Part shown: positions 1 to 64,000 of the stretch, one piece after another
How positions within the stretch are numbered: position 1 is the stretch's first letter
Layout of the letters: each line of letters begins with the position of its first letter
Sequence record: MZ726791.1
From: Escherichia phage vB_EcoM_ASO1A
Length of the DNA stretch: 64,000 bases
Reading direction: 5' to 3' (one strand)
Translations under genes and position numbers: made by a program
Notes under the pieces: generated by a model
Seen by the model: the letters and a program-made list of their open reading frames with translations, nothing else
Told to the model about the DNA's origin: nothing
Database searches by the model: none

Positions 1-206
1 ATAATTTTGCTGCAATAGAGAAACGAAGTAAACTCACTGGAAGAAACCATTAAGTGTTGTTCACTAGATTGAGCCATTGCCCTGAAATACATTCCAGTCA
101 AAGCATCATAGTGACTATTCTTTCCAATTGAGGTTATATAGCCATGACTCTTTGCAGTTTGATATAAATCTATAATATCTGCGATTTCTAATTGGGAACT
201 ACACAT
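1..206 (-). CDS. hypothetical protein, N-terminal part only (gene runs off window start)
   Basis: Minus-strand ATG near 206 preceded by AAGAGGA Shine-Dalgarno; open frame continues to position 1. Not in ORF track because truncated. Confidence 0.4.
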   Translation of the reverse strand, partial: MCSSQLEIADIIDLYQTAKSHGYITSIGKNSHYDALTGMYFRAMAQSSEQHLMVSSSEFTSFLYCSKI

Positions 207-447
207 AGATAATCCTCTTGTCTTCTGTAATTTTGAAAGAACAGGTACAGACCAATTTCAGAGGATGAATAGTAGATTAACTCTACCCTTTTTGATTCCT
301 TACAGTGATTGGTATTCTTACCTTTCTTCGGTTTATTTGATTTTCTCATTAAGTCTCCTTTGTAGAACAAGGCAGACCTACAGCTTTAAGTAAGATGGTA
401 CAGTAATCCATACAACAAGTCAAGAACTATTGCAAGTTAAAAAAGTT

Positions 448-476
448 GTTGACAAAGTACTTGACAAGGTGTAGGC
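448..476 (+). promoter_or_regulatory. sigma70-like promoter (TTGACA - 17 nt - TAGGCT) with conserved spacer CTTGACAAGGTG
   Basis: -35/-10 hexamers read directly; same spacer motif recurs near 41327 and 57066. Confidence 0.5.
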
Positions 477-598
477 TTATAAATACTTAGAAGATAACTT
501 AAAAGGTTCCTCTAAAAAGGCTATTTAAACAGATATCTTTCTGGATATCTATCTTTTATCTTAAAAGCCTTTTAAGAGGTCTTATAAGAGGCATACCA

Positions 599-970
599 AT
601 GAAAAACAGAACAAACAAAGGCCAGTTTAAAAAAGGCCAGTCTGGAAACCCATCTGGAAGACCAAAAGGCTCTCGTAACAAAAGCTCACTTGTAAAAGCT
701 CAACTGACCATTGATAATTCTGCTGAGTTTGCTGCAAAGTTGTTTGAGGCGGTTGTTACAAGGGATGCTGCTAAGCTTGCAGAGTTCGGTTTGACGACTG
801 ACGATGTAAACCTGAAGTCGATGATGGAGGCTGGTAAAACCATCATGACTCACTCAGCAGGTGAGATGAAAGCGATTGCAGCAGACACTAAGAAGACCCC
901 TGATAATGGTGGTCAGTCTCAGACAGATAACAAACCAACGTTCTCTGCTGTAGCGACTCTCAAAAAATAA
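599..970 (+). CDS. hypothetical basic protein with N-terminal GNPSGRPKG motif
   Basis: ATG start with AAGAGG SD; 123 aa ORF downstream of promoter. Confidence 0.6.
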   Translation: MKNRTNKGQFKKGQSGNPSGRPKGSRNKSSLVKAQLTIDNSAEFAAKLFEAVVTRDAAKLAEFGLTTDDVNLKSMMEAGKTIMTHSAGEMKAIAADTKKTPDNGGQSQTDNKPTFSAVATLKK

Positions 971-974
971 TTTT

Positions 975-1010
975 AAAAGGTGTTGACAGACTCTACAAAG
1001 TTGCTCTAAA
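975..1010 (+). promoter_or_regulatory. promoter (TTGACA ... TAAAGT) overlapped by ~10-bp inverted repeat TGACAGACT/AGTCTGTCA (operator-like)
   Basis: Hexamers and inverted repeat read directly; lies between two + strand genes. Confidence 0.45.
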
Positions 1011-1051
1011 GTCTGTCACATCAACAAACAAATGAGAGAAGAGAGTAAAAT

Positions 1052-2467
1052 ATGAGCGAATTATTTAAACATGCGCACCTTCATGCAGGTCGAACTGAAA
1101 ATGGTGCTGTAAACCATACTTCATCAATGTCTGCTCTTGTAGACTTTTACAAAGCTGCTGGTTCAAGCCGTAGCAACGTAGAAATCTTACCAGACCTGTT
1201 CTACAAAGCTTTGCGTGAGGATGTTGATGTTGCAGTTCGTATTTTGCTTCATATGCGAGATGTACGAGAAGGTATGGGTGAGCGTAAAGCCTTCAGAACT
1301 GTTTTACTTCAAGCGATTGAAGACAAAGTTTTAGAGCCTACGCAGGTTCTTCGCATTATGGATAAGATTGCAGAACTTGGTCGTTTTGATGACTTCAAAA
1401 TCTTCGTAGGTACTCGTTTCGAGACAGATGCCTTCAAACATCTAGAAGCAGCATTACTAGACCCTGCAACAGCAGGTTTGGCGGCTAAGTGGTTACCACG
1501 AGTCAAACCACGTCATAAGCAGTTTGTAAAACGTTTCTGCAAGTTTGCCAACTTGAGTGAGAAAGAGTACCGCACACTGTTGTCTGCACTATCTGATACA
1601 GTTGAGCAAAAAATCTCTGCTAATGAGTTTGGTAAGATTGACTACAGTAAGATTCCTTCACTTGCTGCTGCACGTTACCAAAAACTGTTTAACCGCAAAG
1701 ATGGAGAACGCTACAAAGCTTACATCGAGTCCTTATCAAAGGGTGAGACTAAGATTAATGCTGGTGCTGTTTACCCATACGATGTAATTAAATCTGTTAA
1801 GCATGGTAATGCAGATGTTGCTAATGAGCAGTGGAAAGCACTACCAAACTGGGTGGCAGAGGGTGAAAACATCTTGTGTATGTCTGATGTTTCAAGCTCA
1901 ATGTCTTGGGTGAATTTTGGTTCAATTACTGCTCTTGATATTGGTGTTTCACTTGCATTGTATGTAGCAGAACGTAATACAGGTTGCTTTAAGAATGAGT
2001 TGATGGTTTATTCAACAAACCCTCACTTCATCGAACTGAGTGGTGATTTACGAAACCGTCATCGTCAGGTGATGCGACACGTTGAATATGGCTCAACTAA
2101 CTTACAAGCAGCTTTTGACCGTATTCTTGAAACAGGTAAAAGAAACAACTTGACTCAGAAAGATATGCCAAGTAAGCTTATCATCTTCTCCGATATGGAG
2201 TTCAATCAGGTTGATGGAGCTAACGGTCGTACAAACTTTGAAGCAATTCGTAGTAAGTACAAAAAAGCTGGATACGAAATGCCTCAACTGGTATTCTGGT
2301 ACTTAGCAAACCGTAATGGTACTTGCGAAGTGTCTGTTAAGGATAACGGTGTAGCAATGGTATCTGGTTTTTCTCCAGCTACTTTAAAAGCTCTGCTTGG
2401 TGGTGAGAAGTTTGACCCAATCAGCGTAATGCTCAAAGCAGTAATGATTGACCGTTATATCTGGTAA
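1052..2467 (+). CDS. von Willebrand factor A (vWA) domain protein with helical N-terminal region (Ro60/DUF2828-like architecture?)
   Basis: 471 aa; MIDAS-like DVSSSM (DxSxS) motif in C-terminal half; GAGAGAAGAGAG SD before ATG. Confidence 0.75.
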   Translation: MSELFKHAHLHAGRTENGAVNHTSSMSALVDFYKAAGSSRSNVEILPDLFYKALREDVDVAVRILLHMRDVREGMGERKAFRTVLLQAIEDKVLEPTQVLRIMDKIAELGRFDDFKIFVGTRFETDAFKHLEAALLDPATAGLAAKWLPRVKPRHKQFVKRFCKFANLSEKEYRTLLSALSDTVEQKISANEFGKIDYSKIPSLAAARYQKLFNRKDGERYKAYIESLSKGETKINAGAVYPYDVIKSVKHGNADVANEQWKALPNWVAEGENILCMSDVSSSMSWVNFGSITALDIGVSLALYVAERNTGCFKNELMVYSTNPHFIELSGDLRNRHRQVMRHVEYGSTNLQAAFDRILETGKRNNLTQKDMPSKLIIFSDMEFNQVDGANGRTNFEAIRSKYKKAGYEMPQLVFWYLANRNGTCEVSVKDNGVAMVSGFSPATLKALLGGEKFDPISVMLKAVMIDRYIW

Positions 2468-2485
2468 AAAGTTTTAAAAAGGGTA

Positions 2486-2520
2486 TTGACAATGTGTTTG
2501 ATACCCTTTAATATGTTCTA
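2486..2520 (+). promoter_or_regulatory. sigma70-like promoter (TTGACA - 17 nt - TAATAT) within inverted repeat GGGTAT...ATACCC
   Basis: Read directly; upstream of tRNA array. Confidence 0.55.
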
Positions 2521-2576
2521 CATAGAAACGAAACGAGAGCTTTTCTAAGATACTGAAAAATATTTTAAAAAAGTTC

Positions 2577-2612
2577 TTGACAATCACTAAAAAATAATGT
2601 TAAAGTGGTTAC
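2577..2612 (+). promoter_or_regulatory. sigma70-like promoter (TTGACA ... TAAAGT) preceding first tRNA
   Basis: Read directly. Confidence 0.45.
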
Positions 2613-2632
2613 ATAGAGTTTGAAAAGTTTAT

Positions 2633-2709
2633 CTCTGTTTAGCTCAGCTTGGTAGAGCGTTCCGTTTGGGGCGGTAAGGCCGGAGGTTCAAGTCCTCCAA
2701 CAGAGACCA
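2633..2709 (+). tRNA. tRNA-Pro (anticodon TGG)
   Basis: Acceptor CTCTGTT/AACAGAG, D-arm GCTCAGCTTGGTAGAGC, T-arm GGAGG-TTCAAGT-CCTCC, CCA encoded. Confidence 0.7.
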
Positions 2710-2716
2710 AATTAAT

Positions 2717-2794
2717 GTTCCAGTAGACAAAATGGTAAAGTCACCACTCTTTCAAAGTGGATATCTGAGGGTTCAAATCCCTTCTGGAACGCCA
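2717..2794 (+). tRNA. tRNA-Glu (anticodon TTC)
   Basis: Acceptor GTTCCAG/CTGGAAC, anticodon stem CCACT/AGTGG loop CTTTCAA, T-arm GAGGG-TTCAAAT-CCCTT, CCA. Confidence 0.7.
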
Positions 2795-2884
2795 GTTTTG
2801 ACAGAAGACCAATTACAGCAAACTTAATCTACTCATCTGACACGAAATCGGACAAAGAAGATATTTGGTCTGGTCATTGAGAAT

Positions 2885-2961
2885 TGCGGGTATAGAGAAA
2901 GGGCGTCTCACATGTCTCATTAGCATGGTATCGGCAGGTTCGACTCCTGCACCCGCCTCCA
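2885..2961 (+). tRNA. tRNA-Met/fMet/Ile2 (anticodon CAT)
   Basis: Anticodon arm CATGT-CTCATTA-GCATG, T-arm GCAGG-TTCGACT-CCTGC, CCA; 1:72 pair mismatched. Confidence 0.6.
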
Positions 2962-3038
2962 ATTTTGCAGAAGACCGTATTCAGCAACAAAATACTTTTT
3001 GCGGATAAAAGAAAAAACACGGTCTGGCAATGTATTAA

Positions 3039-3115
3039 GGTTAGGAAGCACATAAGGTATGTGCGGTCGCCTGTTAAGCGAATGGCACAGGGTTCGAATC
3101 CCTGACTAACCGCCA
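3039..3115 (+). tRNA. tRNA-Asn (anticodon GTT)
   Basis: Acceptor GGTTAGG/ACTAACC, D-stem GCAC/GTGC, anticodon loop CTGTTAA, T-arm CAGGG-TTCGAAT-CCCTG, CCA. Confidence 0.7.
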
Positions 3116-3124
3116 AATTTAAAT

Positions 3125-3212
3125 GTGTCGTTATCCCGTAGATGGTAGCGGTGGGGACTGTAAATCCCTTGTCATTGAGACTCGGTAGGTTCGACTCCTA
3201 CACGGCACACCA
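3125..3212 (+). tRNA. tRNA-Tyr (anticodon GTA), type II with long variable arm
   Basis: Acceptor GTGTCGT/ACGGCAC, anticodon arm GGGGA-CTGTAAA-TCCCT, long variable arm, T-arm GTAGG-TTCGACT-CCTAC, CCA. Confidence 0.65.
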
Positions 3213-3217
3213 ATAAA

Positions 3218-3295
3218 GGTTATGTAGTTTAATTTGGTTAAAATACTCCCCTGTCACGGGAGATGATGAGGGTTCAAATCCCTTCGTAACCGCCA
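3218..3295 (+). tRNA. tRNA-Asp (anticodon GTC)
   Basis: Acceptor GGTTATG/CGTAACC, anticodon arm CTCCC-CTGTCAC-GGGAG, T-arm GAGGG-TTCAAAT-CCCTT, CCA. Confidence 0.65.
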
Positions 3296-3321
3296 ATTTT
3301 GAGAGGGCTATTTAGCCCCTC

Positions 3322-3354
3322 CCTTAAAGGGTTCTTACGAGTATCCTTTAAAGG
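3322..3354 (+). repeat. conserved hairpin element copy A (TTAAAGGG-TTCTTACGAG-TATCCTTTAAAGG)
   Basis: Imperfect palindrome with conserved loop; related copies near 4169, 6671 and 35415. Confidence 0.5.
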
Positions 3355-3356
3355 AG

Positions 3357-3429
3357 CAGAAGACCAAATACAGCAAGAACGTATGAAATTTCAAGCCAAT
3401 TTAATTTTGAAAATTTAAACTTGGTCTGG
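3357..3429 (+). repeat. inter-tRNA spacer unit CAGAAGACC ... GGTCTGG (copy 3 of 4)
   Basis: Same terminal motifs as units at 2802-2873, 2968-3027 and 3443-3574; ends are complementary (AGACC/GGTCT). Confidence 0.45.
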
Positions 3430-3495
3430 CTCAACAAATTTACAGAAGACCGTTTACAGCAAAACTTAAACAATCTATTTCTCCGGTAAAGAAAA

Positions 3496-3560
3496 GGCGA
3501 AGGTTCGATTCCTTCACTCGGCAGATGTCGAGTTGGTGTAATGGTAGCACTTAAGATGAT
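3496..3560 (+). ncRNA. tRNA-like fragments: T-arm hairpin (GAAGG-TTCGATT-CCTTC) + 7-bp acceptor-like hairpin (ACTCGGC/GTCGAGT) + D-arm-like GTGTAATGGTAGCAC; pseudo-tRNA or structured RNA
   Basis: Read directly; elements are in non-canonical order (3' half before 5' half), so no canonical cloverleaf. Confidence 0.3.
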
Positions 3561-3723
3561 AAACAACGGTCTGGTAATTATCTTTGTAGATAAGTTATTA
3601 AGCTTACCTGTGAGTATGCGACCACAAAGGGTGAAAGGGTAAATTCTAGATTTAAACCCAAAAAGGCACATCGCTACAGACCTTAAGCAAGTCTGGGTAG
3701 CTTATCTACAAAGATAATTTAAT

Positions 3724-3798
3724 GGAAGTGTAGCAGAATGGTGATGCGGCAGACTTTTAATCTGACAGGCGATGGGTTCGAATCCCTCCACTTCTACC
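3724..3798 (+). tRNA. tRNA-Lys (anticodon TTT)
   Basis: Acceptor GGAAGTG/CACTTCT, anticodon stem CAGA/TCTG loop CTTTTAA, T-loop TTCGAAT, CCA; T-stem has two weak pairs. Confidence 0.55.
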
Positions 3799-3804
3799 AA
3801 AAAT

Positions 3805-3881
3805 GGTTCAGTCGCAGATAAGGTAATGCAAGGGTTTCATAAGCCCTATGAATGTGGGTTCGATTCCCACCTGAACCTCCA
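3805..3881 (+). tRNA. tRNA-Met/Ile2/fMet (anticodon CAT), second CAT tRNA
   Basis: Acceptor GGTTCAG/CTGAACC, anticodon arm AGGGT-TTCATAA-GCCCT, T-arm GTGGG-TTCGATT-CCCAC, CCA. Confidence 0.65.
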
Positions 3882-3882
3882 A

Positions 3883-3958
3883 GCTGGTATAGTTAAGAAG
3901 GTTATAACACTCCCCTGATAAGGGAACATCGGTGGTTCGATTCCACCTACCAGTACCA
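3883..3958 (+). tRNA. tRNA-Ile (anticodon GAT)
   Basis: Acceptor GCTGGTA/TACCAGT, D-stem GTTA/TAAC, anticodon loop CTGATAA, T-arm GGTGG-TTCGATT-CCACC, CCA. Confidence 0.7.
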
Positions 3959-3973
3959 ATTTCAATAAAGTTG

Positions 3974-4002
3974 TTGACATTGAGATGTGACTACTTTATA
4001 GT
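3974..4002 (+). promoter_or_regulatory. strong sigma70-like promoter (TTGACA - 17 nt - TATAGT) inside tRNA array
   Basis: Read directly; followed by ~200 nt without tRNA or ORF. Confidence 0.6.
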
Positions 4003-4168
4003 AACCTTAGTTTTCGTTGCGTAGCGTCTATTTTGCAAATTTAAAATAAATGCAAACGACAATGTTTTTCTGGCAGTAGCTTGATAGGCTAAACACCAGT
4101 GAGGTCTTCCAATCCCTCATCAAAGAATTTGGCGTACTCGCCCACGGTATGATTAATAAGGTGGGCAT

Positions 4169-4199
4169 CTTTAAGGGCTTTCTAAGAGAGTCTTTAAAG
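4169..4199 (+). repeat. conserved hairpin element copy B (CTTTAAGGGCTTTCTAAGAGAGTCTTTAAAG)
   Basis: Shares AGGG-YTTTCTAAGAGAGTC core and palindromic TTAAAG flanks with copies A and C. Confidence 0.5.
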
Positions 4200-4206
4200 A
4201 TAATTA

Positions 4207-4288
4207 CGGGGCGTATCTCAGCGGTCTTCTAAACCGCCGTTAACCGAGTAAGTGGAGTATGCGGGTTCGAGTCCTGCCGCCTCGACCA
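4207..4288 (+). tRNA. atypical tRNA-like gene, anticodon TCT (Arg) with no canonical D-arm and an extended variable region
   Basis: Acceptor CGGGGCG/CGCCTCG, anticodon arm GCGGT-CTTCTAA-ACCGC, T-arm GCGGG-TTCGAGT-CCTGC, CCA; only 7 nt between acceptor and anticodon stem. Confidence 0.4.
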
Positions 4289-4431
4289 ATTTAGTTAGCA
4301 GATTACTTAGACGACCTAAGCGGGTCTTCCTGTAAGGAGGTGGTCTGTATCTCATGTTTTCCAGAACATGTAAATAATCTGAGAAGGGGCTTTACAGTGT
4401 TGCGAAAATACGGTAAGCTTCGAATTACAGT

Positions 4432-4514
4432 ATGGGACGATGTTAAGACTCTAAGGCATGAGCAACGGCCTCCAAAACCGTTTCAAAGGGGTTCAACTCC
4501 TCCGTCCCATGCCA
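4432..4514 (+). tRNA. tRNA-Trp (anticodon CCA), enlarged D region
   Basis: Acceptor ATGGGAC/GTCCCAT, anticodon stem ACGG/CCGT loop CTCCAAA, T-loop TTCAACT, CCA. Confidence 0.5.
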
Positions 4515-4527
4515 AAGTCTTATTAGG

Positions 4528-4615
4528 GGTAGGTAGCGGCTAATGGTAGCCAAACTGTATTGAAAACAGTTGCCACTGTAGAGATACGGTGAGGGTTCGA
4601 CTCCTTTACTTACCG
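4528..4615 (+). tRNA. tRNA-Ser (anticodon TGA), type II, 3' CCA not encoded
   Basis: Acceptor GGTAGGT/ACTTACC, 3-bp D-stem, anticodon arm ACTGT-ATTGAAA-ACAGT, long variable arm, T-loop TTCGACT. Confidence 0.55.
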
Positions 4616-4769
4616 CCTAATAAGATTTACACCGTCCATGCTTGCTCGCATTTTCGGTTTATCCCTCGTGTATTGTCGTACACTGATAAAGCACCTAGTA
4701 GGTGTCACGGAGAAGAGATAATATCAAGCTCTCCAAAGGTTCTAGTCACCGGATTAAACAAGACTATGC

Positions 4770-4795
4770 AAAGACCTATTTAGGTCTTTTTAGAG
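4770..4795 (+). terminator. rho-independent terminator-like hairpin (AGACCTA/TAGGTCT + T-run)
   Basis: Perfect 7-bp stem followed by TTTTT; ends a ~150 nt non-coding stretch after tRNA-Ser. Confidence 0.5.
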
Positions 4796-4871
4796 GGCTT
4801 CTAAGGTTATTAGTCGCTTGTTGTGGAACCTTGTTGCTCAGGTTCTTAGAAGTTCTCTAAAAAGATTTAAT

Positions 4872-4950
4872 GGGAGATTGACGGCAACTTGGTAGACCTA
4901 TCTCGCTTAGAACGAGATGCTTGAGGGTTCGAATCCCTTGTCTCCTACCA
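4872..4950 (+). tRNA. tRNA with Leu anticodon TAG, Leu-like D-arm but short variable arm
   Basis: Acceptor GGGAGAT/GTCTCCT, anticodon arm TCTCG-CTTAGAA-CGAGA, T-arm GAGGG-TTCGAAT-CCCTT, CCA; D-loop CAACTTGGTAGA. Confidence 0.5.
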
Positions 4951-4957
4951 AATTAAT

Positions 4958-5033
4958 GCAGGTGTAGCAAAATGGTTATGCGGCTGACTCTTAATCAGTA
5001 AGACGATGGGTTCAATTCCCTCCACCTGTACCA
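4958..5033 (+). tRNA. tRNA-Lys (anticodon CTT)
   Basis: Acceptor GCAGGTG/CACCTGT, anticodon stem GCTGA/TCAGT loop CTCTTAA, T-loop TTCAATT, CCA; paralogous to Lys(TTT). Confidence 0.6.
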
Positions 5034-5039
5034 GACATT

Positions 5040-5115
5040 GGGGATGTAGTTTACATGGTTAAAACATAAGTTTTGCAAACTTAAGTACAGGGTTCAATTC
5101 CATGCTTCTCCACCA
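5040..5115 (+). tRNA. tRNA-Ala (anticodon TGC)
   Basis: D-stem GTTT/AAAC, anticodon arm TAAGT-TTTGCAA-ACTTA, T-loop TTCAATT, CCA. Confidence 0.6.
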
Positions 5116-5121
5116 ATTAGT

Positions 5122-5196
5122 GCATCCATAGTTTAAACGGGAAAATTACAGTCTTCCAAACTGAGGTTGAGGGTTCGATTCCCTCTGGATGCTCCA
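5122..5196 (+). tRNA. tRNA-Gly (anticodon TCC)
   Basis: Acceptor GCATCCA/TGGATGC, anticodon stem CAGT/ACTG loop CTTCCAA, T-arm GAGGG-TTCGATT-CCCTC, CCA. Confidence 0.65.
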
Positions 5197-5203
5197 AATT
5201 AAT

Positions 5204-5279
5204 GCTCCTATCGTATAATTGGCTATTACGGTTGCCTTGTAAGCAACTTATCAGGGTTCGAATCCTTGTGGGAGCACCA
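5204..5279 (+). tRNA. tRNA-Thr (anticodon TGT)
   Basis: Acceptor GCTCCTA/TGGGAGC, anticodon arm GTTGC-CTTGTAA-GCAAC, T-arm CAGGG-TTCGAAT-CCTTG, CCA. Confidence 0.7.
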
Positions 5280-5282
5280 ATT

Positions 5283-5372
5283 CAGAGGTCAAGTGAAAGA
5301 CCGCTGGTGTCAACTGAAGACCGTAACAAATTCCACGGAGTTGAGTTAGCGGCACAACTTCAGACCTCTTTC
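5283..5372 (+). ncRNA. candidate structured spacer RNA (long-range stem CAGAGGTC ... GACCTCTG enclosing internal hairpins)
   Basis: Complementary 8-mers ~80 nt apart between tRNA-Thr and tRNA-Val; no ORF, no tRNA fold. Confidence 0.25.
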
Positions 5373-5374
5373 AT

Positions 5375-5449
5375 GCTCGCTTAGTTTATATGGTAAAACA
5401 TCACCCTTACAAGATGAAGAAAAAGGTTCAAGTCCTTTAGTGAGTACCA
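5375..5449 (+). tRNA. tRNA-Val (anticodon TAC)
   Basis: Acceptor GCTCGCT/AGTGAGT, D-stem GTTT/AAAC, anticodon loop CTTACAA, T-arm AAAGG-TTCAAGT-CCTTT, CCA. Confidence 0.65.
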
Positions 5450-5450
5450 T

Positions 5451-5528
5451 GTTCCAGTATCCCAATTGGCAGAGGATGCAAGCTCAAACCTTGTATTAGT
5501 GACGGTTCGAATCCGTCTTGGAACACCA
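5451..5528 (+). tRNA. tRNA with Leu anticodon CAA, short variable arm
   Basis: Acceptor GTTCCAG/TTGGAAC, D-loop CAATTGGCAGA, anticodon stem GCAAG/CTTGT loop CTCAAAC, T-arm GACGG-TTCGAAT-CCGTC, CCA. Confidence 0.5.
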
Positions 5529-5533
5529 ATTTT

Positions 5534-5609
5534 GCAGGATTAGTTCAAATGGATAGAGCAACAGTCTACGAAGCTGTTAATAGGGGTTCGAATCCCTTAT
5601 CCTGCGCCA
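5534..5609 (+). tRNA. tRNA-Arg (anticodon ACG)
   Basis: Acceptor GCAGGAT/ATCCTGC, D-arm GTTC-AAATGGATA-GAGC, anticodon arm ACAGT-CTACGAA-GCTGT, T-arm AGGGG-TTCGAAT-CCCTT, CCA. Confidence 0.7.
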
Positions 5610-5626
5610 GATAAAAAGGTGATACT

Positions 5627-5869
5627 ATGCAAACATTAACAGTAGTTGAACATGAAAACTGTGAGAATATTGAGTTTGTCAGGGTCATTGGTGTTGAACA
5701 CCACATTTTCTTAAAAGTAGGGTACTTATGTGACCCCGCTAGAGTAGAAAGATTTATACGTGATTGTTTTGGTGGTAGACAGCTAAAGAGTGTTATTTTT
5801 GAGACAGTTTTACCAGAAGGTTTAGAAACGAATAATAACATTTATCTCCTTACAAGGATTAGACGATGA
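5627..5869 (+). CDS. hypothetical small protein embedded in tRNA array
   Basis: 80 aa ORF; AAGGTGA SD 7 nt upstream of ATG; directly follows tRNA-Arg. Confidence 0.4.
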   Translation: MQTLTVVEHENCENIEFVRVIGVEHHIFLKVGYLCDPARVERFIRDCFGGRQLKSVIFETVLPEGLETNNNIYLLTRIRR

Positions 5870-6423
5870 GATATTTAAAATATGCTTCATGGATTTTCCT
5901 AGCTTTGCTAGAACCATTAGCAGCAACCTTAGCAGTTATCTTAGCACCTTTCGTAGTTCCATTTTACAGTGAGAAGAAAGGCCACTTACCTTTCGGATTT
6001 AGATGGATGGAGACATATGACAACCCAATTGATGGTGACGAAGGTCATATCGAACGATGGGCTAAGATTAGAAAGATTGGTAAGCTGGGTGTCTACATGC
6101 AGAGAGTCGGATGGCTCTGGAGAAACAAAGCTTATAACTTCTCTTACCATGTATTAGGAAGAGATGTAAAAGATGTTACTAAGTGGAAAGGTAATATCAA
6201 CGTAAGTTCTGACCCTGAAGATAATCAGACAGGTTATCTCCTAATGTGGAACAGTAATGCTTGGGGATTATTCGCTTTTATCCCATCAATTAAAGTCTTT
6301 GGTAAACAATTTTACTGGAGAATTTATATTGGGTGGAAGCTAAAAAGTGTTGTCCCAGAAGAAAGAGCATTCTCAAGGGAAAGAGTTATGTTGGCATTCT
6401 TTATTCATCCACTAAGAAAGTAA
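5866..6423 (+). CDS. hypothetical membrane protein (N-terminal hydrophobic segment, Trp-rich)
   Basis: 185 aa; ATG with AAGGA SD; start overlaps upstream ORF stop (ATGA). Confidence 0.55.
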   Translation: MRYLKYASWIFLALLEPLAATLAVILAPFVVPFYSEKKGHLPFGFRWMETYDNPIDGDEGHIERWAKIRKIGKLGVYMQRVGWLWRNKAYNFSYHVLGRDVKDVTKWKGNINVSSDPEDNQTGYLLMWNSNAWGLFAFIPSIKVFGKQFYWRIYIGWKLKSVVPEERAFSRERVMLAFFIHPLRK

Positions 6424-6431
6424 AGATTTAA

Positions 6432-6507
6432 AGGGGATTAGTTTACAAGGTTAAAACCTCGGTCTTTGAAATCGAAGAAGTTGGTTCAATTCCAACATCC
6501 CCCGCCA
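6432..6507 (+). tRNA. tRNA-Gln (anticodon TTG)
   Basis: D-stem GTTT/AAAC, anticodon arm TCGGT-CTTTGAA-ATCGA, T-arm GTTGG-TTCAATT-CCAAC, CCA; 1:72 mismatch. Confidence 0.6.
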
Positions 6508-6509
6508 AT

Positions 6510-6588
6510 GCTCCATTACTCCAATTGGCAGAGAGGCCAGACTTAAAATCTGTGTTATGTATCGGTTCGAATCCGATATGGAGTACCA
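6510..6588 (+). tRNA. tRNA with Leu anticodon TAA, short variable arm
   Basis: Acceptor GCTCCAT/ATGGAGT, D-loop AATTGGCAGA, anticodon stem CAGA/TCTG loop CTTAAAA, T-arm ATCGG-TTCGAAT-CCGAT, CCA. Confidence 0.5.
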
Positions 6589-6593
6589 AATTT

Positions 6594-6669
6594 AGCGGTA
6601 TAGCATAACTGGCAATGCAACAGTCTCTGAAGCTGTCCTATTAAGGTTCAAATCCTTATGCCGCTGCCA
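6594..6669 (+). tRNA. tRNA-Gln (anticodon CTG)
   Basis: Acceptor AGCGGTA/TGCCGCT, anticodon arm ACAGT-CTCTGAA-GCTGT, T-arm TAAGG-TTCAAAT-CCTTA, CCA. Confidence 0.65.
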
Positions 6670-6670
6670 C

Positions 6671-6701
6671 TTCTAAGGGTTCTTACGAGAGTCCTTAAAT
6701 G
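6671..6701 (+). repeat. conserved hairpin element copy C (TTCTAAGGGTTCTTACGAGAGTCCTTAAATG)
   Basis: Near-identical loop (GGGTTCTTACGAG) to copy A. Confidence 0.5.
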
Positions 6702-6776
6702 TGGCCTTATCATAAATGGTAATGACCCATGCTGTGAACATGGTCTATACGGGTTCAAATCCCGTAGGTCACCCCA
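6701..6776 (+). tRNA. tRNA-His (anticodon GTG)
   Basis: Acceptor GTGGCCT/AGGTCAC, D-stem TCAT/ATGA, anticodon arm CCATG-CTGTGAA-CATGG, T-arm ACGGG-TTCAAAT-CCCGT, CCA; no encoded G-1. Confidence 0.7.
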
Positions 6777-6781
6777 ATTTA

Positions 6782-6858
6782 TAGTCCAAGTAGCTTATAT
6801 GGTTAAAGCGCGTGTCTGAAAAACATGAGAAGAGGGTTCAAATCCCACTGGACTACCA
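6782..6858 (+). tRNA. tRNA-Phe (anticodon GAA), 3' CCA not fully encoded
   Basis: Acceptor TAGTCCA/TGGACTA, D-stem GCTT/AAGC, anticodon arm CGTGT-CTGAAAA-ACATG, T-loop TTCAAAT; odd 8-9 spacing. Confidence 0.55.
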
Positions 6859-6874
6859 ATTTCAAAGGTGCTTA

Positions 6875-7609
6875 ATGAAAGAGATGACAGAACAAGGTAA
6901 GGAGATTTTTAATCTCTTAAAAACCGGTAAAGGGTTTTCTAACCCACTTATTACTGGTGCAGCAGTTCTCGGTGGAACCGTAGCTGCCTCTACATCACTT
7001 GTAAGCTCTATTAGTTCTGTAACAGACCCTACAATGCAGGAGAAACTTGTTGCTGCTGGACTTACAACAGTCCTTCTAAACAGCTTTACAACAAGCCTTA
7101 CAAGCACTACAGCAACTACTAAGACCCTGACAGACTACGGTCAAAAGTCTATTGATGAGTTTTCATCACGTATGCAGGTAGCAAAGGGATATTCCAATGT
7201 TATGAGTGCAGCAGGAGAACAAGTTGGTTGTACACCGTTCAGTGGTATTATGGGTGTTGCTACAGAATATGGTCAAAAAGCTATTGATACAATTAACAGT
7301 ACACTAGAGAGTGTTAACGATGTATTAAGTGACTTACAAGACGCTATTGATGAGGGTCTTGATACTATTTCTGATTTAGCTAATCAGGCTGTTAGTAAGA
7401 TTAATGAAGGTATTTCAAAGATTACAGCTTATGCAGATGAAGTTGTGCAGATGATTGAAGAAGAAGCTGCCCTTATTGCAGAGTACCTTAAAACGAATAT
7501 CAATGGGTTCTTAGCAGGTATCTTACCAGACTGGTTTGACGATGCCTGTAAAACTGGTGTAATTGACACTATTGCAACACCAGAAATGAAGAACGCATTA
7601 CAGAAATAA
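6875..7609 (+). CDS. hypothetical protein (Ala/Ser/Thr-rich N-terminal half, acidic helical C-terminal half)
   Basis: Track ORF 6812-7609 trimmed to in-frame ATG (Met22) with AAAGGTG SD, because the first 45 nt overlap tRNA-Phe. Confidence 0.55.
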   Translation: MKEMTEQGKEIFNLLKTGKGFSNPLITGAAVLGGTVAASTSLVSSISSVTDPTMQEKLVAAGLTTVLLNSFTTSLTSTTATTKTLTDYGQKSIDEFSSRMQVAKGYSNVMSAAGEQVGCTPFSGIMGVATEYGQKAIDTINSTLESVNDVLSDLQDAIDEGLDTISDLANQAVSKINEGISKITAYADEVVQMIEEEAALIAEYLKTNINGFLAGILPDWFDDACKTGVIDTIATPEMKNALQK

Positions 7610-7611
7610 AT

Positions 7612-7704
7612 GGAAGATTAACCCTAAAAGGTAAGGGAGCAGTTTGCTAAACTGCCAGTAGCTGAGAAATCGGTGTACCAGTTCAAGTCTGGTATCTTCC
7701 TCCA
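7612..7704 (+). tRNA. tRNA-Ser (anticodon GCT), type II
   Basis: Acceptor GGAAGAT/ATCTTCC, anticodon arm GCAGT-TTGCTAA-ACTGC, long variable arm, T-arm ACCAG-TTCAAGT-CTGGT, CCA. Confidence 0.7.
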
Positions 7705-7708
7705 ATTT

Positions 7709-7784
7709 GAATCCGTGACAGAAATGGCTATGTGCCTGTCTGCAAAACAGGTTTATAAGGGTTCGAGTCCCTTCGGATTCTCCA
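7709..7784 (+). tRNA. tRNA-Cys (anticodon GCA)
   Basis: Acceptor GAATCCG/CGGATTC, anticodon arm CCTGT-CTGCAAA-ACAGG, T-arm AAGGG-TTCGAGT-CCCTT, CCA. Confidence 0.7.
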
Positions 7785-7821
7785 AGTTATTTTACTCTCT
7801 CTCAATTAAAATAATAATAAT

Positions 7822-7881
7822 GCCCTGCTATAAGTATTCTTCCTTTCGCTACCGAAGAGTATTTTTAGACAGGGCTTTTTT
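7822..7881 (+). terminator. rho-independent terminator ending the tRNA array (GCCCTG ... CAGGGC + T6)
   Basis: Long hairpin followed by TTTTTT immediately after last tRNA. Confidence 0.6.
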
Positions 7882-7946
7882 ACAGAGTTATACTTTATAA
7901 GAAGGCTTATACAGTATGTCTCTGACGTACATTGTGGTTTCTCCTT

Positions 7947-7970
7947 GACGGTCTCTGTGCCGTCTTTTTT
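7947..7970 (+). terminator. second terminator hairpin (GACGG ... CCGTC + T6)
   Basis: Read directly. Confidence 0.5.
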
Positions 7971-8006
7971 AAGGAGAAACATGGTTAATTATTTGGAGAA
8001 AACATA

Positions 8007-8207
8007 ATGAGTGAGACCGTTTATAAAGAACTTTATGAAGCTAACAAAAAGCTAGAATTTATGCAGAATACTATCATGGCAATTGCAGACAGATTGTCTG
8101 TAGCAACAGGTATTGATATTAAAGAAGCATCTATGGATGCACTTCTTGATGCTGTTGATGCAAAGTTCGAAGTTAAGAAAGAAGAGACTGCTACAGACTC
8201 TGAATAA
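8007..8207 (+). CDS. hypothetical small acidic protein (terminase small subunit not excluded)
   Basis: 66 aa, GGAGAAAAC SD; first gene of morphogenesis operon, just upstream of terminase large subunit. Confidence 0.5.
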   Translation: MSETVYKELYEANKKLEFMQNTIMAIADRLSVATGIDIKEASMDALLDAVDAKFEVKKEETATDSE

Positions 8208-8228
8208 TTCTATTTGCGGAGGTGCTTA

Positions 8229-9830
8229 ATGGACTTAAATGCTGTTAAGCAGAAGCGAGTGGAAGATGTTAGGAAAGTCCTAGCTGGAGAGTTGGGGCTT
8301 TCTGATGAAGTAAAAGAAATTATTAAATCATTCGGTAAAGACCCCTCTAAATTCCTTCCAACTCAAATTCTGACTTTATTAAGATACACACCAGACCAAG
8401 TTCGCCTTATCTTTAAATTGATGACTGATAAGAACTATGTAGCCCCTCAGCCGGGTTCTCAAGAGGTCTTTTTAAATACTAATGCTGACTTGGTACTCTA
8501 TGGTGGTGCTGCTGGTGCTGGTAAGACTGCCGCATTGTTAATGGACTCTTTAAGATTTATTGAAGACCCTAACTATAATGCTGTATATTTCCGTCGAAAT
8601 ACAACACAGTTACAAGGTGGTTTATGGCCTGCTGCAAAGAAACTATTTGGTAAGTTTGGTGGGATTCCTCACGAGCAGAAAATGACTATCACATTCCCTT
8701 CTGGGGCAACTATCAAGTTTACCTATCTAGAACTTGAAAAGCACGCTGAAGGTCATCAGGGTATTGAATACTCAGCTATTTACTTTGACGAAGGTACACA
8801 CTTCTCTGCTTCACAGATTTCATACCTACAAACCCGTCTACGTTCTGGTGCTGAAGGTGATTCATACATGAAGATTTCTATGAACCCAGACAGAGACCAC
8901 TTTATTTACGATTGGGTAGAACCTTTCTTAGATGAAGAAGGTTATCCAGACCCTGAAAAGTGTGGTCGTATTCGTTGGTATGTAATGAATGATGGTGTGA
9001 TGGTTTCTGATTGGGAGAGAGACAAGATTCTTGAAATGTTCCCTCTTGAGATTCCTCAAACATACACCTTCATCTCTGGTACAATTGATGATAACCCAAT
9101 TCTTGACTTCTTAGAACCTAAGTACCGTGGTAAGTTGGAAAACAACACTCCTGTAAACGTTGCAAGACTTCGTTTCGGTAACTGGAAGGCTCGTGCAGAA
9201 GGTTCAAATTATTGGCAAAGACAATGGTGTGAAATTGTTGATTCACTCCCAGAAGATGTATTTGATGTTAGAGCATGGGACTTAGCAGCAACTTTACCAT
9301 CTGAGATTAACCCTAATCCAGACTGGACAGCAGGTGTTAAGATGGGTAAATCTAAAAAAGACGGTTGCTATTATATCATTGATGTAGTAAGATTTAGAGA
9401 TAGACCCTCTGGAGTCGAAACACAAATTAATTTGACTGCTGAAAGTGACGGTAAGCGAACTGGTATTTTTATCCCTCAAGACCCAGGCGCTGCTGGTAAA
9501 TCCTACGCAACATCCCTCATCAGGAAACTTGCCGAGAAAGGTTATCGAGCAAGAGCCAAACCAACAAATAAAGATAAAGTTACCCGCTTTGCGGGATTTT
9601 CTGCTGCTTCTGAAGCTGGACTTGTAAAAGTCTTGAGAGGTAGTTGGAATGAAGCTTACTTTCAAGAACTTGAAGGCTTTTGTGGTGACGGTAAAACTAA
9701 AGATGACCAAGTGGATGCTACCAGTGATGCTTTCAACAGTCTTAACGAAGTTAAATTATTCAAGCCACCATCAATGGGTGCTCACACAGATTTAGTGAGA
9801 GGAAACCCATATGAGGGGCTTAGACGTTGA
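8229..9830 (+). CDS. terL: terminase large subunit
   Basis: Walker A-like YGGAAGAGKT; track start 8214 is TTG, moved to ATG with GGAGGTG SD. Confidence 0.85.
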   Translation: MDLNAVKQKRVEDVRKVLAGELGLSDEVKEIIKSFGKDPSKFLPTQILTLLRYTPDQVRLIFKLMTDKNYVAPQPGSQEVFLNTNADLVLYGGAAGAGKTAALLMDSLRFIEDPNYNAVYFRRNTTQLQGGLWPAAKKLFGKFGGIPHEQKMTITFPSGATIKFTYLELEKHAEGHQGIEYSAIYFDEGTHFSASQISYLQTRLRSGAEGDSYMKISMNPDRDHFIYDWVEPFLDEEGYPDPEKCGRIRWYVMNDGVMVSDWERDKILEMFPLEIPQTYTFISGTIDDNPILDFLEPKYRGKLENNTPVNVARLRFGNWKARAEGSNYWQRQWCEIVDSLPEDVFDVRAWDLAATLPSEINPNPDWTAGVKMGKSKKDGCYYIIDVVRFRDRPSGVETQINLTAESDGKRTGIFIPQDPGAAGKSYATSLIRKLAEKGYRARAKPTNKDKVTRFAGFSAASEAGLVKVLRGSWNEAYFQELEGFCGDGKTKDDQVDATSDAFNSLNEVKLFKPPSMGAHTDLVRGNPYEGLRR

Positions 9831-9846
9831 TAGCTAGGTGAGAAGA

Positions 9847-11313
9847 ATGGCAGATATTACAGAAACACAAGAAAGCTTACCACCATTTAGAATGGGTGAA
9901 GTAGGTTCTTTGGGTCTGAAGGTTAAGAATGGAAGAATCTATGAAGAACCTCGTCAGGCACTAAGGTTCCCTGAAAGTATTAAAACTTTCCAATTAATGA
10001 TGCGTGACCCTGCTGTAGCAGCATCTGTAAATATTATTAAGATGTTTGTCAGAAAAGTCAACTGGAGATTCGTACCTCCAAAGGGAAAAGAGCAAGACCC
10101 TAAAATGCTTGAAAGAGCAGACTTCTTTAATTCTTTAATGGATGACATGGAGCATGATTGGGCAGATTTTATTAATTCTGTAATGTCATTCTGCACTTAT
10201 GGGTTTTGTGTTAACGAGAAAGTTTATAAGAAGCGACAGGGTAAAAAAGGAAAGTACCAGTCAAAATTTGATGATGGTCTAATTGGATGGGCTAAATTAC
10301 CAATCAGAAACCAATCAACACTTGATAAGTGGTATTTTGACGAAGACTTTAGAAAAGTTACTGGTGTTAGACAGAATCTGAGAAATGTTTCACATATTGC
10401 TGGAGCAATTAATCTTGGAGAAAGACCACTAACAAGAAAACTTCCACGAGCTAAATTCATGCTGTTTAAGTATGATGATGAATATGGAAACCCAGAAGGT
10501 CGTTCACCATTACTTAATGCCTATGTACCGTGGAAGTATAAAGTTCAGATTGAAGAGTACGAAGCCGTTGGTGTTTCAAGAGACTTGGTAGGTATGCCAA
10601 AGATTGGTTTACCACCAGATTATCTGGATGAAAATGCAGAACCTGAAAAGAAAGCTTTCGTACAATACTGCAAAACTGTTGTTAACGATATGATTGCTAA
10701 TGATAGAGCAGGTTTAATCTGGCCTAGATATATCGACCCAGATACTAAAGAGGATATTTTCGAGTTCTCATTAGTTTCTAGACAGGGTGCTAAAGCATAC
10801 GATACAGGTTCTATTATTGACAGATATTCCAAGCAGATTATGATGGCATTTATGTCAGATGTTCTTGCTATGGGTCAGTCAAAATATGGTTCATTCTCTC
10901 TTGCAGATTCTAAGACAAGCTTACTAGCAATGTCAGTGGATATTCTGCTGAAGCAAATTAAGAACGTAATTAACCGTGATTTAGTTGCACAGACTTATGC
11001 TCTTAATATGTGGGACGATGAAGAACATGTACAAATCACTTATGATGATATCGAAACTCCAGACCTTGAAGCAATTGGTTCTTATATCCAGAAGACTGTT
11101 GCAGTAGGTGCTTTGGAAGTTGACAAAGAGCTATCTAACAAGCTTAGAGAGCATATTGGTCTTCCTCCTGCTGATGAGTCTCAACCAGTATCTGAAAAGC
11201 TTTCTCCAAATAGTCAAAGCCGTTCAGGAGATGGTTATAAGACCGCTGGAGAAGGTACTGCAAAGACACCTTCAGCGAAAGACCCAAGCACAGCAAATAA
11301 GGCAAATAAATAA
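9847..11313 (+). CDS. portal protein (putative)
   Basis: 488 aa directly after terminase; track start 9838 is GTG, moved to ATG; Ser/Lys-rich C-terminus. Confidence 0.65.
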   Translation: MADITETQESLPPFRMGEVGSLGLKVKNGRIYEEPRQALRFPESIKTFQLMMRDPAVAASVNIIKMFVRKVNWRFVPPKGKEQDPKMLERADFFNSLMDDMEHDWADFINSVMSFCTYGFCVNEKVYKKRQGKKGKYQSKFDDGLIGWAKLPIRNQSTLDKWYFDEDFRKVTGVRQNLRNVSHIAGAINLGERPLTRKLPRAKFMLFKYDDEYGNPEGRSPLLNAYVPWKYKVQIEEYEAVGVSRDLVGMPKIGLPPDYLDENAEPEKKAFVQYCKTVVNDMIANDRAGLIWPRYIDPDTKEDIFEFSLVSRQGAKAYDTGSIIDRYSKQIMMAFMSDVLAMGQSKYGSFSLADSKTSLLAMSVDILLKQIKNVINRDLVAQTYALNMWDDEEHVQITYDDIETPDLEAIGSYIQKTVAVGALEVDKELSNKLREHIGLPPADESQPVSEKLSPNSQSRSGDGYKTAGEGTAKTPSAKDPSTANKANK

Positions 11314-11813
11314 TGGCTGAAGTTATCTCTATTTCAAATGCTACACGAGTGCATTCGTATAGAGGTGTTCTTATTATCACTGACAAATTATCTGTAGGGG
11401 CTGGCTCAAGGGTCAGCCTTTCAGGTTATGTAAGTGATGGTGGAACCTCTGACGTTTTCACTATTTGTAGGTTACTTGATGCTCCAATGAGTGGAAAACC
11501 GTTTATTTCAGGAAATTGTAGTGAAATTGTTAAAATTCCATTTGACAGTTCATGCCTTTTGGGTGTAAAGTTATATAACTGCGAGAATAAACGTATCAAT
11601 GTTAATAGCATTGAAGTCGCTTTCATTACCCTCGACACTGCATTTCAATCTCCAATGACAGTTAATAAAGAAACAAACAGACTTGAATACATTTTTTCAC
11701 AAAATGATTACAAAGTACTTGTCAAAGGCAAAGTATATGATATGATTGTAAATGTGGTAGATGAATCTGGTAACCATTCAACAGTCCTTAAACAAAAAGT
11801 AAGGTTTAATTAA
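11313..11813 (+). CDS. hypothetical protein (head module)
   Basis: 166 aa ORF, ATG overlapping portal stop. Confidence 0.5.
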   Translation: MAEVISISNATRVHSYRGVLIITDKLSVGAGSRVSLSGYVSDGGTSDVFTICRLLDAPMSGKPFISGNCSEIVKIPFDSSCLLGVKLYNCENKRINVNSIEVAFITLDTAFQSPMTVNKETNRLEYIFSQNDYKVLVKGKVYDMIVNVVDESGNHSTVLKQKVRFN

Positions 11814-12145
11814 TGGGAACATTAACTATTGATGGTAAGAATAAAATCCTCGCCACGCTAACCCCAACGACTATTATTTTACACAATGTAGACCCAACGG
11901 CAGACCCTACAGCAAATAAGGTTACTCAGCCAGTGGCTATTTATTTTTCTGAACCGGATAATGGCTTAATTGCCTCAGAAGATACAGTTAATATTACTGT
12001 CCCAGCTTCTGCAACGGTCTCACACTATAGCTTGTGGGATGCTAACGATAAATGCGTGGCAACTGGTGCTCTTAGCAAACCTCAATTCTTTGCTGAAGAA
12101 GGTATCTATGTTATCTCTTCAGTCTCTGTAGATTTAAACAAATAG
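11813..12145 (+). CDS. hypothetical protein (head module)
   Basis: 110 aa ORF, start overlaps upstream stop. Confidence 0.5.
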   Translation: MGTLTIDGKNKILATLTPTTIILHNVDPTADPTANKVTQPVAIYFSEPDNGLIASEDTVNITVPASATVSHYSLWDANDKCVATGALSKPQFFAEEGIYVISSVSVDLNK

Positions 12146-12156
12146 GGTGAGTAAAA

Positions 12157-13503
12157 ATGAGTTCGAATATCTTCAGACTTGCTGATAGATTATTCAACCA
12201 ACCTTTACTAGCCACTGAATCATTAGCTCACTCAGCAGCAACTTATGTGAATAACAGATTGCTGGGTGATGTCCAAGCAGCAGTAAACTTTGATAAACCC
12301 AAAGGTGAAGCAAGAAGTCTTTTAAAAGTAAAAGATGACATTGCTATTATTCCTATTATGGGTGGTTTAACCCATCGTATGACATTCATTGATGCAATGT
12401 GTACAGGTGGATTAAGCTCTTATGAAGGTTTGCGTAGAGGCTTTGACGAAGCTTTAGCAGATGAGTCAATCAAGACTATTGTTCTGCACATCGATTCTGG
12501 TGGTGGTGAAGCTTCAGGTTGCTTTGAATTAGCACGTCACATTATGGCTTCAAGAGGCCAAAAGAAAATTATTGCTTATGTAGATGAGTTCGCTTGTTCC
12601 GCTGCATACGCTCTTGCATCTTCTGCTGAAGAAATTATTGCATCACCAGATGCAGATGTTGGTTCTATTGGTGTAATTATGGTTCATCAGGAATTAACTA
12701 AGGCATTTGAAAAGAATGGCGTAACAATTAACGTCATCAAAGCTGGTGAGTTTAAAGGTATGGGTTCACCATTCCAAGCACTCTCAGAAGAAAGCAAAGA
12801 AAGACTTCAAAAGAGAATTAATGATACCTACGCAACCTTTACAGGTTTTGTAGCCGAATCTCGTAATCTCTCTGAAGAAGCTGTAAAGAATACTGAGGCG
12901 AATGTTTATTCTGCTCAGGAAGCTCTTGAACTTGGTTTAATTAACTCAATCATGTCTCAAGATGATTTCTTAAATTACTTACAAGGTTCTGAAGAGGCTC
13001 CTGTAAGTTTAAACGTTAACAATTCAGGTGAAGAAATGACTGAACAAGAAAAGCAAGAACTAGAAGCTTTGCGTCTTCAGGTTGCTCAAATGAAAGCTAA
13101 AGAACAGGAAGCTGCTTTGTCAGATTTGACTAATAAGATTTCTGCTTCTGCTGAAGCTTTTGGATTTGATGCAAAAGAAGCTGCAACGACTATTTTAGGT
13201 GCTGGTCTTGATAACCCTCTGAGTGTTCTGTTTATGAATGCTATGGAAGGTGCTAACCAGAAACTTAATGAAACTATCGCGTCCCATGCTTCTGCAATGG
13301 AAGAAAAAGAATCAGAAATTACCAAGCTGAAAGAAACTGCTGGTGCTGTTCTTGAACATTCCAACGCTATGGAAGAAATGGGTAATGACGGCGAAGCTGA
13401 TTTGGTTGAAGAAGAAAAAGAACCAGCTAAGAATGCTTCCGAAGACACCGCTAAACAACGCAAACTGGCTCTCCAGAATGCTCTAAAATCTCTTATCAAA
13501 TAA
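12157..13503 (+). CDS. prohead protease (S49/SppA-like) fused to acidic coiled-coil scaffold-like C-terminal domain
   Basis: S49 signatures HIDSGGGEASG and ACSAAYALASS...DVGSIGVIM; C-terminal 150 aa Glu/Ala/Lys-rich. Confidence 0.75.
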   Translation: MSSNIFRLADRLFNQPLLATESLAHSAATYVNNRLLGDVQAAVNFDKPKGEARSLLKVKDDIAIIPIMGGLTHRMTFIDAMCTGGLSSYEGLRRGFDEALADESIKTIVLHIDSGGGEASGCFELARHIMASRGQKKIIAYVDEFACSAAYALASSAEEIIASPDADVGSIGVIMVHQELTKAFEKNGVTINVIKAGEFKGMGSPFQALSEESKERLQKRINDTYATFTGFVAESRNLSEEAVKNTEANVYSAQEALELGLINSIMSQDDFLNYLQGSEEAPVSLNVNNSGEEMTEQEKQELEALRLQVAQMKAKEQEAALSDLTNKISASAEAFGFDAKEAATTILGAGLDNPLSVLFMNAMEGANQKLNETIASHASAMEEKESEITKLKETAGAVLEHSNAMEEMGNDGEADLVEEEKEPAKNASEDTAKQRKLALQNALKSLIK

Positions 13504-13514
13504 GGAACACAATA

Positions 13515-13892
13515 ATGGCATATCAAGGTTTTACTAAGTTAGGTAAAAGAGAACCTCTGAATGATATCATTCTTTGGGAACAGGTTACCCCAACAGGCCA
13601 CTCTCGTAAAGAGTATACTCCAAAAGCTTCTACAGAATACCGTGTAGGTGAAGTTCTGAAAGCAGATGGCTCTAAAGTTGCAGCAGGAGAAGAAGCTCAG
13701 GCTGATTCTGTATGTATCGTTAACTTTTATGCAGACCTGCAACTGTCTTACCACGGTCAGTTGAAAGTGGTTGGTATTTACCGCGACGCAGAACTGAAAG
13801 ACATGCTTACTCTTGAGTCAGATGTTAATGCTGATGAAGTCAAGAAAGCACTGGCTGCTAAAGGTATTGATTTCGTACCAACTGGCCTGTAA
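13515..13892 (+). CDS. putative head decoration protein
   Basis: 125 aa ORF between protease-scaffold and capsid genes (lambda gpD-like position); position-based. Confidence 0.4.
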   Translation: MAYQGFTKLGKREPLNDIILWEQVTPTGHSRKEYTPKASTEYRVGEVLKADGSKVAAGEEAQADSVCIVNFYADLQLSYHGQLKVVGIYRDAELKDMLTLESDVNADEVKKALAAKGIDFVPTGL

Positions 13893-13925
13893 TAACAATA
13901 ATAAGACATTCTGGAGAATTTTACA

Positions 13926-15029
13926 ATGTTGACTAATTCTGAAAAAAGCAGATTTTTCCTTGCTGACCTGACTGGTGAAGTCCAGTCTATCCCAAATACT
14001 TATGGGTATATTTCCAACTTAGGTCTGTTCCGTTCAGCACCAATCACCCAAACTACTTTCCTTATGGACTTGACTGATTGGGATGTTAGCTTGCTTGATG
14101 CGGTAGACCGTGATAGCCGTAAAGCAGAGACTAGCGCACCTGAGCGTGTTCGTCAAATCAGCTTCCCAATGATGTACTTCAAAGAAGTTGAAAGCATCAC
14201 TCCTGATGAAATTCAGGGTGTACGTCAGCCAGGCACTGCAAACGAACTGACTACTGAAGCTGTAGTACGTGCTAAGAAGCTGATGAAGATTCGTACCAAG
14301 TTCGATATTACTCGTGAGTTCCTGTTTATGCAAGCTCTGAAGGGTAAAGTTGTTGATGCTCGTGGTACGCTGTATGCTGACCTGTACAAGCAGTTCGACG
14401 TTGAGAAGAAGACTGTTCACTTCGACCTTGACAACCCTAATGCTGACATCGACGCTTCTATTGAAGAACTGCGTATGCACATGGAAGACGAAGCTAAGAC
14501 TGGCACTGTAATCAACGGTGAAGAAATTCACGTAGTTGTTGACCGTGTATTCTTCAGCAAACTGGTTAAGCATCCTAAGATTCGTGACGCTTATCTTGCA
14601 CAGCAGACTCCGCTGGCTTGGCAACAGATTACTGGTTCTCTGAGAACTGGTGGTACTGACGGCGTTCAGGCTCACATGAACACCTTCTACTACGGTGGTG
14701 TTAAGTTTGTCCAGTACAACGGTAAGTTCAAAGACAAGCGTGGTAAGGTTCATACTCTGGTGAGCATTGATGGTGCTGGTGCAGAGGTTGGTGTAGGACA
14801 CGCTTTCCCTAACGTTTCTATGCTTGGTGAAGCAAACAACATCTTCGAAGTGGCTTATGGTCCATGTCCTAAGATGGGTTACGCAAATACACTTGGTCAG
14901 GAACTGTACGTATTCGAATATGAAAAAGACCGTGACGAAGGTATTGACTTCGAAGCTCACTCTTACATGCTGCCATACTGTACTCGTCCTCAGTTGCTGG
15001 TAGATGTTCGTGCTGACGCTAAAGACTAA
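13926..15029 (+). CDS. major capsid protein (putative)
   Basis: 367 aa, GGAGAA SD, follows protease/scaffold and decoration-like genes; no motif confirmation. Confidence 0.6.
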   Translation: MLTNSEKSRFFLADLTGEVQSIPNTYGYISNLGLFRSAPITQTTFLMDLTDWDVSLLDAVDRDSRKAETSAPERVRQISFPMMYFKEVESITPDEIQGVRQPGTANELTTEAVVRAKKLMKIRTKFDITREFLFMQALKGKVVDARGTLYADLYKQFDVEKKTVHFDLDNPNADIDASIEELRMHMEDEAKTGTVINGEEIHVVVDRVFFSKLVKHPKIRDAYLAQQTPLAWQQITGSLRTGGTDGVQAHMNTFYYGGVKFVQYNGKFKDKRGKVHTLVSIDGAGAEVGVGHAFPNVSMLGEANNIFEVAYGPCPKMGYANTLGQELYVFEYEKDRDEGIDFEAHSYMLPYCTRPQLLVDVRADAKD

Positions 15030-15050
15030 TATTCTTAAGGAGGGTTATGA

Positions 15051-15500
15051 ATGTGTTATACAGGCGACCCAGCCAATAACCCTCTTGATAGAGTAAGAAT
15101 CCTCTGCACAGACACCAATAATGATGAAATTCTTATTGAACAGTCTGTGCTAGAGTGGTTCTATCTAGAATCTGGAAAGGATGAAAAGAAAGCAGCCATC
15201 AAAGCTCTTAAATATTTACTCTTTCAAGTAGCCAAGATGGGAGATGAGAAGGTTGGTGGTGTTTATTTACGTAACTCTTCCAGATTCAAATCTCTGAAAG
15301 CTGTTTATGACGACCTTGTTAAAAGCTCTGTTTCAGGACTACCCTATGCAGGTGGTATTAATCAGTGTGACATTGATATGCGTCGTCAGAATCCTTGCTC
15401 TGTCAAGAAATACACAGAATATGGTGATGCTGCCAGATACGAAGGCAGAGATTACTGCAACCGTGTTAATGGCGTATTTATTATCGAGCGAGATGAATAA
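15051..15500 (+). CDS. head-tail joining / head completion protein (putative)
   Basis: 149 aa, AAGGAGGG SD, position after capsid gene. Confidence 0.4.
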   Translation: MCYTGDPANNPLDRVRILCTDTNNDEILIEQSVLEWFYLESGKDEKKAAIKALKYLLFQVAKMGDEKVGGVYLRNSSRFKSLKAVYDDLVKSSVSGLPYAGGINQCDIDMRRQNPCSVKKYTEYGDAARYEGRDYCNRVNGVFIIERDE

Positions 15501-15982
15501 TGGTTAAAAGGGTTATTCACCCCGCTAGAGCAAAATTAGTCGGGGCTATGAAGAACTTGCAAACGGCTAATGCTCAAGTTGGGTATTTTCAAGAACAAGG
15601 TCAACATAGCTCTGGTTTTTCTTATCCTGCTTTAATGTATTTACAAGAAGTTATTGGGGTTCCTTCAGCTTCTGGTAAAGTATATCGTAGGTTGTTTGAA
15701 ATCACTATGATGCTAAACAGACAGACCTTGTTAGAGCAGACTAAGAAGAATCTATATAAGCAACTTAGCAGTCTCAACGTAGACCCCTCAGATACCTTAG
15801 AAGCATTTGCAAAGAATGCTCAAAAGGCAATTAAAAGAGGTTTTGGTAATTCTGCTATCCTCCCTCCTAACGCACCTTCCACAGTCAAGAAAAAAGGCTT
15901 TAATGCACCTCTTGTTGAGACAGGTGACTTAAGGGATAACCTTGCTTATAAAATTTCTACTAAGAAGGGTATTAAGAAATGA
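15500..15982 (+). CDS. head-tail connector protein (putative)
   Basis: 160 aa, overlapping start/stop with neighbours. Confidence 0.4.
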   Translation: MVKRVIHPARAKLVGAMKNLQTANAQVGYFQEQGQHSSGFSYPALMYLQEVIGVPSASGKVYRRLFEITMMLNRQTLLEQTKKNLYKQLSSLNVDPSDTLEAFAKNAQKAIKRGFGNSAILPPNAPSTVKKKGFNAPLVETGDLRDNLAYKISTKKGIKK

Positions 15983-16380
15983 GACTCTTAAACAGACACA
16001 GCTTTGTAGTAAAGCGTAAAGTCTCTGAAGACGGTTATTATAATGATGATGGTGATTGGGTAGCTTCACAAGATATTGTAGAGGTTAACTGTAAAGGTAA
16101 TATCCAGCCATATATCAAAGGTTCTGTAAAGAATGGTACACAGATTGCTTTACCGGAAGGTATTAGACTAACCGATACAAGAATCCTGTATACTACATAT
16201 AAACTTAGAACTTCAGATGATGTAGAGTGGAATGAGTCTGATATTGTTATGATTGATGGTCATGAGTATGAAGTATTTATGACTATGGATTGGTCACAGC
16301 AATTAGCCCATACATCCCATTATGAATATATCATTATTAGAAGGGATAAAATGAATGCAGTTAGAAACAGCAGAACTTGA
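15979..16380 (+). CDS. hypothetical neck/tail completion protein
   Basis: 133 aa, translationally coupled. Confidence 0.4.
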   Translation: MRLLNRHSFVVKRKVSEDGYYNDDGDWVASQDIVEVNCKGNIQPYIKGSVKNGTQIALPEGIRLTDTRILYTTYKLRTSDDVEWNESDIVMIDGHEYEVFMTMDWSQQLAHTSHYEYIIIRRDKMNAVRNSRT

Positions 16381-16954
16381 AAAAGGTCTAGTTAGAACCT
16401 TAGTGGATGTTATTGGTCACAGATTAGCTCGTGATAAAAATAATAGACCAAACGTAATTAGAGCTTACCCTTCTGATAACTCAAATGACAAAGGTTTAAA
16501 ACCTGACCAGCCATTTATTACCGTATATTGTCAAGATGCTGCAACACCTTATGGTTGGGTTCTTGATAAGTTTGTTGAAGATGATGTAGTTTGTTACAGA
16601 ATTGCTTTTCAGATTCCTGTATTAATTACGGTAAATGGTAAAGGTGCTCACAGTATTATGCTTGAGCTTAAACAAAGATTAGAGATGAGTTCAGTCAGAG
16701 ATTTAATCCTTGAAGAAACAGGAGCTACAGTATTAGACACTGGAGCAATCCCTAACGATTACACTTATCTCAATACAGATTTCGAAAATTCTGCGCCTCT
16801 TGTTGTAACTCTTGTAAAAAACTCAGTCCTGAAAGATGAACGTGGAAGTATTATTGAGCGTGTCATTGTTGATGGTGAGTTGGTTTATGAAGAAGGGCAA
16901 GAGCCACCAGAATATACTATCCATCTAGATGTAGACTCCAAAGGGGTAAAATAA
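16355..16954 (+). CDS. hypothetical neck/tail completion protein
   Basis: 199 aa, overlaps upstream gene. Confidence 0.4.
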   Translation: MQLETAELEKGLVRTLVDVIGHRLARDKNNRPNVIRAYPSDNSNDKGLKPDQPFITVYCQDAATPYGWVLDKFVEDDVVCYRIAFQIPVLITVNGKGAHSIMLELKQRLEMSSVRDLILEETGATVLDTGAIPNDYTYLNTDFENSAPLVVTLVKNSVLKDERGSIIERVIVDGELVYEEGQEPPEYTIHLDVDSKGVK

Positions 16955-18307
16955 ATGTGGAATCCAATTGTTAATGTAGATATTACATTGAACACCGCAG
17001 GAACTACAAGAGAAGGTTTTGGTTTGCCACTATTCTTAGCTTCAACAGATAACTTTGAAGAAAGAGTGCGTGGTTATACTTCCTTAACTGAAGTTGCTGA
17101 AGATTTCGATGAGAATACTGCTGCATATAAGGCTGCTAAACAACTTTGGAGTCAGACTCCTAAAGTAACTCAGCTTTATATTGGTAGACGCGCTATGCAG
17201 TACACTGTATCAATTCCTGATGAGGTTACTGAGAGCACGGACTACTCAATTACTGTAGCTGTCGGTGGGGGAATGTCACAACCATTCCAGTACACCTCAC
17301 AAGGTGAAGATACTGCCGAGAATGTATTACAACAGTTTAAAACACAGATTGAAGCTGACCAATCAATTAAAGATAAAGTTTCAGTCAATGTTACTGGTAG
17401 CAACGGTTCTGCCACAATGGTCATCTCCAAAGCTGGTGACAATGATTTCGTGAAGGTAACCACTACAGCACAAACTGTGTCTATTGCAAGCACAACTGCT
17501 GATACAGCGTCAACTGCTCTGGCAGCTATTGAAGCTTATTCTACCGACTGGTATTTCATTGCAGCAGAAGACAGAACTCAACAGTTTGTTTTGGCAATGG
17601 CTTCTGAGATTCAGGCTCGTAAGAAAATCTTCTTCACAGCTAACTCTGATGTAGCAGCACTGCAAGGTACAGAATTAAATAGTGCAAATGATGTTCCAGC
17701 ACAGCTTGCTAAGAGTATGTATACTCGCACAGTTTGCTTGTGGCATCACACAGCGGCAGAAGATTATCCAGAGATGGCATATATTGCTTATGGCGCTCCA
17801 TACGATGCAGGGTCAATTGCTTGGGGTAATGCTCAGTTGACTGGTGTAGCTGCTTCTTTACAGCCAGCTAATAAGAGACCTCTGACAAGCATTCAGAAGT
17901 CAGCTTTAGATGTACGTCACTGTAACTTTATCGACCTTGATGGTGGTGTTCCAGTGGTTCGTAGAGGGATTACTTCTGGTGGGGAATGGATTGATATCGT
18001 CCGTGGTGTTGACTGGTTAGAATCAGACCTGAAAACTTCTCTGAGAGACTTGCTAATTAACCAGAAGGGTGGTAAGATTACTTATGATGATACTGGTATT
18101 ACCCGTATTCGTCAAGTCATTGAAACCTCTCTACAAAGAGCAGTCAACAGAAACTTCCTGTCATCTTACACAGTTAATGTTCCTAAAGCCTCTCAAGTTG
18201 CTTTGGCAGACAAGAAAGCTCGTATCCTGAAAGATGTTACCTTCGCAGGTATCTTAGCAGGGGCTATCTTGGATGTTGACTTGAAAGGTACAGTGGCTTA
18301 CGAATAA
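16955..18307 (+). CDS. tail sheath protein (putative)
   Basis: 450 aa, AAAGGGG SD; followed by a ~150 aa gene, chaperone-like genes and tape measure. Confidence 0.55.
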   Translation: MWNPIVNVDITLNTAGTTREGFGLPLFLASTDNFEERVRGYTSLTEVAEDFDENTAAYKAAKQLWSQTPKVTQLYIGRRAMQYTVSIPDEVTESTDYSITVAVGGGMSQPFQYTSQGEDTAENVLQQFKTQIEADQSIKDKVSVNVTGSNGSATMVISKAGDNDFVKVTTTAQTVSIASTTADTASTALAAIEAYSTDWYFIAAEDRTQQFVLAMASEIQARKKIFFTANSDVAALQGTELNSANDVPAQLAKSMYTRTVCLWHHTAAEDYPEMAYIAYGAPYDAGSIAWGNAQLTGVAASLQPANKRPLTSIQKSALDVRHCNFIDLDGGVPVVRRGITSGGEWIDIVRGVDWLESDLKTSLRDLLINQKGGKITYDDTGITRIRQVIETSLQRAVNRNFLSSYTVNVPKASQVALADKKARILKDVTFAGILAGAILDVDLKGTVAYE

Positions 18308-18322
18308 TAGAGGTAAATTGGA

Positions 18323-18769
18323 ATGGCTATGTATCAGCAATATTCCCCTAAAGACGTTGTATGTAGCTGGAATGGTATTGCCATTGAAGGCTTTGCCCCA
18401 GACTCATTTTTACGTCTACAGAGAACATCACCACTTATCACACCAGTTGTAGGTGCAGGTGGTCAGGTTGCTCTGACAAGAAATGCAGACAAGACAGGTA
18501 CTATTGAGATTGAGCTAATGCAGACTTCTCTCTCTAACCAGATGCTTTCTGCAATTCAAGCTAAACAAGACAACATGGAACTTGAAGAAGATATCTCTTC
18601 TAACTTCGTAATCTACGACCCATCAGGCTCTGTTCTGGCAACTGGTATTAATGCTTGGTTGCAGGAATTACCACAGATTGAACTTGGGCGTGACCAGAAC
18701 TCTAAAACTTGGATTTTTGGTTGTGAGAAGCTAGACTATACTTCAACAATTCCAGCGTCAAGTGTTTAA
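18323..18769 (+). CDS. tail tube protein (putative)
   Basis: 148 aa, follows sheath-like gene; terminator hairpin downstream. Confidence 0.5.
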   Translation: MAMYQQYSPKDVVCSWNGIAIEGFAPDSFLRLQRTSPLITPVVGAGGQVALTRNADKTGTIEIELMQTSLSNQMLSAIQAKQDNMELEEDISSNFVIYDPSGSVLATGINAWLQELPQIELGRDQNSKTWIFGCEKLDYTSTIPASSV

Positions 18770-18782
18770 TAAATCCTATAAG

Positions 18783-18812
18783 GGGGAGACTTTAAAAGGT
18801 CTTCCCCTTTTT
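18783..18812 (+). terminator. rho-independent terminator (GGGGAGAC ... GTCTTCCCC + T-run)
   Basis: Read directly. Confidence 0.6.
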
Positions 18813-18841
18813 TGTTTCTTTTAAAGTATTAAGGAATCACA

Positions 18842-19240
18842 ATGAAAACAGAATCTAGAGTAATTAATGGTAAGAAAGTAAATATCGTTCTGCTTGGGGC
18901 AAGAGATGGTATTAAGATGTCTATGAAGTTGGGTAAAATTGTTGTTCCAACCTTTGCACAGATGCTATCAAGTCTGACTGATAAAGATAAGAAAGAAGCT
19001 CCAATGGTTCCATTTAAAGACCTTGTTGAAGCTTGTTTTGACAGAATTGAAGAAATTAACCTTGAAGAGATGGCTACCTTATTATTTCAAGGGGCAACTG
19101 TTGACGACTTCCCACTTAATATTGATACGTACTTCCAAGCAAACTACGGTGAGTTTATTGATTACTTAGCATTTGCGCTGGAGGCAAACTTCGGAAGTTT
19201 TTTCGAAGCAAGCATTTTCAAAAGCCTAACTTCTCAGTAA
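18842..19240 (+). CDS. tail assembly chaperone (putative)
   Basis: 132 aa directly upstream of tape measure gene. Confidence 0.45.
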   Translation: MKTESRVINGKKVNIVLLGARDGIKMSMKLGKIVVPTFAQMLSSLTDKDKKEAPMVPFKDLVEACFDRIEEINLEEMATLLFQGATVDDFPLNIDTYFQANYGEFIDYLAFALEANFGSFFEASIFKSLTSQ

Positions 19241-19242
19241 AC

Positions 19243-19481
19243 ATGGGTAACACTCTACAGACACCACTAACTGATGCTGCTGTAGAGGCAACCTATGAAG
19301 AAGCAGACGAGATGAAATTTGTGCTTGCTATTTATGGTATGGAAGGGTGTAAAGAAACACTTGACCAACTCTTTGCTATGACATTCTCTGATTTATTATC
19401 ATTGAGACAATTTCTTGAGATTCAGAGGTCGTATAAAGAGGAAATTGCTTACAACGAACTTAGAAGAGCAGGAAAAATGTA

Positions 19482-19482
<1 letters not shown>
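19243..19482 (+). CDS. tail assembly chaperone (putative)
   Basis: 79 aa, stop overlaps tape measure start. Confidence 0.4.
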
Positions 19483-27498
<8,016 letters not shown>

Positions 27499-27500
27499 TA

Positions 27501-28673
27501 ATGGCAGTAGGTGAAATTCAAATTAGTGCCTTGCCTCAAGCAGCCTTACCAATTGACCTTAGTGATATCTTCCATCTTAAGCAGGGTATTGAGGATAAGA
27601 GGTGTACTCTTGAGCAATTACTTGCTCCACACGCAAGCCTAAGAAATAACCCTCATGGTGTTACTAAAACACAAATTGGTTTAGATAATGTTATTAATGC
27701 TCTTCAGTTAGTCGCTGCAAATAACTTATCAGATATTGTTAATGTAGCTGAGGCAAGAGCAAATCTACAGATTATGTCTTCAGAAGAGGTTAATAACCTT
27801 GTCCAGCAACATATCAAGGACAAGAGTAACCCACACAATACAACTAAGGCACAGGTTGGTTTAAGTAATGTTCAGAACTGGACAACATCTAATCTGTATA
27901 ACGAAGATGCAGATAAGTATGCTACAGCAAGAGCAGTAAATAACTTGTACAAGGCTGTTCAGGCTTCTTATCCAGTAGGTACTATCCATCTTTCTATGAA
28001 CTCTGCAAACCCTTCTACATACTTAATTTGTGGAGGTACTTGGGAGTTAGTTTCAAAAGGTAGGGCATTGGTTGGCTATGACTCTGATACAAGACCAGCA
28101 GGTTCTGTATTTGGTGCTTCAACTGTCACTTTGTCAGTTAATAACATGCCTCAACACTCCCACTCTGTGTCTCTTAGCGGTGGTGGTCACACTCATAATG
28201 CAACTGTGTCAATCTCAGTTTTTGATTATGGGGCTAAGACTACAAACTCTTTTGACTATGGGACAAAAGCTACTAACACAACTGGTAACCATACACACAG
28301 TGTGTCAGGTAACACAAGCACCAATGGTACTCACAACCATGATGTGTATCCTAGAGAAAATGATGGTACTGGTAATGCTGTAGCTGACTCTGATGGTGGT
28401 GGTGCAAGAAGGACATCAAGGACTTCTAGTGACGGTGCGCACTCACACAGCTTTAACGTCACATCTGGTGCATCAGGTGACCACAGCCACACGGTTGGTA
28501 TTGGTGCTCACAGCCATACAGTTGGTATTGGTTCACACACGCACAGTGGCACTGTAACAGTTTCTTCTTCTGAACATACACATAGTGGTAATACAAATAG
28601 TGTTGGTGGAGGTCAGGCAGTTAATATTGAGCAGCCATCCTTCGTACTGTATGTATGGCAGAGAACAGCTTAA
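27501..28673 (+). CDS. tail fibre protein with His-x-His repeat tip
   Basis: 390 aa; repeated HSHSV/HTHS/HSHTVGIGAHSHTVGIGSHTHSG motifs; C-terminus ends ...WQRTA like next gene. Confidence 0.7.
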   Translation: MAVGEIQISALPQAALPIDLSDIFHLKQGIEDKRCTLEQLLAPHASLRNNPHGVTKTQIGLDNVINALQLVAANNLSDIVNVAEARANLQIMSSEEVNNLVQQHIKDKSNPHNTTKAQVGLSNVQNWTTSNLYNEDADKYATARAVNNLYKAVQASYPVGTIHLSMNSANPSTYLICGGTWELVSKGRALVGYDSDTRPAGSVFGASTVTLSVNNMPQHSHSVSLSGGGHTHNATVSISVFDYGAKTTNSFDYGTKATNTTGNHTHSVSGNTSTNGTHNHDVYPRENDGTGNAVADSDGGGARRTSRTSSDGAHSHSFNVTSGASGDHSHTVGIGAHSHTVGIGSHTHSGTVTVSSSEHTHSGNTNSVGGGQAVNIEQPSFVLYVWQRTA

Positions 28674-28683
28674 TTTCTTTACA

Positions 28684-28706
28684 GGGGCTATAAAGCCCCT
28701 TTTAAG
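28684..28706 (+). terminator. terminator/attenuator hairpin between the two tail fibre genes (GGGGCT/AGCCCC + TTTT)
   Basis: Read directly. Confidence 0.4.
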
Positions 28707-28719
28707 AGGAAAATATATA

Positions 28720-31074
28720 ATGGCAGATTACAAGTTGAGTGAATTAAACTCAATCGATACAATCCGTTCAGATGACCTTCTTCATGTCAGGGTTAAAAAG
28801 AGACCTGAAATGTTGGGTGATGAAGACCGTCGAATGACCTATCAAGATTTCTTAGCATCTTTCAAGCTTGAAAGATTTGTTCAGATTGCTGGTAGTACTA
28901 TGACGGGTGACTTAGGGATTGTTAAGTTACTCTATGGTGGCAAGGCAGTATTTGACCCAACAGGTTCTTCTGAGATTACTATTGGGGATGTTTTAAAGAC
29001 TTTTAAAATCAACGCAAATGGCCTTAAACTAACTATCGCAGATGCTTCAAGGTCAGCAACTGTTTATCATACTCTGAATAAACCAAGCCCTAATGAACTT
29101 GGTATGAGAACTAATAAAGAGAATGATGCAAGATACTCAAAATTAGCTGTAAATAATACCTTTAGAGGTACTCAAGCTATCCTCTCTGACAATGAAGCGC
29201 TCATTATTAAAAATATCACTCAAGGTGCCCCACTCTATCTTCGTGGTCAAGATGCAGATGGTACTAACAGATGGTATCTAGGTAATGATAATAGGGGCAC
29301 AAATAATCTTGTATTGAAGAATGTAAAGTCTGACGTTTCAATTGCTATTTTAGAGAATTTGGTGACAGTCAACAGAACTCTTCAAATTGCTGGCCAAGTT
29401 CAGCCTTCAAGTTTTGCTAACTTAGATGCTAGGTATTTTACCCAGACAGCAGCTAATCAGAGATTTGCGCAGTTAGCTGGTAATAACACTTTTACTGGTA
29501 CTAACACTTTCTCTAATTTTGTTGCTAAGAAGAATGCTGAAGCCATCACTCTACAAAATGTGGACACTGCCCCCTCTTTATATATTCGAGCAAGAAAGTC
29601 AGATGGGAATTATAAGTGGTACATTGGTAATGACGGTGATGAGAACATTTTAAAAATCTATAACTATCTAACAAAAACACAAGTCTCACTAGGTAACACT
29701 ATTGCCATGAGCAAAACAGTTCAAATTGATGGTCAAGTACAACCTTCTGATTGGACTAACATTGATTCTAGATATATTCCGGCAGCCACTTTGAGTAATC
29801 TCCCTAAACTTAATGTGTCTAATACTTTCACAAATGTGCAAACTATTGTATCTAACAACGAGGGTTTGGTATTAAGGAACTTGACACAGGGGCGGCCACT
29901 ATATATCCGTGGTGTTGATACTGAGAATGTTTCTAGATGGTGGTTAGGTGTAGGTGGTTCAAACTCTAATGTGGTAACACTTAACAACAACTATTCTAAC
30001 ACTAAAATCTCACTTGGTGGCTCATCAGTAATGACTAACAAGAGCTTAGCTATTACTGGTCAAGTACAACCTTCTGACTTCTCTAACTTAGATGCTAGAT
30101 ACTATACCCAAGCTGCCGCAAACGCAAGATATATGCTTGCAAGCATCACTGGTTCGGCTTCTGAAGCAGATGGTGGTGGTGGTGTTGCATGGGATGCAAA
30201 AACAGGTCTTTATAAGGTTACTAACACCACTGGACGGTATTCTTCACTTGTATATCACATGTTTTTAGGGACTGGTTCTACACCGTCTGCACAATTAAAG
30301 TTTTCGTTTAAAAATGGTGGGATGTGGTATAGAGCATCAAGAGATGCCTATGGCTTCGAAGTTAATTGGTCTAAAGTTTACACGGAAGCACAAAAACCAA
30401 CCCCTTCAGAGATTGGTGCATACACTAAAGCTGAAACTGACCAGAAAATTGCAACAGCAATTAGTGACTCTACAGACCTTAATAAAATCTATCCAGTAGG
30501 TATTGTAACGTGGTTTAACAGTAATGTTGACCCTAACACAGCACTACCTGGGTTAACTTGGACGTACCTGAATAATGGTGTTGGTAGAACTATCAGAATC
30601 GCAGCAGCAAACGGTTCAGATGTTGCTACAACTGGTGGTTCAGACTCTGTGACGTTAGCTGTTGGAAACTTACCATCACATACCCATAGTTTCTCTGCTA
30701 CCACTTCATCTTTTGATTATGGTACGAAGAACACTAATAGTACTGGTGCGCACACTCACTCAGTTAGTGGTACTGCTGCAACTTCTGGGCAACACGCACA
30801 CAGAATTTCACAGGGTGACAACGCTAACGTTCCATCAGGTAGGGTCGCATCTTCGAACTCTGCTCAGACTCATGTTGGATGGACTGAAAATGATGGTGCT
30901 CACACCCACTCAGTTAGTGGTACTGCTGCATCTGCTGGGCAACATGCTCACTCTGTAGGCATTGGTGCTCACAGGCACACAGTCAGTGGTAACACTGGTG
31001 GTACAGGTTCTGGGTCAGCATTTAGTGTTACTAACCAGTTCTATAAGTTAATGGCTTGGGTGAGAACTGCTTAA
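28720..31074 (+). CDS. long tail fibre protein with three tandem ~110 aa repeats and HxH-rich tip
   Basis: Track ORF 28585 trimmed to ATG Met46 (AGAGGAAAA SD); repeats containing GQVQPS; HTHS/HAHS motifs; ends ...WVRTA. Confidence 0.7.
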   Translation: MADYKLSELNSIDTIRSDDLLHVRVKKRPEMLGDEDRRMTYQDFLASFKLERFVQIAGSTMTGDLGIVKLLYGGKAVFDPTGSSEITIGDVLKTFKINANGLKLTIADASRSATVYHTLNKPSPNELGMRTNKENDARYSKLAVNNTFRGTQAILSDNEALIIKNITQGAPLYLRGQDADGTNRWYLGNDNRGTNNLVLKNVKSDVSIAILENLVTVNRTLQIAGQVQPSSFANLDARYFTQTAANQRFAQLAGNNTFTGTNTFSNFVAKKNAEAITLQNVDTAPSLYIRARKSDGNYKWYIGNDGDENILKIYNYLTKTQVSLGNTIAMSKTVQIDGQVQPSDWTNIDSRYIPAATLSNLPKLNVSNTFTNVQTIVSNNEGLVLRNLTQGRPLYIRGVDTENVSRWWLGVGGSNSNVVTLNNNYSNTKISLGGSSVMTNKSLAITGQVQPSDFSNLDARYYTQAAANARYMLASITGSASEADGGGGVAWDAKTGLYKVTNTTGRYSSLVYHMFLGTGSTPSAQLKFSFKNGGMWYRASRDAYGFEVNWSKVYTEAQKPTPSEIGAYTKAETDQKIATAISDSTDLNKIYPVGIVTWFNSNVDPNTALPGLTWTYLNNGVGRTIRIAAANGSDVATTGGSDSVTLAVGNLPSHTHSFSATTSSFDYGTKNTNSTGAHTHSVSGTAATSGQHAHRISQGDNANVPSGRVASSNSAQTHVGWTENDGAHTHSVSGTAASAGQHAHSVGIGAHRHTVSGNTGGTGSGSAFSVTNQFYKLMAWVRTA

Positions 31075-31153
31075 TCCCTTGTTGACTGATTGTTAAGATG
31101 GTGTTAATATTCTTTATGGGTATTCTCACCATCTTGGCTGATGAGGTGATTAA

Positions 31154-31348
31154 ATGCCTACAATCCTAGCAATTCTTCTAAAAAATCTAGGTAGCTTCTT
31201 CTGGAAACTCATTTTATCCCTTCTAAGTGAATACATGATTGAGAAAGTGTTCTTTAAGCTTGCAAGATACCTTGCGAGTAAAACAGACACACCTATTGAT
31301 GATGAGTTCGTAGATAACTTAGAAAAAGCTTTTAAGGGGGAGAAATAA
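31154..31348 (+). CDS. small hydrophobic protein (holin-like?)
   Basis: 64 aa, GAGGTGA SD, N-terminal hydrophobic segment. Confidence 0.4.
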   Translation: MPTILAILLKNLGSFFWKLILSLLSEYMIEKVFFKLARYLASKTDTPIDDEFVDNLEKAFKGEK

Positions 31349-31720
31349 ATGAAGTGGCTAGAGGAAGCTTTTAAAAATAATATTGGTGCAATTGTAGTTG
31401 GTATTTTTAGTGTTATTGGGATGTATACCACGATGCAAGTTTCAAGTGGTAAACAAGAAGTGTCTGTCACAACAAAGTTACAGCAGTTGGATAATTATTC
31501 CAAAAGTAACTATTCAGCTATTCGTGATTTACAGTCTGACATGAGACTGATTCAGCTAGGGATGGAGAACCAGAAAGTTCAGTTAGAGAATGTTAAGGGT
31601 GAAAACGCAAAACTTACCAAAACTCTTGATAAATTCTCTGACAGTGTGAACAATCTGGCTCAATCAGTATCAGCCCTCCAAGCTATTACTGAGAAGAACA
31701 CAAAGAATACTGAAAAATAA
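31349..31720 (+). CDS. membrane-anchored coiled-coil protein (spanin-like?)
   Basis: 123 aa; N-terminal hydrophobic helix then coiled-coil; AAGGGGGAG SD. Confidence 0.4.
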   Translation: MKWLEEAFKNNIGAIVVGIFSVIGMYTTMQVSSGKQEVSVTTKLQQLDNYSKSNYSAIRDLQSDMRLIQLGMENQKVQLENVKGENAKLTKTLDKFSDSVNNLAQSVSALQAITEKNTKNTEK

Positions 31721-31726
31721 AGTTTA

Positions 31727-31760
31727 AGGCTCCTTTTTACGGGAGCCTTTTTTGTTTTAC
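31727..31760. terminator. bidirectional rho-independent terminator at convergent gene boundary
   Basis: GGCTCC ... GGAGCC hairpin flanked by T-runs on both strands. Confidence 0.6.
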
Positions 31761-32656
31761 TTACCTACTGACAGAGGTGCTTCAATCTTCCCTGCATGTT
31801 GGTAGTTGTTAATGCCACCAATAAAATCACTTGCAGTAAGGTGTTTTAAATCACTTAGAGTGTTAAGCTGCACACCAATCTCAAAAGTAGGTGCATGGAA
31901 CTCTTCATTATTCATCAGTTCATAAACCTGTTTCATATGGTTCTGATAAATCTGAGTATCTCCAAAGACGCCTATCAAGTACCGTGGAGTGTATCCAGTC
32001 ATCTTGCAAAGAACTTCCAGAATAAAACCATAAGATGCAATGTTAAATGGAAGTCCTAAAAAGGTGTCTACAGAACGTTGATACCATTGTAAGTCAACTT
32101 CACCTTCGTTAGTGATATAAATCTGAAACAGAACATGACAAGGTGCTAAAGCCATTGAGTTAGCTGCAATATCTGCTGCATTCCAAGCATTAACAAGCAT
32201 GTAACGGTCTGTGATATCACCTTTCATCTTCGTTACTAAGGTCTCTAACTGGTCTACAACACAACCATTATGACCTTCAAAGTTTCTCCACTGAACCCCG
32301 TAGATTCTCCCACCTGCATCCTCTAACCAGTCTTGTTCAGAAGAATAGTTAGAGCTTAACCAGCGTTTAAAATCATCTGACCAGATAGTCCAACGTTCTC
32401 CATCATTTTCACCCCAAGTGCGATAACGGAGTTCACCAAGCTTATTCTCGCCATTCAGGAACCATAAAGCTTCCCCAATAACTTGCCGTGTAAACACCTG
32501 TTTAGATGTTAAGAGCGGGAAACCAGTTCGCATATCAAAACGAAACTGAGGTGGAGCAAATGCAGAGATAACATCTCCAGTTCGTGTAGTACGCAGTTCA
32601 CCAACGGATAAAACATGGTTCAGGATATTTTTGTAACTTGAATCTGCTTGTGACAT
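31757..32656 (-). CDS. thyA: thymidylate synthase
   Basis: ThyA motifs ALAPCH, YQRSVDTFLGLPFNIASY, GDTQIYQNH (Asn retained); adjacent DHFR. Confidence 0.85.
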   Translation of the reverse strand: MSQADSSYKNILNHVLSVGELRTTRTGDVISAFAPPQFRFDMRTGFPLLTSKQVFTRQVIGEALWFLNGENKLGELRYRTWGENDGERWTIWSDDFKRWLSSNYSSEQDWLEDAGGRIYGVQWRNFEGHNGCVVDQLETLVTKMKGDITDRYMLVNAWNAADIAANSMALAPCHVLFQIYITNEGEVDLQWYQRSVDTFLGLPFNIASYGFILEVLCKMTGYTPRYLIGVFGDTQIYQNHMKQVYELMNNEEFHAPTFEIGVQLNTLSDLKHLTASDFIGGINNYQHAGKIEAPLSVGK

Positions 32657-32657
32657 A

Positions 32658-33203
32658 TCAAAAGTGTCCTTTTACTTGTGGAACATAGATTTCAAAGGTT
32701 GCTTTACCATCTACTGATGGTTTTGACTGAATCTTAGCGAAAATTTGACGGTCATGCAACTTATCAAAGAAATTCTCAAAAGGTAGATGCACAGTTGCCT
32801 CTTCAGTAACTTCATGGAAAACTGTATGGAACACTACATCAGCATACGGTAAAGCACTGACAAGAATACCTACACCACCAATTACGAAGACGTCTTCTTC
32901 AATATTACTATCAAGATACTTTAAAAATGCTCCAAAAGAATCTTGATGAGCCTTAGCAAACATAACATCATCTTTGGTGAAGTCCATACCATAATAAGGC
33001 ACAGAATTTGTTAAGATGAGGTTTGTACGTTCTGGTAAAGGTTTACTGCCCAGAGTCTTATAAGTCTCGTTACCCATAACTACTAAGTTGTCTTTAGTAA
33101 GTCTCTTAAACTCTTGCATATCCTGTTTATGTCGAGGCCACGGCATACCAGTTGGAGTACCAAACTCCCCATTTTCACCACTTGCAAAGATTAATTTAAT
33201 CAT
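32658..33203 (-). CDS. folA: dihydrofolate reductase
   Basis: 181 aa; N-terminal GMPWPRHKQDMQEFKRLT...VVMGNETYKTLG...PLPER.NLILT pattern. Confidence 0.8.
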   Translation of the reverse strand: MIKLIFASGENGEFGTPTGMPWPRHKQDMQEFKRLTKDNLVVMGNETYKTLGSKPLPERTNLILTNSVPYYGMDFTKDDVMFAKAHQDSFGAFLKYLDSNIEEDVFVIGGVGILVSALPYADVVFHTVFHEVTEEATVHLPFENFFDKLHDRQIFAKIQSKPSVDGKATFEIYVPQVKGHF

Positions 33204-33460
33204 TTTGTAAATCCTTTCTTAATAAACCAGTTGATAACATTCTTCACAGCTTTATTGCTATGGTAGATTAAGTGTGGCGTAGGTTGGTATGAACCATAAG
33301 CCCAGAAAGCAATGATTTCATTACATCCTGTACACCTTGTACTCTCTTCAGCAATATGACCGTTGGCTATTTCACTTACCTCACCTTGTAAGTCTGTACA
33401 CCCACAATGTGGACATCGGATAGGTGTTCCATCAGACTCATAGCAGTGTTCAATTTTCAT
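33200..33460 (-). CDS. hypothetical Cys-rich small protein (zinc-ribbon-like)
   Basis: 86 aa with CPHCGC ... CTGC. Confidence 0.5.
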   Translation of the reverse strand: MKIEHCYESDGTPIRCPHCGCTDLQGEVSEIANGHIAEESTRCTGCNEIIAFWAYGSYQPTPHLIYHSNKAVKNVINWFIKKGFTK

Positions 33461-33976
33461 TTATTTAACCTCAAAAACTGGCTCAAGAACCAATATAAAG
33501 TCTACACAGTCATCTTCTTCATCCAGAATACCATCAAAGTTCTTAGGAACGAAGTCGAAGAGGCTCATAACAAAACAGTCAGAAGTGACCTTGATAGTTC
33601 CTCCCATGTTCTCTACAGTCAACACTGTACGACTTTCTTTTACCTCCCTCAGAAGATTACCCACAAAGTCATCTAAGAAGTACTTCATCAGTGACTTAAA
33701 ACCTTTAGGGTAATCTGTACCAGAGTATGTTTCAATCTGAGGCACAAGCTTAACATTTATACTAGTCTTTGTTAAGAACGTGTTAGAGAACATGCTATCA
33801 GGTAACTTACAAACAGTCTTTCCAGTATCTTCATGTTCAATCTCAACAAAACCAGCTTCGTCGCCACATGTAACTATTTTAAAAGATGCTTCATTCTCAT
33901 ACTGTGAAGCCATAAACTTTTTAAGCATCTCTTTAAGGAAATCTGCATGAGCATCTTGTAAGTAGATATCAATCAT
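33461..33976 (-). CDS. hypothetical protein
   Basis: 171 aa ORF in tightly packed operon. Confidence 0.5.
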   Translation of the reverse strand: MIDIYLQDAHADFLKEMLKKFMASQYENEASFKIVTCGDEAGFVEIEHEDTGKTVCKLPDSMFSNTFLTKTSINVKLVPQIETYSGTDYPKGFKSLMKYFLDDFVGNLLREVKESRTVLTVENMGGTIKVTSDCFVMSLFDFVPKNFDGILDEEDDCVDFILVLEPVFEVK

Positions 33977-33989
33977 AGTTAATCACCTA

Positions 33990-34349
33990 TTATGGGAACA
34001 GACACTTGATGTCATCGTTTTTAAAAACAAAACTTGTGTAGTTGTGACCATCAACATCCAGCCAAACAGCCTGAACATCTACACCATCAAGATTTTGGTA
34101 AAGCTCTTTGATGAAGTGGTCTTTTACAATCTTACTGCTAGTTGTTTCCAACTTAATGTTCGAGATTGCTGAACCAACAGCCATATAGCCCATGACACGT
34201 TTCTTCTCAGTATGCTTAATCTTACCATCTTTGTAAGCCATAATGAGATTGGAGAGAATCTTCACACCATAATACTTTTCAAGGTGAGTAGGTGCACCAT
34301 AAAAGCCTAATGCGAAATTTTCAGAGTGGATAATGTTTTCACGTTTCAT
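33990..34349 (-). CDS. hypothetical protein
   Basis: 119 aa ORF. Confidence 0.5.
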   Translation of the reverse strand: MKRENIIHSENFALGFYGAPTHLEKYYGVKILSNLIMAYKDGKIKHTEKKRVMGYMAVGSAISNIKLETTSSKIVKDHFIKELYQNLDGVDVQAVWLDVDGHNYTSFVFKNDDIKCLFP

Positions 34350-34350
34350 A

Positions 34351-34650
34351 TTAGTCTGCCAACCTTAAATTAAAATTAACACCAAATTTTTCACATACTT
34401 CCAACATATACTCAAGAGAGACATTCCCAGTGAGGTGGATTATGTTGGATACACGAGCTTGAGAGATGCCACAAATTTTAGCGACTTGCTCTTGAGAAAG
34501 ACCTCTGGATTTAATCTCTCTCTTAAAACGATGTGCAACGAAGTCTCTCATTTCGTCTACATCCATTGGACAAATATAACTCTCCATTTCAGCCTCTCTA
34601 TCAGCCTCCCAATCATCTTGTGGGGCATAAGGGTCAAAAACCTCATTCAT
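34351..34650 (-). CDS. HTH (XRE/Cro-like) domain protein, putative transcriptional regulator
   Basis: C-terminal GLSQEQVAKICGISQARVSNI helix-turn-helix; track start is TTG, moved to ATG (MNEVF) with GGAAG SD. Confidence 0.55.
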   Translation of the reverse strand: MNEVFDPYAPQDDWEADREAEMESYICPMDVDEMRDFVAHRFKREIKSRGLSQEQVAKICGISQARVSNIIHLTGNVSLEYMLEVCEKFGVNFNLRLAD

Positions 34651-34855
34651 CTTTCTTCTTCCGTTTGCGTGAAGTGTCAATCAATGAATCTATGTTTGTA
34701 GCCCTAACCTTTTCACGTTCATCATTAAGATAATCATCAAGAGCCTTTTCAATCTGTGAATCATCTTGACAGATGACTGTAAAGACTGTAAAGCCGTCTG
34801 TATCGTCAATTATCTTACCATAACCGCTTCTGGGATGTAACTTTTTAAGAGCCAT
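34643..34855 (-). CDS. hypothetical small protein
   Basis: 70 aa ORF. Confidence 0.4.
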   Translation of the reverse strand: MALKKLHPRSGYGKIIDDTDGFTVFTVICQDDSQIEKALDDYLNDEREKVRATNIDSLIDTSRKRKKKDE

Positions 34856-34856
34856 A

Positions 34857-35240
34857 TCAAATACCTGTGCAGCTTCTGTTTTCTAAGAAATACTCCACAC
34901 CATACATAGCTTTTTGCATCAAATCTTCTTTAAACTGGATACGGTGGTTGAGCATCGCCTGTACATCAATATCATCACGGTGTTTCTCTTTAATGTTTGC
35001 AGATTGCAGGAAATACTCTGCAAGAACACGATACTGGTAGTCAGTTACCTTATCAGTCATCTCTGTTAAAGACTCTTCAGAGATTGGTTTAAGTAGTTCA
35101 CCATTAGCTAGAGCAACACCTTTTACAATCTGGCAAGTATCCTCTGGGACACCTGATAAGTTCACATTTGGCAGTTCTGTTGCATTAACTGGTAAACTCA
35201 TTGCCATAACCATTGCAGCAGCTAATAAAATCTTTTTCAT
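34857..35240 (-). CDS. secreted protein with signal peptide
   Basis: N-terminal MKKILLAAAMVMAMSLPVNA-TE signal peptide; track start is GTG, moved to ATG after GAGGTG SD. Confidence 0.55.
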   Translation of the reverse strand: MKKILLAAAMVMAMSLPVNATELPNVNLSGVPEDTCQIVKGVALANGELLKPISEESLTEMTDKVTDYQYRVLAEYFLQSANIKEKHRDDIDVQAMLNHRIQFKEDLMQKAMYGVEYFLENRSCTGI

Positions 35241-35414
35241 AAACACCTCAAAGTTATATTAAATTTTGTATGACGTTGAGTATAAAAATAAGCTATAACA
35301 CCTGAACTGTCAACAGATTTTATAGCTTATTTGGCAGATTTTTTATAAGGCTACTGCCATCCTTCCATACCAAACCATACAAGACATAGCCATACCCGAC
35401 CTCACCCTACCGGA

Positions 35415-35453
35415 CATCACTTAAAAACCCTCTTAGAAGACTCTTAAGTGATG
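35415..35453. repeat. conserved hairpin element copy E (10-bp inverted repeat CATCACTTAA/TTAAGTGATG enclosing CCCTCTTAGAAGACTC)
   Basis: Core related to the hairpin family in the tRNA array; sits in a 420-nt intergenic region. Confidence 0.4.
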
Positions 35454-35477
35454 CTGGTGAGTACCCGTTGGTTTATG

Positions 35478-35510
35478 CTGCTCAGTATACTCACCAAATT
35501 TTCTATGTCA
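35478..35510 (-). promoter_or_regulatory. sigma70-like promoter on minus strand (TTGACA - 16 nt - TATACT)
   Basis: Reverse complement read directly; drives downstream minus-strand genes. Confidence 0.5.
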
Positions 35511-35518
35511 ACAACTTT

Positions 35519-35665
35519 TTATAAAAAAGTTCTGATAGCTATATGTGTCACGAAACAAAAGATTGTAAACAAGACACCCATTGCAAAAGATGTGTCCAAA
35601 AGCTTACTTGCAACGTATGACAATACAAAGACAACCAGTATAAACAGAATGACTGTACTGAACAT
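35519..35665 (-). CDS. small two-helix membrane peptide (about 48 aa, not in ORF track)
   Basis: Minus-strand ATG just after ligase stop; translation strongly hydrophobic. Confidence 0.3.
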   Translation of the reverse strand: MFSTVILFILVVFVLSYVASKLLDTSFAMGVLFTIFCFVTHIAIRTFL

Positions 35666-35668
35666 AGT

Positions 35669-36772
35669 TTATTCATAATCCCTAATAACTAGCCCTACAG
35701 GAAACTGTAAAGAACCCTTACGAGTCATCTTCTGGAACTGAACAGTTAAAGGCTTCCCGATAAACTCTTCAGGATGTTCAGCAAGATACTGTTTCTTCTC
35801 GTGTGTAGTTTTCCATGAAACATCTACAAAGACGTTAGGAAGAGTCTCTACAACGAACTTACCATGACCACGCTTATCGGTCTTTACACCAGTCACTTTA
35901 AACTCTTCAGTGTGCATCTTCTTGTGCTTAATCAAGAAGTATGAACGGTGACCACACTCATAGAAGGAGTCTTCAGCAATTGAACGGTACATTGCACCTT
36001 CAAACTTAGCTTCAACCCACTTATCATGGGCTTCGTCAAACGCTTCCCAAGAATTTACACGACGAGACTTAACAGGGACAACTTTACAGCCATCTCTAAA
36101 GTCATTCAATGGTGAAGTCTCAATAATATCTCTACGCTCAGGCCACGTCTTAGTACTGTCACAGATATCATACCAGTAAAACTTAAGTAAGTGTCTGTCA
36201 GGATTGTCTTCATTTTTAATCATAGAGACGATATCTTCTAAGTCCCACCCATGAGCATAAATCTCTCCATCAAATTCATCAACATCTTTGTGGAGCCTTA
36301 ACATTGTCATAATGTCAGGTATTAGTTCAGTAGGGATTTTATAAACAGTATTCTCACGAGAGTATGCTGTAAATACGCTACCAATGCTTAAGTGTCTTGA
36401 AATTCTACAACGGACACCATCAAGTTTTGGTTGAGCATCAGCAGGAAACTTCAGATACTTTGCATGACTAACCTTTGCAGCATCATGAGCAAGCTGTACA
36501 CCTACCTTCTCAGTATTCTGTGCAGACTCTTTTGTGTAAGCATAACCTTTGCGGTCAACTTGTTTCTTGTACTTAGCAGAAACTTCAAAGAGAGCTTGCT
36601 GTTCAGCGTTACGCTCATTCTTTTTACCGATGTTTTTAGGCTCTGCTGTGTACTCTTCAAACATCATCTTACCATTTTCTTTACCATAGGTTGTAATAAC
36701 TTTGTCACCTACAGCAACACATGACCAGACATTGAAAGAGCCATCTTTATTTTGTTTGTACAGTATTGTCAT
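35669..36772 (-). CDS. ATP-dependent DNA ligase
   Basis: Motif I PKLDGVR (KxDG); track ORF trimmed to ATG Met13 preceded by GAGGA SD. Confidence 0.8.
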   Translation of the reverse strand: MTILYKQNKDGSFNVWSCVAVGDKVITTYGKENGKMMFEEYTAEPKNIGKKNERNAEQQALFEVSAKYKKQVDRKGYAYTKESAQNTEKVGVQLAHDAAKVSHAKYLKFPADAQPKLDGVRCRISRHLSIGSVFTAYSRENTVYKIPTELIPDIMTMLRLHKDVDEFDGEIYAHGWDLEDIVSMIKNEDNPDRHLLKFYWYDICDSTKTWPERRDIIETSPLNDFRDGCKVVPVKSRRVNSWEAFDEAHDKWVEAKFEGAMYRSIAEDSFYECGHRSYFLIKHKKMHTEEFKVTGVKTDKRGHGKFVVETLPNVFVDVSWKTTHEKKQYLAEHPEEFIGKPLTVQFQKMTRKGSLQFPVGLVIRDYE

Positions 36773-36773
36773 T

Positions 36774-36965
36774 TTATTCCTCTGAGTGATACCAAGTATT
36801 GCAAGCATTACATGCGTAAAGCTCTAAGTCATTTTTATCTGGTTTATGAAAACAGTTTGCTCCACAGTGGCAACGAAACGGCTTTCCACCAACTGTCAGG
36901 ATGAAGGATTGAACCTTTCCATCAGGAGTTCGTACAGCATTTTCACGGTTATCTTCTTTGCTCAT
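36774..36965 (-). CDS. small Cys-rich zinc-ribbon protein
   Basis: 63 aa with CHCGANC ... CNAC. Confidence 0.45.
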   Translation of the reverse strand: MSKEDNRENAVRTPDGKVQSFILTVGGKPFRCHCGANCFHKPDKNDLELYACNACNTWYHSEE

Positions 36966-37168
36966 TTTCTCTTACCACCAATTTCCACGTCGATAACCTG
37001 AACACCGACAGCAACATCAAACTTGTGAGTAATACTCTCCACAGTGTAAGTCCAACCATCAATACTAACCCGTTCACCCTCTCGTGGTACTATTGGGTTT
37101 TGTTGAGCCACGGTTGCAGTGGAATAAACAACATCGTAGCAATAGATATAGTTGACTAGAATTTGCAT
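36962..37168 (-). CDS. hypothetical small protein
   Basis: Track ORF 36962-37267 trimmed to internal ATG to remove overlap with upstream lipoprotein gene; start uncertain. Confidence 0.35.
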   Translation of the reverse strand: MQILVNYIYCYDVVYSTATVAQQNPIVPREGERVSIDGWTYTVESITHKFDVAVGVQVIDVEIGGKRK

Positions 37169-37169
37169 A

Positions 37170-37436
37170 TCAGTACCCTCCATCAATAACAGTAGTGTGA
37201 GATTGGCCATTTTTGCCATATCTATAAGATGTTGTTGTTTGAGAGTTGGGGCATCTGACAACAACAATATCCCTGCTTATAGCATCACCATTGAGTTTGT
37301 AGATTTTGCAGTCTTGCATCTCTGGAGGGAGGCTGTAAGAGGCATCTTTGTTTTCATAAGATGGGTTACAGCCAGCCAGAAAAATTACTCCAAGTGCAAC
37401 CATTACTTTCACACAACTCTTAACCTTATTGTTCAC
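37170..37436 (-). CDS. putative lipoprotein
   Basis: Signal peptide with lipobox LAGC (MNNKVKSCVKVMVALGVIFLAGC). Confidence 0.55.
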   Translation of the reverse strand: MNNKVKSCVKVMVALGVIFLAGCNPSYENKDASYSLPPEMQDCKIYKLNGDAISRDIVVVRCPNSQTTTSYRYGKNGQSHTTVIDGGY

Positions 37437-37567
37437 GATAGTCTACCTCTCTGTATGTTTTAAATAGTGAGTGATGAGTTCTGGTAATTCACTACGTTTA
37501 ACGTTTGAACGAATAAGTGTCCAGTCAAAACCTTTACCAACCCTTCCCCAGAGACTGTACATTCTCT

Positions 37568-37801
37568 TCATAGCAACTCCAGAATATCAATACGCTCACC
37601 TTTGAGTACTCCAGTACGGTCTTTTGCAATCTTGCCTTCAACAATAAGAATGTGTGCAGACCTTAAAGTGTCGCTGTTAAAGGTTTTTACGAACCTACTA
37701 GGCATGACTACAATGCACATCTCCTGAATCAGCTCTGGAGTGTAGCAGTTATCATGAAGTTGCTGAATAACATCTGCAAGTGTCATTTTTGATGTCTCCA
37801 A
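37568..37801 (-). CDS. hypothetical protein
   Basis: 77 aa ORF. Confidence 0.4.
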   Translation of the reverse strand: METSKMTLADVIQQLHDNCYTPELIQEMCIVVMPSRFVKTFNSDTLRSAHILIVEGKIAKDRTGVLKGERIDILELL

Positions 37802-37992
37802 TATTCAATGTCTATAAGTTCTTGTGCAATGCTTTTAAGGTTACTTTTAAGGAAAACTTTCTCACCACCAGACAGGGAGGTATTATCAATGAGTCTGTTC
37901 ATTCTCTCAAACAACTTCTGCTTACGATTCTTGATAGTCTCCTTTGAAGCACCTTTCATCATTGCTGCATGAGTTCTTCCACGGTGGCTCAT
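37783..37992 (-). CDS. hypothetical basic protein
   Basis: 69 aa ORF. Confidence 0.4.
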   Translation of the reverse strand: MSHRGRTHAAMMKGASKETIKNRKQKLFERMNRLIDNTSLSGGEKVFLKSNLKSIAQELIDIEYWRHQK

Positions 37993-38043
37993 AAACCCTC
38001 CTATACAAGATATAGTATAAGGTACTCTTCCCTGAGCACCTTG

Positions 38044-38559
38044 TCAACTTAGTTTTGCAAACTCTCCGTGGAGTTTAATAGCAGCTTCACAGTAAGCTTT
38101 ATGGGCTTCTTCTTCTGTTGTGTACGTCCCTATATGTATAGTCTTACCATTATGGTTAATCTGGGCTATCCACTTACCAGACTTGCTTCTACTTGTACCT
38201 TTTAAGTTTTTTGATGTTCTGGGTTGTCTCCTATTAGACATGTTCTGCTCTTTTGTGGCCTCTCTTAGATTGTCCCAAGCGTTATTCAAACCATCCCCAT
38301 CTTTGTGGTCAATGTGTTTATCAGGCCACTTACCTGTCATCCAGAACCAAGCAATTCGGTGATTACCTGTCCTGTATCCTAAAATCTGTGTGTGCATATA
38401 CACACCAGACCTTGTGCGCTTAATTGCTCCGGCTTGGCTTCCAATGACCACCCTACTACTATGTGGAGGTCTGCCAATCCATGTTAAGACCCCTGTTTCG
38501 GGGTCATAATCTAACCAAGACTTTAACTGTTCATGTGTGAATCCACAATCTCTCATCAA
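38044..38559 (-). CDS. HNH homing endonuclease with AP2-like DNA-binding domain
   Basis: HIDHKDGDGLNNAWDNLR (HNH) and YDPETGVLTW N-terminal motif shared with two paralogs; abuts the DNA polymerase gene. Confidence 0.75.
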   Translation of the reverse strand: MMRDCGFTHEQLKSWLDYDPETGVLTWIGRPPHSSRVVIGSQAGAIKRTRSGVYMHTQILGYRTGNHRIAWFWMTGKWPDKHIDHKDGDGLNNAWDNLREATKEQNMSNRRQPRTSKNLKGTSRSKSGKWIAQINHNGKTIHIGTYTTEEEAHKAYCEAAIKLHGEFAKLS

Positions 38560-41255
38560 TGTACCTCATACCAGCTTTTACCAACCTTACCAGTACCAGT
38601 TACCAGTGTTTCACTCTTTAGTCCTAAGTTCTTAGAGGCTTGCCCGTAATACCAATCAGTGACAGCCTTCACCTCTGCCGTCATACTTTCTGGACATTCC
38701 CAACTCGTCTCATCGTGATAGGAGCACAATAAACGAGCACCTATAGCTGGTTTGCGACCGTTCAACTTCATCAAACCTTCGTCAATCATACGACGGCAAG
38801 CAAGGTTAATTGCCTCGTTCTGAATCTGACTTTCCGAACCCATAAGCAAATAATTCAACAACTTATGTGGAGATTTACACCACAACCAAGCTCCAGCAAC
38901 CTTTACAAAACCCCCTTTAGAGATTGCAGCAGTCTTACCAAACACCTCTTCAAGTGCCTTTTTAGTTGCTTTGTAGTCAGCTTCCAAGTCATCTAGCAGC
39001 TTCTTAATTTTAGGCAAACGAATAAAGTAAGTCTGTTTAGTCAGTGCACCTTCCTGAGTAGTTGCAGCTTTAATCGTCTTAGCAAACTTCTCATCACCTG
39101 CACCGAACAGCAGTGCATAGATACCATTCTTAGCTTTCTTACGGCCTTTGCTAATCTCATGGAGAAGGTTCTCATCCTGAGTAGCTCGACAAGTCAAGAT
39201 ATCCTGCTCATCATTCAAGCTAAAGTAAATACTGTTCAATGTATGTGCATCAGTCCCTGAATAGACAACGTACAGGTCATTCTCAGAGTCATAGCGAAGG
39301 TACTTATCAATCTCTGGGTTCAGGTACTCATCAAAATGTTTGCAGTAATAGCGTCCATCTTCTTGACGAATGAACTCAATTTCTTCTTTACCTTGCGTTA
39401 CCGCTTTGGTGAAGTCTTTATCACCCATAAAGTTACAAAGAAGAACTAGCTGGGCTGAGTTCATATCTACAGAGACAACGTTAGTACCTTCCTCACAAAT
39501 CCATACTGCCCTCATTGGTTCTCCATAGACAGCAGCACCAGACGGTACGTTTACAATACCATACTGTGTCATACGTCCAGTTGAAGTACCAAACACCATT
39601 GCACCAGCACTAAGGCGACCATCAGGACGAATCTGGTTAAGCCAACCTTTTTCATCATCCTTTGAGTTCTCAATAGTTCTGCGTCGGTGCATCAAAGTAT
39701 AGTACTTAGCAATCTTCTGTCCAAGCTCACCTTCAATCGTATCATAAGATGATTCAGTAAGTTTTGGTGAAGTACGGATTAAGCAAGGTTCAAGCAAATC
39801 TGTGTATTTCTTCACAGACCAGTTATGCTCGATGTACTGTACACCTTCATGTTCAACATAACTCAAACCACACCGCTCAACCATTTCCTGCCACTTAGGA
39901 TGCTTTGTAATCATCTTTTTATTGTCTTTGAAACGACAAACTTTGACAGGGCGACCGTCTGAGTCTTTCTTGTAGTTCCAGTCATCTGGAATCCAACCAA
40001 CTGATTTCAAGTAGTCTTTTACAACTGCTACCTGAGTCATACGAGAAACTTCAAACTCAATTGGTGTATATGGTGCATCAATCAATCCTGTGTAGCGACT
40101 TGACTCAAGTTCAAAGTGGTTAACAACGTGGCTGTTATAGTACTTCACAGTTTTGACTGTTTTTACTGGCTTCCAGTCTTTGCATTTCTTACCAATCTTT
40201 GCATTCAACTCATTGCAAATTGCACGAGCATCCTTCATTGCTACAAAACCTTCCTTGTACTCTTCACCAGTTACAGAGTTGGTTGGTGTGTAGCAATTTC
40301 TCTTTTCAATGTTAAAAATCTTTGTAGTTGGCTTACCAAACGGTTTGATTTCGTATGTCTGCATCTCACCGTTACGTACCTGTTGACGATACTTTGTCTT
40401 AGGGTACTTGGTAATTCTCTTCAGTCCATCTGCATGACCGAACGCTTCAACATACTCATTCCAAGCTTTTGCAAACTCTTCTCCAGTGACTTTACCTTTG
40501 GTCTTAATAGTTGGAGGAAGATGTGGTTCAACCTCTGAAGCAAGCTCATTAGTCAACTTGTCAAGTTCCTTTACATGGAACTCCATAAGCTCTTTATCAG
40601 CTTTCCAACCATTGATAGCTTGTTGACTCATCCAGAAAGATGTTTCTTTAGCTCGCATGTAGGTTTCATAAGTGTCTATGCCACACTTCTTAAGCTTGAG
40701 ATACTCATTATCAAGTGCCCGTTTAGTTTTGGCGTTAATACGGATATCTTCTACAACACGAGTGAAGATTTCTGCATTCCACACACCCCAATGTTCAATC
40801 TCTGGTTTACGAACACCAACACGAGCACCCCATGCAGCCAAGCCATGAGCACCTTTATAACCCTTTGGAGTTGGTCTATCCATCCACTGAACACGAGACT
40901 GGATAAGAGAATCCTGAAAGAAATTACTCCACGGCTTACACTTTGGATTATCAAAGTTCCATAAATCCGGTGCAATGTGATTGAAAACCCACCAGTCATA
41001 ACCTAGACCATTATGAATGCAAAGACGTTTTGCCTTTAACGCAAACTCAATACCTTCACGTAAGCCACCCTTAATGTACTTGGTATACTTGTGACCGAGG
41101 ATAGGCTCATCTGTAAAGACCCATACAGGTGGCTCTTCATCGTCAGATTTATAGTCTGCGAAAGCCATTACGTGCACTTTAGTGAACTCAAGGAGTAAAC
41201 CATCAGTTTCTGTATCACCAACTAAATGTAAGTTTTTAAAATCTACGTTTTCCAT
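38556..41255 (-). CDS. DNA polymerase, family A (Pol I-like) with 3'-5' exonuclease domain
   Basis: Exo I motif DTETDGL near N-terminus; ~900 aa; start set to Met11 with AGGGAG SD. Confidence 0.85.
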   Translation of the reverse strand: MENVDFKNLHLVGDTETDGLLLEFTKVHVMAFADYKSDDEEPPVWVFTDEPILGHKYTKYIKGGLREGIEFALKAKRLCIHNGLGYDWWVFNHIAPDLWNFDNPKCKPWSNFFQDSLIQSRVQWMDRPTPKGYKGAHGLAAWGARVGVRKPEIEHWGVWNAEIFTRVVEDIRINAKTKRALDNEYLKLKKCGIDTYETYMRAKETSFWMSQQAINGWKADKELMEFHVKELDKLTNELASEVEPHLPPTIKTKGKVTGEEFAKAWNEYVEAFGHADGLKRITKYPKTKYRQQVRNGEMQTYEIKPFGKPTTKIFNIEKRNCYTPTNSVTGEEYKEGFVAMKDARAICNELNAKIGKKCKDWKPVKTVKTVKYYNSHVVNHFELESSRYTGLIDAPYTPIEFEVSRMTQVAVVKDYLKSVGWIPDDWNYKKDSDGRPVKVCRFKDNKKMITKHPKWQEMVERCGLSYVEHEGVQYIEHNWSVKKYTDLLEPCLIRTSPKLTESSYDTIEGELGQKIAKYYTLMHRRRTIENSKDDEKGWLNQIRPDGRLSAGAMVFGTSTGRMTQYGIVNVPSGAAVYGEPMRAVWICEEGTNVVSVDMNSAQLVLLCNFMGDKDFTKAVTQGKEEIEFIRQEDGRYYCKHFDEYLNPEIDKYLRYDSENDLYVVYSGTDAHTLNSIYFSLNDEQDILTCRATQDENLLHEISKGRKKAKNGIYALLFGAGDEKFAKTIKAATTQEGALTKQTYFIRLPKIKKLLDDLEADYKATKKALEEVFGKTAAISKGGFVKVAGAWLWCKSPHKLLNYLLMGSESQIQNEAINLACRRMIDEGLMKLNGRKPAIGARLLCSYHDETSWECPESMTAEVKAVTDWYYGQASKNLGLKSETLVTGTGKVGKSWYEVH

Positions 41256-41314
41256 TTTTACTCCCTCTAAAATCATTAACCTCATACATTACTGCAAAAA
41301 ATTATAAAAAGCAA

Positions 41315-41344
41315 GTTGACAATGCACTTGACAAGGTGTTAATC
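41315..41344 (+). promoter_or_regulatory. sigma70-like promoter (TTGACA - 18 nt - TAATCT) with conserved spacer CTTGACAAGGTG
   Basis: Read directly in divergent intergenic region 41256-41512. Confidence 0.5.
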
Positions 41345-41512
41345 TTTGCGAAGTGGGTTTTTACTTAAAAGGTTACTTAACAGTTTAACTATACAGATAC
41401 TTTAAAAGTCTTAAAAGATTATTTAATAGCTTTTAAAAAGCTTTAAAGTATAACGTATAGAATACGTTAAGATAAAAGATTAAAACTTAATAGTTACTTA
41501 AAAGAGGCTTAC

Positions 41513-41935
41513 ATGCAGAAAATGTTTGTTCACCCAGACATAGCTGACTTTGTTAGAGCTTTGCAAAAGTTGGAAGAACTTGACATTGCTGCTCAACGGG
41601 AATATGCTCACCATCACAGGAGAATGGTTGATATACAACATGAAATAGAGTTGTCTGAAAACTATGAAGATGACTTAAAATGCTCTGTATTTGAGCATAT
41701 GAAAGATGTTGCTACAGCGAGACGTAAAGCTAAAGACACAGTTGCTTTACTAGATTCTCTTAAAAAGAGGTTGCAAAGTGGTACAGACCTGTGTAATCTA
41801 GCGTCACTGATTAACGATGTTGAAACTTCTTGGGATAGGCACTATTATCCACGTTCTGAAAAGACACTTGACTTTTCTTCATCCGAAAACTTAAAATGTT
41901 CTAGAAAGAAACTTAACCAACTGAGAGAGAAATAA
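41513..41935 (+). CDS. hypothetical early protein
   Basis: 140 aa, AAAGAGG SD. Confidence 0.55.
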   Translation: MQKMFVHPDIADFVRALQKLEELDIAAQREYAHHHRRMVDIQHEIELSENYEDDLKCSVFEHMKDVATARRKAKDTVALLDSLKKRLQSGTDLCNLASLINDVETSWDRHYYPRSEKTLDFSSSENLKCSRKKLNQLREK

Positions 41936-41936
41936 T

Positions 41937-42737
41937 ATGAATATCGATGTAGAAAAGATGCTTGAAGAGAAAGGTATTGACGAAGCATTTTTAATCAATG
42001 CCGTAGAAAGCATGGCTATGATTCTTCGTGGTAACAACTACACAGAACAGTTTATGCCTGCAAGCTATAACTTGCCTGAAGACAAGTCTGATAACGGTGC
42101 TTTTGCAGAACAGGTTAACATGATGCTTTGCGACAAAACACTTGCTTTAGCATCTATCGTTGTAGGTGTTGATGCCCTTGCAGAGTTCATTTTTTATGAG
42201 ATGCAGAAAAATGATTATATTGCCATGACCACTGAAGAAAAAGACTTGCTACTACTCGCAGGTAACGATGAACTAATTGACCTGTTAATTTCATCAACTA
42301 GTGCTGTTATGGCTGCTCTTGAGAAGCGCATGGAAGAAAAACTTTCACGATATGAAAAACTTGATTGGGGTGTAGAAGAATTAAACCCACGAATCAAAGA
42401 AATTATCCAGCAAACTAAAGAGTCTTTGGAAGAAGCTGTTGAAAATGACTCTGTAGCTGATATAGAACCTCTTCAGGTGAAAGTTGCACTGATGATTCCA
42501 GCTATCTCTACGATGATGAATATCGTTGCACTAATCCAACTTTCACAGATGATGGGTGTAAGTATTGAGTTCATTGAAGAGATGACTGGTGGCGTTAGTA
42601 TGCAAGCAATAAATGATGTTTTGGTGAACATTGGTGCTTCAATCATTGAAGAGAAACTACGCATTAACTTCGGTGATGATTTTGTGAAGCAAATCTCAGC
42701 TATGGCTGAAAAAGAGTATGCTGAGCAACTGCACTAA
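41937..42737 (+). CDS. hypothetical highly acidic early protein
   Basis: 266 aa, Glu/Asp-rich; terminator-like hairpin downstream. Confidence 0.55.
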   Translation: MNIDVEKMLEEKGIDEAFLINAVESMAMILRGNNYTEQFMPASYNLPEDKSDNGAFAEQVNMMLCDKTLALASIVVGVDALAEFIFYEMQKNDYIAMTTEEKDLLLLAGNDELIDLLISSTSAVMAALEKRMEEKLSRYEKLDWGVEELNPRIKEIIQQTKESLEEAVENDSVADIEPLQVKVALMIPAISTMMNIVALIQLSQMMGVSIEFIEEMTGGVSMQAINDVLVNIGASIIEEKLRINFGDDFVKQISAMAEKEYAEQLH

Positions 42738-42798
42738 GTCTTTATAAATCTTACAAGCCTCCTTAGTTGGGGGCTTTTTAGTAATTAATGGAGATAAA

Positions 42799-43542
42799 AT
42801 GAGTAATATTATCGCATTTACTGGAAAGGCACGTTCTGGAAAAGACACCTCATGTTCTATTGTGAAGAACATCTTAGAGGATGAGCACGGCTACAATGTT
42901 GCTGTAATGGCCTTTGCAGACAACCTTAAACTGTCTGCATCAAAGATATTTGACCTGACTTGGAATGACCTGTATGGTGAAACTAAAGAGACTCCACAGG
43001 TATTTGACTTGTCATATCCTGAACTGATGTTTAAAGTTACGGAAGCTATGGAGTTCACCTTCAGAGATGAACGTTACCATATGGACTTCAAGCTTATGTC
43101 AGAGTTAACCGGACGATTAATCATGGAGCTTAAGAAGGTTGCTAAACCAACTCTATTGACACGTCTGGGGTTTAGCAAAAAGTATAAATTCTCATCAAGA
43201 CAAATTCAACAGATTTGGGGCACTGAAGTTGTCCGTAAAGTAATGGGAGACAAGTTCTGGTCTAAAGACCTTGAAAAAAGAATGGTTAGATTCTATGAAA
43301 GTTGCTCACTTAGAAATCAATATGGTTTTGTCTTAATCAGTGATTTAAGATTTGACTCTGAAGCTGAGTGGCTGAGTAGATTTGCACACCAAACTATTGA
43401 AGTAAAAAGAGACAATGTGGATAAGATTTCATCACACGTTTCAGAAAATGGGCTATCCACCAAATATGAGCGTGACATTATTCATAATAATGGTACTCTT
43501 ACAGACCTTGAGAACAAGCTAAGAGCCATCATTAAAGTTTAA
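42799..43542 (+). CDS. deoxynucleoside monophosphate kinase (T4 gp1-like)
   Basis: P-loop FTGKARSGKDT resembles T4 dNMP kinase SGVKRSGKDT. Confidence 0.7.
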   Translation: MSNIIAFTGKARSGKDTSCSIVKNILEDEHGYNVAVMAFADNLKLSASKIFDLTWNDLYGETKETPQVFDLSYPELMFKVTEAMEFTFRDERYHMDFKLMSELTGRLIMELKKVAKPTLLTRLGFSKKYKFSSRQIQQIWGTEVVRKVMGDKFWSKDLEKRMVRFYESCSLRNQYGFVLISDLRFDSEAEWLSRFAHQTIEVKRDNVDKISSHVSENGLSTKYERDIIHNNGTLTDLENKLRAIIKV

Positions 43543-43550
43543 AAGAGAGA

Positions 43551-43751
43551 ATGAAGATGAGAGTAAAAGACAATTTTAAAGTTATTGACCACCGTTTAGT
43601 GGAACTCTCATCTCTTTCCAATGAGGTAATGATTGAACGTCTTAAGAGAGTTGAATCACGAAGGAAAGAGATTGCAGATGAAATTCATGAACTGGACAAG
43701 ATTGAAAATGGATTGAAGGCAGAACTACAACGAAGAGGTGCTAATGTCTAA
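43551..43751 (+). CDS. hypothetical small protein
   Basis: 66 aa. Confidence 0.4.
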   Translation: MKMRVKDNFKVIDHRLVELSSLSNEVMIERLKRVESRRKEIADEIHELDKIENGLKAELQRRGANV

Positions 43752-45729
43752 AGGTCGTAAATTGAAAGAGGCTGGTCAGTTTGTTGGTCATTGTGCATGT
43801 CCACGTTGTGGTTCATCAGATGCTGGTTCAATCTATCATCATGACGATGATTCTTATTCGATGACTTGCTTTAGTTGTAACAAAGGTTTCCCAGAGTGGG
43901 ATTTTGATAAAGGACAAATCGTGAGCACTTATTCTACTGGTTCAGACAATAAAAACCGTACTTTCCGTGGGATGGATTTAGACGATGTAAAAGACAACCT
44001 TGAAGCAATGGACTTAAAGGACAGGAAGATTCCTGCAAAAGTTCTTGAGCGTTTGGGTATCAAGGTTGACATTGATAGTGACGGTGAAATTGATGCGCAT
44101 TTCTACCCAACTTACAAACGCAATGAAGATGGCAAGCTAGAGCATGTTGGCTACCGTGTTCGTCACCGTTACCCAGAAGACCATCCAAAAGAGCACCTAC
44201 GCGGTAAGTTAAAAGACTTTTCTGGTGGTGTTGGAGATATTAAAGGTGAACTGGCAATGTTCGGTTCATGGATTGCTCCAGAAGGTGGTAACCGCCTATT
44301 CATCTGGGAAGGTGAGATGGAATGTGCGACAGCAATCTATATGACTTCTCTTGCGATTAAGGACAAGTCTCGTCGTAAGAATTACTGTCACGTATCTGTT
44401 CCATCAGGTGCAAACATCAAGTCTATCAAAGATAACTATCAGTACATTACATCATTTGATGAAATTTACTTGTGCTTTGATAACGATGAAGCAGGTGCTA
44501 AAGCCACTAAAGAGGCTGCTGGTATCCTACCTATTGAGAAGGTTCGTTTATTCCAGTATCCAGAAGGTGTAAAAGACCTTAATGAATGGTGGACAAAGTT
44601 CTATAAAGAGAAAGATACAGTTCTGGAAGGATTTAAGCAGCGTATCTACAATGCACCTCGTTACTGCCCTGCTGGTATCAAGAACTTTGCAGACGGTTTT
44701 GATGCAATGAAGAATCGTGGTCAGATTCCATTGATTCCTTTTCCAGAATCTTTCGGAGACTTGAACAGGCTAACTTACGGTGGTTATGGTTTAGGTGAGA
44801 TTACGACTATTGCAGCACCATCTTCAGTAGGTAAGTCAGCTTACACTCGTGAGATGATTTATTCAGCTTGGAAAGAAACTGATTATAATATCGGTGTAAT
44901 TCCTGTAGAAGATACCTATGAAGAGTTGATGGAAATGCTCTGTGCAATCCACCTGAGCAAACAGATTTCTGAGATTCCTTATGATGAACGGGATTGGGAT
45001 GAATTAAAGGGAGCACACGCAGAGCTTTCAAAAGGTCGTCGCATCCATATCGTTGACCATCAAGGGGCGATTGACCAAGATAACCTGCTGGAGTTTGTTG
45101 ACTATCTTGTTAACAGTTTAGACTGTAAGATTATTATTCTTGACCCTATTACATTGGCTCTGTCACGTTCTGATACGGATGAAGAGGAAGTCTTGTCTGA
45201 ACTATTGCGTCGTTGCAAACGCTACCAGTATGCACAGGTAAACGTTTGTCACGTTCGTAAGAGTGCAGGTGGTCAGAAAGCTAACTCTGAAGGTGGAGAT
45301 ATCTCTGAAGAGGATATTAAGGGTTCTGGTGCGTATTTCCAGATTTCCATGAACAACATTCTGTTAATGCGTAACAAGGTTGACCCAGACCCTGTTAAGA
45401 AAAACTTGACAAAAATCAAGTTAACTAAGTGTCGTCGTCATGGTAAGTCAACAGGTATTGCTGGTCATACTTGGTACAATCCAGACACAGGACGTCTTAT
45501 CAAAGCTTCTGGATGTGGTGTTGACATTGATGGTGCAGCAGAAAATATTCGTCAACAGTTTGGTATTGGTGAAGCTGAAGACCATTATGACGATTCCCTA
45601 CCACATTATGAGGATGAAGTATTTGACCGTGAAACTGGTGAAGTTTATACTGAAGAACAACGTCAAAGTTCAACAATTCCACCAGTCGTAAGTGAGGATG
45701 CAGATGACTGCCCATTCGAAACTGAGTGA
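43744..45729 (+). CDS. DNA primase-helicase (T7 gp4-like)
   Basis: N-terminal zinc ribbon CACPRCGSSD ... CFSC, Walker A in C-terminal half; track start GTG moved to ATG. Confidence 0.8.
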   Translation: MSKGRKLKEAGQFVGHCACPRCGSSDAGSIYHHDDDSYSMTCFSCNKGFPEWDFDKGQIVSTYSTGSDNKNRTFRGMDLDDVKDNLEAMDLKDRKIPAKVLERLGIKVDIDSDGEIDAHFYPTYKRNEDGKLEHVGYRVRHRYPEDHPKEHLRGKLKDFSGGVGDIKGELAMFGSWIAPEGGNRLFIWEGEMECATAIYMTSLAIKDKSRRKNYCHVSVPSGANIKSIKDNYQYITSFDEIYLCFDNDEAGAKATKEAAGILPIEKVRLFQYPEGVKDLNEWWTKFYKEKDTVLEGFKQRIYNAPRYCPAGIKNFADGFDAMKNRGQIPLIPFPESFGDLNRLTYGGYGLGEITTIAAPSSVGKSAYTREMIYSAWKETDYNIGVIPVEDTYEELMEMLCAIHLSKQISEIPYDERDWDELKGAHAELSKGRRIHIVDHQGAIDQDNLLEFVDYLVNSLDCKIIILDPITLALSRSDTDEEEVLSELLRRCKRYQYAQVNVCHVRKSAGGQKANSEGGDISEEDIKGSGAYFQISMNNILLMRNKVDPDPVKKNLTKIKLTKCRRHGKSTGIAGHTWYNPDTGRLIKASGCGVDIDGAAENIRQQFGIGEAEDHYDDSLPHYEDEVFDRETGEVYTEEQRQSSTIPPVVSEDADDCPFETE

Positions 45730-45981
45730 TAGTTACAGAAGAGAGGGGTTCACACCCTTCTTTGAAGAAAAAAGTTTAAATGAATTTCAGGAAGAGTGTT
45801 TGACAAAGGTTGATAGGTTCTATAGAATGCTCTACATGAAATGTGATGGGGGTGTTGAGGTAGAAGAAAAGTTCCATCACAGTATGATAACAGTCACTAT
45901 TACTATACCTCGACATAATATTGGTTGGCTGTTTATAATTAAAGAAAATGTGTTTGAATATCAAGTATATCGGAGAATATC

Positions 45982-46131
45982 ATGAAACACTCTAAAGCAT
46001 TTGAACAAGTTTTTGGGGATTCCTTAAAAGCCACTGCTGGTAAACCAGCAAAATACTATGAAGAGAAGCGTGTAAGAACTGGAAAAACTGCACGTAAAGC
46101 AGCTTCTAAAGATAAGCACAACTTCCAGTAA
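45982..46131 (+). CDS. small basic protein (about 49 aa, not in ORF track)
   Basis: ATG-initiated ORF MKHSKAFEQVFGDSLKATAGKPAKYYEEKRVRTGKTARKAASKDKHNFQ. Confidence 0.3.
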   Translation: MKHSKAFEQVFGDSLKATAGKPAKYYEEKRVRTGKTARKAASKDKHNFQ

Positions 46132-46203
46132 TTAATGTTTGACAATAGAGTATCAACAAATTAGAATTGGTACTCTTCATAAATTGAGATAGAGGTTTAA
46201 ATA

Positions 46204-47061
46204 ATGTCTAAAGTTGTTAAAATGAAAGCTCCGGTAGAGAAGTACAATGGTACTGAACGTCAAACTCTGCGTTACCTTCTGAAAGATGTTTGGTTTTATT
46301 ACCTGAACACTTCACCACGTCCGGGAAAAGGTAAATCCATTGATAAGAAATTCCCAGGCAAAGACTGCAACTACAGTGTTTCAATTCTGGCAGAAGATGG
46401 TAACAAGCTGTTTAAAGAGTTTACTAAGTCTAAGAAAAACCCAGAAGGTTGGGATAAAGTTACTACTGAAGCAGTTGATGCAGATGACTTCGAAGAGAAG
46501 TTTGGTTGTAAACCACCTTTTGAAGCAGACACTTACTACATCTTGAAAGTAAGTCGTGCAGCAGCTTATAAAGATGGTGCTGTATGGACAGCTAAACAGT
46601 CATTCCCTGTGATGCTGATTGAAGAAGTAAATGGTAAGCGTGTAGCTGTTAAACAGCCGATGAAGAAAATCAAAGCTCAAGCATCTGATAAACATGAAGA
46701 TGACAAGAACTATGATGTAATTCATCCAGATATTGCAGTCGGTAACGGTTCTTTTGGTAGTGTGATTCTTTCTACTCACTTCTACACTTTTGAGAACAAT
46801 GTTCTGACAAAACCTATTCAGGAACAGTTTATCATTGATACTCTTGTACCTTACACTGGTGGTAACGGTGCTAATGGTGAACCTGAACTGGATGAAGATG
46901 AACTGGCTATGCTTGGTCTTGATGGTGTTGAAGATAACGGTGAAATCACTGAAGAAGACGCAACAGACCATAAACCTTCGAATGCTTCTGATGATGGTGA
47001 CGATGAAGACTTGCCAGACCCAGATGACGAAGAAGATGAAGACTTCGATACAGAAGACTAA
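46204..47061 (+). CDS. single-stranded DNA-binding protein (putative)
   Basis: 285 aa with strongly acidic C-terminal tail (DDGDDEDLPDPDDEEDEDFDTED); located between primase-helicase and exonuclease. Confidence 0.55.
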   Translation: MSKVVKMKAPVEKYNGTERQTLRYLLKDVWFYYLNTSPRPGKGKSIDKKFPGKDCNYSVSILAEDGNKLFKEFTKSKKNPEGWDKVTTEAVDADDFEEKFGCKPPFEADTYYILKVSRAAAYKDGAVWTAKQSFPVMLIEEVNGKRVAVKQPMKKIKAQASDKHEDDKNYDVIHPDIAVGNGSFGSVILSTHFYTFENNVLTKPIQEQFIIDTLVPYTGGNGANGEPELDEDELAMLGLDGVEDNGEITEEDATDHKPSNASDDGDDEDLPDPDDEEDEDFDTED

Positions 47062-47123
47062 TCTCTAAAAGTTACTTTAAAGCCCTGTACTCAGTATGGG
47101 GCTTTTTCATATGGAGAGCCATA

Positions 47124-48170
47124 ATGGAGAAGTACACATTAACAAAACTTCCCGATTCAGTTACACATGTTTTTATTGACTCTGACAGTATTGCCTACAA
47201 AGGTGCTTGTGTAGTTGAGAAAGCAAAATATAAATATGTCAATAAACTCACAGCAGAAGAATCTGAGCCATTTGATAATGCGAAAGATGCTGCAAGATGG
47301 TTAGCAGACCAGAGAATCCTTGTGGAAGAACTTGGCCTGACATTTGATGAAGATGAATGGGAAAGACAGACTTGGAAAGAAGCTAAGAGTGAAAAAGAAG
47401 CTATCATGGCTACTCAACAGGTGCTTCAGGAATGGCTTAAGGTTGTTGGGAAAGAAAGAACTTGGGTAGGTTATTTAACAGAGAAAGGTGTACATAAACA
47501 TAAAGACATTAAAGGTCTTGAGCACCAATATCAAGGTAACCGTAAAGATGCTGTCACACCAACACACTTAGTTGCTTGTCGTGAGTATCTTCTGTCAAGA
47601 CCAGAGTTCAAATTGATTCTTGATGGATTTGAAGCTGACTCTATCGTTATTGCTAAAGCTGAAAAGATGGGAAAAAAGGCTGCCTTGATGAGTATTGATA
47701 AAGACCTTCGCCAAGCTGAAGGGACTTACTGCATTGATATGACCTATGAAAAGTCGCCTTTGATTTTTATTGCTGATAACAACGTTGGTGAAATTTGGGA
47801 TTGTCCAATAAAATCGACACCAAAAGCTAAGAAGGCAGTTGGGGTAGGTTTTAAATTTCTTTGTTACCAAGCTGTGGCTGGTGATAATGCTGATAATTAT
47901 TTTGGTTTAAAGGGCGTTGGTAAGGCTACTGTAATGAAAGCCCTTGAAGGTAAAACTACTTATAAAGAGTGTCTTGATGCTATCTATGAACTTTATGCTA
48001 AGAAAGAGTCCTATACTTATGTCTCGTGGGATGGTCAAACAATTACCAGAACACCTTTAGAGTTAATGCAGCAACACTTTTTCTTAGCTTATCAGGAAAG
48101 AAACAAGAAAGACGATTTCACTTTTGATAAGTATGGGTGGACACCAAATGTTAACTCAACAAACTCTTAA
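47124..48170 (+). CDS. 5'-3' exonuclease / flap endonuclease
   Basis: FEADSIVIAKAEK region and helix-hairpin-helix-like FGLKGVGKATVMKAL. Confidence 0.65.
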   Translation: MEKYTLTKLPDSVTHVFIDSDSIAYKGACVVEKAKYKYVNKLTAEESEPFDNAKDAARWLADQRILVEELGLTFDEDEWERQTWKEAKSEKEAIMATQQVLQEWLKVVGKERTWVGYLTEKGVHKHKDIKGLEHQYQGNRKDAVTPTHLVACREYLLSRPEFKLILDGFEADSIVIAKAEKMGKKAALMSIDKDLRQAEGTYCIDMTYEKSPLIFIADNNVGEIWDCPIKSTPKAKKAVGVGFKFLCYQAVAGDNADNYFGLKGVGKATVMKALEGKTTYKECLDAIYELYAKKESYTYVSWDGQTITRTPLELMQQHFFLAYQERNKKDDFTFDKYGWTPNVNSTNS

Positions 48171-48648
48171 AGAATACCTGCACTATGACCCCGAAACAGG
48201 GGTCTTTACTTGGTTAGTTGGTAGAAAAGGTAAGGCCAAAGCTGGCTCAGTAGCAGGTCTTAAACATCATAGTGGTTATATCTATATAAAACTCTTCGGA
48301 AAAAGATATGCAGCACACAGACTGGCATTCTTGTATATGAAAGGATACCTCCCAAAATTTGTTGACCACAAAAATGGTATCAGGCACGACAACTGGTTCG
48401 ACAATTTGAGAGAGTGTAGCAGGTCAGACAACAACTGCAATGCAGTCAAAAGAAAAGATAATAAGTCTGGTGTGAAGGGTGTATATTACCACAAGCAAAG
48501 AGGTAGATGGGCTGCACAAGTCAAGCATAATAAAGTATGCTACCATCTAGGTTTATTTGACTCTATCACTGAGGCTGAATCAGTTGTCAAAAAGAAAAGA
48601 GAAGAACTCCATAGAGAGTTTACAAATCACGGAGAAGCTCATGAATGA
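48148..48648 (+). CDS. HNH homing endonuclease with AP2-like domain (paralog 2)
   Basis: YDPETGVFTW motif; VDHKNGIRHDNWFDNLRECSRSDN; track start TTG at 48124 moved to in-frame ATG. Confidence 0.7.
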   Translation: MLTQQTLKEYLHYDPETGVFTWLVGRKGKAKAGSVAGLKHHSGYIYIKLFGKRYAAHRLAFLYMKGYLPKFVDHKNGIRHDNWFDNLRECSRSDNNCNAVKRKDNKSGVKGVYYHKQRGRWAAQVKHNKVCYHLGLFDSITEAESVVKKKREELHREFTNHGEAHE

Positions 48649-49145
48649 TTAAAGTTAAAGGTTTTGGGAGTTGCCCCACTTATGGTCACTGGATTTCACT
48701 ATGTGGTGAAGTTGACCCAGCAAAGCACTTTGGTTTTGTCTACCTAGTGTACTGCAAAAAGACTGGACAGTACTATTTGGGTAAGAAACAGCTTAACAGT
48801 GTGACAAAAAGAAAAGTTGCTGGGAAGACTCGGAAGAAGGTAGTCACTAAGGAGAGTGATTGGATGACTTACGAAACCTCTTCTGAGTATATTAAAAAAG
48901 ATATTGAAAGCTTTGGAAAAGAATCTTTTGATTTTTACATTATTCAAACCTACTACACAAAAGGTGGTCTAGTTTATGGTGAAGCAAACCTTCAACATAA
49001 ATTCGATGTAATGACAAAAAGGATTGACTCTAAGCTCAGACTCTTCTACAATGCCAATATTGCAGCAATTAAGTTTATTACTAAAGAAACTTATGAAGAT
49101 GCTGAAAAAAGAATCCATAAGGTAATGAAAGCAAACTGTGCTTGA
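48645..49145 (+). CDS. GIY-YIG-like homing endonuclease (putative)
   Basis: FVYLVYCKKTGQYYLGKK matches GIY-(10 aa)-YIG spacing; tandem with HNH gene. Confidence 0.5.
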   Translation: MIKVKGFGSCPTYGHWISLCGEVDPAKHFGFVYLVYCKKTGQYYLGKKQLNSVTKRKVAGKTRKKVVTKESDWMTYETSSEYIKKDIESFGKESFDFYIIQTYYTKGGLVYGEANLQHKFDVMTKRIDSKLRLFYNANIAAIKFITKETYEDAEKRIHKVMKANCA

Positions 49146-49166
49146 TAACTATTGAGAGAGAATAAA

Positions 49167-49415
49167 ATGTTTAACAAAAGTAAAGCTGTGAGTCATGTAG
49201 CAAAAGTTGATAGCAAGATTGAAGAACTTGAGCACATTCTTGCAAATGCCAGAGAGTCAATAATTAAAGAGGTTGAAGCTGTTGAATCTCAAATGCAGCA
49301 CCTAATGCTTAAACGTCAAGAGCTACGTGAGCATCTGGAATATATTGAAACACGAGAGCTAAAGGTTAACAGATATTTTAAGGAGTCAGAATGTTTAACT
49401 CAAGAGAATCAGTAA
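49167..49415 (+). CDS. hypothetical coiled-coil protein
   Basis: Track start TTG at 49152 moved to ATG after GAGAGAG SD. Confidence 0.45.
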   Translation: MFNKSKAVSHVAKVDSKIEELEHILANARESIIKEVEAVESQMQHLMLKRQELREHLEYIETRELKVNRYFKESECLTQENQ

Positions 49416-50146
49416 AAAACTGGAATCTTCGTTGTGGAAACACTCAAAAGCAACCCTACAGCAATGAGTATTGGGAATCTTTGAAATCTCAATCTCTATG
49501 TATGCTTGAAGAAGCAAAAGAGCTTGTAAAAGCAATTGAAGAGAAAGACCCCATTGAGACACTGGATGCTCAGGCAGATTTGCAATATGTTCTTGACGGT
49601 TTGATTTACCTGTCACAACATGACCATAATGGTGCTATGGAAGCTGTTTGCCATAACAATGACCTAAAATACACAGACAACTATGAAGAAGCTTTAAAAC
49701 GTCTTGCAGATATCGAGAAGCGTACTGGTCAAGAGTGTATCATCAGAATGTCAGTAGTTGATGGCAAAGAATGGTATGCAATTGTTCGTGCAGCCGATGG
49801 GAAGATTATGAAGCAATCTAATCTCCCTAAAGTTCAGCTTGGTGAATACATTGTAGAACTTGAAAGCCAAGAACTTTTTGTGGTAGTATCTGAGACATGC
49901 GTTATCTGCAAAGGTATTGTATGTAGCTTAAAGGATTTGGGTGTAGATGGTTTTGTAGAAGTTAATCCAATTACCTCTAAAGCAGATAAAGATTTCTGTA
50001 AAGAGAATGGACTATGGATTGCAGATATTGTCTACTATGATGGTGAGCAGTTCCATGTAACCTCATACCCAAAACTGAATTATGATGCTAATAACCTGAA
50101 GTGCTGGTTAAAAGGGGTTGGTTATAATGGATTCACAGAACATTAA
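49391..50146 (+). CDS. hypothetical protein with possible MazG-like N-terminal domain
   Basis: 251 aa; EEAKELVKAIEEKD ... DLQYVLDGL resembles MazG-type motifs (weak); AGGAG SD. Confidence 0.45.
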   Translation: MFNSRESVKNWNLRCGNTQKQPYSNEYWESLKSQSLCMLEEAKELVKAIEEKDPIETLDAQADLQYVLDGLIYLSQHDHNGAMEAVCHNNDLKYTDNYEEALKRLADIEKRTGQECIIRMSVVDGKEWYAIVRAADGKIMKQSNLPKVQLGEYIVELESQELFVVVSETCVICKGIVCSLKDLGVDGFVEVNPITSKADKDFCKENGLWIADIVYYDGEQFHVTSYPKLNYDANNLKCWLKGVGYNGFTEH

Positions 50147-50450
50147 TAAAGAAGGTGTGGCTCAGAAGAGCCACTTCTCAAACTACAATATCTCTATGAC
50201 GGTGTTTATGAATGACCCGTTACTTGAGAAGTATGGTGAGACTCCAGATACACTTCTGGATAATGAACAAGTTTTAAAAGCAGTTCTGTACAAATACGGG
50301 ATTGATATTGAGAAAGAGTATTCTTTTGAAATCTGTCAACACAGGAATGCTTTTGGTAAAGTTGTAATGGCTCCACTCTTCATGGGTGTAGAAAGAACTG
50401 ACTATGGTTGGTTATATCTAAAAAGAAACTTGGAGAAATACCGTGTCTAA
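50127..50450 (+). CDS. hypothetical protein
   Basis: Track start TTG at 50118 moved to ATG (MDSQN) after AAAGGGG. Confidence 0.4.
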   Translation: MDSQNINKEGVAQKSHFSNYNISMTVFMNDPLLEKYGETPDTLLDNEQVLKAVLYKYGIDIEKEYSFEICQHRNAFGKVVMAPLFMGVERTDYGWLYLKRNLEKYRV

Positions 50451-50775
50451 AGCAAAAAAGCTATCTTATGATGACATTATCTCAGGTGCTAAATTAGGTG
50501 TTGATAGTATCGGACAAGATGTTAAGCACGGGGACACAGTCATGTACTGTGACGACAGAAGAGGCAGAAGTGCAATCTTGTTTGGAAGAGTTGTGTGCAA
50601 GATGCGAGGTAATTACGTTGTTGAAGACATGAATGTGGATGTCACAAAACAGCTTGAAATAATTATGAATAGTAATATATCATGGTTCGTGAATTGTATG
50701 CACACCTCTTCAGTCACAAAGGTAAGTGATAAGTTTTACGATATGTGGCAGAATGAGCAAATTTTCAAGATTTAA
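50443..50775 (+). CDS. hypothetical protein
   Basis: 110 aa, GTG start with GGAG upstream. Confidence 0.4.
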   Translation: MSKAKKLSYDDIISGAKLGVDSIGQDVKHGDTVMYCDDRRGRSAILFGRVVCKMRGNYVVEDMNVDVTKQLEIIMNSNISWFVNCMHTSSVTKVSDKFYDMWQNEQIFKI

Positions 50776-50780
50776 ACTAG

Positions 50781-50810
50781 GGAGCCTCTTCGGAGGCTCT
50801 TTTCATCTGT
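50781..50810 (+). terminator. rho-independent terminator (GGAGCCTC-TTCG-GAGGCTC + T-run)
   Basis: Read directly. Confidence 0.65.
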
Positions 50811-50821
50811 AGGATTCAAAA

Positions 50822-53056
50822 ATGATTAAGACAATTAAAAAATCAAACGGTACAGTAGTAAGCTTTGACCCAGAAAGACTGAATAAGTGGGCATCATGGG
50901 CAGATAAGCGTGGAATCATCTGGTCAGAAGTCACTATGGAAGCCATGAAACGTGTCTATGAAGGTTGCACTACAAAAGAGATGCACCAAGCTATGATTGA
51001 TGTTTGTGTTGATAAACAAACTCAAGAGTACTCAGACATGGCTGGACGGCTACTTCTAGGAATTATCTACAAAGAAGCCTTTGGAGGCTTTACTAAGGTT
51101 CCTACGCTGGTTACCTTCGTTAAAAATATGGAGAGAGCAGGACTTTGGGAGAAGATGGATTACTCACAGGAAGAGCTTGAATACCTGCAAGGTTACATCG
51201 TGCACTCAAAAGATATCTCTTACGGTTATGCAGTCTTGAAACAGTTCAGAGACAAGTATGGTATCCGTGATATTAAAACGGGAAGACTTTTTGAGTCACC
51301 ACAATTTATGTTTATGGGTATGGCTATGAAAGCCTTTGAGAAGCAACCAAAGCACCGTAGACTGCAAGATGTTATCAAGCTGTACACTTACCTATCTGAC
51401 CTGAAGATTAACGCTCCTACGCCTTATTTAAACGGTTTGAGGGCAACTAAATCAGGTTATGCGTCATGCTGCTTGATTAAGGCAAACGATACTGCTGAAT
51501 CACTTGGTATTGCTGCAAAGGTTGCTTATGATATGACTACAAAGCAAGCTGGTATCGGTATGCTGATGGAGACTCGCACTATTGGTGATGGTATCCGTCA
51601 AAACACTATCGAACACATGGGTAAACTGCCTTATTACAAGCTTGTACGTTCATCTGTAGAGGCAAACAAACAGAAGAGTCGTGGTGGTTCAGCTAATAAC
51701 TTCTACACTGCTCTAGACCCGCAGATTGAAGATTTACTGCGTTTGAAGCACCCTACAACGGTTCCTTCTAAACGTATTAATGAGATGGACTACTCATTCG
51801 GCACAAACGATTATTTCTGGCAGTGTGTTCAGTATGATACAGATTGGTTGCTATTCTCTTACAAAGATGCACCAAAACTCTATGACATGTTCTACACAGC
51901 ATCTGCTGATGAGTTTGCTATGGCAGTTGGTCACGCAGTACATTCAGGAGTTAAGCACAGACGAGTCAAGGCTCGTGAAATTGCTAAGCTGTTTATTCAA
52001 CAGCGTTATGCTACAGGTCGTGTGTATCCATTCTTCACTAACAACGCAAACACACATACACCATTTAAAGAACCATTGAAGATGTCAAATCTTTGTATGG
52101 AAATTGTGTTGCCAGTGTATGGTTTTGAGAAAGAGACAGACCTTTACAGAGACGATGCTGTGAAAGAGGATGGTGAGGTGGCTCTTTGCTTCCTAGCTAG
52201 TTTGGTTGCAGGGAGAATTTCAGAAGATGAATACGCTGACGTTGCTTATTATGCTCTTGCAATGGTTGACTCCGTTATTGACCTTATGGATTATCCGTAT
52301 CCATCGATGCGCAACCATGTTCAGAAGCGTCGTTCTGTTGGGATTGGCCTTACAAATGTGGCTCATTACCTTGCGAAGAACTACGTGAACTACTCTTCAC
52401 GAGCAGGTAAAACGAAACTTCATGAACTGGCAGAGATGCACTCTTACTATCTGCATGAAGCCTCTCTGAGACTTGCTAAAGAGCGTGGCGTTCCAGAGTA
52501 CATGAAGTTCACTAAGTATCCTGAAGGCTGGGTTCCTCCAAAGACAGCTAACAAGAAGATTGATGAAAAGCATGATGCAAAACTACGATATGATTGGGAT
52601 GACTTAGCACAACGTATCAAAGAAAATGGTGGAATCCGAAACTCTGTATTAGAAGCTTACATGCCTAATGAGAGTTCTTCACTGGCAACTAATACGACAA
52701 ATGGCTTGTACCCAATTCGTGACTTTATTTTAACTAAAAAGTCTGCAACTGGTAACGTGCTGTTTATTGTTCCAGATTATGAAGAGTTGAAGTATGTATA
52801 TGAAATTGCTTGGGGTATTGACACCTTTGACCTGATTGATTGTTATGCAATTGTTCAAAAGTTCACTGGTCAAGCTATCTCTTCAGATTTCTATGTTGAC
52901 TACGCAAAAGCTAAGAAGGTATCATTGGCTCAAGCTTTGAAGTACATGATTTATGCCAACTCGGTAGGTATGAAAACCATGTACTACCTTAACAGTCGCA
53001 TTGGTGTAGGTAAATCTGCACTGCAAGATGCTTATTGCGAGGGTTGTGGTGTTTAG
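50822..53056 (+). CDS. nrdA: ribonucleoside-diphosphate reductase large subunit (class Ia)
   Basis: 744 aa, N-terminal ATP-cone-like region, C-terminal CEGCGV tail; followed by nrdB and glutaredoxin. Confidence 0.85.
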   Translation: MIKTIKKSNGTVVSFDPERLNKWASWADKRGIIWSEVTMEAMKRVYEGCTTKEMHQAMIDVCVDKQTQEYSDMAGRLLLGIIYKEAFGGFTKVPTLVTFVKNMERAGLWEKMDYSQEELEYLQGYIVHSKDISYGYAVLKQFRDKYGIRDIKTGRLFESPQFMFMGMAMKAFEKQPKHRRLQDVIKLYTYLSDLKINAPTPYLNGLRATKSGYASCCLIKANDTAESLGIAAKVAYDMTTKQAGIGMLMETRTIGDGIRQNTIEHMGKLPYYKLVRSSVEANKQKSRGGSANNFYTALDPQIEDLLRLKHPTTVPSKRINEMDYSFGTNDYFWQCVQYDTDWLLFSYKDAPKLYDMFYTASADEFAMAVGHAVHSGVKHRRVKAREIAKLFIQQRYATGRVYPFFTNNANTHTPFKEPLKMSNLCMEIVLPVYGFEKETDLYRDDAVKEDGEVALCFLASLVAGRISEDEYADVAYYALAMVDSVIDLMDYPYPSMRNHVQKRRSVGIGLTNVAHYLAKNYVNYSSRAGKTKLHELAEMHSYYLHEASLRLAKERGVPEYMKFTKYPEGWVPPKTANKKIDEKHDAKLRYDWDDLAQRIKENGGIRNSVLEAYMPNESSSLATNTTNGLYPIRDFILTKKSATGNVLFIVPDYEELKYVYEIAWGIDTFDLIDCYAIVQKFTGQAISSDFYVDYAKAKKVSLAQALKYMIYANSVGMKTMYYLNSRIGVGKSALQDAYCEGCGV

Positions 53057-53111
53057 TTTTAATAACTATGAGGGTCGTAAAAGACCCTCTAAAAATAACT
53101 TTGGAGAGACC

Positions 53112-53369
53112 ATGAAAGATTTAATAGAAAAACATGAGCGACCAATATACTTGCTCTACAAACCCCGCAAAACATTGTACTATGTGAGCAGCACAGGTAT
53201 CATGATAAAGCAGAATGATGACTTATGGGTCACTGGAGCCTCTTACATCTCTACAGCAGATGGTAAAATCTACGCAAGACCTTATGAGATGTTTAACAAA
53301 GAAAATTGGGAAGTTTTAGACAGAAAACAAGCCTTAGAAATGATAAAGAAAGGAGAAATCACGCTATGA
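53112..53369 (+). CDS. hypothetical small protein between nrdA and nrdB
   Basis: Track ORF 53028 trimmed to ATG Met29; stop overlaps nrdB start (ATGA). Confidence 0.4.
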   Translation: MKDLIEKHERPIYLLYKPRKTLYYVSSTGIMIKQNDDLWVTGASYISTADGKIYARPYEMFNKENWEVLDRKQALEMIKKGEITL

Positions 53370-54439
53370 TTAACCAGCACCCAATCTTTTTAGGTGGTGA
53401 GAGAAAAACTTTTGACTCACTTAATAAACACTACCCAAAAATCTTTGAACTTTATAAACAACAAAAAGCACAAGACTGGTCAGAAGATGAGTTCCCTTTT
53501 GAACAATCACGTCTTGATTTTGAGAGTGTCCCAGCATCAATGTCAGGTGTAATGCTTGAGATTCTTAAGTGGCAGTGGGAAGCAGATACTCAAGTTGCTA
53601 AGAGCTTGGCATTTGCCTTTGCACCATTTATCTCTGATGACATCTATGCAACTGCAATTATGAAGCAGTCTGAGATTGAAAACCTACATGCCCTTACTTA
53701 CTCAGAGATTGTAAGGCAATGTATTAAAAACCCTGAAACAATCTTAGATGAGATTAACCAGAATGTTGCTGTGCAAGACCGATTAAAAACTGTGAATCGT
53801 GTTCTTGAAGAATTACTGGATGAAGGTATAAACTATCGTCTGAGTTATGTGCGTGATTCACTTCTGGACAAAGACCCTTTACACTTCCATAAAGTGATTC
53901 TAAAAGGTCTATTTGCAGTGACTGCACTTGAAGGTATATCTTTTATGGCATCCTTTGCATGCACTTTTGCACTTGATGCTCAAGATAAATTTCAGGGTAT
54001 TGCTCAAGCTGTGCAGAAGATTATGCTTGATGAAATCCTTCACACTAAAATTGATATTGAAGTTTTAAAAGAAACTTTAAGAGATGATGAGTGGCAGAAA
54101 GCTTTTCAACAAATTCTTCCAGAGATTAAAGTAATCTTAGATGAAGTAGTTGAAAGTGAAGAGAAATGGTCGTATTATATCTTCTCCGAAGGACGTGCTG
54201 TAGTTGGCTTAAATACAAAGCTTCTTCATGAGTGGGTTTACTATAATGCTGCCCCACTGTATGATATGTTTGGCATTCCCAGAGATTTTGTAGCTCCTAA
54301 AGAACCACCTTTGAAGTACATGATTAAGAAGATGGAAATTGATAAAGAGCAGAATGCTAATCAGGAACAACAGAATGGCGCGTACCTATTGAATACTGTT
54401 GTAGATGATTTGAATAGTGGATTTTTAGAGGTTCCTTAA
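53366..54439 (+). CDS. nrdB: ribonucleoside-diphosphate reductase small subunit (class Ia)
   Basis: Track ORF 53306 trimmed to ATG (MINQHP) after AAGGAGAAA; ~357 aa. Confidence 0.8.
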   Translation: MINQHPIFLGGERKTFDSLNKHYPKIFELYKQQKAQDWSEDEFPFEQSRLDFESVPASMSGVMLEILKWQWEADTQVAKSLAFAFAPFISDDIYATAIMKQSEIENLHALTYSEIVRQCIKNPETILDEINQNVAVQDRLKTVNRVLEELLDEGINYRLSYVRDSLLDKDPLHFHKVILKGLFAVTALEGISFMASFACTFALDAQDKFQGIAQAVQKIMLDEILHTKIDIEVLKETLRDDEWQKAFQQILPEIKVILDEVVESEEKWSYYIFSEGRAVVGLNTKLLHEWVYYNAAPLYDMFGIPRDFVAPKEPPLKYMIKKMEIDKEQNANQEQQNGAYLLNTVVDDLNSGFLEVP

Positions 54440-54681
54440 TGACTTATGTAATTTACTCCAAAACTGGATGCCCTCAGTGCGAGACTGCAAAGAATTTTGC
54501 AAAAGCTCGTGGTATTGACCATGTTGTGAGAATGTTAGGGCAGGACTATGAACTATCAGACCTGATTGATATTGCACAGATGCCAGTTCGTCAGATGCCA
54601 TTCATCATGAAAACTGATGGGCAAAACCTAAAACATGTTGGTACGCTACAGAATTTTATGGCAGAGGTGAATAATGCTTAA
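54439..54681 (+). CDS. glutaredoxin / NrdH-like redoxin
   Basis: 80 aa with CPQC active-site motif. Confidence 0.75.
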   Translation: MTYVIYSKTGCPQCETAKNFAKARGIDHVVRMLGQDYELSDLIDIAQMPVRQMPFIMKTDGQNLKHVGTLQNFMAEVNNA

Positions 54682-54880
54682 ACGCATTTGGGAAGGTTTG
54701 GTTGTTGATGCACCAGCTATTGTGATTGGTATGCTTATCGTTAACCTATTTACTGACTTTGAACAAGGTTCATTGTTTGGAGCCATGTTACTATGGGTTA
54801 TCTTCGAAATATTAGAGATACAGTTAGGTATCACTGAAAAACTAAGAGAACTCTTTGCGAAGTTTTCTAAAAAGATTTAA
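54674..54880 (+). CDS. small membrane protein
   Basis: 68 aa, hydrophobic. Confidence 0.4.
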   Translation: MLKRIWEGLVVDAPAIVIGMLIVNLFTDFEQGSLFGAMLLWVIFEILEIQLGITEKLRELFAKFSKKI

Positions 54881-54884
54881 AATG

Positions 54885-54912
54885 AAAGGGTCTCTTCGGA
54901 GACCTTTTTAGC
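54885..54912 (+). terminator. rho-independent terminator (GGTCTC-TTCG-GAGACC + T-run)
   Basis: Read directly. Confidence 0.6.
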
Positions 54913-54928
54913 ATGTAAAGGGGCAATA

Positions 54929-57073
54929 ATGAACAAAGTACAGATTATTAAAAAGAATGGCTCACTTGAAGAACCTGATATCAAAAAAGTTTTAGCAGCA
55001 GTCACAAAGTCAGCTAACAGAGTTGGTTATAAAGAGCTTCCACCAGATGTTACTCAAGCTCTTGAGTCAGCATTTATGAGGATTCTGGTAAAGTCCACTA
55101 AGCAGAATAATTTGCTAATTTCGGTAAATGATATTCACAGTATTGTTGAGGGTGCTTTGGCAGAAGTCAATCACGAGATTTATGAGTCTTACTCAACATA
55201 TAGAAATTACCGTAAAGAGGTTGCTCAAAATTGGGATGAACTCTACCAGAAGACTAAAGATACACTCTTCTTAGGTGACCGAGAAAACGCTAATTTTGAC
55301 AGCAGTTTAATTTCTACAAAAGGTTCAATTATTCGTGGTTATCTGACTAAAGAAATCTTTAAACAGTACCATTTAACACCAGAGGAACTTGAAGCCATTG
55401 AAAAAGGGTTTATCTACATCCATGATTTAAGAGACCTAATTTTTGGTGGTATCAACTGTTGCCTGTTTGACATTGGTAAAGTCCTGAAAGGTGGCTTTGA
55501 AATGTCTGGCATCGAATATTGTGAACCGAAGTCTGTACTGTCAGCCTTACAGGTTATTGGTGATGTAGTTCTTTCAGCAACTGCACAGCAATTTGGTGGC
55601 TTTACTTTAGCAGAGATTGATAAGGTACTTGTACCGTATGCTAAGAAGTCTCTACACTATCATGCTGAGAAAGCAGCATCTTATGGTATTCCTAAAGAAC
55701 ATTACCACAATTATGTCATGGAGCAGCTACAGATTGAACTGACTCAGGGTTTCCAGTCACTTGAAATGAAACTAAACACTGTACCTTGTAGTCGTGGGGA
55801 TTTTGCATTCACAACTTTGACATTCGGGTTACTTGACTCAGATATGTCCAATGAAGATAACCGACTGCAATACATGATTGCAAGTACTCTCCTAGATGTT
55901 CGTATGAATGGACAAGGTAAGAGCAAGAAGCCTGTTGTATTCCCTAAACTGGTTTATATTTATGACCAGAAGAGACACGATGAGAATATCTGTCAAGGCC
56001 ACCTGTACAGTAAAGCTATTGAGTGTTGCTCTAAAGCAATGTATCCAGACTTCTTAAGTGTATCTGGTCATGGTGCTGTAGCAGAGGCTTTTGAGCGTTC
56101 TGGTAAGGTTATTTCACCAATGGGTTGCAGAGCTTTCTTGTCTCCATATCTTAATGAGGATGGGGAAGAGTTCTACGTTGGTCGTGCTAACATTGGTGCT
56201 GTATCTTTGAACTTACCAATGATTTACCAGTATTCTAAAGAGAATGGATTAGACTTCTGGACAGAACTTGATAAATATCTCGAAATGATTCGTAGCTTCC
56301 ATAAGAAACGCTACGAAATGATTGCTAATATGCCAGCAAGTTCTAACCCTCTTGCATTCACACAAGGTGGTCTGTACAAAGGAACTAAGAAACCTACTGA
56401 CAAGGTTGGTTGGGATATTGTGAAGTCCTTCACAGCTTCTTTTGGTGTTACTGCGCTTGATGAGTTGTCTGTTCTTGCTGAAGGTAAACGACTTCATGAA
56501 GTTGGAAGCTATAGTTTTGCATATGATGTTCTGGCATACATCAACATGAAAACCGAAGAGTTTAAAAATGAAGATGGCTTCTTATATGCCGTCTATGGTA
56601 CTCCAGCAGAATCACTATGTGGGACTCAGCTAAAACAGTTCAGAGATATGTTTGGGGTTATCAAAGGTGTTTCCGATAAGGAATACTTTACAAACAGTTT
56701 CCATATGAATGTTGCAGCAGACATCTCGCCATTTGAGAAGCAGGACTTAGAAGAGCCATTCTTCCATATCTGTAGAGGCGGTAGAATCCAGTATGTAAGA
56801 GTAGCTAACCCAGAAAACTTAACAGCACTTAAAAGTTGTATTACAAGAGGGATGTTGAAAGGTTTCTATCAGGGGCTTAACTTTGACTTAGCAATCTGTG
56901 AACATTGTGGTAACAGACCAAAGGCTGATGTTGAAGAATGTGAGGTTTGCCATTCACATGATATCTCTGTGATTAACAGGGTGTGTGGGTATCTTGGATG
57001 GACTAAGATTAAAGGTGAATCCCGAATGAACGATGCAAAAATCGCTGAGATTCGTGATAGAGTCTCTATGTAA
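54929..57073 (+). CDS. nrdD: anaerobic ribonucleoside-triphosphate reductase (class III)
   Basis: 714 aa; C-terminal zinc ribbon CEHCG ... CEVCHSH and glycyl-radical region RVCGYLG. Confidence 0.85.
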   Translation: MNKVQIIKKNGSLEEPDIKKVLAAVTKSANRVGYKELPPDVTQALESAFMRILVKSTKQNNLLISVNDIHSIVEGALAEVNHEIYESYSTYRNYRKEVAQNWDELYQKTKDTLFLGDRENANFDSSLISTKGSIIRGYLTKEIFKQYHLTPEELEAIEKGFIYIHDLRDLIFGGINCCLFDIGKVLKGGFEMSGIEYCEPKSVLSALQVIGDVVLSATAQQFGGFTLAEIDKVLVPYAKKSLHYHAEKAASYGIPKEHYHNYVMEQLQIELTQGFQSLEMKLNTVPCSRGDFAFTTLTFGLLDSDMSNEDNRLQYMIASTLLDVRMNGQGKSKKPVVFPKLVYIYDQKRHDENICQGHLYSKAIECCSKAMYPDFLSVSGHGAVAEAFERSGKVISPMGCRAFLSPYLNEDGEEFYVGRANIGAVSLNLPMIYQYSKENGLDFWTELDKYLEMIRSFHKKRYEMIANMPASSNPLAFTQGGLYKGTKKPTDKVGWDIVKSFTASFGVTALDELSVLAEGKRLHEVGSYSFAYDVLAYINMKTEEFKNEDGFLYAVYGTPAESLCGTQLKQFRDMFGVIKGVSDKEYFTNSFHMNVAADISPFEKQDLEEPFFHICRGGRIQYVRVANPENLTALKSCITRGMLKGFYQGLNFDLAICEHCGNRPKADVEECEVCHSHDISVINRVCGYLGWTKIKGESRMNDAKIAEIRDRVSM

Positions 57074-57125
57074 AACTTGACAAGGTGATGTGGGTCTTGA
57101 TAGGCTTACATCACCTTTTTTTTTT
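57067..57125 (+). promoter_or_regulatory. promoter (TTGACA - 18 nt - TAGGCT) superimposed on terminator hairpin (GGTGATGT ... ACATCACC + T11)
   Basis: Read directly after nrdD stop. Confidence 0.5.
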
Positions 57126-57232
57126 TATTGGATGTTAGATATGGCAGAGAACATCATTGGCCTATTCATAGGTTCTGTCTTACTAGGGTTCTTTTTAGGA
57201 CTCTCTTATTGTGAATTAAGAGGCAAGTTAAA

Positions 57233-57433
57233 ATGTTTAAAATATCAAAATCGTTGATATACATTCTCCACATTCTAATCTTCTTCTTTGGGGTTAGTGT
57301 TATGGTATGGGGTTTTTCAGACCCACAGTGGAGTTTATCATATCATGGTCAGATGGATTTATGGTCATGCTTCAAACCATTTTTAGGGTTAGCCATAGCA
57401 TTCAGTGTATTGCCAACTAAGGTGAAATTATGA
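57233..57433 (+). CDS. small membrane protein
   Basis: 66 aa, AAGAGG SD, hydrophobic. Confidence 0.45.
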   Translation: MFKISKSLIYILHILIFFFGVSVMVWGFSDPQWSLSYHGQMDLWSCFKPFLGLAIAFSVLPTKVKL

Positions 57434-57825
57434 TTAAGTTGAACAAAAAACAGTTAGAGTGGATTAAAGATTATGCCTCAGAGTGCGGCTCTTGCGAAAA
57501 GAATCACGTAAGATATTCAACATTCCATGCGACCTTCACATTGTACATCAGCGACAACGTTCTAAGTGATTCCGTAGAAGATGGTGTAGCGTTACCTAAT
57601 GAATTACTTGACAAATTAGCTGTAGTTACTGGAACGTGGAGTGAAGAAGATGGTCACGAACTATCTGACAATGTTGTCTTCTACAGTCTTGAAAATATTA
57701 TGAATCCAGAGTACATTATGTTAATGACTTGTGCACAAGACTGTGTGCCATTACAAAACTTCATTAAAGAGCATTGTGAAGAGTTTATTACTAAACAGGT
57801 TCCTTGTCAGGTGGTGTTTGAATGA
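57430..57825 (+). CDS. hypothetical protein
   Basis: 131 aa, coupled. Confidence 0.45.
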   Translation: MIKLNKKQLEWIKDYASECGSCEKNHVRYSTFHATFTLYISDNVLSDSVEDGVALPNELLDKLAVVTGTWSEEDGHELSDNVVFYSLENIMNPEYIMLMTCAQDCVPLQNFIKEHCEEFITKQVPCQVVFE

Positions 57826-58121
57826 GTAAAACAATTCGAAGAAAAGGTTTAAAGAACGTTCACGGACTCTATGAGTGGAGGAATGAGGTACGTAACAGAG
57901 AAAATGCTTCAGATGTCTACTTCCATTCTGATATGATGTCCAGAAAAGGTGGCTCTTATGACTTTACAAGTCAGCCTTGTAGAGAGATTAAGCAGGCTAC
58001 TAAACGTCTTACAAGAACACAAATCAGTCAGCTTTCTAAGACATCCTTCTTAGATGAAGATTTTGACATTGACAGCAAGTCTCCAAAGAAAGCTGCTCAG
58101 AGCACTTATATGTATTGGTGA
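57822..58121 (+). CDS. hypothetical protein
   Basis: 99 aa, coupled. Confidence 0.45.
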   Translation: MSKTIRRKGLKNVHGLYEWRNEVRNRENASDVYFHSDMMSRKGGSYDFTSQPCREIKQATKRLTRTQISQLSKTSFLDEDFDIDSKSPKKAAQSTYMYW

Positions 58122-58130
58122 GGTAACTAG

Positions 58131-58616
58131 ATGAATTACATGGAGATTAGACCATTTGACACAGCTAATGGTGAAGGGGTTCGTGTAAGCCTCTTCGTAG
58201 CTGGTTGTAAACATCACTGTGAAGGCTGCTTTAACAGGGAGTCTTGGAAGTTTAATGCTGGTAAAGAGTTCACTTATGCAAACCTCTATGGCATCATTAA
58301 ATTAATGGATGATAATGCCGTCAGTGGGTTGTCAATACTTGGTGGAGAACCTCTGGATGATAGAAATATTCAAGAGGTTACCAACATATGCAAACGTATT
58401 AAAACCGTTTACCCAGAAAAATCTATCTGGCTATGGACAGGTTTTCAGTTACACGAAAAAATTCACCTAGATGTGATGAAATATGTTGACGTGGTGATTG
58501 ATGGTAAGTATGATTCATCTAAACCAACAGTTAAACCATATCGTGGTTCTGATAACCAAAACCTCTGGAGAAAAGAGTATGGATGGCAAGGCGATTGTCA
58601 ATGGAGAGCCGAGTAA
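58131..58616 (+). CDS. nrdG: anaerobic ribonucleotide reductase activating protein (radical SAM)
   Basis: 161 aa; AGCKHHCEGCFN cysteine cluster. Confidence 0.75.
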   Translation: MNYMEIRPFDTANGEGVRVSLFVAGCKHHCEGCFNRESWKFNAGKEFTYANLYGIIKLMDDNAVSGLSILGGEPLDDRNIQEVTNICKRIKTVYPEKSIWLWTGFQLHEKIHLDVMKYVDVVIDGKYDSSKPTVKPYRGSDNQNLWRKEYGWQGDCQWRAE

Positions 58617-58740
58617 GTCTCGTCGTAAAGTAGGTTATCGGTAAAGGGCACTTTACAATGTTCTACAGAACAAACTTAACCGTTTGTGTCACTGAAAAAG
58701 AACTTAAAACATTTTGTGAAAAGATTGAGAGAGATATGAA

Positions 58741-58998
58741 ATGGGACTCTGGAATAGTTTTAAATCAAAAGTAAAAGCAGCACTAGCTTCATTAGGTATG
58801 CTCACTGGTGTTGATGTGACTCACCTTATGCAGAACTTCAATATGGATGAGAAGCTGGCTAATGAGATTATGAAAAGTATCTATGTAGGCCGTGGTAAAG
58901 GTGGTAAGAAACAAGCCCACCGTCCGTCTGGTGCAGCAGCTATTAAACGAGCAGCTAAGAAAGCTCGTAACCGTAAACGTAATAAGAAGGCTAAATAA
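58741..58998 (+). CDS. hypothetical protein with basic C-terminal tail
   Basis: 85 aa. Confidence 0.4.
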   Translation: MGLWNSFKSKVKAALASLGMLTGVDVTHLMQNFNMDEKLANEIMKSIYVGRGKGGKKQAHRPSGAAAIKRAAKKARNRKRNKKAK

Positions 58999-59000
58999 TC

Positions 59001-59321
59001 ATGAGCAAAGTTTATAACACTCGCAAATTACAGATTTTCGTACTGTGCCAGTTTATGGCTAAAGAATATAACTTCTACTATTGCGGCACAGGTTTTATTA
59101 GCGACGATGATGGTTCATACCTACCATTTAAAGAAGCTGTGAAGCTCTTTAATGAAGAGAAAAGCTCTAAGAAAGATATTGAAAAGGTTAAGCTAACCTA
59201 CAGCAAGAAAGATAAGAAGATTATCTGCCTAGATAACTTTGTGAAAGTTACTGGAGAAGCAAAAGAGTTTATGGATGAGAGTGAGATTTCATTCACAAGC
59301 ATCTTGAAAGTAGCTCAGTAA
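59001..59321 (+). CDS. hypothetical protein
   Basis: 106 aa; terminator hairpin downstream (GGGAAC ... GTTCCC + T-run, about 59335-59368). Confidence 0.45.
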   Translation: MSKVYNTRKLQIFVLCQFMAKEYNFYYCGTGFISDDDGSYLPFKEAVKLFNEEKSSKKDIEKVKLTYSKKDKKIICLDNFVKVTGEAKEFMDESEISFTSILKVAQ

Positions 59322-59371
59322 ACAGATACTATAAGGGAACTGTAAAGGTTCCCTTTTATTTTGGAGATGAT

Positions 59372-59887
59372 ATGTATCTGTCAAACCTAAAACGTTCTGC
59401 TGCAATGTCAGTTCTAAGACTCAGCTTTGATGAGCGTCAAGAGTTTATAGACTCCCACAAATATGACCCTTCAAATTCTAATCACATGGTTCTTTGGAAT
59501 CGTGATAACTTCCGTGAAAGAGCACTTGTCCGTTATTACCCACACTACACAATAGATAACCTGTATGAATGGTGTGTTGTGAAGAACACCATTGCAACAC
59601 TGAACAATCTTTGCAGGTATACGGGTAAGCAAACATTTACATTAGGTCATCACAAACCTGTTACAAAAGGTGGTGAACATCACTGTGCAAACTGGTTTAT
59701 CCAAACTAAAACTGATAACCAGAAGCAAGGAGATAGCCTCCTAAGTATCCCCAAGATGACCTATGAAGAGCAAGAGAAATATATCAAAAATAATATGCCA
59801 GATGTGCTTGACAACAACTATACAGATTTGGCAATATCTCTCCTGTTGAAGTTCGAGACAGTTTATAGGGCAACTTATAATGGCTAA
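59372..59887 (+). CDS. HNH-motif protein (putative nuclease)
   Basis: GHHKPVTKGGEHHCANWF...DN resembles HNH core; GGAGATGA SD. Confidence 0.4.
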   Translation: MYLSNLKRSAAMSVLRLSFDERQEFIDSHKYDPSNSNHMVLWNRDNFRERALVRYYPHYTIDNLYEWCVVKNTIATLNNLCRYTGKQTFTLGHHKPVTKGGEHHCANWFIQTKTDNQKQGDSLLSIPKMTYEEQEKYIKNNMPDVLDNNYTDLAISLLLKFETVYRATYNG

Positions 59888-60158
59888 AGAAAAGTGGGAG
59901 ATTTTACCATTAGTCAGTGAAGGAGGTAATGGTTGTGAAATGTACATGATACGTGGTCATGTTCCAGAGCCAATTGCACTTGAGATGGTAAACAACTTTA
60001 CAGATGGTTCTTACAAAGACTTAGGCGAACCAACTGTCAAGCAACAATGGGTAAAGCCTGTACCAGACAGCACAGGTAACTGTAGTGTACTTTACCACGT
60101 TGTAGACCCTGTAAAATGCAAATCTGCAATGGCAGTAACAAACGTAACTTTTGATTGA
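59880..60158 (+). CDS. hypothetical protein
   Basis: 92 aa. Confidence 0.4.
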   Translation: MAKEKWEILPLVSEGGNGCEMYMIRGHVPEPIALEMVNNFTDGSYKDLGEPTVKQQWVKPVPDSTGNCSVLYHVVDPVKCKSAMAVTNVTFD

Positions 60159-60169
60159 GAGAGAAAACT

Positions 60170-61051
60170 ATGAAAACATCTATCCGTGTCACAATTCATT
60201 CACCGACTAAAGGAACTCATGAAGAAGAGTTTAACATCATCCAATTCCCTTCTGGTGAGATTGGTGGCCACTTTTCACAAGAGCTTGTTGATTTTACTGC
60301 TTATGCAGCATCATCTATTAACAATGTGGTTATGATTGTAAAGGGTTATGACAAAGACACACTGTTTGCTGTGGCACTGGCTAAAGAAGCAATTGACGAT
60401 TTAGTTCCTCATGATTATGCCCTGAAGACTGTCATTTTTTACTACTTGCCAAATGCACGATACGACCGTCACATGTTTAAAGGCGACGCAGCAGCTTTAA
60501 AGGTTTTTGCTAAACAGGTAAATGCAATGGGATTTGGTGCAGTCTGTGCAGTTGACCCTCACAGTTACGTTCCAGATAACCTGTTTAACTGCTTCCAGAG
60601 TATTCCTCAAAAGGAGATTGCAGTCCACTATGCAAATGACCCACTGGTTGATTACTTAGTAGCCCCAGATGCAGGTGCTGCTAAGAAGGTTGCAGAGACC
60701 GCTAAAGAGGTGGGTAAACCATATATCACAATGTCTAAAGTACGCAACCTTAAGACTGGTGAAATTACTGGTATGCGAATCCTTGATGATGTTGATTTGA
60801 CAGATAAAACCGTCATGATTCTGGATGATATCTGTGATGGTGGTCGAACCTTCATAGAAGCAGCGAAACATCTTCGTGAAGCAGGTGCAAAACGTGTGGA
60901 ACTTTATGTAACACATGGTATCTTCTCTAAAGATGTTGAAAACCTTCTTGACAATGGTATCGACCATATTTACACTACAAACTCTTTAGGTGAAGCTAAA
61001 GACCGTGGCTTAACACATTATAGTCAAGTTACTGTAGCAAATTTGGATTAG
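60170..61051 (+). CDS. ribose-phosphate pyrophosphokinase (PRPP synthetase)-family protein; possible ADPR-pyrophosphate synthetase
   Basis: PRPP-binding loop TVMILDDICDGGRTF; track start TTG at 60155 moved to ATG after GAGAGAGAAA. Confidence 0.7.
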   Translation: MKTSIRVTIHSPTKGTHEEEFNIIQFPSGEIGGHFSQELVDFTAYAASSINNVVMIVKGYDKDTLFAVALAKEAIDDLVPHDYALKTVIFYYLPNARYDRHMFKGDAAALKVFAKQVNAMGFGAVCAVDPHSYVPDNLFNCFQSIPQKEIAVHYANDPLVDYLVAPDAGAAKKVAETAKEVGKPYITMSKVRNLKTGEITGMRILDDVDLTDKTVMILDDICDGGRTFIEAAKHLREAGAKRVELYVTHGIFSKDVENLLDNGIDHIYTTNSLGEAKDRGLTHYSQVTVANLD

Positions 61052-61059
61052 GTATTAAA

Positions 61060-61551
61060 ATGGATAAGGGTTACTTCGAAAAATACCTAATATACGAACC
61101 AGAGACAGGTTTACTAATTTGGAAAGTAACCCTTTGCAATACCGCTATTGCTGGTAACGTTGCTGGCACAAGGTCTAAGAAGGGTTATATCCAAGTTCAG
61201 ATAAATAAGAAAAGGTACTATGCGCATAATATCGCATGGATTCTATCTGGAGGTGATATACCAAGTGGATATGAGATAGACCACATAGACCTTGACAAAA
61301 CAAATAATAGGCTGGAAAACTTAAGACTGAGTACAAAGTCACAAAACCAAAGGAATAGAGGTCTACAAAAGAACAATAAAACTGGCGTGAAGGGCGTAAG
61401 TGTGTGTCCACAGACAGGTCTTTATAAGGCAAGGGTGATGCTTTATCATAAAGAATACTTTTGCGGAAGATTTAAAACGCTAGAAGAAGCTAAAGAAGCT
61501 GTAATTAGAAAACGAATAGAACTTCATGGTAAGTTTGCAAGACATAACTAA
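61060..61551 (+). CDS. HNH homing endonuclease with AP2-like domain (paralog 3)
   Basis: YEPETGLLIW, HIDLDKTNNRLENLR; inserted between the PRPP-synthetase-like and NAMPT-like genes. Confidence 0.7.
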   Translation: MDKGYFEKYLIYEPETGLLIWKVTLCNTAIAGNVAGTRSKKGYIQVQINKKRYYAHNIAWILSGGDIPSGYEIDHIDLDKTNNRLENLRLSTKSQNQRNRGLQKNNKTGVKGVSVCPQTGLYKARVMLYHKEYFCGRFKTLEEAKEAVIRKRIELHGKFARHN

Positions 61552-61568
61552 TAGAGAGAGACATTAAT

Positions 61569-63350
61569 ATGAGTAAATCACTTTACGCAGTACCAGCAGG
61601 TCTTAATGCAGATGCTTACAAGTCATCACATATATATCAGTATCCAGATGCTACACAGTATCTTATGCTGAACCTGACACCACGTAGCGACAAATGGTTT
61701 AACAGCCCCTTAGCAATTGACGGTGTAGTAGCTTTTGGTATTCAACGTTTTGTTAAAGATTACTTGATAGACCACTGGAATGCCACTTTCTTTGAACGTG
61801 ATAAAAAAGAAGCAATTGACGAAATCTTAGAAGTCATGAATGGTGTTCTGGGTAAAGATGCTATAGGTCGAGAGCATTGGGAAGCACTTCACGACTTAGG
61901 CTATCTACCAGTTGAAGTATACGCTGTAGAAGAAGGCACAGTTGTCCCTATGCGTGTTCCGATGATTGTTTTCCAGAACACTGTTTCAGGTTTCCATTGG
62001 GTAGCAGGTTATCTGGAAGATGCTTTCTCTGCTGAGATTTGGAAGGCTTGTACCATTGCAACTATTGCATTGCACTACAAACGTATCTGTAAGAAGTGGG
62101 CTGACCTTACTTGTGACAACGACTTGCATTTACCTTATCAGTGCCATGACTTTGCTATGCGTGGTATGTCCGGCTTTACTGATGACGCATTTAACGCTGT
62201 AGGCCACTTAACCAGCTTTAAAGGAACTGATAGCTTTCCTGCTGTGTATACGGCTAAACGAATCTATGGACAGTCCTACCCAATCTCTGATATTGGTAGC
62301 TCTGTACCAGCCACTGAGCACTCTGTAATGTGTGCAAACATTGCTTGGGAAGGTGGTAATGAGTTGATTGAAGAAGAAAGACGCTTTAAAGGTGAGTTAC
62401 AAACCTTCCGTCGTTTCTTAACAGAAACTTACCCAACGGGTATTGCAAGTATTGTTTCAGATACTTATAACTTCTGGAGAACTGTGTCAGTTATATTACC
62501 AGAACTTCGTAAAGAGATTATGGAACGTGATGGTAAACTGGTAATTCGTCCTGACTCTGGAGACCCTGTACATATTGTCACAGGATACAAAGCAATCCAT
62601 TTAGAGTGTGCTAAAAAGGCTTATTACGAACACCTAAGTAAGCTGGAAGCCAGCGACACAATGTTGAATGCTGTTCTGAACATGAAGCTTGAAAACATCA
62701 ATTATGGTATTGCTGGATGGCTACTGTCAGAAGGCTACGAAATGGTTGTTGACAGAGAAGACTTTGAAGTTGCTGATACAGTGCTGTTGAAAAACGCTTA
62801 TATGGTTGGTTCTGCAAACGTTGTAACACGTCCTGTAGCTGAGATTGATGGAGCTATTAAGACACTGTACAACATCTTTGGAGGAACTATTAACTCTAAA
62901 GGTTTTAAGGTACTGGATGAGCACATTGGCCTTATCTATGGCGACTCTATCACGCTGGAACGTGCAAACGAAATCCTGAAGCGTCTGTATGAAATGGGTT
63001 TTGCAAGCTCTAACGTAGTGTTTGGCGTAGGCTCTTACACTTACCAGTACATGACTCGTGACACCTTTGCATTTGCTGTTAAAGCAACTCTTGCAAGCAT
63101 TGGTGGTAAAGAGATTATGCTTGCAAAAGACCCTAAAACAGATAGTGGTGTTAAGAAGTCTGCTTTTGGTGGTGTAGCACCTATGTGGGATGGTGATAAG
63201 TTGAAAGCTGTAGATGGCTATGGATTCCAGAGCTTTGCAGATGTACTTGAACATCCAGCTTGTGCTTTACGTTTAGTCTTTAGCGACTCTGAGCAGTTCG
63301 GTTACACAACGCTTGGTGATATTCGAAATAATATTGACAAGCAGCTTTAA
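61569..63350 (+). CDS. nicotinamide phosphoribosyltransferase (NAMPT/NadV)-family protein
   Basis: 593 aa; call rests on overall family resemblance (not a single motif) and on adjacency to the PRPP-synthetase-like gene. Confidence 0.7.
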   Translation: MSKSLYAVPAGLNADAYKSSHIYQYPDATQYLMLNLTPRSDKWFNSPLAIDGVVAFGIQRFVKDYLIDHWNATFFERDKKEAIDEILEVMNGVLGKDAIGREHWEALHDLGYLPVEVYAVEEGTVVPMRVPMIVFQNTVSGFHWVAGYLEDAFSAEIWKACTIATIALHYKRICKKWADLTCDNDLHLPYQCHDFAMRGMSGFTDDAFNAVGHLTSFKGTDSFPAVYTAKRIYGQSYPISDIGSSVPATEHSVMCANIAWEGGNELIEEERRFKGELQTFRRFLTETYPTGIASIVSDTYNFWRTVSVILPELRKEIMERDGKLVIRPDSGDPVHIVTGYKAIHLECAKKAYYEHLSKLEASDTMLNAVLNMKLENINYGIAGWLLSEGYEMVVDREDFEVADTVLLKNAYMVGSANVVTRPVAEIDGAIKTLYNIFGGTINSKGFKVLDEHIGLIYGDSITLERANEILKRLYEMGFASSNVVFGVGSYTYQYMTRDTFAFAVKATLASIGGKEIMLAKDPKTDSGVKKSAFGGVAPMWDGDKLKAVDGYGFQSFADVLEHPACALRLVFSDSEQFGYTTLGDIRNNIDKQL

Positions 63351-63359
63351 AAGTATATG

Positions 63360-63392
63360 ATAAGAGGCTCCTACGGGAGCCTTTTTAATTTC
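63360..63392 (+). terminator. rho-independent terminator (GGCTCC-TAC-GGGAGCC + T-run)
   Basis: Read directly. Confidence 0.65.
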
Positions 63393-63403
63393 TGGAGAAA
63401 ACT

Positions 63404-63739
63404 ATGAAAATCAAAGAAATGAACATCAACATTGTCTTAGAAGAACGTTGGGAGAACATCAAGAAGACTGAAGATGGTCATAAGTTCCTCAACAAAATTT
63501 TAGTAGCAGCTAAAGAAGAACTGACTGGAAAGGTTGCAGCAGCAATCACAATAAAGGTTTGTGTAAAAGGTCTTCCACAACATCACCAGTTTGCGCTTGA
63601 CGAGTTTAAAAAAAGCTTCTACAATCCAAACAAACAGATGCTTGAAAGTAACTTTGCAGTATCTACAAGTATCGTTCATGACAGAAGCTTTATCCTTTAC
63701 AAAAACATGAGAGGTGAGTCATGCAAGCATATTGGATAG
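63404..63739 (+). CDS. hypothetical protein
   Basis: 111 aa, GGAGAAAA SD. Confidence 0.5.
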   Translation: MKIKEMNINIVLEERWENIKKTEDGHKFLNKILVAAKEELTGKVAAAITIKVCVKGLPQHHQFALDEFKKSFYNPNKQMLESNFAVSTSIVHDRSFILYKNMRGESCKHIG

Positions 63740-63897
63740 AAATTTTACTGTCACTTGGTAGTGTAGCAATATTTGTTTGCCTTCTTTGTAAGTACTTTGC
63801 AGAACACAAAAAGTGTGACTACTGTAACGGAGAAGGGTATACAAGAGCAGGTTGTTGCCCTATTTGTGGTGGTTCTGGTAAAATGTTTAATAAGTAA
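63721..63897 (+). CDS. small membrane-anchored double zinc-finger peptide (about 58 aa, not in ORF track)
   Basis: N-terminal hydrophobic helix then CDYCNGEG and CPICGGSG (DnaJ-type CxxCxGxG repeats). Confidence 0.35.
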   Translation: MQAYWIEILLSLGSVAIFVCLLCKYFAEHKKCDYCNGEGYTRAGCCPICGGSGKMFNK

Positions 63898-63925
63898 TTT
63901 AACAGTAAACTAAGAGGAAAGTATT

Positions 63926-64000
63926 ATGCGCATGGTAAATGACCACGCAGAAGTGATTAAGAGTTCAACTTCTTTAGAGACGTCTCAAGCACAGATTACA
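63926..64000 (+). CDS. hypothetical protein, N-terminal fragment (runs off window end)
   Basis: ATG after AAGAGGAAAG SD; open to end of window. Confidence 0.35.
   Translation, partial: MRMVNDHAEVIKSSTSLETSQAQIT

What the first reader, a model, noticed from the sequence alone, without database searches (positions are those of the whole stretch)
1052..2467. vWA (MIDAS) protein with helical N-terminal domain immediately upstream of the tRNA array: Ro60-like RNP candidate
The 471-aa protein has a C-terminal vWA fold signature (hydrophobic strand then DVSSSM, a DxSxS MIDAS motif) after a ~250-aa helical region, the domain order of Ro60/Rsr (TROVE + vWA). Rsr genes in bacteria and phages are often next to Y RNAs that mimic tRNAs. 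This gene sits beside a tRNA array that contains tRNA-like fragments and structured non-tRNA spacers (3443-3720, 3996-4206, 4619-4870).
Basis: inference. Interest (0 to 1): 0.6.

Follow-up and report, generated by a model that had tools for sequence, protein, structure and literature searches.

The report
Phage Ro60-like protein with partner RNAs
A Felix O1-type phage gene encodes a protein with the fold of the RNA-quality-control protein Ro60, and across hundreds of phages it travels with a previously undescribed small RNA family that resembles bacterial Y RNAs and the enigmatic Class I RNAs of social amoebae.

Summary
ORF 1052-2467 (+) encodes a 471-aa protein with a helical N-terminal half and a C-terminal vWA domain carrying an invariant MIDAS motif. 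The window is a Felixounavirus, and the gene is wV8 gp47 (Pfam DUF2828 + DUF7788).

The main new result is an RNA element. It has a 7-bp terminal stem starting (A/U)G, then NU(A/U)CAGCAA, a variable insert, the stem complement, then G. It lies on the gene's strand beside DUF2828 genes in about 60 of 76 viral loci, and also in an independent set of 80 bacterial-assembly loci. All 7 stem pairs covary.

The window has four copies in the tRNA array: E1-E3 (short) and E4 (long). E4 contains a T-arm, a closed acceptor-like hairpin and a D-arm, which is the YrlA Y-RNA layout. The short forms match Dictyostelium Class I RNAs in motif, ends, stem and size.

Physical binding and function remain inferred.

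The parts
983..1012 (+). sigma-70-like promoter candidate (TTGACA-N18-TAAAGT) 40 nt upstream of the ORF
   Evidence: 10 of 12 consensus positions. The number of promoter-like sites in the region as a whole is not above chance, so this is weak evidence.
1052..2467 (+). gene for a 471-aa Ro60-fold protein (DUF2828 + DUF7788; wV8 gp47 homolog; phrog_850 'RNA-binding protein')
1052..1843 (+). N-terminal all-helical (TROVE-like alpha-solenoid) half, residues 1-264. Invariant basic and aromatic positions include R40, R69, R72, R78, R111, K146, W147 and R150.
1871..2416 (+). vWA domain (DUF7788), residues 274-455, with MIDAS residues D279/S281/S283 (window 1886-1900), T349 and D381
   Evidence: hhalign to the Ro60 vWA, 89% probability, E=2.3e-6, MIDAS motifs in register
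2486..2606 (+). two tandem sigma-70-like promoter candidates (2486-2514 and 2577-2606) within a 91-nt direct repeat, heading the tRNA/small-RNA array
   Evidence: (repeat family D11)
2806..2872 (+). small-RNA element E1 (short form): AGACCAA-UUA-CAGCAA...UUGGUCU-G, between tRNA-Glu and tRNA-Met
   Evidence: leave-out model R2, 33.2 bits, E=2e-5
2972..3026 (+). small-RNA element E2 (short form): AGACCGU-AUU-CAGCAA...ACGGUCU-G, between tRNA-Met and tRNA-Asn
   Evidence: R2, 35.7 bits, E=5e-6; weak Rfam Dicty_Class_I_RNA hit
3361..3428 (+). small-RNA element E3 (short form): AGACCAA-AUA-CAGCAA...UUGGUCU-G
   Evidence: R2, 19.9 bits, E=0.037
3447..3573 (+). small-RNA element E4 (long, YrlA-like form). 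The closing stem AGACCGU/ACGGUCU and UUACAGCAA enclose a hairpin, a T-arm (3499-3515), a closed acceptor-like hairpin (3516-3533) and a D-arm-like hairpin (3535-3551).
   Evidence: partial Rfam tRNA match covering the T-arm and 3' acceptor strand
2633..7784 (+). array of 25 tRNA genes, co-oriented with the gene, in which E1-E4 are embedded with tRNA-like spacing

Best explanation
The gene encodes a Ro60-like RNA-binding protein. An N-terminal alpha-helical TROVE-type solenoid is closed by a C-terminal vWA domain with a complete metal-binding MIDAS site. The protein belongs to a separate sequence family (DUF2828/DUF7788) that is widespread in large phages and giant viruses.

I propose that it works as a ribonucleoprotein with co-encoded small RNAs. 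In this phage these are four RNAs (E1-E4), transcribed and processed as part of the adjacent tRNA array. Each has a 7-bp terminal stem that starts A-U, G-C. A single-stranded UUACAGCAA motif follows the 5' strand, and a conserved G follows the 3' strand.

This invariant module is the likely protein-binding site, playing the role of the Ro-binding stem of Y RNAs. The variable module is an A-rich loop in E1-E3 and a circularly permuted tRNA-like domain in E4. By analogy with YrlA, it would recruit or mimic other factors, such as tRNA-handling enzymes or host exoribonucleases like PNPase.

The likely biological role is handling of structured RNA during infection. That could mean surveillance or protection of phage tRNAs and other small RNAs, or modulation of host RNA decay.

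Shown here: the fold, the family's distribution, the existence, structure and covariation of the RNA family, and its tight co-oriented linkage to the gene. Inferred: direct binding, which part of the RNA is bound, and the physiological function.
For: Protein:
- AlphaFold model: pLDDT 90.6, pTM 0.89.
- All top Foldseek PDB hits are Ro60/TROVE structures.
- hhalign against a 24-sequence Ro60 profile: 89% probability, E=2.3e-6, over the last TROVE helix and the vWA domain, with MIDAS motifs in register.
- The MIDAS residues and many basic residues are invariant.
- In the viral structure library, annotated TROVE and Ro-like phage proteins rank immediately after the DUF2828/DUF7788 family members.

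RNA family:
- The motif occurs 4 times in the window against 0.22 expected.
- The descriptor finds 82 plus-strand hits in 56 of 76 loci, against 4 on the minus strand and 0-6 per shuffle. Of the 82, 55 lie within 500 nt of the gene.
- Covariance model R1: 81 of 84 hits are on the gene strand.
- Stem: 98.6% of cells paired in 63 distinct sequences. All 7 pairs show compensatory changes. There are 154 doubly-changed cells against 46 in shuffles (0 of 500 reach that). Slid-register controls pair at 27-48%.
- C, G, C and the 3' G are invariant in 63 of 63 sequences.

Linkage to the gene:
- The element is present in loci with no tRNAs, about 30 nt after the stop codon.
- In 80 independent bacterial-assembly loci, 82 of 84 hits are on the gene strand, mostly within 400 nt upstream.
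- In a gene-blind scan of the viral collection, 86 of 124 motif matches have the complementary strand, with 27 stem variants. Of 42 with adequate flanks, 23 have the gene in the stretch, all 23 co-oriented.
- No protein-coding neighbour recurs in more than 14 of 76 loci.
- The leave-out model R2 finds E1-E3 as the only significant hits in the 64-kb window.

Y-RNA analogy:
- The long forms fold as T-arm, closed acceptor hairpin, D-arm on the basal stem. That is the order Chen et al. 2014 describe for YrlA (PMC4201824).
- Two long forms in L071 hit Rfam YrlA at E=4.7e-5 and 0.044.
- A true phage Ro60 with adjacent Y-like RNAs that binds and attenuates host PNPase is documented (PMC12135203).
Against: - There is no sequence-level similarity to TROVE in the N-terminal half. 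Common descent of that half with Ro60 rests on a predicted structure only.
- I could not inspect the model's coordinates, so a closed ring with a central cavity is not verified.
- The conserved RNA motif (CAGCAA) differs from the Ro-binding motifs of known Y RNAs (GNCGAA(N0-1)G and GGUCCGA). The one GGCGAAG in E4 lies in the T-arm and is not conserved even among Felixounaviruses (GGAGAAG in L003).
- No window element reaches any Rfam Y-RNA model. The YrlA hits elsewhere are below the gathering score, and none appeared in five other long-form loci.
- About 20 of 76 viral loci show no element.
- Many copies lie inside tRNA arrays away from the gene. The RNA could therefore belong functionally to the tRNA system rather than to the protein.
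- There are no expression, end-mapping or binding data.
Confidence: 0.6

Rival explanations
1. The RNA elements are components of phage tRNA arrays in their own right. They could be processing punctuation, RNase P, RNase E or CCA-enzyme decoys, or tRNA-derived stable RNAs. On this view the protein does not bind them. The co-location reflects clustering of small-RNA genes and a shared early transcription unit. The protein would act on other substrates such as tRNA precursors or damaged tRNAs.
For: - In the window the elements sit between tRNAs with tRNA-like 10-13-nt spacing.
- 13 of 19 'orphan' copies lie inside arrays of 13-28 tRNAs, 4-8 nt from a tRNA.
- Some elements enclose a complete tRNA (L043 5734-5833).
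- About half of the loci have tRNA or tmRNA genes within 6 kb, always co-oriented.
Against: - Eleven or more loci with no tRNA within 6 kb carry the element 27-35 nt or about 415 nt after the stop codon.
- In Firmicutes-type loci it lies directly upstream of the gene, in tandem copies.
- 23 of 42 gene-blind hits have the gene in the same short stretch.
- The T4 tRNA cluster, which has no DUF2828 gene, has none.
Confidence: 0.2
2. The element is a cis-acting regulatory or stabilising structure of the DUF2828 mRNA, such as a leader, a 3' UTR or an autoregulatory operator, rather than a separate small RNA.
For: It often lies within 30-110 nt of the start codon or about 30 nt after the stop codon, always on the same strand.
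Against: - It can be upstream or downstream depending on lineage.
- It occurs in 2-5 tandem copies (L071, L096, L123).
- In the window it is 339-980 nt downstream, beyond two promoter-like sites and several tRNAs.
- It can contain a whole tRNA-like domain.
- The matching Dictyostelium Class I RNAs are abundant, free 42-65-nt RNAs (PMC7919456).
Confidence: 0.1
3. The protein is a generic vWA/MIDAS adaptor, for example a MoxR-type co-chaperone or an assembly factor. On this view its resemblance to Ro60 has no functional meaning.
For: - vWA domains are widespread protein-interaction modules.
- Only the vWA half is linked to Ro60 by sequence.
- DnaJ and ClpP genes are neighbours in 8-11 loci.
Against: - Full-length structural matches are specific to Ro60.
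- No AAA+/MoxR partner or any other conserved protein neighbour was found.
- The most persistent neighbours are RNAs.
Confidence: 0.05
4. The repeats act at the DNA level, as recombination or cassette sites (attC-like folded single strands) or as a phage-specific promoter, and not as RNA.
For: They are inverted repeats 30-190 bp apart that flank small genes and tRNAs, with an asymmetric conserved core. Some overlap -35-like hexamers (E1 begins just after TTGACA).
Against: - The strict co-orientation with transcription and with the gene (81:3 and 82:2) is unexpected for DNA sites.
- G-U-tolerant covariation is seen.
- tRNA-like modules are nested inside the elements.
- The near-identical Dictyostelium elements are expressed RNAs.
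Confidence: 0.03

Closest known systems
Ro60 / Rsr with Y RNAs (TROVE + vWA; bacterial rsr-yrlA loci; Thermus phage phiLo Ro60 with Yrl1/Yrl2)
   Same: - The domain order and predicted fold match: a helical solenoid plus a vWA domain with MIDAS.
- The small-RNA genes lie within a few hundred nt on the same strand.
- The RNAs have a terminal stem carrying an invariant motif plus a variable module.
- The long forms have the T-arm / closed acceptor stem-loop / D-arm order of YrlA.
   Different: - It is a different Pfam family (PF11443 + PF25043, against PF05731 + PF25045).
- The N-terminal half shows no detectable sequence similarity to TROVE.
- The conserved RNA motif is UUACAGCAA, single-stranded and next to a 7-bp stem. 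It is not GNCGAA(N0-1)G or GGUCCGA.
- There is no rtcB/rtcA RNA-repair neighbourhood.
- The RNAs are frequently embedded in tRNA arrays.
Dictyostelium Class I RNAs (Rfam RF01414)
   Same: - Similar length (about 55-65 nt) and AT-rich composition.
- A terminal stem whose sequence covaries.
- Start (A)AG and end CUG(U).
- The motif CCUUACAGCAA directly 3' of the 5' stem strand. The 11-mer is identical in elements such as L016 and L123, and 9 of 11 positions match in the window's E1 and E4.
- An A-rich segment before the 3' strand, and multiple copies per genome.
- RF01414 is the best-scoring non-tRNA Rfam family over these elements in three separate scans.
   Different: - Scores are below Rfam's gathering threshold (24-28.9 bits against 41.5).
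- The stem-to-motif spacing differs by one nucleotide, and the stem is 7 bp rather than 6 bp.
- These are phage-encoded and lack the DUSE promoter.
- The only known direct binder in Dictyostelium is the RRM protein Rnp1A/CIBP.
- Class I RNAs were reported as unique to Dictyostelia (PMC7919456).
- Whether dictyostelids have a DUF2828 protein was not testable here.
YrlA (Rfam RF02553)
   Same: It has a tRNA-like domain on a basal stem and is encoded next to a Ro-fold protein gene. Two phage long forms hit the model at E=4.7e-5 and 0.044.
   Different: All scores are below the gathering score of 69 bits. Window E4 gives no YrlA hit. The basal-stem motif is different.
Stable RNAs of the T4 tRNA cluster (rnaC and rnaD, species 1 and 2)
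   Same: They are small non-tRNA RNAs of unknown function encoded and processed within a phage tRNA gene cluster.
   Different: Neither covariance model matches them, and T4 has no DUF2828 gene at that locus.

Membership tests
Pfam DUF2828 (PF11443) + DUF7788 (PF25043) | Scores above the curated Pfam gathering thresholds | tested here: met
   103.5 bits (cut-off 29) and 148 bits (cut-off 27.1). phrog_850 matches full-length at E=1.6e-183.
Ro60 / TROVE protein family | Match to the Pfam TROVE model (PF05731), or sequence similarity to solved Ro60 chains | tested here: not met
   No TROVE hit at E<=1. No Ro60 hit in PDB sequence searches with the single sequence or the profile. True Ro60/Rsr proteins carry PF05731 + PF25045.
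Ro60 / TROVE protein family | Fold: a helical (HEAT-like) solenoid joined to a vWA domain, over the full length | tested here: met
Ro60 / TROVE protein family | A closed ring with a positively charged central cavity for RNA 3' ends | not testable with these tools
   The model's coordinates and electrostatics cannot be inspected. Only the invariant basic residues are known.
Ro60 / TROVE protein family | vWA domain with a MIDAS motif homologous to that of Ro60 | tested here: met
   hhalign A1 against A3: 89% probability, E=2.3e-6, residues 235-452 aligned to Ro60 316-537. DVSxSM, the conserved T and the (S/T)D motifs are in register. These residues are invariant.
Ro60 / TROVE protein family | Physical association with Y RNA | not testable with these tools
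   This needs RIP, CLIP or EMSA experiments.
Y RNA, YrlA type (RF02553; Chen et al. 2014) | Encoded within 4 kb of the Ro-type gene on the same strand | tested here: met
   E1-E4 lie 339-980 nt downstream on the same strand. Across the family, 55 of 82 copies lie within 500 nt.
Y RNA, YrlA type (RF02553; Chen et al. 2014) | tRNA-like domain with T arm, acceptor-like stem-loop and D arm, in that order | tested here: met
   This holds for the long forms only: window E4, L054 and two elements in L071 (MFE folds). The order is as described. It rests on energy-based folding, not on covariation within the domain.
Y RNA, YrlA type (RF02553; Chen et al. 2014) | GNCGAA(N0-1)G Ro-binding motif near the 5' end | tested here: not met
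   The conserved 5' motif is NU(A/U)CAGCAA. E4's GGCGAAG lies in the T-arm and changes to GGAGAAG in L003.
Y RNA, YrlA type (RF02553; Chen et al. 2014) | Rfam gathering score (69 bits) | tested here: not met
   The best score is 38.9 bits, in L071. There is no hit for window E4 or in five other loci.
Dictyostelium Class I RNA (RF01414) | About 60 nt, a short terminal stem with covariation, 5' (A)AG and 3' CUG(U) | tested here: met
   Short forms are 46-71 nt. The stem is 7 bp with all pairs covarying. The second stem pair is G-C in 62 of 63 sequences, and the 3' G is present in 63 of 63. Compared.
Dictyostelium Class I RNA (RF01414) | Conserved 11-nt motif (CCUUACAGCAA) adjacent to the 5' stem strand | tested here: met
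   UUACAGCAA or UUUCAGCAA is present in nearly all copies. The exact 11-mer occurs in the L010-L028, L108 and L123 elements. The spacing to the stem differs by 1 nt.
Dictyostelium Class I RNA (RF01414) | Rfam gathering score (41.5 bits) | tested here: not met
   28.9 bits for L016, 24 bits for window E2, and no hits at gathering in 11 loci.
Dictyostelium Class I RNA (RF01414) | DUSE promoter about 60 nt upstream; dictyostelid host | tested here: not met
   These are phage and bacterial sequences, and DUSE is a eukaryotic promoter element.

The most novel reading that the evidence does not exclude
DUF2828/DUF7788 proteins and Class I-type small RNAs form one ancient, horizontally mobile ribonucleoprotein, a sister system to Ro60-Y RNA. 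It would be shared by phages, giant viruses of protists and dictyostelid amoebae, and possibly plants, which also have DUF2828 genes. On this reading Class I RNAs are not unique to Dictyostelia. Their long-sought core partner is a Ro60-fold protein, and the phage long forms show that this system independently couples its protein-binding module to a tRNA mimic, as YrlA does.
Probability: 0.35. Interest if true: 0.92.

Novelty: new variant of a known kind. Interest (0 to 1): 0.85.

Why it matters
- Ro60-Y RNA particles are a conserved but still poorly understood RNA-surveillance system. This would be a second, sequence-unrelated protein family with the same fold and its own dedicated RNA family. 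It would show that the ring-protein-plus-tethering-RNA design is more general than thought.
- The system is common in large phages, which gives a genetically simple place to study it.
- It assigns a testable function to a large domain-of-unknown-function family found in phages, giant viruses and plants.
- It identifies unannotated RNA genes inside phage tRNA arrays.
- It offers a concrete protein candidate and an evolutionary origin for Dictyostelium Class I RNAs. Their mechanism has been open since 2004, and they were thought to be restricted to that lineage.
- For phage biology, it points to RNA quality control or host RNase modulation as a partner function of phage tRNA arsenals.

Tried and rejected
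- Sequence searches for Ro60: Pfam TROVE, NCBIfam, and PDB searches with the single sequence and with the profile all found nothing. Only profile-profile comparison and structure comparison link the protein to Ro60.
- Rfam Y RNA and YrlA in the window: no hit at E<=1 over 1-9000, or at E<=10 over E4.
By eye, the only instance is in E4's T-arm and it is not conserved.
- Conserved protein neighbours, such as RtcB or another RNA ligase, PNK or MoxR: none. The most frequent neighbour cluster is found in 14 of 76 loci.
- A YrlA signal in five other long-form loci: none at E<=1.
- T4 rnaC and rnaD as members: rejected.
- The AlphaFold-database fold search, meant to find cellular and dictyostelid homologs, was unavailable.
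- Avesson et al. 2011, which lists the four Class I RNA-associated proteins, is not held. The supplements of Kjellin et al. contain no DUF2828, TROVE or vWA terms.
- Literature searches for DUF2828, for the RNA motif and for phage Ro-like systems found no prior description of this RNA family or of the pairing.
- I first passed over the weak RF01414 hit as noise. It became meaningful only after the family consensus was known.
Full report
**What the window is, and the observation.** The first 9 kb of the window are 99% identical to Escherichia phage vB_EcoM_ASO1B and 96% identical to phage wV8, so this is a Felixounavirus. ORF 1052-2467 (+) is real and encodes 471 aa. It corresponds to wV8 gp47, which RefSeq names 'RNA-binding protein'; other records call it 'DUF2828 family protein' or 'vWFA protein'. 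Pfam assigns DUF2828 (PF11443) and DUF7788 (PF25043), and PHROGs assigns phrog_850, labelled 'RNA-binding protein'. The DVSSSM motif is at residues 279-284. D279, S281, S283, T349 and D381, which together make a complete MIDAS site, are invariant in a 63-sequence alignment spanning 41-89% identity. A 25-tRNA array starts 166 nt after the stop codon.

**The protein has a Ro60 fold but belongs to a separate family.** Sequence methods do not connect it to Ro60. There is no Pfam TROVE hit, no NCBIfam hit and no PDB hit with either the single sequence or the profile. An AlphaFold2 model built on the family alignment is confident (pLDDT 90.6, pTM 0.89).

For a sequence-level test I retrieved verified Ro60 sequences from the PDB library and added bacterial Rsr homologs. 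Profile-profile comparison gives 89% probability (E=2.3e-6). It covers only residues 235-452, aligned to Ro60 316-537, which is the last TROVE helix and the vWA domain with the MIDAS motifs in register. Genuine Ro60/Rsr proteins carry PF05731 + PF25045.

In a library of viral structures, the nearest neighbours (TM 0.8-0.88) are DUF2828/DUF7788 proteins of phages and of giant viruses: Pithovirus, Marseillevirus, Mimiviridae and CroV. Annotated TROVE and 'Ro-like RNA binding' phage proteins follow. The literature records DUF2828 genes in plants and in mimivirus-like sequences. In short, the fold is Ro60-like and the vWA half is homologous by sequence, but the family is distinct.

**Genomic context.** I fetched 80 viral loci encoding relatives. 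Outside the Felix group, about half have tRNA or tmRNA genes within 6 kb and about 20 have one within 1 kb. Every tRNA and tmRNA found is on the gene's strand. No protein-coding neighbour recurs in more than 14 of 76 loci. Small RNA genes are therefore the persistent neighbours of this gene.

**A conserved small-RNA element.** While reading the window's spacers I noticed AGAAGACCnnnUnCAGCAA four times, all on the + strand within the tRNA array, against 0.22 expected by chance. Each copy is followed 30-100 nt later by the complement of the 7 nt that precede the motif. The complementary pairs differ between paralogs in a compensatory way (ACCAA/UUGGU against ACCGU/ACGGU).

L007 is a phage whose protein is 47% identical. 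It has the same design with unrelated stems: AGAGCAC/GUGCUCU, AGAGCAG/CUGCUCU and AGGACAC/GUGUCCU.

I then ran a simple descriptor: a 7-nt stem with G at position 2, a 3-nt linker, CAGCAA, 15-200 nt, then a perfect complement. It finds 82 plus-strand hits in 56 of 76 non-redundant loci. The minus strand gives 4, and dinucleotide shuffles give 0-6. Of the 82 hits, 55 lie within 500 nt of the gene. Eleven loci without any tRNA carry the element about 30 nt or about 415 nt after the stop codon.

Covariance model R1, built from 32 short forms, gives 84 hits at E<=1. Of these, 81 are on the gene strand, and the 3 minus-strand hits all have E>0.29. In the 68 hits at E<=0.02 (63 distinct sequences), the stem is paired in 98.6% of cells and all seven pairs show compensatory double changes. 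There are 154 doubly-changed cells against 46 in shuffles (0 of 500 reach that). Register-shifted controls pair in only 27-48% of cells.

The conserved positions are U of the linker (58 of 63), C (63), A (58), G (63), C (63), A (62 of 62), A (57 of 61), and the G immediately 3' of the stem (63 of 63). The second stem pair is G-C in 62 of 63 sequences. The segment before the 3' strand is A-rich.

**Independent tests of the RNA-gene link.**
- *Bacterial assemblies.* Eighty DUF2828 loci from bacterial genome assemblies (33-42% identity; Clostridia, Bacteroidales, Chloroflexi and others) were not used for the model. They give 84 R1 hits, 82 on the gene strand, mostly within 400 nt upstream of the start codon and often in tandem.
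- *Gene-blind scan.* I scanned the whole viral collection for AGGNTNNTTACAGCAAAC without reference to the gene. It returned 124 matches, and 86 have the complementary 3' strand, with 27 different stems. Of 42 with at least 2 kb on both sides, 23 have a DUF2828 gene in the stretch, and all 23 are co-oriented. Thirteen of the 19 'orphans' lie inside tRNA arrays, 4-8 nt from the next tRNA in many cases. Some are on contigs already known to carry the gene elsewhere.
- *Leave-out model.* Model R2 contains no window or L007 sequences. It recovers window E2 (35.7 bits, E=5e-6), E1 (33.2 bits, E=2e-5) and E3 (19.9 bits, E=0.037) as the only significant hits on either strand of the 64-kb window. It also finds three copies in L007.
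- *Negative control.* The T4 tRNA cluster, with no DUF2828 gene nearby, has no hit, and its classic stable RNAs rnaC and rnaD are not members.

**Short and long forms.** E1 (2806-2872), E2 (2972-3026) and E3 (3361-3428) are short forms. They have a terminal stem, an unpaired UUACAGCAA, and a small variable hairpin or an open A-rich loop.

E4 (3447-3573) is a long form. Inside the closing stem, the minimum-energy fold has the following, in order:
- a hairpin;
- a T-arm (GAAGG-UUCGAUU-CCUUC, 3499-3515);
- a 7-bp hairpin (ACUCGGC-AGAU-GUCGAGU, 3516-3533);
- a D-arm-like hairpin (3535-3551).

The same order recurs in long forms from unrelated lineages (L054 and two elements in L071). There the middle hairpin's loop carries the CCA, so the 3' and 5' acceptor strands are joined. 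One D-arm is canonical (AGCUCAGUCUGGUAGAGC). This is a circularly permuted tRNA whose anticodon arm is replaced by the conserved closing stem.

That is the architecture Chen et al. (2014) describe for YrlA Y RNAs encoded next to Ro60. [quoted passage not shown] They warn that tandem tRNAs can mimic this pattern. The warning does not apply here, because the two acceptor strands are mutually complementary and the unit is enclosed by the closing stem.

Two L071 long forms hit Rfam YrlA at E=4.7e-5 and 0.044, below the gathering score. Window E4 and five other loci do not. Chen et al. searched only genomes with annotated TROVE proteins, so DUF2828 phages were outside their survey.

**Resemblance to Dictyostelium Class I RNAs.** Among non-tRNA Rfam families, the best match over these elements is RF01414, Dicty_Class_I_RNA. 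Its consensus is GaUcuC-CUUACAGCAA-...-GagAuC-UG. The element from L016 aligns to that model end to end at 28.9 bits, E=4.5e-4, against a gathering score of 41.5.

Kjellin et al. (2021) define Class I RNAs by the following features:
- a length of about 60 nt and 32-41% GC;
- a short terminal stem whose sequence covaries;
- start AAG and end CUGU;
- an 11-nt motif next to the 5' stem strand;
- an otherwise variable sequence.

They conclude that the class is unique to Dictyostelia, with the RRM protein Rnp1A/CIBP as the one known direct binder (PMC7919456). Their curated D. discoideum sequences read GUUGAC-CUUACAGCAA...A-rich...GUCAAC-UG. Phage elements read A-GGUUCC-UUACAGCAA...A-rich...GGAACC-U-G.

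The motif, the terminal G-C pair, the CUG end, the A-rich 3' segment, the size and the multicopy nature all agree. The stem-to-motif spacing differs by one nucleotide. Homology or convergence on a related binding protein therefore remains open.

**Interpretation.** The best-supported reading is a Ro60-like ribonucleoprotein. A Ro60-fold protein travels with a dedicated small-RNA family. The invariant module of that RNA (the stem base, UUACAGCAA and the 3' G) has the hallmarks of a protein-binding site. Its variable module is sometimes a tRNA mimic. The one studied phage Ro60 binds adjacent Y-like RNAs and host PNPase and slows RNA decay (PMC12135203), which gives a precedent for function.

What is shown: the fold (from a predicted model), the RNA family and its structure, and the linkage between gene and RNA. 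What is inferred: direct binding, the binding site, and the role in infection. Candidate roles include tRNA or small-RNA surveillance and modulation of host RNases.

The main rival is that the RNAs belong to the tRNA system and only share a neighbourhood with the gene. This is weakened by the tRNA-less loci and the gene-blind scan, but not excluded.

**Novelty.** The gene family and its 'RNA-binding' label already exist in databases. Within the literature I could search, I found no description of the Ro60 fold of DUF2828 proteins, of this RNA family, of the pairing, or of Class I-like RNAs outside Dictyostelia. I rate it a new variant of a known kind (a Ro60-Y RNA-type RNP) with a potentially far-reaching link to Class I RNAs.

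Noticed in passing
window 3996-4285 (+): A tmRNA-like stretch. A strong promoter-like site (TTGACA-N17-TATAGT, 3974-4002) is followed by a tag-like reading frame, GCA AAC GAC AAT GTT TTT CTG GCA GTA GCT TGA = ANDNVFLAVA* (4052-4084). There are weak Rfam tmRNA hits (RF00023, E=0.003). A tRNA-like element follows at 4207-4285 (Rfam tRNA 31.7 bits, not called by ARAGORN). Its acceptor stem CGGGGCG/CGCCUCG has a G-U at the third pair and it ends in ACCA. The order (tag region, then a complete tRNA-like domain) fits neither standard nor known permuted tmRNA genes.
   Followed up: partly
L032 1317-1767, L036 11822-12176, L040 12119-12479, L045 12694-13067, L055 12356-12709: Several distant DUF2828 phages carry tmRNA genes 3-5 kb from the gene on the same strand, with tags ending ...ELAVA or ...FALAA. 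DnaJ and ClpP genes are neighbours in 11 and 8 loci respectively. This lineage is also the one in which I did not find the small-RNA element.
   Followed up: partly
window 3576-3719, 4165-4203, 4780-4870 (+): Long, nearly perfect hairpins: a 22-bp stem with a 100-nt insert, a stem of about 16 bp, and a 26-bp stem with a 39-nt insert. They share CUUUAAAG- and AAAGAU-like sequence, and each ends 2-5 nt before the next tRNA or tRNA-like gene. They may be RNase III-type processing sites of the array transcript. They do not contain the CAGCAA element.
   Followed up: partly
L043 5734-5833; L095 3025-3134: In some phages the Class I-like closing stem and CAGCAA motif enclose a complete, normally ordered tRNA. 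In L043 this is tRNA-Thr, 52.9 bits against the Rfam tRNA model. So the module can be fused to a real tRNA as well as to a permuted one.
   Followed up: no
window 3348-3671 (-) and L001 6422-6679 (-): The ORF annotated as wV8 gp48 (hypothetical protein, minus strand) overlaps element E4 and the adjacent hairpin domain on the opposite strand. It is probably not a real gene. Several other small 'hypothetical' ORFs annotated inside the tRNA array overlap tRNAs in the same way.
   Followed up: no
window 2466-2606 (+): A 91-nt tandem duplication (2466-2493 and 2557-2584) carries two near-consensus promoter-like sites between the gene's stop codon and the first tRNA. A 12-bp hairpin (2478-2509) overlaps the first site.
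   Followed up: no
window 4434-4508 (+): A degenerate tRNA-like sequence (weak tRNA-Sec-like Rfam hit, E=0.64), annotated as a tRNA-OTHER pseudogene in wV8. In wV8 an HNH homing endonuclease gene is inserted just downstream, and it is absent from this window.
   Followed up: no
L282 (T4 70908-71171): T4's stable RNAs rnaC and rnaD in its tRNA cluster are not members of the new RNA family. rnaC ends with a T-arm-like GGGUUCGAAUCCC, so T4 also has tRNA-derived non-tRNA RNAs of a different design.
   Followed up: partly

Follow-up and report, generated by a model that had tools for sequence, protein, structure and literature searches.

The coliphages T4, T5 and Felix O1 carry promoter-driven arrays of about 8–25 tRNA genes with encoded CCA ends, and the roles proposed for the tRNA clusters of large coliphages include matching of codon usage, replacement of degraded host tRNAs and evasion of tRNA-targeting defences. 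According to a 2019 study on Streptomyces (Fan et al. 2019, PMC6614811), the textbook rule is that bacterial-type tRNA-Leu belongs to class II, type I forms being those of mitochondria and of one actinomycete. The identity set of E. coli LeuRS comprises A73, the U8:A14 and A15:U48 pairs and the placement of G18G19 and A20a within a D loop of Leu type, and includes neither the long variable arm nor the anticodon (PMC9976931). As they are cited in that source, the constructs of Larkin et al. 2002, in which E. coli tRNA-Leu was deprived of the variable arm, the anticodon arm or both, indicate that LeuRS needs A73 and the tertiary core of the D and T loops, and not the arm. The only bacterial type I tRNA-Leu to have been tested, the tRNA-Leu(CAA) of Streptomyces coelicolor, was not charged by E. 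coli LeuRS, and the S. coelicolor enzyme (ScoLeuRS) makes no use of A73 (PMC6614811).

The window analysed here is a stretch of 64,000 nucleotides from Escherichia phage vB_EcoM_ASO1A (MZ726791.1), and the GenBank annotation used was that of MZ726792.1 (vB_EcoM_ASO1B, a Felixounavirus), which is 100% identical to the window and in which tRNAs had been predicted by tRNAscan-SE. The window contains a tRNA array with 25 ARAGORN calls and 23 Rfam tRNA matches (Table 1), which is the same in kind as the T4, T5 and Felix O1 clusters; it is a typical Felixounavirus array and had already been annotated. We counted 27 tRNA genes in all, and among them lie three blocks of small ORFs along with several non-coding elements that are structured. 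For a capped tRNA-like element at 3441–3570 an identity as a Y-RNA or YrlA was considered and rejected, as Rfam gave zero matches at E<=5. The first-pass annotation had counted about 26 tRNAs serving all 20 amino acids. Standard tools recognise 25 genes, which serve 19 amino acids; Trp is absent and Arg represented by ACG only, and the complete set is reached only when the non-canonical tRNA-Arg(UCU) and tRNA-Trp(CCA) are counted. Mismatched first acceptor pairs, which had likewise been reported, are genuine in two tRNAs, namely Met at 2885–2961 (UxC) and Gln-UUG (AxC), while the remaining six cases are G1.U72 wobbles. The statement that several genes lack an encoded CCA proved incorrect: 24 of the 25 canonical genes encode it, and only Ser-UGA departs from this, reading GCCT.

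Table 1. Features of the tRNA array and its flanks (positions in the window)
Feature	Position	Strand	Description and evidence
tRNA array	2633..7784	+	25 canonical + 2 non-canonical tRNA genes; ARAGORN, Rfam, GenBank annotation MZ726792.1
Two sigma-70-like promoters	2486..2606	+	10/12 matches each; upstream of first tRNA
tRNA-Tyr(GUA)	3125..3212	+	88 nt, long variable arm kept; ARAGORN
Internal sigma-70-like promoter	3974..4002	+	11/12 matches; also in GenBank annotation; precedes tmRNA-like element
Non-canonical tRNA-Arg(UCU)	4207..4288	+	Rfam 31.7 bits; alignment; variant covariation
Non-canonical tRNA-Trp(CCA)	4432..4514	+	found by ARAGORN mitochondrial mode only
tRNA-Ser(UGA)	4528..4617	+	90 nt, long variable arm kept, CCA incomplete (GCCT); ARAGORN
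tRNA-Leu(UAG), type I	4872..4950	+	variable region 5 nt (TGCTT); ARAGORN, Rfam 30.5 bits
tRNA-Leu(CAA), type I	5451..5528	+	variable region 6 nt (ATTAGT); ARAGORN, Rfam 44.0 bits
tRNA-Leu(UAA), type I	6510..6588	+	variable region 7 nt (GTTATGT); ARAGORN, Rfam 47.5 bits
tRNA-Ser(GCU)	7612..7704	+	93 nt, long variable arm kept; ARAGORN
Intrinsic-terminator-like hairpin + T run	7947..7964	+	downstream of last tRNA

Three genes with leucine anticodons had been singled out, from hand-folding, as lacking a long variable arm, and this observation was confirmed. ARAGORN, Rfam and the tRNAscan-SE calls in GenBank place them at exactly the coordinates first given, agree on the anticodons UAG, CAA and UAA, and fold none of them with a long arm. 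Their variable regions are stemless and only 5–7 nt in length, as against 13–15 nt in leuZ, leuX, leuV, leuW and leuU of E. coli K-12, which cover all five isoacceptor types. The feature that typifies class II, a variable arm of more than 10 nt forming a stem-loop, is seen in the Tyr and Ser genes of the same array and is absent from the three Leu genes, which instead combine a Leu anticodon, a short variable loop and a cloverleaf backed by covariation, as is characteristic of type I tRNA-Leu. They are class I-like leucine tRNAs, whereas the host of the phage possesses class II tRNA-Leu exclusively, and they join the type I kind known from mitochondria and Streptomyces, a kind that we find to be common among phages. 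The D arm of all three is Leu-type, with a 3-bp stem and a loop of 11–12 nt. Leu(CAA) is near-invariant, with 96–100% identity across 254 phage records, and Leu(UAA) shows a G1.U72 pair at 1-72 and a C.T mismatch at 27-43. Leu(UAG), which also has G1.U72 together with A73 and CCA, is the irregular member of the trio, having a weak D stem that contains a CxC mismatch and exceeding the Rfam threshold by only a narrow margin; its variants in sister phages show compensatory changes in the anticodon stem.

When these genes were compared with host tRNA-Leu, the elements read by LeuRS were found to be retained. All three carry A73, along with T8, A14, A15 and a T at the last base of the variable region, a correspondence that concerns the bases and not their pairing in three dimensions. 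In Leu(CAA) and Leu(UAA) the layout of the D region is exactly that of E. coli, with G18G19, A20a, a 3-bp stem, an 11-nt loop and an overall length of 20 nt; Leu(UAG) retains the G18G19 and A20a bases but has a D region of 22 nt and a mismatched D stem. T8, A14, A15, G18G19, A20a, T48, A73 and CCA, all of them present in Leu(CAA), are common to the window, to the T5-like phage OSYSP and to the five E. coli tRNA-Leu types, as is the 20-nt D region with the exception of Leu(UAG). The phage genes can be viewed as the natural counterpart of the constructs of Larkin et al. 2002, which were made in the laboratory and were never selected for decoding. They differ from the S. coelicolor tRNA-Leu(CAA), a cellular tRNA with C48 in place of U48, in being viral and in having U48 and the full E. 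coli-type identity set. Animal mitochondrial tRNA-Leu(UUR) is also of type I, and A73 and A14 serve it as identity elements; however, it is structurally floppy and degenerate, whereas the phage tRNAs possess canonical D- and T-loop elements, and it is charged in a separate compartment by a mitochondrial LeuRS dedicated to it.

Most likely, the three genes are functional type I leucine tRNAs charged by the host LeuRS, their leucylation being what we infer from the retained identity elements. They would be transcribed with the whole array from sigma-70-type promoters, and host enzymes would process the transcripts before LeuRS charges them. The anticodons UAA, CAA and UAG can jointly read all six Leu codons, and the phage uses UUA, UUG, CUU and CUA in preference to CUG, the codon favoured by the host (its Leu codons include TTA at 25%, TTG at 14%, CTT at 29%, CTA at 11% and CTG at 15%). 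We also infer the reason for the loss of the arm: since LeuRS ignores both the anticodon and the long arm, the arm can be lost and the tRNA still be leucylated as long as its identity elements are retained. SerRS and bacterial TyrRS use the long variable arm, which would account for its retention in the Ser and Tyr genes of this array and for Leu alone being found armless in phages.

The distribution of short-armed tRNA-Leu was examined in a roughly unbiased sample of viral contigs, which was not selected for Leu. Short arms were seen in 29 of its 77 tRNA-Leu (48 being long) and in none of 47 Ser or 17 Tyr tRNAs. That about four in ten tRNA-Leu genes of this sample are type I, and Ser and Tyr never, confirms from nature and on a large scale that LeuRS can dispense with the arm of tRNA-Leu and that the arms of tRNA-Ser and tRNA-Tyr are not dispensable. 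All of the 28 distinct short viral Leu tRNAs carry U8 as well as A73, and U48 is present in 27 of them. In an alignment of 56 distinct viral type I Leu sequences 98.4% of cells were paired and 19 of 20 pairs had changed on both sides, with a covariation score of 1.04 as against 0.23 after shuffling and at most 0.17 with the partner slid; the anticodon loops are invariant whereas the stems covary. The three genes of the window are conserved throughout the Ounavirinae and far beyond. The tRNA-Leu genes of OSYSP (MF402939.1; Demerecviridae) are all type I and share the identity elements of the window genes, and in the T arm and at the 3' acceptor end they match Leu(UAG) almost completely, though they come from another phage family, have a regular 3-bp D stem and, in both cases, a 5-nt variable region, and have been tried experimentally. 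An anticodon-swapped OSYSP tRNA-Leu(CGA) is reported to read TCG as leucine in E. coli (Nyerges 2023, as cited in PMC13596443, where the choice between the two Leu genes is left unspecified). Our literature searches on phage type I tRNA-Leu returned nothing specific.

It could be argued that these genes are mimics, decoys or decaying copies, which take no part in decoding or, having arisen from a different class I tRNA through an anticodon shift, accept an amino acid other than leucine. The failure of E. coli LeuRS to charge the Streptomyces type I tRNA-Leu (PMC6614811), the weak D stem and low Rfam score of Leu(UAG), and the structural aberrations of other genes in the array are in line with such a proposal. 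However, the genes share with host tRNA-Leu the complete set of Leu identity elements and a D-loop architecture specific to Leu, which speaks against it, as do the invariance of anticodon loops over covarying stems, the conservation of the genes across and beyond the Ounavirinae and the insertion of leucine in E. coli by a type I phage tRNA-Leu that is reported in PMC13596443. We hence consider this proposal very improbable. The earlier suspicion that charging identity might be altered or that the genes are mimics is likewise unsupported, given that the LeuRS set is complete, the arm is no identity element, the architecture is widespread and covarying, and a T5-like analogue is reported to insert Leu. 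That they are genuine leucine tRNAs is most likely.

A different proposal accepts that they are leucine acceptors and sees the arm loss as an adaptation by which they escape a host factor that reads the class II long arm, be it a defence tRNase or SerRS acting through mis-serylation, so that immunity evasion and not codon supply would be the benefit. Phage tRNAs are known to dodge host tRNases (PMC10264068; PMC13596443), human SLFN11 favours type II tRNAs while Schlafen-type tRNases act in phage defence, and the only armless family in phages is Leu, the sole class II family whose synthetase can do without the arm. Against this, the known bacterial nucleases include none with a class II preference, type I and type II Leu lie side by side in 10 viral arrays, and lone chromosomal type I Leu genes, found in many Actinomycetota genomes and in other phyla, fit relaxed constraint equally well. 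Class-II-specific bacterial Schlafens were considered as a cause and rejected, as the two that have been characterised show no such preference, their targets being Lys, Met, Ala, Val and Phe tRNAs or the T loop of tRNAs at large. We regard evasion as unlikely to be the explanation, and it is similarly doubtful that short-armed tRNA-Leu is a phage-wide adaptation, as opposed to drift, which exploits the indifference of LeuRS to the arm in order to hide from a class-II-reading host factor, with the array as a toolbox of re-engineered translation RNAs that includes tRNA-Arg(UCU), tRNA-Trp and a tmRNA relative. The question of whether arm loss protects against host factors is nevertheless raised by these data. 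With the genes read as working leucine tRNAs, the result explains how phage tRNA-Leu scaffolds can donate leucine in recoded E. coli independently of the anticodon, and the viral type I Leu tRNAs offer hundreds of natural variants for studies of LeuRS recognition and editing.

Annotation pipelines called the Leu genes correctly but missed three other RNAs of the same array, namely the rewired tRNA-Arg and tRNA-Trp and a tmRNA-like RNA. In the tRNA-Arg(UCU) the acceptor, anticodon and T arms are normal, the D arm is replaced by TATCTCA, and a D-loop-like TGGA lies within the 23 nt that follow the anticodon arm on its 3' side; all three stems covary over 12 variants. An alanine identity, as of a tmRNA-like acceptor, was suggested by G3.U70 in ASO1B, BIS47 and WPEC5 and was rejected: G.U is found at 3:70 in only 4 of the 12 variants, AGA makes up 40% of the Arg codons of the phage, and in sister phages this very site is occupied by a canonical tRNA-Arg(UCU). 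The gene is better interpreted as a rewired tRNA-Arg than as an alanine acceptor. The tRNA-Trp(CCA) has about 8 additional nucleotides between the acceptor and D stems, retains G73 and CCA, and shows compensatory changes in the D, anticodon and T stems among 8 variants.

The third of these is an unannotated tmRNA-like tag-coding RNA at about 4008–4200, which is without a tRNA-like domain. Its tag frame (GCA AAC GAC ... GCU UGA UAG) starts at a GCA resume codon, encodes ANDNVFLAVA and ends in a conserved stop that is followed by pseudoknots. No sign was seen of the tRNA-like domain of a tmRNA, with its G3.U70-bearing acceptor stem, its T arm and its CCA end: Rfam tmRNA families scored 13–29 bits on the element, under their gathering scores, and ARAGORN made no tmRNA call either in the window or in the −80/+400 nt around 106 distinct elements. 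A search of the window for a separate acceptor piece, with a T loop, a strand complementary to the 5' end of the element and NCCA, gave only tRNA-Thr, by chance, and literature searches on tmRNA-like elements in enterobacterial phages gave nothing specific. The 10-codon tag frame is preserved in more than 120 viral loci, and helix 5 and two pseudoknots covary. ARAGORN runs on whole loci made one call on an element of the 10-codon type, a putative 749-nt permuted form in a Felix-like locus (L559), and a relative (L428) does possess a permuted tRNA-like domain.

The lack of a long variable arm in the three leucine tRNA genes of the array, which the first-pass annotation had described from hand-folding, is a real observation: our own segmentation and the ARAGORN drawings concur on variable regions in which no stem can form, and ARAGORN gives neither a different anticodon nor a long arm for any of the three. 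All five isoacceptor types of E. coli K-12 tRNA-Leu (NC_000913.3) have a variable region of 13–15 nt, and within the array itself the Tyr gene (88 nt) and the two Ser genes (90 and 93 nt) retain the long arm. The Leu-like D-loops were also borne out. In Leu(CAA) and Leu(UAA) the D region spans 20 nt and its layout is exactly that of E. coli tRNA-Leu (T8, N9, a 3-bp stem, the loop, a 3-bp stem and N26). The loop reads N-A14-A15-T-Y-G18-G19-Y-A20a-R-A, and the last base of the variable region is T; A73 and CCA are present. Leu(UAG) shares these bases, but its D region is 2 nt longer, its D stem is A-T/CxC/G-C and its Rfam score is just 30.5 bits. In sister phages (other Felixounaviruses) this gene has a 21-nt D region and an equally weak D stem; their anticodon stems display compensatory changes (TCTCG/CGAGA, CCTCG/CGAGG, CCATC/GTTGG), which argues that the gene is maintained.

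Features of the tRNA array and its surroundings (window positions)
Feature	Position	Remarks
sigma-70-like promoters	2486-2606	upstream of array
tRNA array	2633-7784	+ strand throughout
Inter-tRNA elements (four)	2801-2878, 2966-3033, 3355-3433, 3441-3570	
tRNA(CAU)	2885-2961	
Recurrent hairpin	~3322-3357, 4170-4199, 4786-4865, 6672-6700	
RNA-like element	3575-3721	~147 nt
sigma-70-like promoter	3974-4002	internal to array
tmRNA-like RNA	4008-4200	~190 nt; just 3' of internal promoter; unannotated
Tag frame of tmRNA-like RNA	4052-4084	stops at 4082 and 4085
Non-canonical tRNA-Arg(UCU)	4207-4288	anticodon arm of phage tRNA-Arg(UCU) type
Non-canonical tRNA-Trp(CCA)	4432-4514	~8 extra nt between acceptor stem and D stem
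tRNA-Leu(UAG)	4872-4950	variable region 5 nt
tRNA-Leu(CAA)	5451-5528	variable region 6 nt
tRNA-Leu(UAA)	6510-6588	variable region 7 nt
Terminator-like hairpin	7947-7964	after array

Such short-armed (type I) tRNA-Leu genes are common in phages. A viral scan with the D-loop and T-loop motif of Leu(CAA) and Leu(UAA), its gap fitting either class, recovered 120 loci in which 139 of 157 tRNA-Leu were at most 79 nt, while 75/78 Ser and 34/36 Tyr genes were long, though these counts are biased towards the motif itself. Therefore, a second sample was drawn with a generic T-loop-plus-CCA pattern. Here 29 of 77 Leu genes were short (<=80 nt; 17 loci) and 48 long (31 loci), and all 47 Ser and 17 Tyr genes were long. 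Of the distinct Leu genes from this sample whose variable region is <=8 nt, 28/28 have A73 and U8 and 27/28 have U48; where the D region is 20 nt, A14, A15, G18G19 and A20a are nearly always present. Type I and long-armed (type II) Leu genes lie side by side in 10 viral arrays, and arrays of at least 8 tRNAs hold 22 short versus 32 long Leu genes. For a covariation test of the cloverleaf, 56 distinct type I Leu sequences of viruses were structurally aligned without gaps; although this alignment leans towards the cloverleaf, being derived from ARAGORN-based segmentation, the signal is far beyond the controls, with 98.4% of cells paired (58.7% when shuffled), both-side changes in 19 of 20 pairs and a covariation score of 1.04 (0.23 when shuffled, <=0.17 with slid partners). 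A G1.U72 wobble as the first acceptor pair, unusually frequent in this lineage, occurs in 25 of the 56, including two of the three window Leu genes.

Scanning 185,579 species genomes with the first motif revealed type I Leu in Actinomycetota (Mycolicibacterium, Corynebacterium, Pseudonocardia, Streptomyces and Frankia), Planctomycetota, Acidobacteriota, Chloroflexota and other phyla, a cellular spread wider than the single Streptomyces case of the literature; none of the 120 matches listed is from Enterobacterales. These cellular genes share the CCCAATTGGCAGAGG D arm with those of phages (loci L243-L362 of the scan), some being lone chromosomal genes and others lying within tRNA arrays of 14–33 genes. 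The prevalence of type I Leu in phages, while Ser and Tyr keep the arm, seems undescribed in the searchable literature.

E. coli leucine identity depends on A73, the A15:U48 Levitt pair, G18G19 and A20a, with U8:A14 and D/T-loop contacts also needed; the anticodon and long arm are dispensable, and tRNA-Leu variants without both arms are still substrates (Giege and Eriani review, PMC9976931). Comparison with host tRNA-Leu detected the full required set in all three phage genes, which makes it unlikely that they are mimic tRNAs, as the first-pass annotation had entertained given their missing arm. Nearly all bacterial tRNA-Leu are type II according to PMC6614811, which does not mention viruses, and that study provides the sole literature counter-example to charging of type I by E. 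coli LeuRS, the type I tRNA-Leu(CAA) of Streptomyces coelicolor; the E. coli enzyme failed to charge this tRNA, which has C48 where the phage genes have U48. Both of the two tRNA-Leu genes of the T5-like phage OSYSP (MF402939.1) are type I and 77 nt long, and one of them is almost the same as window Leu(UAG) in its T arm and 3' acceptor end. PMC13596443 reports that, in recoded E. coli, an anticodon-swapped OSYSP tRNA-Leu has TCG translated as leucine and supports a strain addicted to this code; hence, on that report, a phage tRNA-Leu of type I is charged by E. coli LeuRS whatever its anticodon. The three phage genes join the known type I kind as new members and are most likely working leucine tRNAs.

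Across 43 window ORFs, each of at least 150 codons, leucine is encoded by TTA (25%), TTG (14%), CTT (29%), CTC (5%), CTA (11%) and CTG (15%); CTG is the strongly preferred codon in E. coli. The anticodons UAA and CAA would read UUR and UAG would read CUN, so that the set could cover every Leu codon. As SerRS and bacterial TyrRS use the long arm and LeuRS does not, the simplest account of its loss would be a relaxed constraint peculiar to Leu. Arm loss could possibly also serve to escape some host factor recognising class II tRNAs, but no class II preference is seen in the bacterial Schlafen tRNases that have been characterised to date.

The region 2400-8100 matches Escherichia phage vB_EcoM_ASO1B (MZ726792.1; Ounavirinae, Felixounavirus) at 100% identity, and the tRNA cluster is already annotated there from tRNAscan-SE. 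Felix-O1-like phages infecting Escherichia, Salmonella, Shigella and Citrobacter, more than 200 of them, share 94–98% identity with the region. ARAGORN confirmed the array with 25 genes, 22 of which coincide with the 23 Rfam tRNA matches above the gathering score. They serve 19 amino acids; the earlier count of about 26 tRNAs for all 20 held to that extent, with Trp and a second Arg present only in non-canonical form. CCA is encoded in 24 of the 25, contrary to the claim that several lack it, and of the supposedly mismatched first acceptor pairs two are genuine (Met 2885-2961 and Gln-UUG) and six others are G1.U72 wobbles. In the former, a tRNA(CAU), the mismatch is U1xC72, position 37 is a pyrimidine (T) and the score lies under the Rfam threshold; its candidate identities are Met, Ile2 via lysidine and initiator-like.

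Standard annotation has overlooked three more RNAs in the array. The non-canonical tRNA-Arg(UCU), missed by tRNAscan-SE and default ARAGORN, has TATCTCA in place of the D arm and, after the anticodon arm, a 23-nt stretch CGTTAACCGAGTAAGTGGAGTAT with a D-loop-like TGGA; the same locus in the sister phages C600M2 and Sf14 is occupied by a tRNA-Arg(UCU) of canonical form, 77 nt long. Rewired copies with 83–90% identity occur in jumbo phages, Mydovirus, Justusliebigvirus and others, and in 12 variants, drawn from widely differing phages, the acceptor, anticodon and T stems are fully paired and covarying around an invariant core. A CTC/GAG helix around the anticodon arm, each strand of which is invariant, is possible and would place the G18G19A20-like TGGA on its 3' side. 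The tRNA-Trp(CCA) was detected solely by the mitochondrial mode of ARAGORN, and among eight variants its D, anticodon and T stems change in a compensatory manner.

The tmRNA-like RNA matches Rfam weakly (tmRNA_permuted 29.2 bits against a gathering score of 47; tmRNA 16 bits). It reads AAUAAAU GCA AAC GAC AAU GUU UUU CUG GCA GUA GCU UGA UAG, in which GCA is the resume codon and 10 codons spell the tag ANDNVFLAVA; its counterpart in the E. coli tmRNA is ANDENYALAA. Relatives with 72–83% identity occur in unrelated Kuttervirus, Swiduovirus, Schitoviridae, Kolesnikvirus and lambdoid phages (downstream of Q in the last). Pattern scans found the element in more than 120 viral contigs and in 336 of 5,426 complete E. 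coli genomes, in prophages and ~110-kb plasmids, annotated in none of the 336. The 10-codon frame and stop are conserved, codons 3–6 vary (ANDDVVLMAA, ANEEMYLAVA and ANDEQFLAVA are among the tags), and the tag-end closing helix and two pseudoknots covary. No tRNA-like domain was found by ARAGORN or an acceptor-piece search of the window; on whole loci, the single ARAGORN tmRNA call for this type was a 749-nt permuted one in a Felix-like locus (L559). Viral contig L428 encodes a bona fide permuted tmRNA (G3.U70, CCA, tag ANDSIFAVAA) sharing the 5' motif and post-tag pseudoknot layout; from this, the elements of enterobacterial phages seem to descend from a two-piece phage tmRNA whose tRNA-like domain they would have lost. 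An exhaustive ssrA survey of 2014 recorded phage tmRNAs in mycobacteriophages, Bacillus phage G and DS6A only (PMC4131195). Many marine viral contigs (L379-L466) have permuted two-piece tmRNA genes with alphaproteobacterial-type tags of 13–14, in some ~24, residues (ANDNFASEELRLAA, ANDNFASEDYALAA and others).

Four inter-tRNA elements, so far seen in Felix-like loci only, have common termini, CAGAAGACC..WCAGCAA and GGTCTGG, that pair as a closing helix. The last of them folds into a tRNA-like four-way junction with a T arm, a D arm and a loop-capped acceptor stem, a permuted-tRNA topology; the overlapping GenBank "tRNA-Thr-GGT" with an intron (129 nt, 3395-3523) looks spurious. The adjacent RNA-like element is closed by an ~18-bp inverted repeat (ATTATCTTTGTAGATAAG / CTTATCTACAAAGATAAT) and has few changes across 10 Felix-like loci. 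A recurrent hairpin of the AAGGGTTCTTACGAGAGTCCTT type, present too in Erwinia phage Hena2, borders tRNA sub-clusters and may be a processing or termination signal.

What the first reader, a model, noticed from the sequence alone, without database searches (positions are those of the whole stretch)
2802..3574. Repeated inter-tRNA spacer units bounded by CAGAAGACC and GGTCTGG
Four spacers (about 2802-2873, 2968-3027, 3357-3429, 3443-3574) begin with CAGAAGACC-(3-4 nt)-T(A/T)CAGCAA and end with GGTCTGG; the termini are complementary and could close a ~50-70 nt stem-loop. The fourth unit is expanded and contains the tRNA-like fragments, suggesting a duplicating or mobile spacer cassette.
Basis: seen in the sequence. 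Interest (0 to 1): 0.45.

Follow-up and report, generated by a model that had tools for sequence, protein, structure and literature searches.

The report
Small RNAs partnering a phage Ro60-like protein
The four repeated "spacers" in this phage's tRNA cluster are most likely genes for small structured RNAs that pair with the Ro60-like protein encoded just upstream, and their scaffold closely matches the enigmatic "Class I" RNAs of social amoebae.

Summary
Four units (2799-2876, 2965-3030, 3354-3432, 3440-3577, + strand) share CAGAAGACC-NNN-(T/A)(T/A)CAGCAA and GGTCTGG.

The repeat termini are the local form of a scaffold found next to this gene family across distant phages:
- a 7-bp terminal stem with an invariant G-C pair;
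- an unpaired G after the stem;
- a UUACAGCAA box;
- a variable interior.

A covariance model built only from distant phages returns exactly these four units as its top hits in the 64-kb window. Across 80 related loci, all 93 of its hits lie on the gene's strand.

Unit 4 carries a circularly permuted tRNA-like domain of the YrlA (bacterial Y RNA) type, with 19 of 21 pairs showing compensatory changes.

The short units match the Rfam model of Dictyostelium Class I RNAs in architecture and box sequence, but score below its threshold.

Best reading: these are Y-RNA-like partner RNAs of a phage Ro60-like protein, excised from the tRNA transcript. Neither binding nor expression has been tested. The "mobile cassette" idea is not supported.

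The parts
1052..2467 (+). Gene for a Ro60-like protein (471 aa; Pfam DUF2828 + DUF7788; PHROG 850 'RNA-binding protein'), the proposed protein partner of the RNAs
2577..2606 (+). Promoter-like site (TTGACA-18-TAAAGT) ahead of the tRNA/small-RNA cluster; a second one lies at 2486-2514
   Evidence: This is a consensus scan only. No + strand terminator-like site was found between this site and the next promoter-like site at 3974-4002. That fits one transcript carrying tRNA-Pro through tRNA-Ile and all four units.
2799..2876 (+). Unit 1, a short RNA between tRNA-Glu and tRNA-Met: outer helix TGAC/GTCA, 5' AGA and 3' G loop, inner helix AGACCAA/TTGGTCT (2806-2812 with 2865-2871), box TTACAGCAA (2813-2821), variable interior with a small hairpin
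   Evidence: Sequence. Fold. Model R2 hit at 2804-2874, 24.5 bits, E 2.5e-4 for the whole window. Rfam RF01414 gives 17.5 bits. Closing-structure pair counts.
2965..3030 (+). Unit 2, a short RNA between tRNA-Met and tRNA-Asn: outer helix TTGC/GCAA, inner helix AGACCGT/ACGGTCT (2972-2978 with 3019-3025), box ATTCAGCAA (2979-2987), interior hairpin with loop UGCGGAU
   Evidence: Model R2 hit at 2970-3028, 31.5 bits, E 2.6e-6, the best hit in the window. Rfam RF01414 (Dictyostelium Class I RNA) hit at 2973-3026, full model length, 24 bits, E 0.067 in 951 nt. Fold z-score -1.9. A compensatory G-C to A-U change in the outer helix separates orthologs.
3354..3432 (+). Unit 3, a short RNA after tRNA-Asp: outer helix GAGC/GCTC, inner helix AGACCAA/TTGGTCT (3361-3367 with 3421-3427), box ATACAGCAA (3368-3376), interior A/U hairpin
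   Evidence: Model R2 hit at 3359-3430, 19.4 bits, E 0.007. Fold. Pair counts.
3440..3577 (+). Unit 4, a long RNA with the same scaffold (outer TTAC/GTAA; inner AGACCGT/ACGGTCT, 3447-3453 with 3566-3572; box TTACAGCAA, 3454-3462) enclosing a permuted tRNA-like domain: anticodon-stem-like CUUAA/UUAAG (3465-3469 with 3551-3555), V hairpin 3478-3494, T arm 3499-3515, closed acceptor hairpin 3516-3533, D arm about 3535-3551
   Evidence: Fold. Descriptor scan. Rfam gives a partial tRNA hit at 3466-3516. RNAalifold on 16 homologous units from distant phages finds 4 helices, with 19 of 21 pairs compensatory, 97% of cells paired against 66% when shuffled and 39-48% when slid. Relatives of this unit hit Rfam YrlA at 37-43 bits, E 1e-4 to 2.5e-6. 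The acceptor-like stem is wholly replaced in L008 (ACCCTTC/GAAGGGT against ACTCGGC/GTCGAGT) with pairing kept.

Best explanation
The four repeats are genes for small, stable, structured non-coding RNAs. They work as Y-RNA-like partners of the Ro60-like protein encoded at 1052-2467.

Shown:
- They share a scaffold: a terminal 7-bp stem whose second pair is always G-C, one unpaired G after the stem, and a single-stranded UUACAGCAA box 3 nt inside the stem.
- Felixounaviruses add a 5' AGA loop and an outer 4-bp helix.
- The scaffold is conserved, with covariation, beside DUF2828/DUF7788 genes in very distant phages, always on the gene's strand.
- The interior is a variable module. In unit 4 it is a permuted tRNA-like domain like that of bacterial YrlA Y RNAs.

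Inferred:
- The units are co-transcribed with the tRNAs from the promoter-like sites at 2486-2606. They are released when RNase P and the 3' tRNA-processing enzymes cut out the flanking tRNAs.
- The stem plus CAGCAA box is the docking site for the ring-shaped Ro60-like protein, as the bulged stem and CGAA motif are for Ro60.
- The variable module recruits or mimics something else. Candidates are tRNA-recognising enzymes, an exoribonuclease such as PNPase, or a host defence nuclease.
- The resulting particles act in RNA surveillance or anti-defence during infection. This fits the report that the Bas63 ortholog gp130 counters the Ppl defence system.
For: 1. Fold of the protein. The upstream ORF is a full-length Ro60 fold with an intact MIDAS motif.

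2. Independent recognition. Covariance model R2 was built from 30 units of phages whose protein is at most 48% identical, with no Felixounavirus sequence. Run on the whole window, both strands, with no filters, it gave the four units as its top four hits: 31.5, 24.5, 19.4 and 16 bits. The next hit scored 12.4 bits.

3. Gene linkage, forward direction. In 80 IMG/VR loci chosen only for the protein (823 kb), all 93 R2 hits with E <= 0.1 lie on the gene's strand, and almost all lie within 1.6 kb of it. A pattern census gave 183 units on the gene strand, 52 on the opposite strand and 55 in shuffled sequence, with units near the gene in 66 of 80 loci.

4. Gene linkage, reverse direction. The 15-mer GGTTCCTTACAGCAA occurs at 102 places in IMG/VR. 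A DUF2828 gene is in the fetched stretch at 46 of them. All 46 are on the same strand, at a median distance of 99 nt.

5. Breadth. Units flank the gene in Listeria phage A511, Mycobacterium phage LilDestine ('Ro-like RNA binding protein'), Klebsiella phage FBKp34 and, weakly, Campylobacter phage CPX.

6. Structure. In the terminal stem, 6 of 7 pairs covary. The Felixounavirus outer helix was not a selection criterion, yet it is 100% paired with 3 of 4 pairs compensatory. In the tRNA-like module, 19 of 21 pairs are compensatory.

7. Precedent. Ro60 orthologs in bacteria and phages have adjacent, same-strand Y RNAs with tRNA-like domains (PMC4201824). Thermus phage phiLo Ro60 binds two adjacent Y-like RNAs (PMC12135203).

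8. Not tied to tRNAs. Many loci have units but no tRNA genes.
Against: - Nothing here shows expression, RNA ends or protein binding.
- The protein does not match Pfam TROVE by sequence.
- The RNAs lack the GNCGAA(N)G / CGAA motif of known bacterial Y RNAs.
- Unit 4 gets no Rfam YrlA hit even at E <= 10, and its relatives stay below YrlA's gathering score.
- About 20 loci have good units but no Ro-like gene within the stretch fetched, so linkage is strong but not absolute. Most of those contigs are partial, so the gene could lie elsewhere.
- Most units used for the stem covariation count were found by a search that required pairing, so the 'percent paired' figure there is circular. The independent checks are the outer helix, the RNAalifold run and the strand and position bias.
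Confidence: 0.7

Rival explanations
1. The units are cis-acting elements of the Ro-like gene's own mRNA, for example autoregulatory binding sites or stabilising hairpins in its untranslated regions, rather than separate trans-acting RNAs.
For: In many distant loci the first unit starts only 25-35 nt after the stop codon, or ends 15-100 nt before the start codon, on the same strand.
Against: - In this window two promoter-like sites and two tRNAs separate the gene from unit 1, and the units are interleaved with six tRNAs.
- Arrays reach 7 tandem units (L052).
- Units carry elaborate modules such as a tRNA-like domain.
- Some contigs have units with no such gene nearby.
- The amoebal look-alikes are free, abundant 60-nt RNAs (PMC7919456).
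Confidence: 0.1
2. The units are processing or spacer hairpins of the tRNA operon. They would guide RNase E, RNase III or RNase P cleavage or insulate neighbouring tRNAs, with no function of their own.
For: In the window they occupy inter-tRNA spacers. The outer helix specific to Felixounaviruses could be a processing signal.
Against: - The same scaffold occurs in loci with no tRNA genes at all. Examples are L015, L016 and L020-L025, and phage LilDestine has no annotated tRNA in the 6.4-kb stretch fetched.
- Most spacers in this window's 25-tRNA cluster lack it.
- A 9-nt single-stranded box that stays invariant across phages of different bacterial phyla is not expected for a host-RNase site.
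Confidence: 0.08
3. The units are copies of a mobile or duplicating cassette (a miniature transposable element, or a homing-endonuclease-associated repeat) spreading among tRNA spacers.
For: Terminal inverted complementarity is present. HNH endonuclease genes are inserted in this region in some relatives. Interiors differ between orthologous units of close relatives.
Against: - Unit number and order are fixed at four in all nine Felixounavirus loci.
- There are no copies elsewhere in the 64-kb window.
- In other phages the 'terminal repeats' differ in sequence between adjacent units while remaining complementary. That is RNA-level selection, not transposition.
- The strand bias relative to one gene is absolute.
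Confidence: 0.04
4. Unit 4 is only the wreck of two adjacent tRNA genes (the 3' half of one, the 5' half of the next), and the antisense ORF 3348-3671 (107 aa, PHROG 14433) is the real gene here.
For: The T arm and D arm are tRNA-like. The antisense ORF matches a PHROG at E 4e-57. GenBank records annotate 'hypothetical protein' or an odd 129-nt 'tRNA-Thr' here.
Against: - The order T arm, closed 7-bp hairpin with a 4-nt loop, then D arm recurs in distant phages. The hairpin sequence is completely different there but stays paired.
- The antisense ORF shrinks to 76 aa in L004 and 34 aa in L008. A 1-nt indel separates close relatives inside it. It has no Pfam match. The PHROG was probably built from such over-calls.
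Confidence: 0.03

Closest known systems
Bacterial and phage Y RNAs of the YrlA type with Ro60/Rsr (Rfam RF02553; Chen et al. 2014, PMC4201824; phiLo Yrl1/Yrl2, PMC12135203)
   Same: - The small RNAs are encoded next to a ring-shaped Ro60-fold protein with a vWA/MIDAS domain, on the same strand.
- The 5' and 3' ends pair in a stem, with a conserved single-stranded motif on the 5' side just inside it.
- Several different RNAs occur per locus.
- One RNA carries a tRNA-like domain in the same permuted order (V, T, closed acceptor stem, D).
- Relatives of unit 4 hit the YrlA model over its full length with E about 1e-5.
   Different: - The protein belongs to Pfam DUF2828/DUF7788, not TROVE, and is only 11-16% identical to solved Ro60 structures.
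- The conserved box is UUACAGCAA rather than GNCGAA(N)G or CGAA.
- Scores stay below Rfam's YrlA threshold, and the window's own unit 4 is not detected at all.
- Here the RNAs are embedded in a tRNA operon.
Class I RNAs of dictyostelid social amoebae (Rfam RF01414; Kjellin et al. 2021, PMC7919456)
   Same: - The length is about 60 nt, and a short terminal stem joins the 5' and 3' ends. The stem sequence varies while pairing is kept.
- A 5' G is invariant and pairs with the C of a 3' CUG. The RNA starts AAG and ends CUG(U/G).
- The box CUUACAGCAA lies right after the 5' stem strand. It is identical in many phage units, and reads UUACAGCAA, AUUCAGCAA or AUACAGCAA in the window.
- The 3' part of the loop is A-rich, the interior is variable, and the genes are clustered.
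- The Rfam model, built only from Dictyostelium, picks the phage units full-length and nothing else in about 104 kb. Real sequences are compared.
   Different: - Scores are 17-30 bits against a threshold of 41.5.
- The phage units have one nucleotide fewer between the stem and UUACAGCAA.
- The amoebal genes have their own upstream DUSE promoter element, and the RNAs are cytoplasmic eukaryotic RNAs.
- The only known direct binder is the RRM protein Rnp1A/CIBP.
- No link to a Ro-like protein has been reported, and the family was described as unique to Dictyostelia.
- Whether the likeness is common descent, transfer or convergence is not settled here.
Stable small RNAs encoded within phage tRNA clusters (for example T4 species 1 and 2 RNAs; recalled from memory, not tested here)
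   Same: Non-tRNA small RNAs co-transcribed with, and processed out of, a phage tRNA operon.
   Different: No sequence or structural relation was tested, and no Ro-like partner is known for them.

Membership tests
YrlA-type Y RNA (Rfam RF02553) | Encoded within a few kb of, and on the same strand as, a Ro60 ortholog | tested here: met
YrlA-type Y RNA (Rfam RF02553) | tRNA-like domain with a T arm, a D arm, an acceptor-like stem closed by a loop, and a V arm, in that permuted order | tested here: met
   This holds for unit 4 only. It is supported by covariation in 16 homologs. Units 1-3 lack the domain.
YrlA-type Y RNA (Rfam RF02553) | GNCGAA(N0-1)G / CGAA motif near the 5' end (proposed Ro60 contact) | tested here: not met
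   The conserved box is (U/A)(U/A)(A/U)CAGCAA. No GNCGAA is present at that place.
YrlA-type Y RNA (Rfam RF02553) | Score at or above Rfam's gathering threshold (69 bits) | tested here: not met
   The window gives no YrlA hit at E <= 10. Homologous units in L069, L011, L073, L055 and L085 score 37.6-43.5 bits.
YrlA-type Y RNA (Rfam RF02553) | Physical binding to the Ro60 protein | not testable with these tools
   Needs co-immunoprecipitation or gel-shift assays.
Dictyostelid Class I RNA (Rfam RF01414) | RNA of about 42-65 nt whose ends form a short (6-bp) stem with an invariant 5' G, the stem sequence being free to vary | tested here: met
   Units 1-3 are 66-79 nt including the outer helix, and 54-68 nt from the first to the last nucleotide of the inner stem. 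The stem is 7 bp with an invariant G-C second pair, and 6 of 7 pairs covary across phages.
Dictyostelid Class I RNA (Rfam RF01414) | 11-nt motif CCUUACAGCAA adjacent to the 5' stem strand | tested here: met
   CAGCAA is invariant, and UUACAGCAA is exact in units 1 and 4 and in most distant phage units. The Rfam consensus and the real Dictyostelium sequences carry the same box. The spacing differs by one nucleotide.
Dictyostelid Class I RNA (Rfam RF01414) | Conserved termini: AAG at the start and CUGU at the end | tested here: met
   The window units read AAG...CUGG. Many distant units read AAG...CUGU. The G after the stem is invariant.
Dictyostelid Class I RNA (Rfam RF01414) | Score at or above Rfam's gathering threshold (41.5 bits) | tested here: not met
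   The window scores 24 and 17.5 bits. The best phage unit scores 29.6 bits.
Dictyostelid Class I RNA (Rfam RF01414) | Own upstream DUSE promoter element about 60 nt before the gene; found in Dictyostelia | tested here: not met
   This is a phage genome. The units lie inside a bacterial-type tRNA operon. No eukaryotic promoter element applies.
Ro60 / TROVE protein family (for ORF 1052-2467) | HEAT-repeat ring plus C-terminal vWA domain with a MIDAS motif | tested here: met
   The predicted structure aligns full-length to Ro60. DxSxS, T and D are invariant.
Ro60 / TROVE protein family (for ORF 1052-2467) | Sequence match to Pfam TROVE (PF05731) | tested here: not met
   Only DUF2828 and DUF7788 match at E <= 0.1. 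There is no PDB sequence hit.

The most novel reading that the evidence does not exclude
The phage RNAs and the dictyostelid Class I RNAs are one RNA family. Its conserved stem and CUUACAGCAA box would be the docking site for Ro60-like proteins of the DUF2828/DUF7788 family.

That protein family spans phages and giant viruses of protists (Pithovirus, Mimiviridae, Cafeteria roenbergensis virus, Marseillevirus), so the system could have moved between viruses and amoebae. Under this reading the unknown function of Class I RNAs is that of a Y RNA, and their missing partner is a DUF2828-type protein.

One candidate is DDB_G0281243, the protein of unknown function pulled down with Class I RNA DdR-21 (preprint 10.1101/2020.04.05.026054). 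I could not look up its domains.
Probability: 0.35. Interest if true: 0.9.

Novelty: new variant of a known kind. Interest (0 to 1): 0.8.

Why it matters
Ro60 and its Y RNAs are a conserved RNA-surveillance system, and they are the target of lupus and Sjogren autoantibodies. Their roles in bacteria and phages are only starting to be worked out.

This finding has four consequences:
- It pins down the partner RNAs that a 2024 preprint only guessed at for a Felixounavirus Ro60-like anti-defence protein. That preprint proposed that 'some tRNA genes are possibly Y RNAs'.
- It shows that the large DUF2828/DUF7788 phage family (PHROG 850) comes with its own widespread, modular small-RNA family, which is absent from Rfam.
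- It corrects annotations: a 129-nt 'tRNA-Thr' and antisense 'hypothetical proteins' are called over these RNAs.
- It links the scaffold to the Class I RNAs of social amoebae. Those are abundant developmental RNAs of unknown mechanism, thought to be unique to that group. The link gives a concrete, cheap test of what they bind.

Tried and rejected
- Rfam search of the window. It returned only tRNAs, a partial tRNA hit inside unit 4 and weak Class I hits. There was no YrlA or Y_RNA hit even at E <= 10.
- First covariance model, R1, built from units with the interior cut out. It failed on real sequence because long loop insertions were penalised, and the top window hits were noise. It was replaced by R2, built from whole units of similar length.
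- MAFFT alignment of units with a wide range of lengths. It misaligned the 3' stems (A2) and was not used.
- PDB search by sequence for the protein. Nothing relevant was found.
- PADLOC scan. No hit.
- Dictyostelium DUF2828 question. I tried to learn whether Dictyostelium has a DUF2828 protein and whether DDB_G0281243 is one. The AlphaFold-database fold library was not available. The identifier occurs in one preprint only and in no held supplement. The Avesson 2011 paper is not held. Protein searches list only the best hits, which are all phage. The question remains open.
- Fifth CAGAAGACC at 44174. It is not a unit.
- Antisense ORFs. They are not conserved.
- I considered that the GGUCUGG strand might mimic the metazoan Ro-binding GGUCCGA in reversed orientation. 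I dropped this as unsupported once the family-wide consensus showed that only G...C-U-G is conserved.
Full report
**What the window is.** A 2-kb stretch around the finding is 100% identical to Escherichia phage vB_EcoM_ASO1B (Felixounavirus). It is 80-99% identical to over 300 related phages of Escherichia, Salmonella, Klebsiella, Shigella and others. ARAGORN finds 25 tRNA genes, all on the + strand, between 2633 and 7784. The four units lie among the first nine tRNAs.

**Checking the observation.**
- All four units read CAGAAGACC, then 3 nt, then (T/A)(T/A)CAGCAA, and end in GGTCTGG.
- Four of the five exact CAGAAGACC copies in the window, and four of the five + strand GGTCTGG copies, are these. 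The fifth CAGAAGACC, at 44174, is unrelated.
- Each unit folds with the same closure. It has an outer 4-bp helix whose sequence differs in every unit (TGAC/GTCA, TTGC/GCAA, GAGC/GCTC, TTAC/GTAA). Then comes an asymmetric loop (5' AGA, 3' G), then a 7-bp helix AGACCNN/NNGGUCU.
- I tested this closure on 12 distinct units from the window and Felixounavirus relatives, picked only by the sequence motifs. Every cell of this two-helix structure is paired, and three of the four outer pairs show compensatory changes. Sliding the partner strand drops pairing to 20-46%.

**The neighbouring gene.**
- ORF 1052-2467 (471 aa) matches Pfam DUF7788 and DUF2828 and PHROG 850 'RNA-binding protein', but not TROVE.
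- An AlphaFold2 model from 33 homologs has pLDDT 86.
- Its twelve best Foldseek matches in the PDB are all Ro60 proteins.
- The MIDAS residues are invariant.
- A 2024 preprint on phage Bas63, also a Felixounavirus, noted that the ortholog gp130 resembles Ro60 and counters the Ppl defence system. It guessed that 'some tRNA genes are possibly Y RNAs' without naming any (PMC11482910).
- Ro60 orthologs in bacteria and some phages are known to have adjacent, same-strand Y RNAs, one of which mimics tRNA (PMC4201824; PMC12135203).

**Unit 4 is a tRNA mimic of the YrlA kind.**
- Inside the common closure it has a 5-bp anticodon-stem-like helix and a V hairpin. It also has a canonical T arm (GAAGG-TTCGATT-CCTTC), a 7-bp acceptor-like stem closed by a 4-nt loop, and a D arm with GG. 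That is a tRNA opened at the anticodon loop and closed at the acceptor end, as described for YrlA.
- A descriptor scan found the same permuted module next to DUF2828 genes in at least a dozen distant loci, each inside the same closure.
- RNAalifold on an independent MAFFT alignment of 16 such units predicts the closing stem, T arm, acceptor hairpin and D arm. Of 21 pairs, 19 have compensatory changes. 97% of cells are paired, against 66% after shuffling and 39-48% after sliding.
- Several of these relatives hit Rfam YrlA over the full model at E 1e-4 to 2.5e-6, below the curated threshold. The window's own unit 4 is not detected.

**The repeat termini are a family-wide scaffold.**
- I fetched 80 IMG/VR loci using only the protein (40-99% identity).
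- The short units there align without gaps at their ends. The pattern runs: A/U, G, five variable stem bases, three bases (usually UUA), CAGCAA, a variable interior with an A-rich 3' part, the complementary stem, then an invariant unpaired G.
- Six of the seven stem pairs covary. Most of those units were found by a search that required pairing, so that count describes the stem rather than proves it.
- The proof comes from three independent angles.
  - First, covariance model R2 was built from 30 units of distant phages only. It returns the window's four units as its four best hits in 64 kb on both strands (31.5, 24.5, 19.4 and 16 bits; the next is 12.4).
  - Second, in the 80 loci all 93 hits with E <= 0.1 lie on the strand of the gene and nearly all within 1.6 kb of it. 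A simple pattern census gives 183 units on the gene strand, 52 on the other strand and 55 in shuffled sequence.
  - Third, the test can be run from the RNA side. The 15-mer GGTTCCTTACAGCAA occurs at 102 places in IMG/VR. At 46 of them a DUF2828 gene is in the stretch fetched, always on the same strand, at a median distance of 99 nt.
- Units also flank the gene in Listeria phage A511, Mycobacterium phage LilDestine, Klebsiella phage FBKp34 and, weakly, Campylobacter phage CPX.
- Many loci with units have no tRNA genes, so the units follow the protein gene, not tRNAs.
- About 20 places have good units with no Ro-like gene in the fetched stretch. Most of these are partial contigs.

**Likeness to amoebal Class I RNAs.**
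- The only non-tRNA, non-YrlA Rfam family that these units hit is RF01414, the Class I RNAs of Dictyostelium. Window unit 2 scores 24 bits and unit 1 scores 17.5 bits. Six of seven tandem units in L052 score 18-30 bits, full model length, with E down to 0.0025 in an 891-nt search. One unit of phage FBKp34 also hits.
- In about 104 kb searched at E <= 1, every RF01414 hit coincides with a unit.
- The Rfam consensus reads GaUcuC-CUUACAGCAA-(A-rich)-GagAuC-UG.
- The published description matches point by point (PMC7919456). It covers a length of about 60 nt and a 6-bp terminal stem with many compensatory changes. It also notes an invariant 5' G pairing with the C of CUGU, a start at AAG, the 11-nt motif CCUUACAGCAA, a variable interior and clustered genes.
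- Real sequences from that paper's supplement align with the phage units, with CAGCAA and the 3' G invariant. An example is DdR-21, GTTGACCTTACAGCAA...GTCAACTG. For that alignment I added AA and T to the amoebal ends, following the paper's statement about the termini.
- There are differences. Scores are below Rfam's threshold, the spacing is one nucleotide shorter, and the amoebal genes have a eukaryotic promoter.
- That paper states that Class I RNAs were found in no other organism. Phages were not among the genomes it searched, as far as the text shows.
- The protein family reaches eukaryotic viruses. The model's best BFVD matches include Pithovirus, Mimiviridae, Cafeteria roenbergensis virus and Marseillevirus proteins named DUF2828/DUF7788. 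A tardigrade-genome preprint calls DUF2828 proteins 'mimiviral-like'.
- One of four proteins pulled down with Class I RNA DdR-21 is DDB_G0281243, of unknown function. I could not determine its domains.

**How it most likely works.**
- Shown: the anatomy, the covariation, the Ro60 fold of the neighbour, and the gene-RNA linkage.
- Inferred: the units are transcribed with the tRNAs. Promoter-like sites lie at 2486-2514 and 2577-2606, with no + strand terminator-like site before 3974. The units would be freed by the enzymes that excise the tRNAs. The stem and CAGCAA box would dock on the Ro-like ring. The variable modules, tRNA-like in unit 4 and small hairpins in units 1-3, would engage other factors. 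The particles would serve RNA surveillance or counter-defence.
- Interiors are swapped between close relatives while the scaffold stays, which fits a modular adaptor.

**Rivals.**
- A cis-regulatory role for the protein's mRNA fits the tight adjacency in many loci. It does not fit the window's layout, the long arrays or the tRNA-like module.
- A tRNA-processing role fails on loci without tRNAs.
- Mobility fails on fixed synteny, the absence of other copies and stem covariation.
- A tRNA wreck or an antisense gene fails on covariation and on the decay of the antisense ORF in relatives.

**Verdict.** The feature is best filed as a new variant of the Ro60-Y RNA kind of system, with a distinct RNA scaffold that is absent from Rfam. 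Within the paper library searched I found no description of these RNAs. The likeness to Class I RNAs is unexpected and directly testable.

Noticed in passing
window 3575-3723 (+): A 149-nt hairpin lies directly after unit 4. It has a roughly 24-bp stem and a branched top (MFE -48.3 kcal/mol, z -7.2). It is conserved across Felixounaviruses, with a compensatory change (GTAG/CTAC to GCAG/CTGC) in the divergent L008. It has no Rfam match. It may be a further structured RNA of this cluster.
   Followed up: partly
window 3296-3353 and 6670-6700 (+): The spacer before unit 3 holds two hairpins. One has the loop TTCTTACGAG. The same 10-mer recurs exactly at 6680 (+), also in a tRNA spacer, and at 17616 (-). 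A similar hairpin appears in L005. Function unknown.
   Followed up: partly
window 3395-3523 (MZ726792 27251-27379): The GenBank record annotates a 129-nt 'tRNA-Thr-GGT' here. It runs from inside unit 3 to the T arm of unit 4 and is very probably a tRNAscan-SE mis-call caused by the tRNA-like domain.
   Followed up: partly
window 3348-3671 (-) and 2813-2962 (-): Antisense ORFs over the units match PHROGs 14433 and 36255 but are not conserved in relatives. These PHROG families probably consist of over-called ORFs lying on RNA genes.
   Followed up: yes
window 4207-4285, 4434-4508 and 3900-4205 (+): Rfam finds a tRNA at 4207-4285 (31.7 bits) that ARAGORN does not report. It also gives a weak tRNA-Sec-like hit at 4434-4508 and weak tmRNA / permuted-tmRNA hits at 3900-4205 (E 0.003-0.007, below threshold). 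The 570-nt gap between tRNA-Ile and tRNA-Ser may hold more non-standard RNAs.
   Followed up: no
L013 4274-4373, L014 3131-3235, L019 147-283, L027 1263-1376, L053 4732-4831: A third recurrent module sits inside the same scaffold. Its interior ends in GAACCUUUCUGGAGGGGAAAGCAAAAACUCGCC, conserved across these distant loci. So the scaffold carries at least three kinds of cargo: a small hairpin, a tRNA-like domain, and this element.
   Followed up: no
L115 8855-9271 and L155 1982-2398: Good units (38.9 and 27.1 bits) lie on a contig whose neighbours are a fused eukaryote-type topoisomerase II and a DUF3431 protein. The contig may be from a giant virus of eukaryotes, which would extend the RNA family beyond phages.
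   Followed up: partly
L111 3948-4239 (-), also L183, L124, L166: Pairs of units (about 60 nt and about 146 nt) occur with no Ro-like gene in the stretch fetched. The nearest large ORF on that strand is an ATP-dependent DNA/RNA ligase.
   Followed up: partly
window 2995-3012 and L082 (Mycobacterium phage LilDestine) 3946-4000: The interior hairpin of unit 2 (CUUUU-UGCGGAU-AAAAG) has the same 7-nt loop UGCGGAU as a unit of mycobacteriophage LilDestine (UGUU-UGCGGAU-AACA), with a different stem. Related loops (AUUGGAA, AGCGGAA) occur in other short units.
   Followed up: no
window 599-970 (+), 5866-6423 (+) and 6812-7609 (+): Protein genes interspersed with the tRNA cluster belong to families of unknown function: DUF5681, DUF7338 and DUF7217.
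   Followed up: no

Follow-up and report, generated by a model that had tools for sequence, protein, structure and literature searches.

A conserved family of G·U-rich hairpins in untranslated spacers of the tRNA array and of a second locus in a Felix O1-type phage

The 64,000-nucleotide stretch analysed here, hereafter the window, comes from the Felixounavirus (Felix O1-type phage) Escherichia phage vB_EcoM_ASO1A and contains five related hairpins, four of them (c1–c4) on the plus strand and one (c5) on the minus strand, each situated on the transcribed strand of an untranslated spacer. They are tentatively interpreted, with a confidence slightly below even, as cis-acting RNA elements that punctuate untranslated early and tRNA transcripts, in the sense of processing or stability, and that act at the same time as recombination linkers.

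Identification of the hairpin family

The three main copies c1, c2 and c3, placed by the preliminary description at 3322-3354, 4169-4199 and 6671-6701, were all recovered at these positions and have a long core in common. A degenerate pattern of the core was matched twice, against 0.02 matches expected from shuffled sequences, and a covariance model built from the c1 and c3 variants gave bit scores of 55.3 for c1, 53.7 for c3, 17 for c2 and 12.9 for c5 (the copy at 35.4 kb), neither the 64-kb window nor 23.9 kb from a close relative yielding any further convincing match. Among the covariance models of Rfam 15, no family matches the hairpins; the tRNA array yields only tRNA hits above threshold, the leader preceding c2 gives sub-threshold noise (tmRNA models at 16-29 bits versus a threshold of 47), and the c5 locus and the relatives' arrays gave no hit.

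Folding reveals stems of 10-22 bp with G·U wobbles, closed by small apical loops UACG or UAA of 3-4 nt, c4 with its 36-nt interior standing apart. The sequence reported earlier as an almost invariant loop is therefore not a loop, since it pairs through G·U wobbles within the stem. The lack of a T-run after the hairpins, and with it their distinction from classical terminators, has been corroborated both by reading the 3' flanks of c1–c4 (GGAGCAG, ATAATTAC, AAATGTGG and ATTTAATG, respectively) and by a terminator scan of positions 2400-8100, which reports none of these four copies.

Anatomy of the individual copies

The c1 hairpin (3319..3356, plus strand) consists of the arms CTCC-C-TTAAAGGGT-T-CT and AG-T-ATCCTTTAA-A-GGAG around the loop UACG, i.e. 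a stem of 13 bp plus 4 bp, and has tRNA-Asp on one side and a bulged-stem 'Y-like' module on the other; a compensatory change from G:C to A:U is seen in relatives. Directly 5' of it folds a GC-richer hairpin, H1 (3301..3321, plus strand; GAGAGGGCTATTTAGCCCCTC), and such a pairing, in which a shorter and GC-richer hairpin stands ahead of the family member, recurs at c2, c4 and c5 as well as in the arrays of relatives. Concerning c2 (4167..4201, plus strand), the arms ATCTTTAAGGGCTTTC and GAGAGTCTTTAAAGAT enclose the loop UAA and form 16 bp including three G·U, with a folding energy of -17.6 kcal/mol on the plus versus -6.3 on the minus strand. In relatives its pairs change from C:G to U:G, from G:U to G:C and from G:C to G:U, and the site is alternatively occupied by a long 62-nt allele, for which three compensatory double changes were found in L025. 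The c3 hairpin (6670..6701, plus strand; core 6674-6697), predicted by folding with the arms TAAGGGTTCT and AGAGTCCTTA around UACG, takes up the entire spacer from tRNA-Gln(CTG) to tRNA-His; its stem of 10 bp reaches 14 bp in one relative, and the substitutions observed are G:U to A:U, U:G to U:A and stem-extending changes.

A weaker copy had been suspected near 4787-4815; a hairpin does exist there, that span being, however, only the 5' arm of the 22-bp stem of c4 (4784..4866, plus strand), in which 4784-4806 pairs with 4843-4866, with four G·U and an interior of 36 nt. The c4 fold has an energy of -37.6 kcal/mol (z -5.8) and ends 5 nt before tRNA-Leu(TAG); among seven variants of its 22 pairs, just one of the 154 cells is broken, and one double change from U:A to G:C is present. 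A terminator-like hairpin read from the sequence at 4771..4788 (plus strand; AAGACCTA-TT-TAGGTCTT) precedes c4, the T-run following it being the 5' arm of c4. The fifth copy, 'A-type' c5 (35415..35453, minus strand; CATCACTTAAGAGTCTTC and GAGGGTTTTTAAGTGATG around UAA), is a family member, as its earlier description as a related inverted repeat implied, its true orientation being that of the minus strand, the transcribed one at this place; it comprises about 18-19 bp with five G·U and folds at -20.8 kcal/mol on the minus versus -15.6 on the plus strand.

Strand bias and selection on pairing

All five copies of the window, like those in the arrays of relatives, lie on the same strand as the neighbouring genes or tRNAs. 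The strand-specific bias in folding is seen likewise for the 'A' and 'B' copies of relatives; c1 and c3 show hardly any such difference between the strands, so that the case for strand specificity depends on c2, c4, c5 and the copies in arrays.

With regard to the substitution events in the stems of relatives, pairing was kept in 19, created in 2 and broken in 6, and G·U cells outnumber A·C cells by 79 to 8. The family alignment has 88% of its cells paired versus 81% in shuffles and a covariation score of 0.349 versus 0.206 (neither value being reached in any of 500 shuffles), slid registers giving 32-66%, these shuffle statistics being inflated by the relatedness of the aligned sequences (paralogues and orthologues) and by the fitting of the alignment to the model. 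The loop UACG is replaced in one relative by UGCG, still of the UNCG type. Substitutions in relatives thus mostly preserve pairing, and the hairpin appears to be selected as RNA, which would be its functional form; the bias towards G·U could stem in part from C-to-T and A-to-G mutation linked to transcription and affecting the non-template strand. The preliminary view of a conserved, non-terminator element acting at the RNA level is accordingly retained without its appeal to loop conservation as a sign of protein or RNase recognition, the supposed loop being stem.

Distribution among phages

A motif search in related phages, proposed beforehand as a check, found the family in four genera of Ounavirinae—Felixounavirus, Suspvirus, Mooglevirus and Kolesnikvirus—always on the transcribed strand and in untranslated spacers, rather than absent or scattered at random with respect to transcription units; outside these four genera no real members were found. 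The core GGTTCTTACGAGAGTC is identical in c3 and in the hairpin closing the homologous leader of Erwinia phage Tian (Kolesnikvirus), the stretch just 5' of it being mostly only partly conserved between Felixounavirus and Kolesnikvirus. The position of c3 is fixed in all loci of Felixounavirus, Suspvirus and Mooglevirus seen, with no indel nearby. In Kolesnikvirus the hairpin before tRNA-His is absent, so c3 is not generally needed for that tRNA. The c2/c5 pattern retrieved a c5-type hairpin in 13 IMG/VR loci, and relatives have the locus in 1-3 copies per genome, 372 places being counted across 230 records. In a Thioglobus genome and a Patescibacteria contig, a tRNA gene is followed by a near-identical hairpin (AAGGATTCTTACGAGAATCCTT) with T6 behind it.

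The tRNA array and the leader ending in c2

Inside the tRNA array, a sigma-70-type promoter (3974..4002, plus strand; TTGACA-17-TATAGT), which matches the consensus at 11 of 12 positions and has a promoter annotation in MZ726792.1, drives a conserved, structured and untranslated leader of about 200 nt (4008..4207, plus strand), whose 3'-terminal stem is c2. RNAalifold applied to the leader sequences of Felixounavirus, Mooglevirus and Kolesnikvirus gave 56 pairs, seven of them with compensatory double changes. The next tRNA begins 4-6 nt further on, and three of the four copies in the array (c2, c3 and c4) end 3-7 nt before the following tRNA. Copies c1, c3 and c4 are far from any promoter, and beyond the one at 3974-4002 the tRNAs past c3 and c4 have only weak promoter matches (9-10 of 12). 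Just upstream of the array, at 1052-2467, there is a Ro60-like gene with DUF2828 and DUF7788 domains; the structure of its homologue from Bas63 resembles Ro60 (PMC11482910).

The c5 locus and recombination at the hairpins

Upstream of c5, a sigma-70-type promoter was read from the sequence (35484..35511, minus strand; TTGACA-16-TATACT), its -10 element ending about 30 nt before the hairpin; it is conserved in all relatives compared at the locus. Directly 3' of c5 follows a G/T-rich tract (35357..35415, minus strand), which on the transcribed strand reads (GGTNN)n with a 5-nt period and, with a lag-5 identity of 0.54 versus 0.31±0.06 in shuffles, is the strongest such segment of the window. This tract is different in every related phage seen, its length being about 60 nt in the window and 77-105 nt in MZ726792.1. 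At the c5 locus, close relatives possess several hairpins of this kind around a two-ORF cassette; in MZ726792.1 two A-type hairpins flank a cassette of 1.56 kb where the window has one hairpin, and the BLAST pieces of that genome overlap exactly on 35414-35453 of the window, with breakpoints at 35414 and 35453. At c2, the hairpin alleles and the downstream tRNA-Arg alleles occur in all four combinations, and alignments break off at 4167 or 4204, i.e. at the edges of the hairpin. Gene cassettes are gained and lost at the hairpin, where alignments with close relatives break. Since mosaic and indel breakpoints are located at the hairpins, paralogy together with homogenisation by recombination can likewise account for the likeness of the copies.

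The hairpin arrays of relatives were also considered as CRISPR arrays. This was rejected, because they contain several repeat types (A, B, C and others) instead of identical direct repeats, because low-complexity (GGTNN)n takes the place of unique spacers of similar length, and because the annotation includes no cas genes.

Proposed role and alternative explanations

The most likely role of the hairpins would be to mark processing or stability boundaries, the single family, rich in A/U and G·U pairs, acting in cis on tRNA precursor RNAs and on an early non-coding leader. Speculatively, the longer members may be sites of double-strand-specific cleavage, with the host RNase III as the first candidate, or else the hairpins might stop 3'-exonucleases or slow down RNase P and RNase E. 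In either case they would set the place and order of cuts in long untranslated transcripts. In E. coli, hairpins adjacent to tRNAs are reported to affect processing by RNase P (PMC2241853). In the literature searched, no transcript ends, cleavage sites or binding data were found for Ounavirinae phages. Because the same 30-40 nt sequence is repeated in many spacers, it serves, in addition, as a homology patch for the exchange of cassettes and alleles between phages, comparable to the PeSL elements of T4-type phages.

This second function could be the main one, the hairpins being linkers at the DNA level, kept because they allow ORFs, tRNA alleles and repeat modules to move between co-infecting phages, with any RNA fold incidental. 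Such a reading, possible but rather doubtful, is favoured by the overlap of the MZ726792.1 pieces on the hairpin, by one module in the window being opposed to two flanking the cassette in MZ726792.1, by the four allele combinations at c2 with their breakpoints at 4167 and 4204, by the 1-3 copies of the locus per genome in relatives, and by a topology matching that of PeSL-mediated indels (PMC2839356). Homology patches, however, require no pairing, yet pairing is kept by way of G·U, which is meaningless in duplex DNA; moreover, c3 stays in place without neighbouring indels in three genera and the core is preserved across genera in the homologous leader. A role of the copies as pause hairpins or as intrinsic terminators of a weak and leaky kind (A-tract, hairpin, short U-tract), by which the transcription of downstream tRNAs and genes would be tuned, is quite unlikely, in spite of a fitting geometry (U/A tract, upper stem, then U2-5 A2-4), of an A-type copy of MZ726792.1 (59328-59372) carrying a rho-independent terminator annotation from TransTermHP and WebGeSTer, of the T6-followed hairpins of Thioglobus and Patescibacteria, and of the effective termination by PeSL stem-loops (PMC2839356). 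The U-tracts at c1, c2 and c3 measure merely 2-3 nt, the scan mentioned above detected none of c1–c4, and the lower stems, in which the U-tract would be sequestered, show conservation themselves and in some relatives even an extension (c3 variant CTTCTAAGG...CCTTAGAAG). Strong termination at c3 or c4 would also be costly, since only weak promoters serve the tRNAs that follow.

Still a little less credible is sequence-specific recognition of the hairpins by a protein of the phage or the host, be it an RNA-binding one (e.g. Ro60-like) or a dimeric DNA-binding regulator reading the imperfect palindrome. The unusual constancy of the upper-stem sequence among paralogues and across genera, the strong promoters upstream of c5 and c2, and the Ro60-like gene near the array, with its structurally Ro60-like Bas63 homologue, speak for it; against it, Kolesnikvirus has the core hairpin with no Ro60-like gene annotated beside the tRNA array in the loci examined, and c1, c3 and c4 are distant from promoters. 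The half-sites differ exactly at the G·U pairs, so RNA fits better than a DNA operator. A functionless chance resemblance among AT-rich palindromes can be regarded as extremely improbable: the genome is AT-rich and palindromes such as TTTAAA and CTTAAG are common in it, but the two core matches against 0.02 expected, the model scores of 54-55 bits and the conservation in four genera with pair-preserving changes already contradict it.

Beyond cis-acting punctuation of the tRNA and leader transcripts, it may be speculated, with low probability, that the hairpins punctuate an undescribed non-coding locus, in which a strong early promoter is followed by conserved G·U hairpins alternating with variable G/U-rich, C-poor tracts of (GGUNN)10-20. 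If so, the RNA of this locus could prime replication by way of R-loops or two-tetrad G-quadruplexes, titrate a host RNA-binding protein reading a 5-nt register, or hide long untranslated RNA from Rho, and the tRNA array would have reused this module for its own copies.

Current work treats the tRNA arrays of phages as counter-defence tools, and to our knowledge the cutting and stabilising of their long untranslated precursors has been described only for T4; a conserved hairpin family at fixed points offers concrete sites to mutate in such arrays. In Felix O1-type phages, widely used in typing and therapy, the hairpin marks the points of cassette swapping, taking the PeSL idea beyond T4-type phages, and it points to an unexplained locus of hairpins and pentamer repeats. 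The adjoining Ro60-like and Y-like RNA modules deserve a separate study.

Comparison with known systems

The PeSL (promoter-early stem-loop) cassettes of T4-type phages (Arbiol et al. 2010, PMC2839356; Comeau et al. 2014, PMC4122927) resemble the present elements in being short intergenic repeats that flank non-essential ORFs, in the state of one element versus two elements plus a cassette between close relatives, as in the window versus MZ726792.1 at c5, and in the crossover of indels inside the repeat, also found at c5. The composite typical of PeSL, a strong sigma-70-like promoter with a stem-loop next to it within about 100 bp, is present at c5; at c2 the likeness is loose, the promoter ending about 165 nt upstream, and c1, c3 and c4, three of the five window copies, lie between tRNAs with no adjacent promoter. 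The PeSL belong, moreover, to another phage family, share no sequence similarity with the window hairpins and have GC-rich stems (GGGG...CCCC) that are effective terminators, besides forming circular excision products, in contrast to the A/U- and G·U-rich stems without a U-run described here. Rho-independent terminators, defined by a GC-rich stem of at least 5 bp with a U-rich run starting 0-2 nt after it, are similar in having a hairpin flanked by A- and U-rich tracts, and the T6-followed hairpins of the two bacteria, unrelated to each other, have identical cores; the phage copies differ from them in lacking a U-run after the stem and in being placed inside units that need read-through.

Hairpins processed by RNase III are known from the intercistronic sites of T7 and T3 in polycistronic phage RNAs, and an RNase III step has reportedly been observed for the T4 tRNA cluster. 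The family shares with them the missing U-run, the location between units of long phage transcripts, the conserved RNA structure and, possibly, the separation or stabilisation of products. Classical RNase III sites span some two turns of the helix, in many cases interrupted by an internal loop, and are cut in pairs that leave 2-nt 3' overhangs. The enzyme accommodates roughly 22 bp (PMC6212723), a length that only c4 reaches, c5 with about 19 bp being close and c2, c1 and c3 with 10-16 bp shorter. As far as the loops are concerned, c1 and c3 carry UACG, with UGCG in one relative, and thus belong to the UNCG type. Hairpins with UNCG tetraloops in T4 intercistronic regions and the bacterial REP palindromes are likewise repeated and transcribed and are thought to protect RNA from 3'-exonucleases. 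The window hairpins differ from the former in their closing pair, U:A instead of C:G, and in the UAA loops of c2 and c5, and they share no sequence relation with REP elements.

Copies and structure of the hairpin family

The three main copies of the family, c1 (3319-3356), c2 (4167-4201) and c3 (6670-6701), all on the plus strand of the tRNA array, occur where the preliminary description had placed them, and a degenerate pattern of their core gave two matches against 0.02 expected from shuffles. A covariance model built from variants of c1 and c3, which scores these two at 55.3 and 53.7 bits, respectively, recovered c2 (17.1 bits) and the minus-strand copy at 35.4 kb, c5 (35415-35453; 12.9 bits), as members of the same family. 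It yielded no further credible copies in the whole window and 23.9 kb of Escherichia phage vB_EcoM_ASO1B (MZ726792.1, Felixounavirus), the next-ranked matches being an ordinary terminator and weak palindromes. Also discarded were the model match at 18790-18826, which is an ordinary terminator, and two pattern matches inside coding sequence (38260 and 43640).

On folding, the core formerly described as an invariant loop proved to be base-paired. The stem of c2 runs uninterrupted for 16 bp, three of them G·U, up to a UAA loop. In c3 and c1 the loop is UACG; it caps 10 bp in c3 and, in c1, 13 bp with a single U·U mismatch, to which four outer pairs are added. The stretch 4787-4815, previously taken for a weak copy, does belong to a family hairpin, c4 (4784-4866, plus strand), but it provides only one side of a 22-bp stem, the 5' one, which pairs with 4843-4866. 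The copy at 35415-35453 keeps its place in the family, its orientation being minus (-20.8 vs. -15.6 kcal/mol on the other strand). That the hairpins are not classical terminators holds for the copies of the tRNA array, where a terminator reading was tried and rejected. Each family copy has a shorter, GC-richer hairpin directly 5' of it, and at the place of that hairpin's U-tract the family copy has its own T-rich 5' arm; the 3' ends of c2, c3 and c4 are found 3-7 nt ahead of a tRNA.

It should be mentioned that two mimicry readings were dismissed. Concerning the sarcin-ricin loop of 23S rRNA, c3 shares with it the 8-mer UACGAGAG, but the match is post hoc, a GAGA loop on a paired stem does not result in this register, and UACGAGAG is not kept in c1 and c2. 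As for the anticodon arm, CUUCUAA and UACGA are similar to the anticodon loops of tRNA-Arg, but the heptamers lie off-centre in the hairpins.

Selection on the RNA fold

The RNA fold of the hairpins is very probably under selection. Among the distinct variants out of ~90 related loci, 19 stem substitution events retain a standard pair, two create one and six break one, the G·U cells numbering 79 vs. eight A·C cells. In relatives, a G:C pair of c1 is replaced by A:U, with G:U and A·C as intermediates; c2 exhibits changes from G:U to G:C and from C:G to U:G, and c4 one from U:A to G:C; three double changes are seen in the long c2 allele. In the alignment derived from the model, paired cells make up 88% of the total vs. 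81% in shuffles, the covariation score is 0.349 vs. 0.206 (0 of 500 shuffles reaching the observed value in both cases) and slid registers give 32-66% paired, all these statistics being consistent in direction and inflated by the kinship of the sequences and by an alignment fitted to the model. The fold of c2 is more stable on the plus strand (-17.6 kcal/mol) than on the other one (-6.3 kcal/mol), a bias that recurs in relatives for copies of the A and B types; c1 and c3 have none, both strands folding about equally.

The tRNA array and its structured spacers

By BLAST, the window and MZ726792.1 share 100% identity throughout the tRNA region (2600-7800), which has matches in 408 phage records. 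Outside this region the identity between the two phages is only ~96%, with indels in addition; the window thus comes from a close relative of MZ726792.1 and not from the same genome. ARAGORN detected 25 tRNAs in 2633-7784, all on the plus strand; promoter-like sites are located at 2486-2514, 2577-2606 and 3974-4002, and a terminator at 7947-7964. Two plus-strand tRNA-like genes were not called by ARAGORN: 4207-4285, with a TCT anticodon loop (31.7 bits with the Rfam tRNA model), where relatives carry a canonical tRNA-Arg(TCT) allele, and 4434-4508, with a CCA anticodon loop (just 23 bits with the tRNA-Sec model). The array appears to be an insertion site for homing endonuclease-type genes. In three relatives (L006, L009 and L024) an ORF (ATGGCACGTAGC...) starts 11 nt inside the tRNA-Leu(TAG) gene; in FO1a (L005 1665-2150 and 2638-3030) two annotated HNH endonuclease genes occupy other places in the array.

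The copy c2 is the final stem of a ~200-nt leader starting at the 3974-4002 promoter and kept from Felixounavirus to Kolesnikvirus, with 56 pairs, seven of them showing double (compensatory) changes. Upstream of c2, the leader (4008-4166, plus strand) contains the covarying stems CTGGCAGTAGC...CTAAACACCAG, TGAGG...CCTCA and GCCCAC...GTGGGC; in Rfam it matches only tmRNA models, below threshold (16-29 bits), and it may itself be a separate non-coding RNA. Homology of the c2 and c5 loci beyond the promoter, the sole part they share, was rejected. Between the fourth Y-like module (see below) and tRNA-Lys, the plus-strand segment 3580-3723 has ~100 nt of non-coding sequence closed by a perfect 15-bp inverted repeat (ATCTTTGTAGATAAG / CTTATCTACAAAGAT) and is apparently a further structured RNA. 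The spacer 4290-4430 (plus strand; L040 5134-5262) has TAAGGAGGTGGTCTGTATCTC common to Felixounavirus and Kolesnikvirus, followed by a small covarying hairpin (ACATGTT...AACATGT vs. CCTGAC..TCAGG); a 7-codon ORF in the window's spacer is not conserved.

A second repeat family of the array has the form NNNN-AGA-AGACCNN ... NNGGTCT-G-NNNN and gives a bulged stem with covariation in its outer 3-4 bp (GAC/GTC, TTGC/GCAA, GAGC/GCTC, TTAC/GTAA). Its four plus-strand modules (2797-2878, 2963-3032, 3352-3434 and 3438-3579, the last enclosing a permuted tRNA-like piece) lie just 3' of the gene for a Ro60-like protein (1052-2467; domains DUF2828 and DUF7788) and are present in four copies in Felixounavirus, Mooglevirus and Suspvirus loci. 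They are absent from Kolesnikvirus loci, in which the annotation shows no Ro60-like gene next to the array, and have no Rfam match. These modules are candidate Y-RNA-like partners; Y-RNA-like RNAs have been speculated on for Bas63, a phage with a Ro60-like homologue (PMC11482910).

The c5 locus

The hairpin c5 is positioned between minus-strand genes, ~30 nt past the -10 element of a TTGACA-16-TATACT promoter, and is followed by a G/T-rich tract of 5-nt period—the strongest lag-5 signal of the window—consisting of (GGTNN)n repeats on the transcribed strand (35350-35427, minus strand). The tract differs in all 13 of 13 related contigs, and the 95 nt preceding it hardly vary among the 11 copies located after the promoter. 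The locus takes the form of an array in MZ726792.1 and other relatives, made up of A-type hairpins (the type of c5), pentamer tracts, a small conserved double hairpin and B-type hairpins (CCTTTTTAAAAGGTCTTTAAGAGGGTCTTTTAATGAGG), together with two ORFs of unknown function. Arrays in which pentamer tracts (G 38-45%, C 3-10%) and conserved hairpins alternate are up to ~1.8 kb long, e.g. L039 4150-6020 (minus strand) and L094 6267-8260 (reverse complement); ideas for the role of the tracts include R-loop or G-quadruplex formation, a sponge for RNA-binding proteins, or Rho avoidance.

Coding potential of the tract was rejected: an SD-like AAGAGG precedes an AUG, but the short reading frames do not persist from phage to phage. 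GC skew gave no sign of a replication origin at c5, as it simply tracks transcription direction, and the 'warpig' repeat_region, considered as a genome end, is only the pentamer tract where the assembly breaks. A 49-codon hydrophobic ORF (MFSTVILFILVVFVLSYVASKLL...) is contained in ~148 nt (35520-35667, minus strand) missing from MZ726792.1 and situated between the c5 promoter and the DNA ligase gene.

Taxonomic distribution

In Felixounavirus, Suspvirus and Mooglevirus the family members sit at corresponding places in the array. The homologous leader of Kolesnikvirus (Erwinia phage Tian) is closed by one copy, whose core, GGTTCTTACGAGAGTC, does not differ from that of c3. Scans of IMG/VR revealed no real members outside Ounavirinae, the core matches in other contigs looking like chance occurrences in apparent coding sequence. 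The hairpins are absent from five distant phage loci encoding a Ro60-like protein. Of six look-alike hairpins found in bacteria, three belong to a single Thioglobus genome, where they stand behind a tRNA gene and run into T6; the bacterial matches were rejected as members, being ordinary terminators converged on the same stem. The hairpins match no Rfam family and are not mentioned in the Felix O1 genome paper, nor was a description of them found in the literature.

Proposed role and recombination

We infer that the hairpins act in cis, as RNA, to punctuate untranslated transcripts, and that they have a second role as recombination linkers. A specific role in processing or stability is plausible and is put forward tentatively; RNase III is a candidate enzyme, albeit an improbable one, since only c4 reaches the substrate size of PMC6212723, c5 coming close. 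Three other readings compete with this one: a linker acting purely as DNA, a weak terminator or pause site, and a protein-binding site.

With regard to the hairpins as recombination linkers, c2 exists as two alleles, hairpins of 33 and 62 nt, and the downstream tRNA-Arg also has two, with all four of the four combinations found; alignments of the region end at 4167 or 4204. At c5, the BLAST alignment with MZ726792.1 falls into two pieces whose overlap is exactly 35414-35453, one hairpin in the window corresponding to two in MZ726792.1 that flank a 1.56-kb cassette. This is the topology described for the PeSL elements, the promoter-early stem-loop cassettes of T4-type phages (PMC2839356, PMC4122927).
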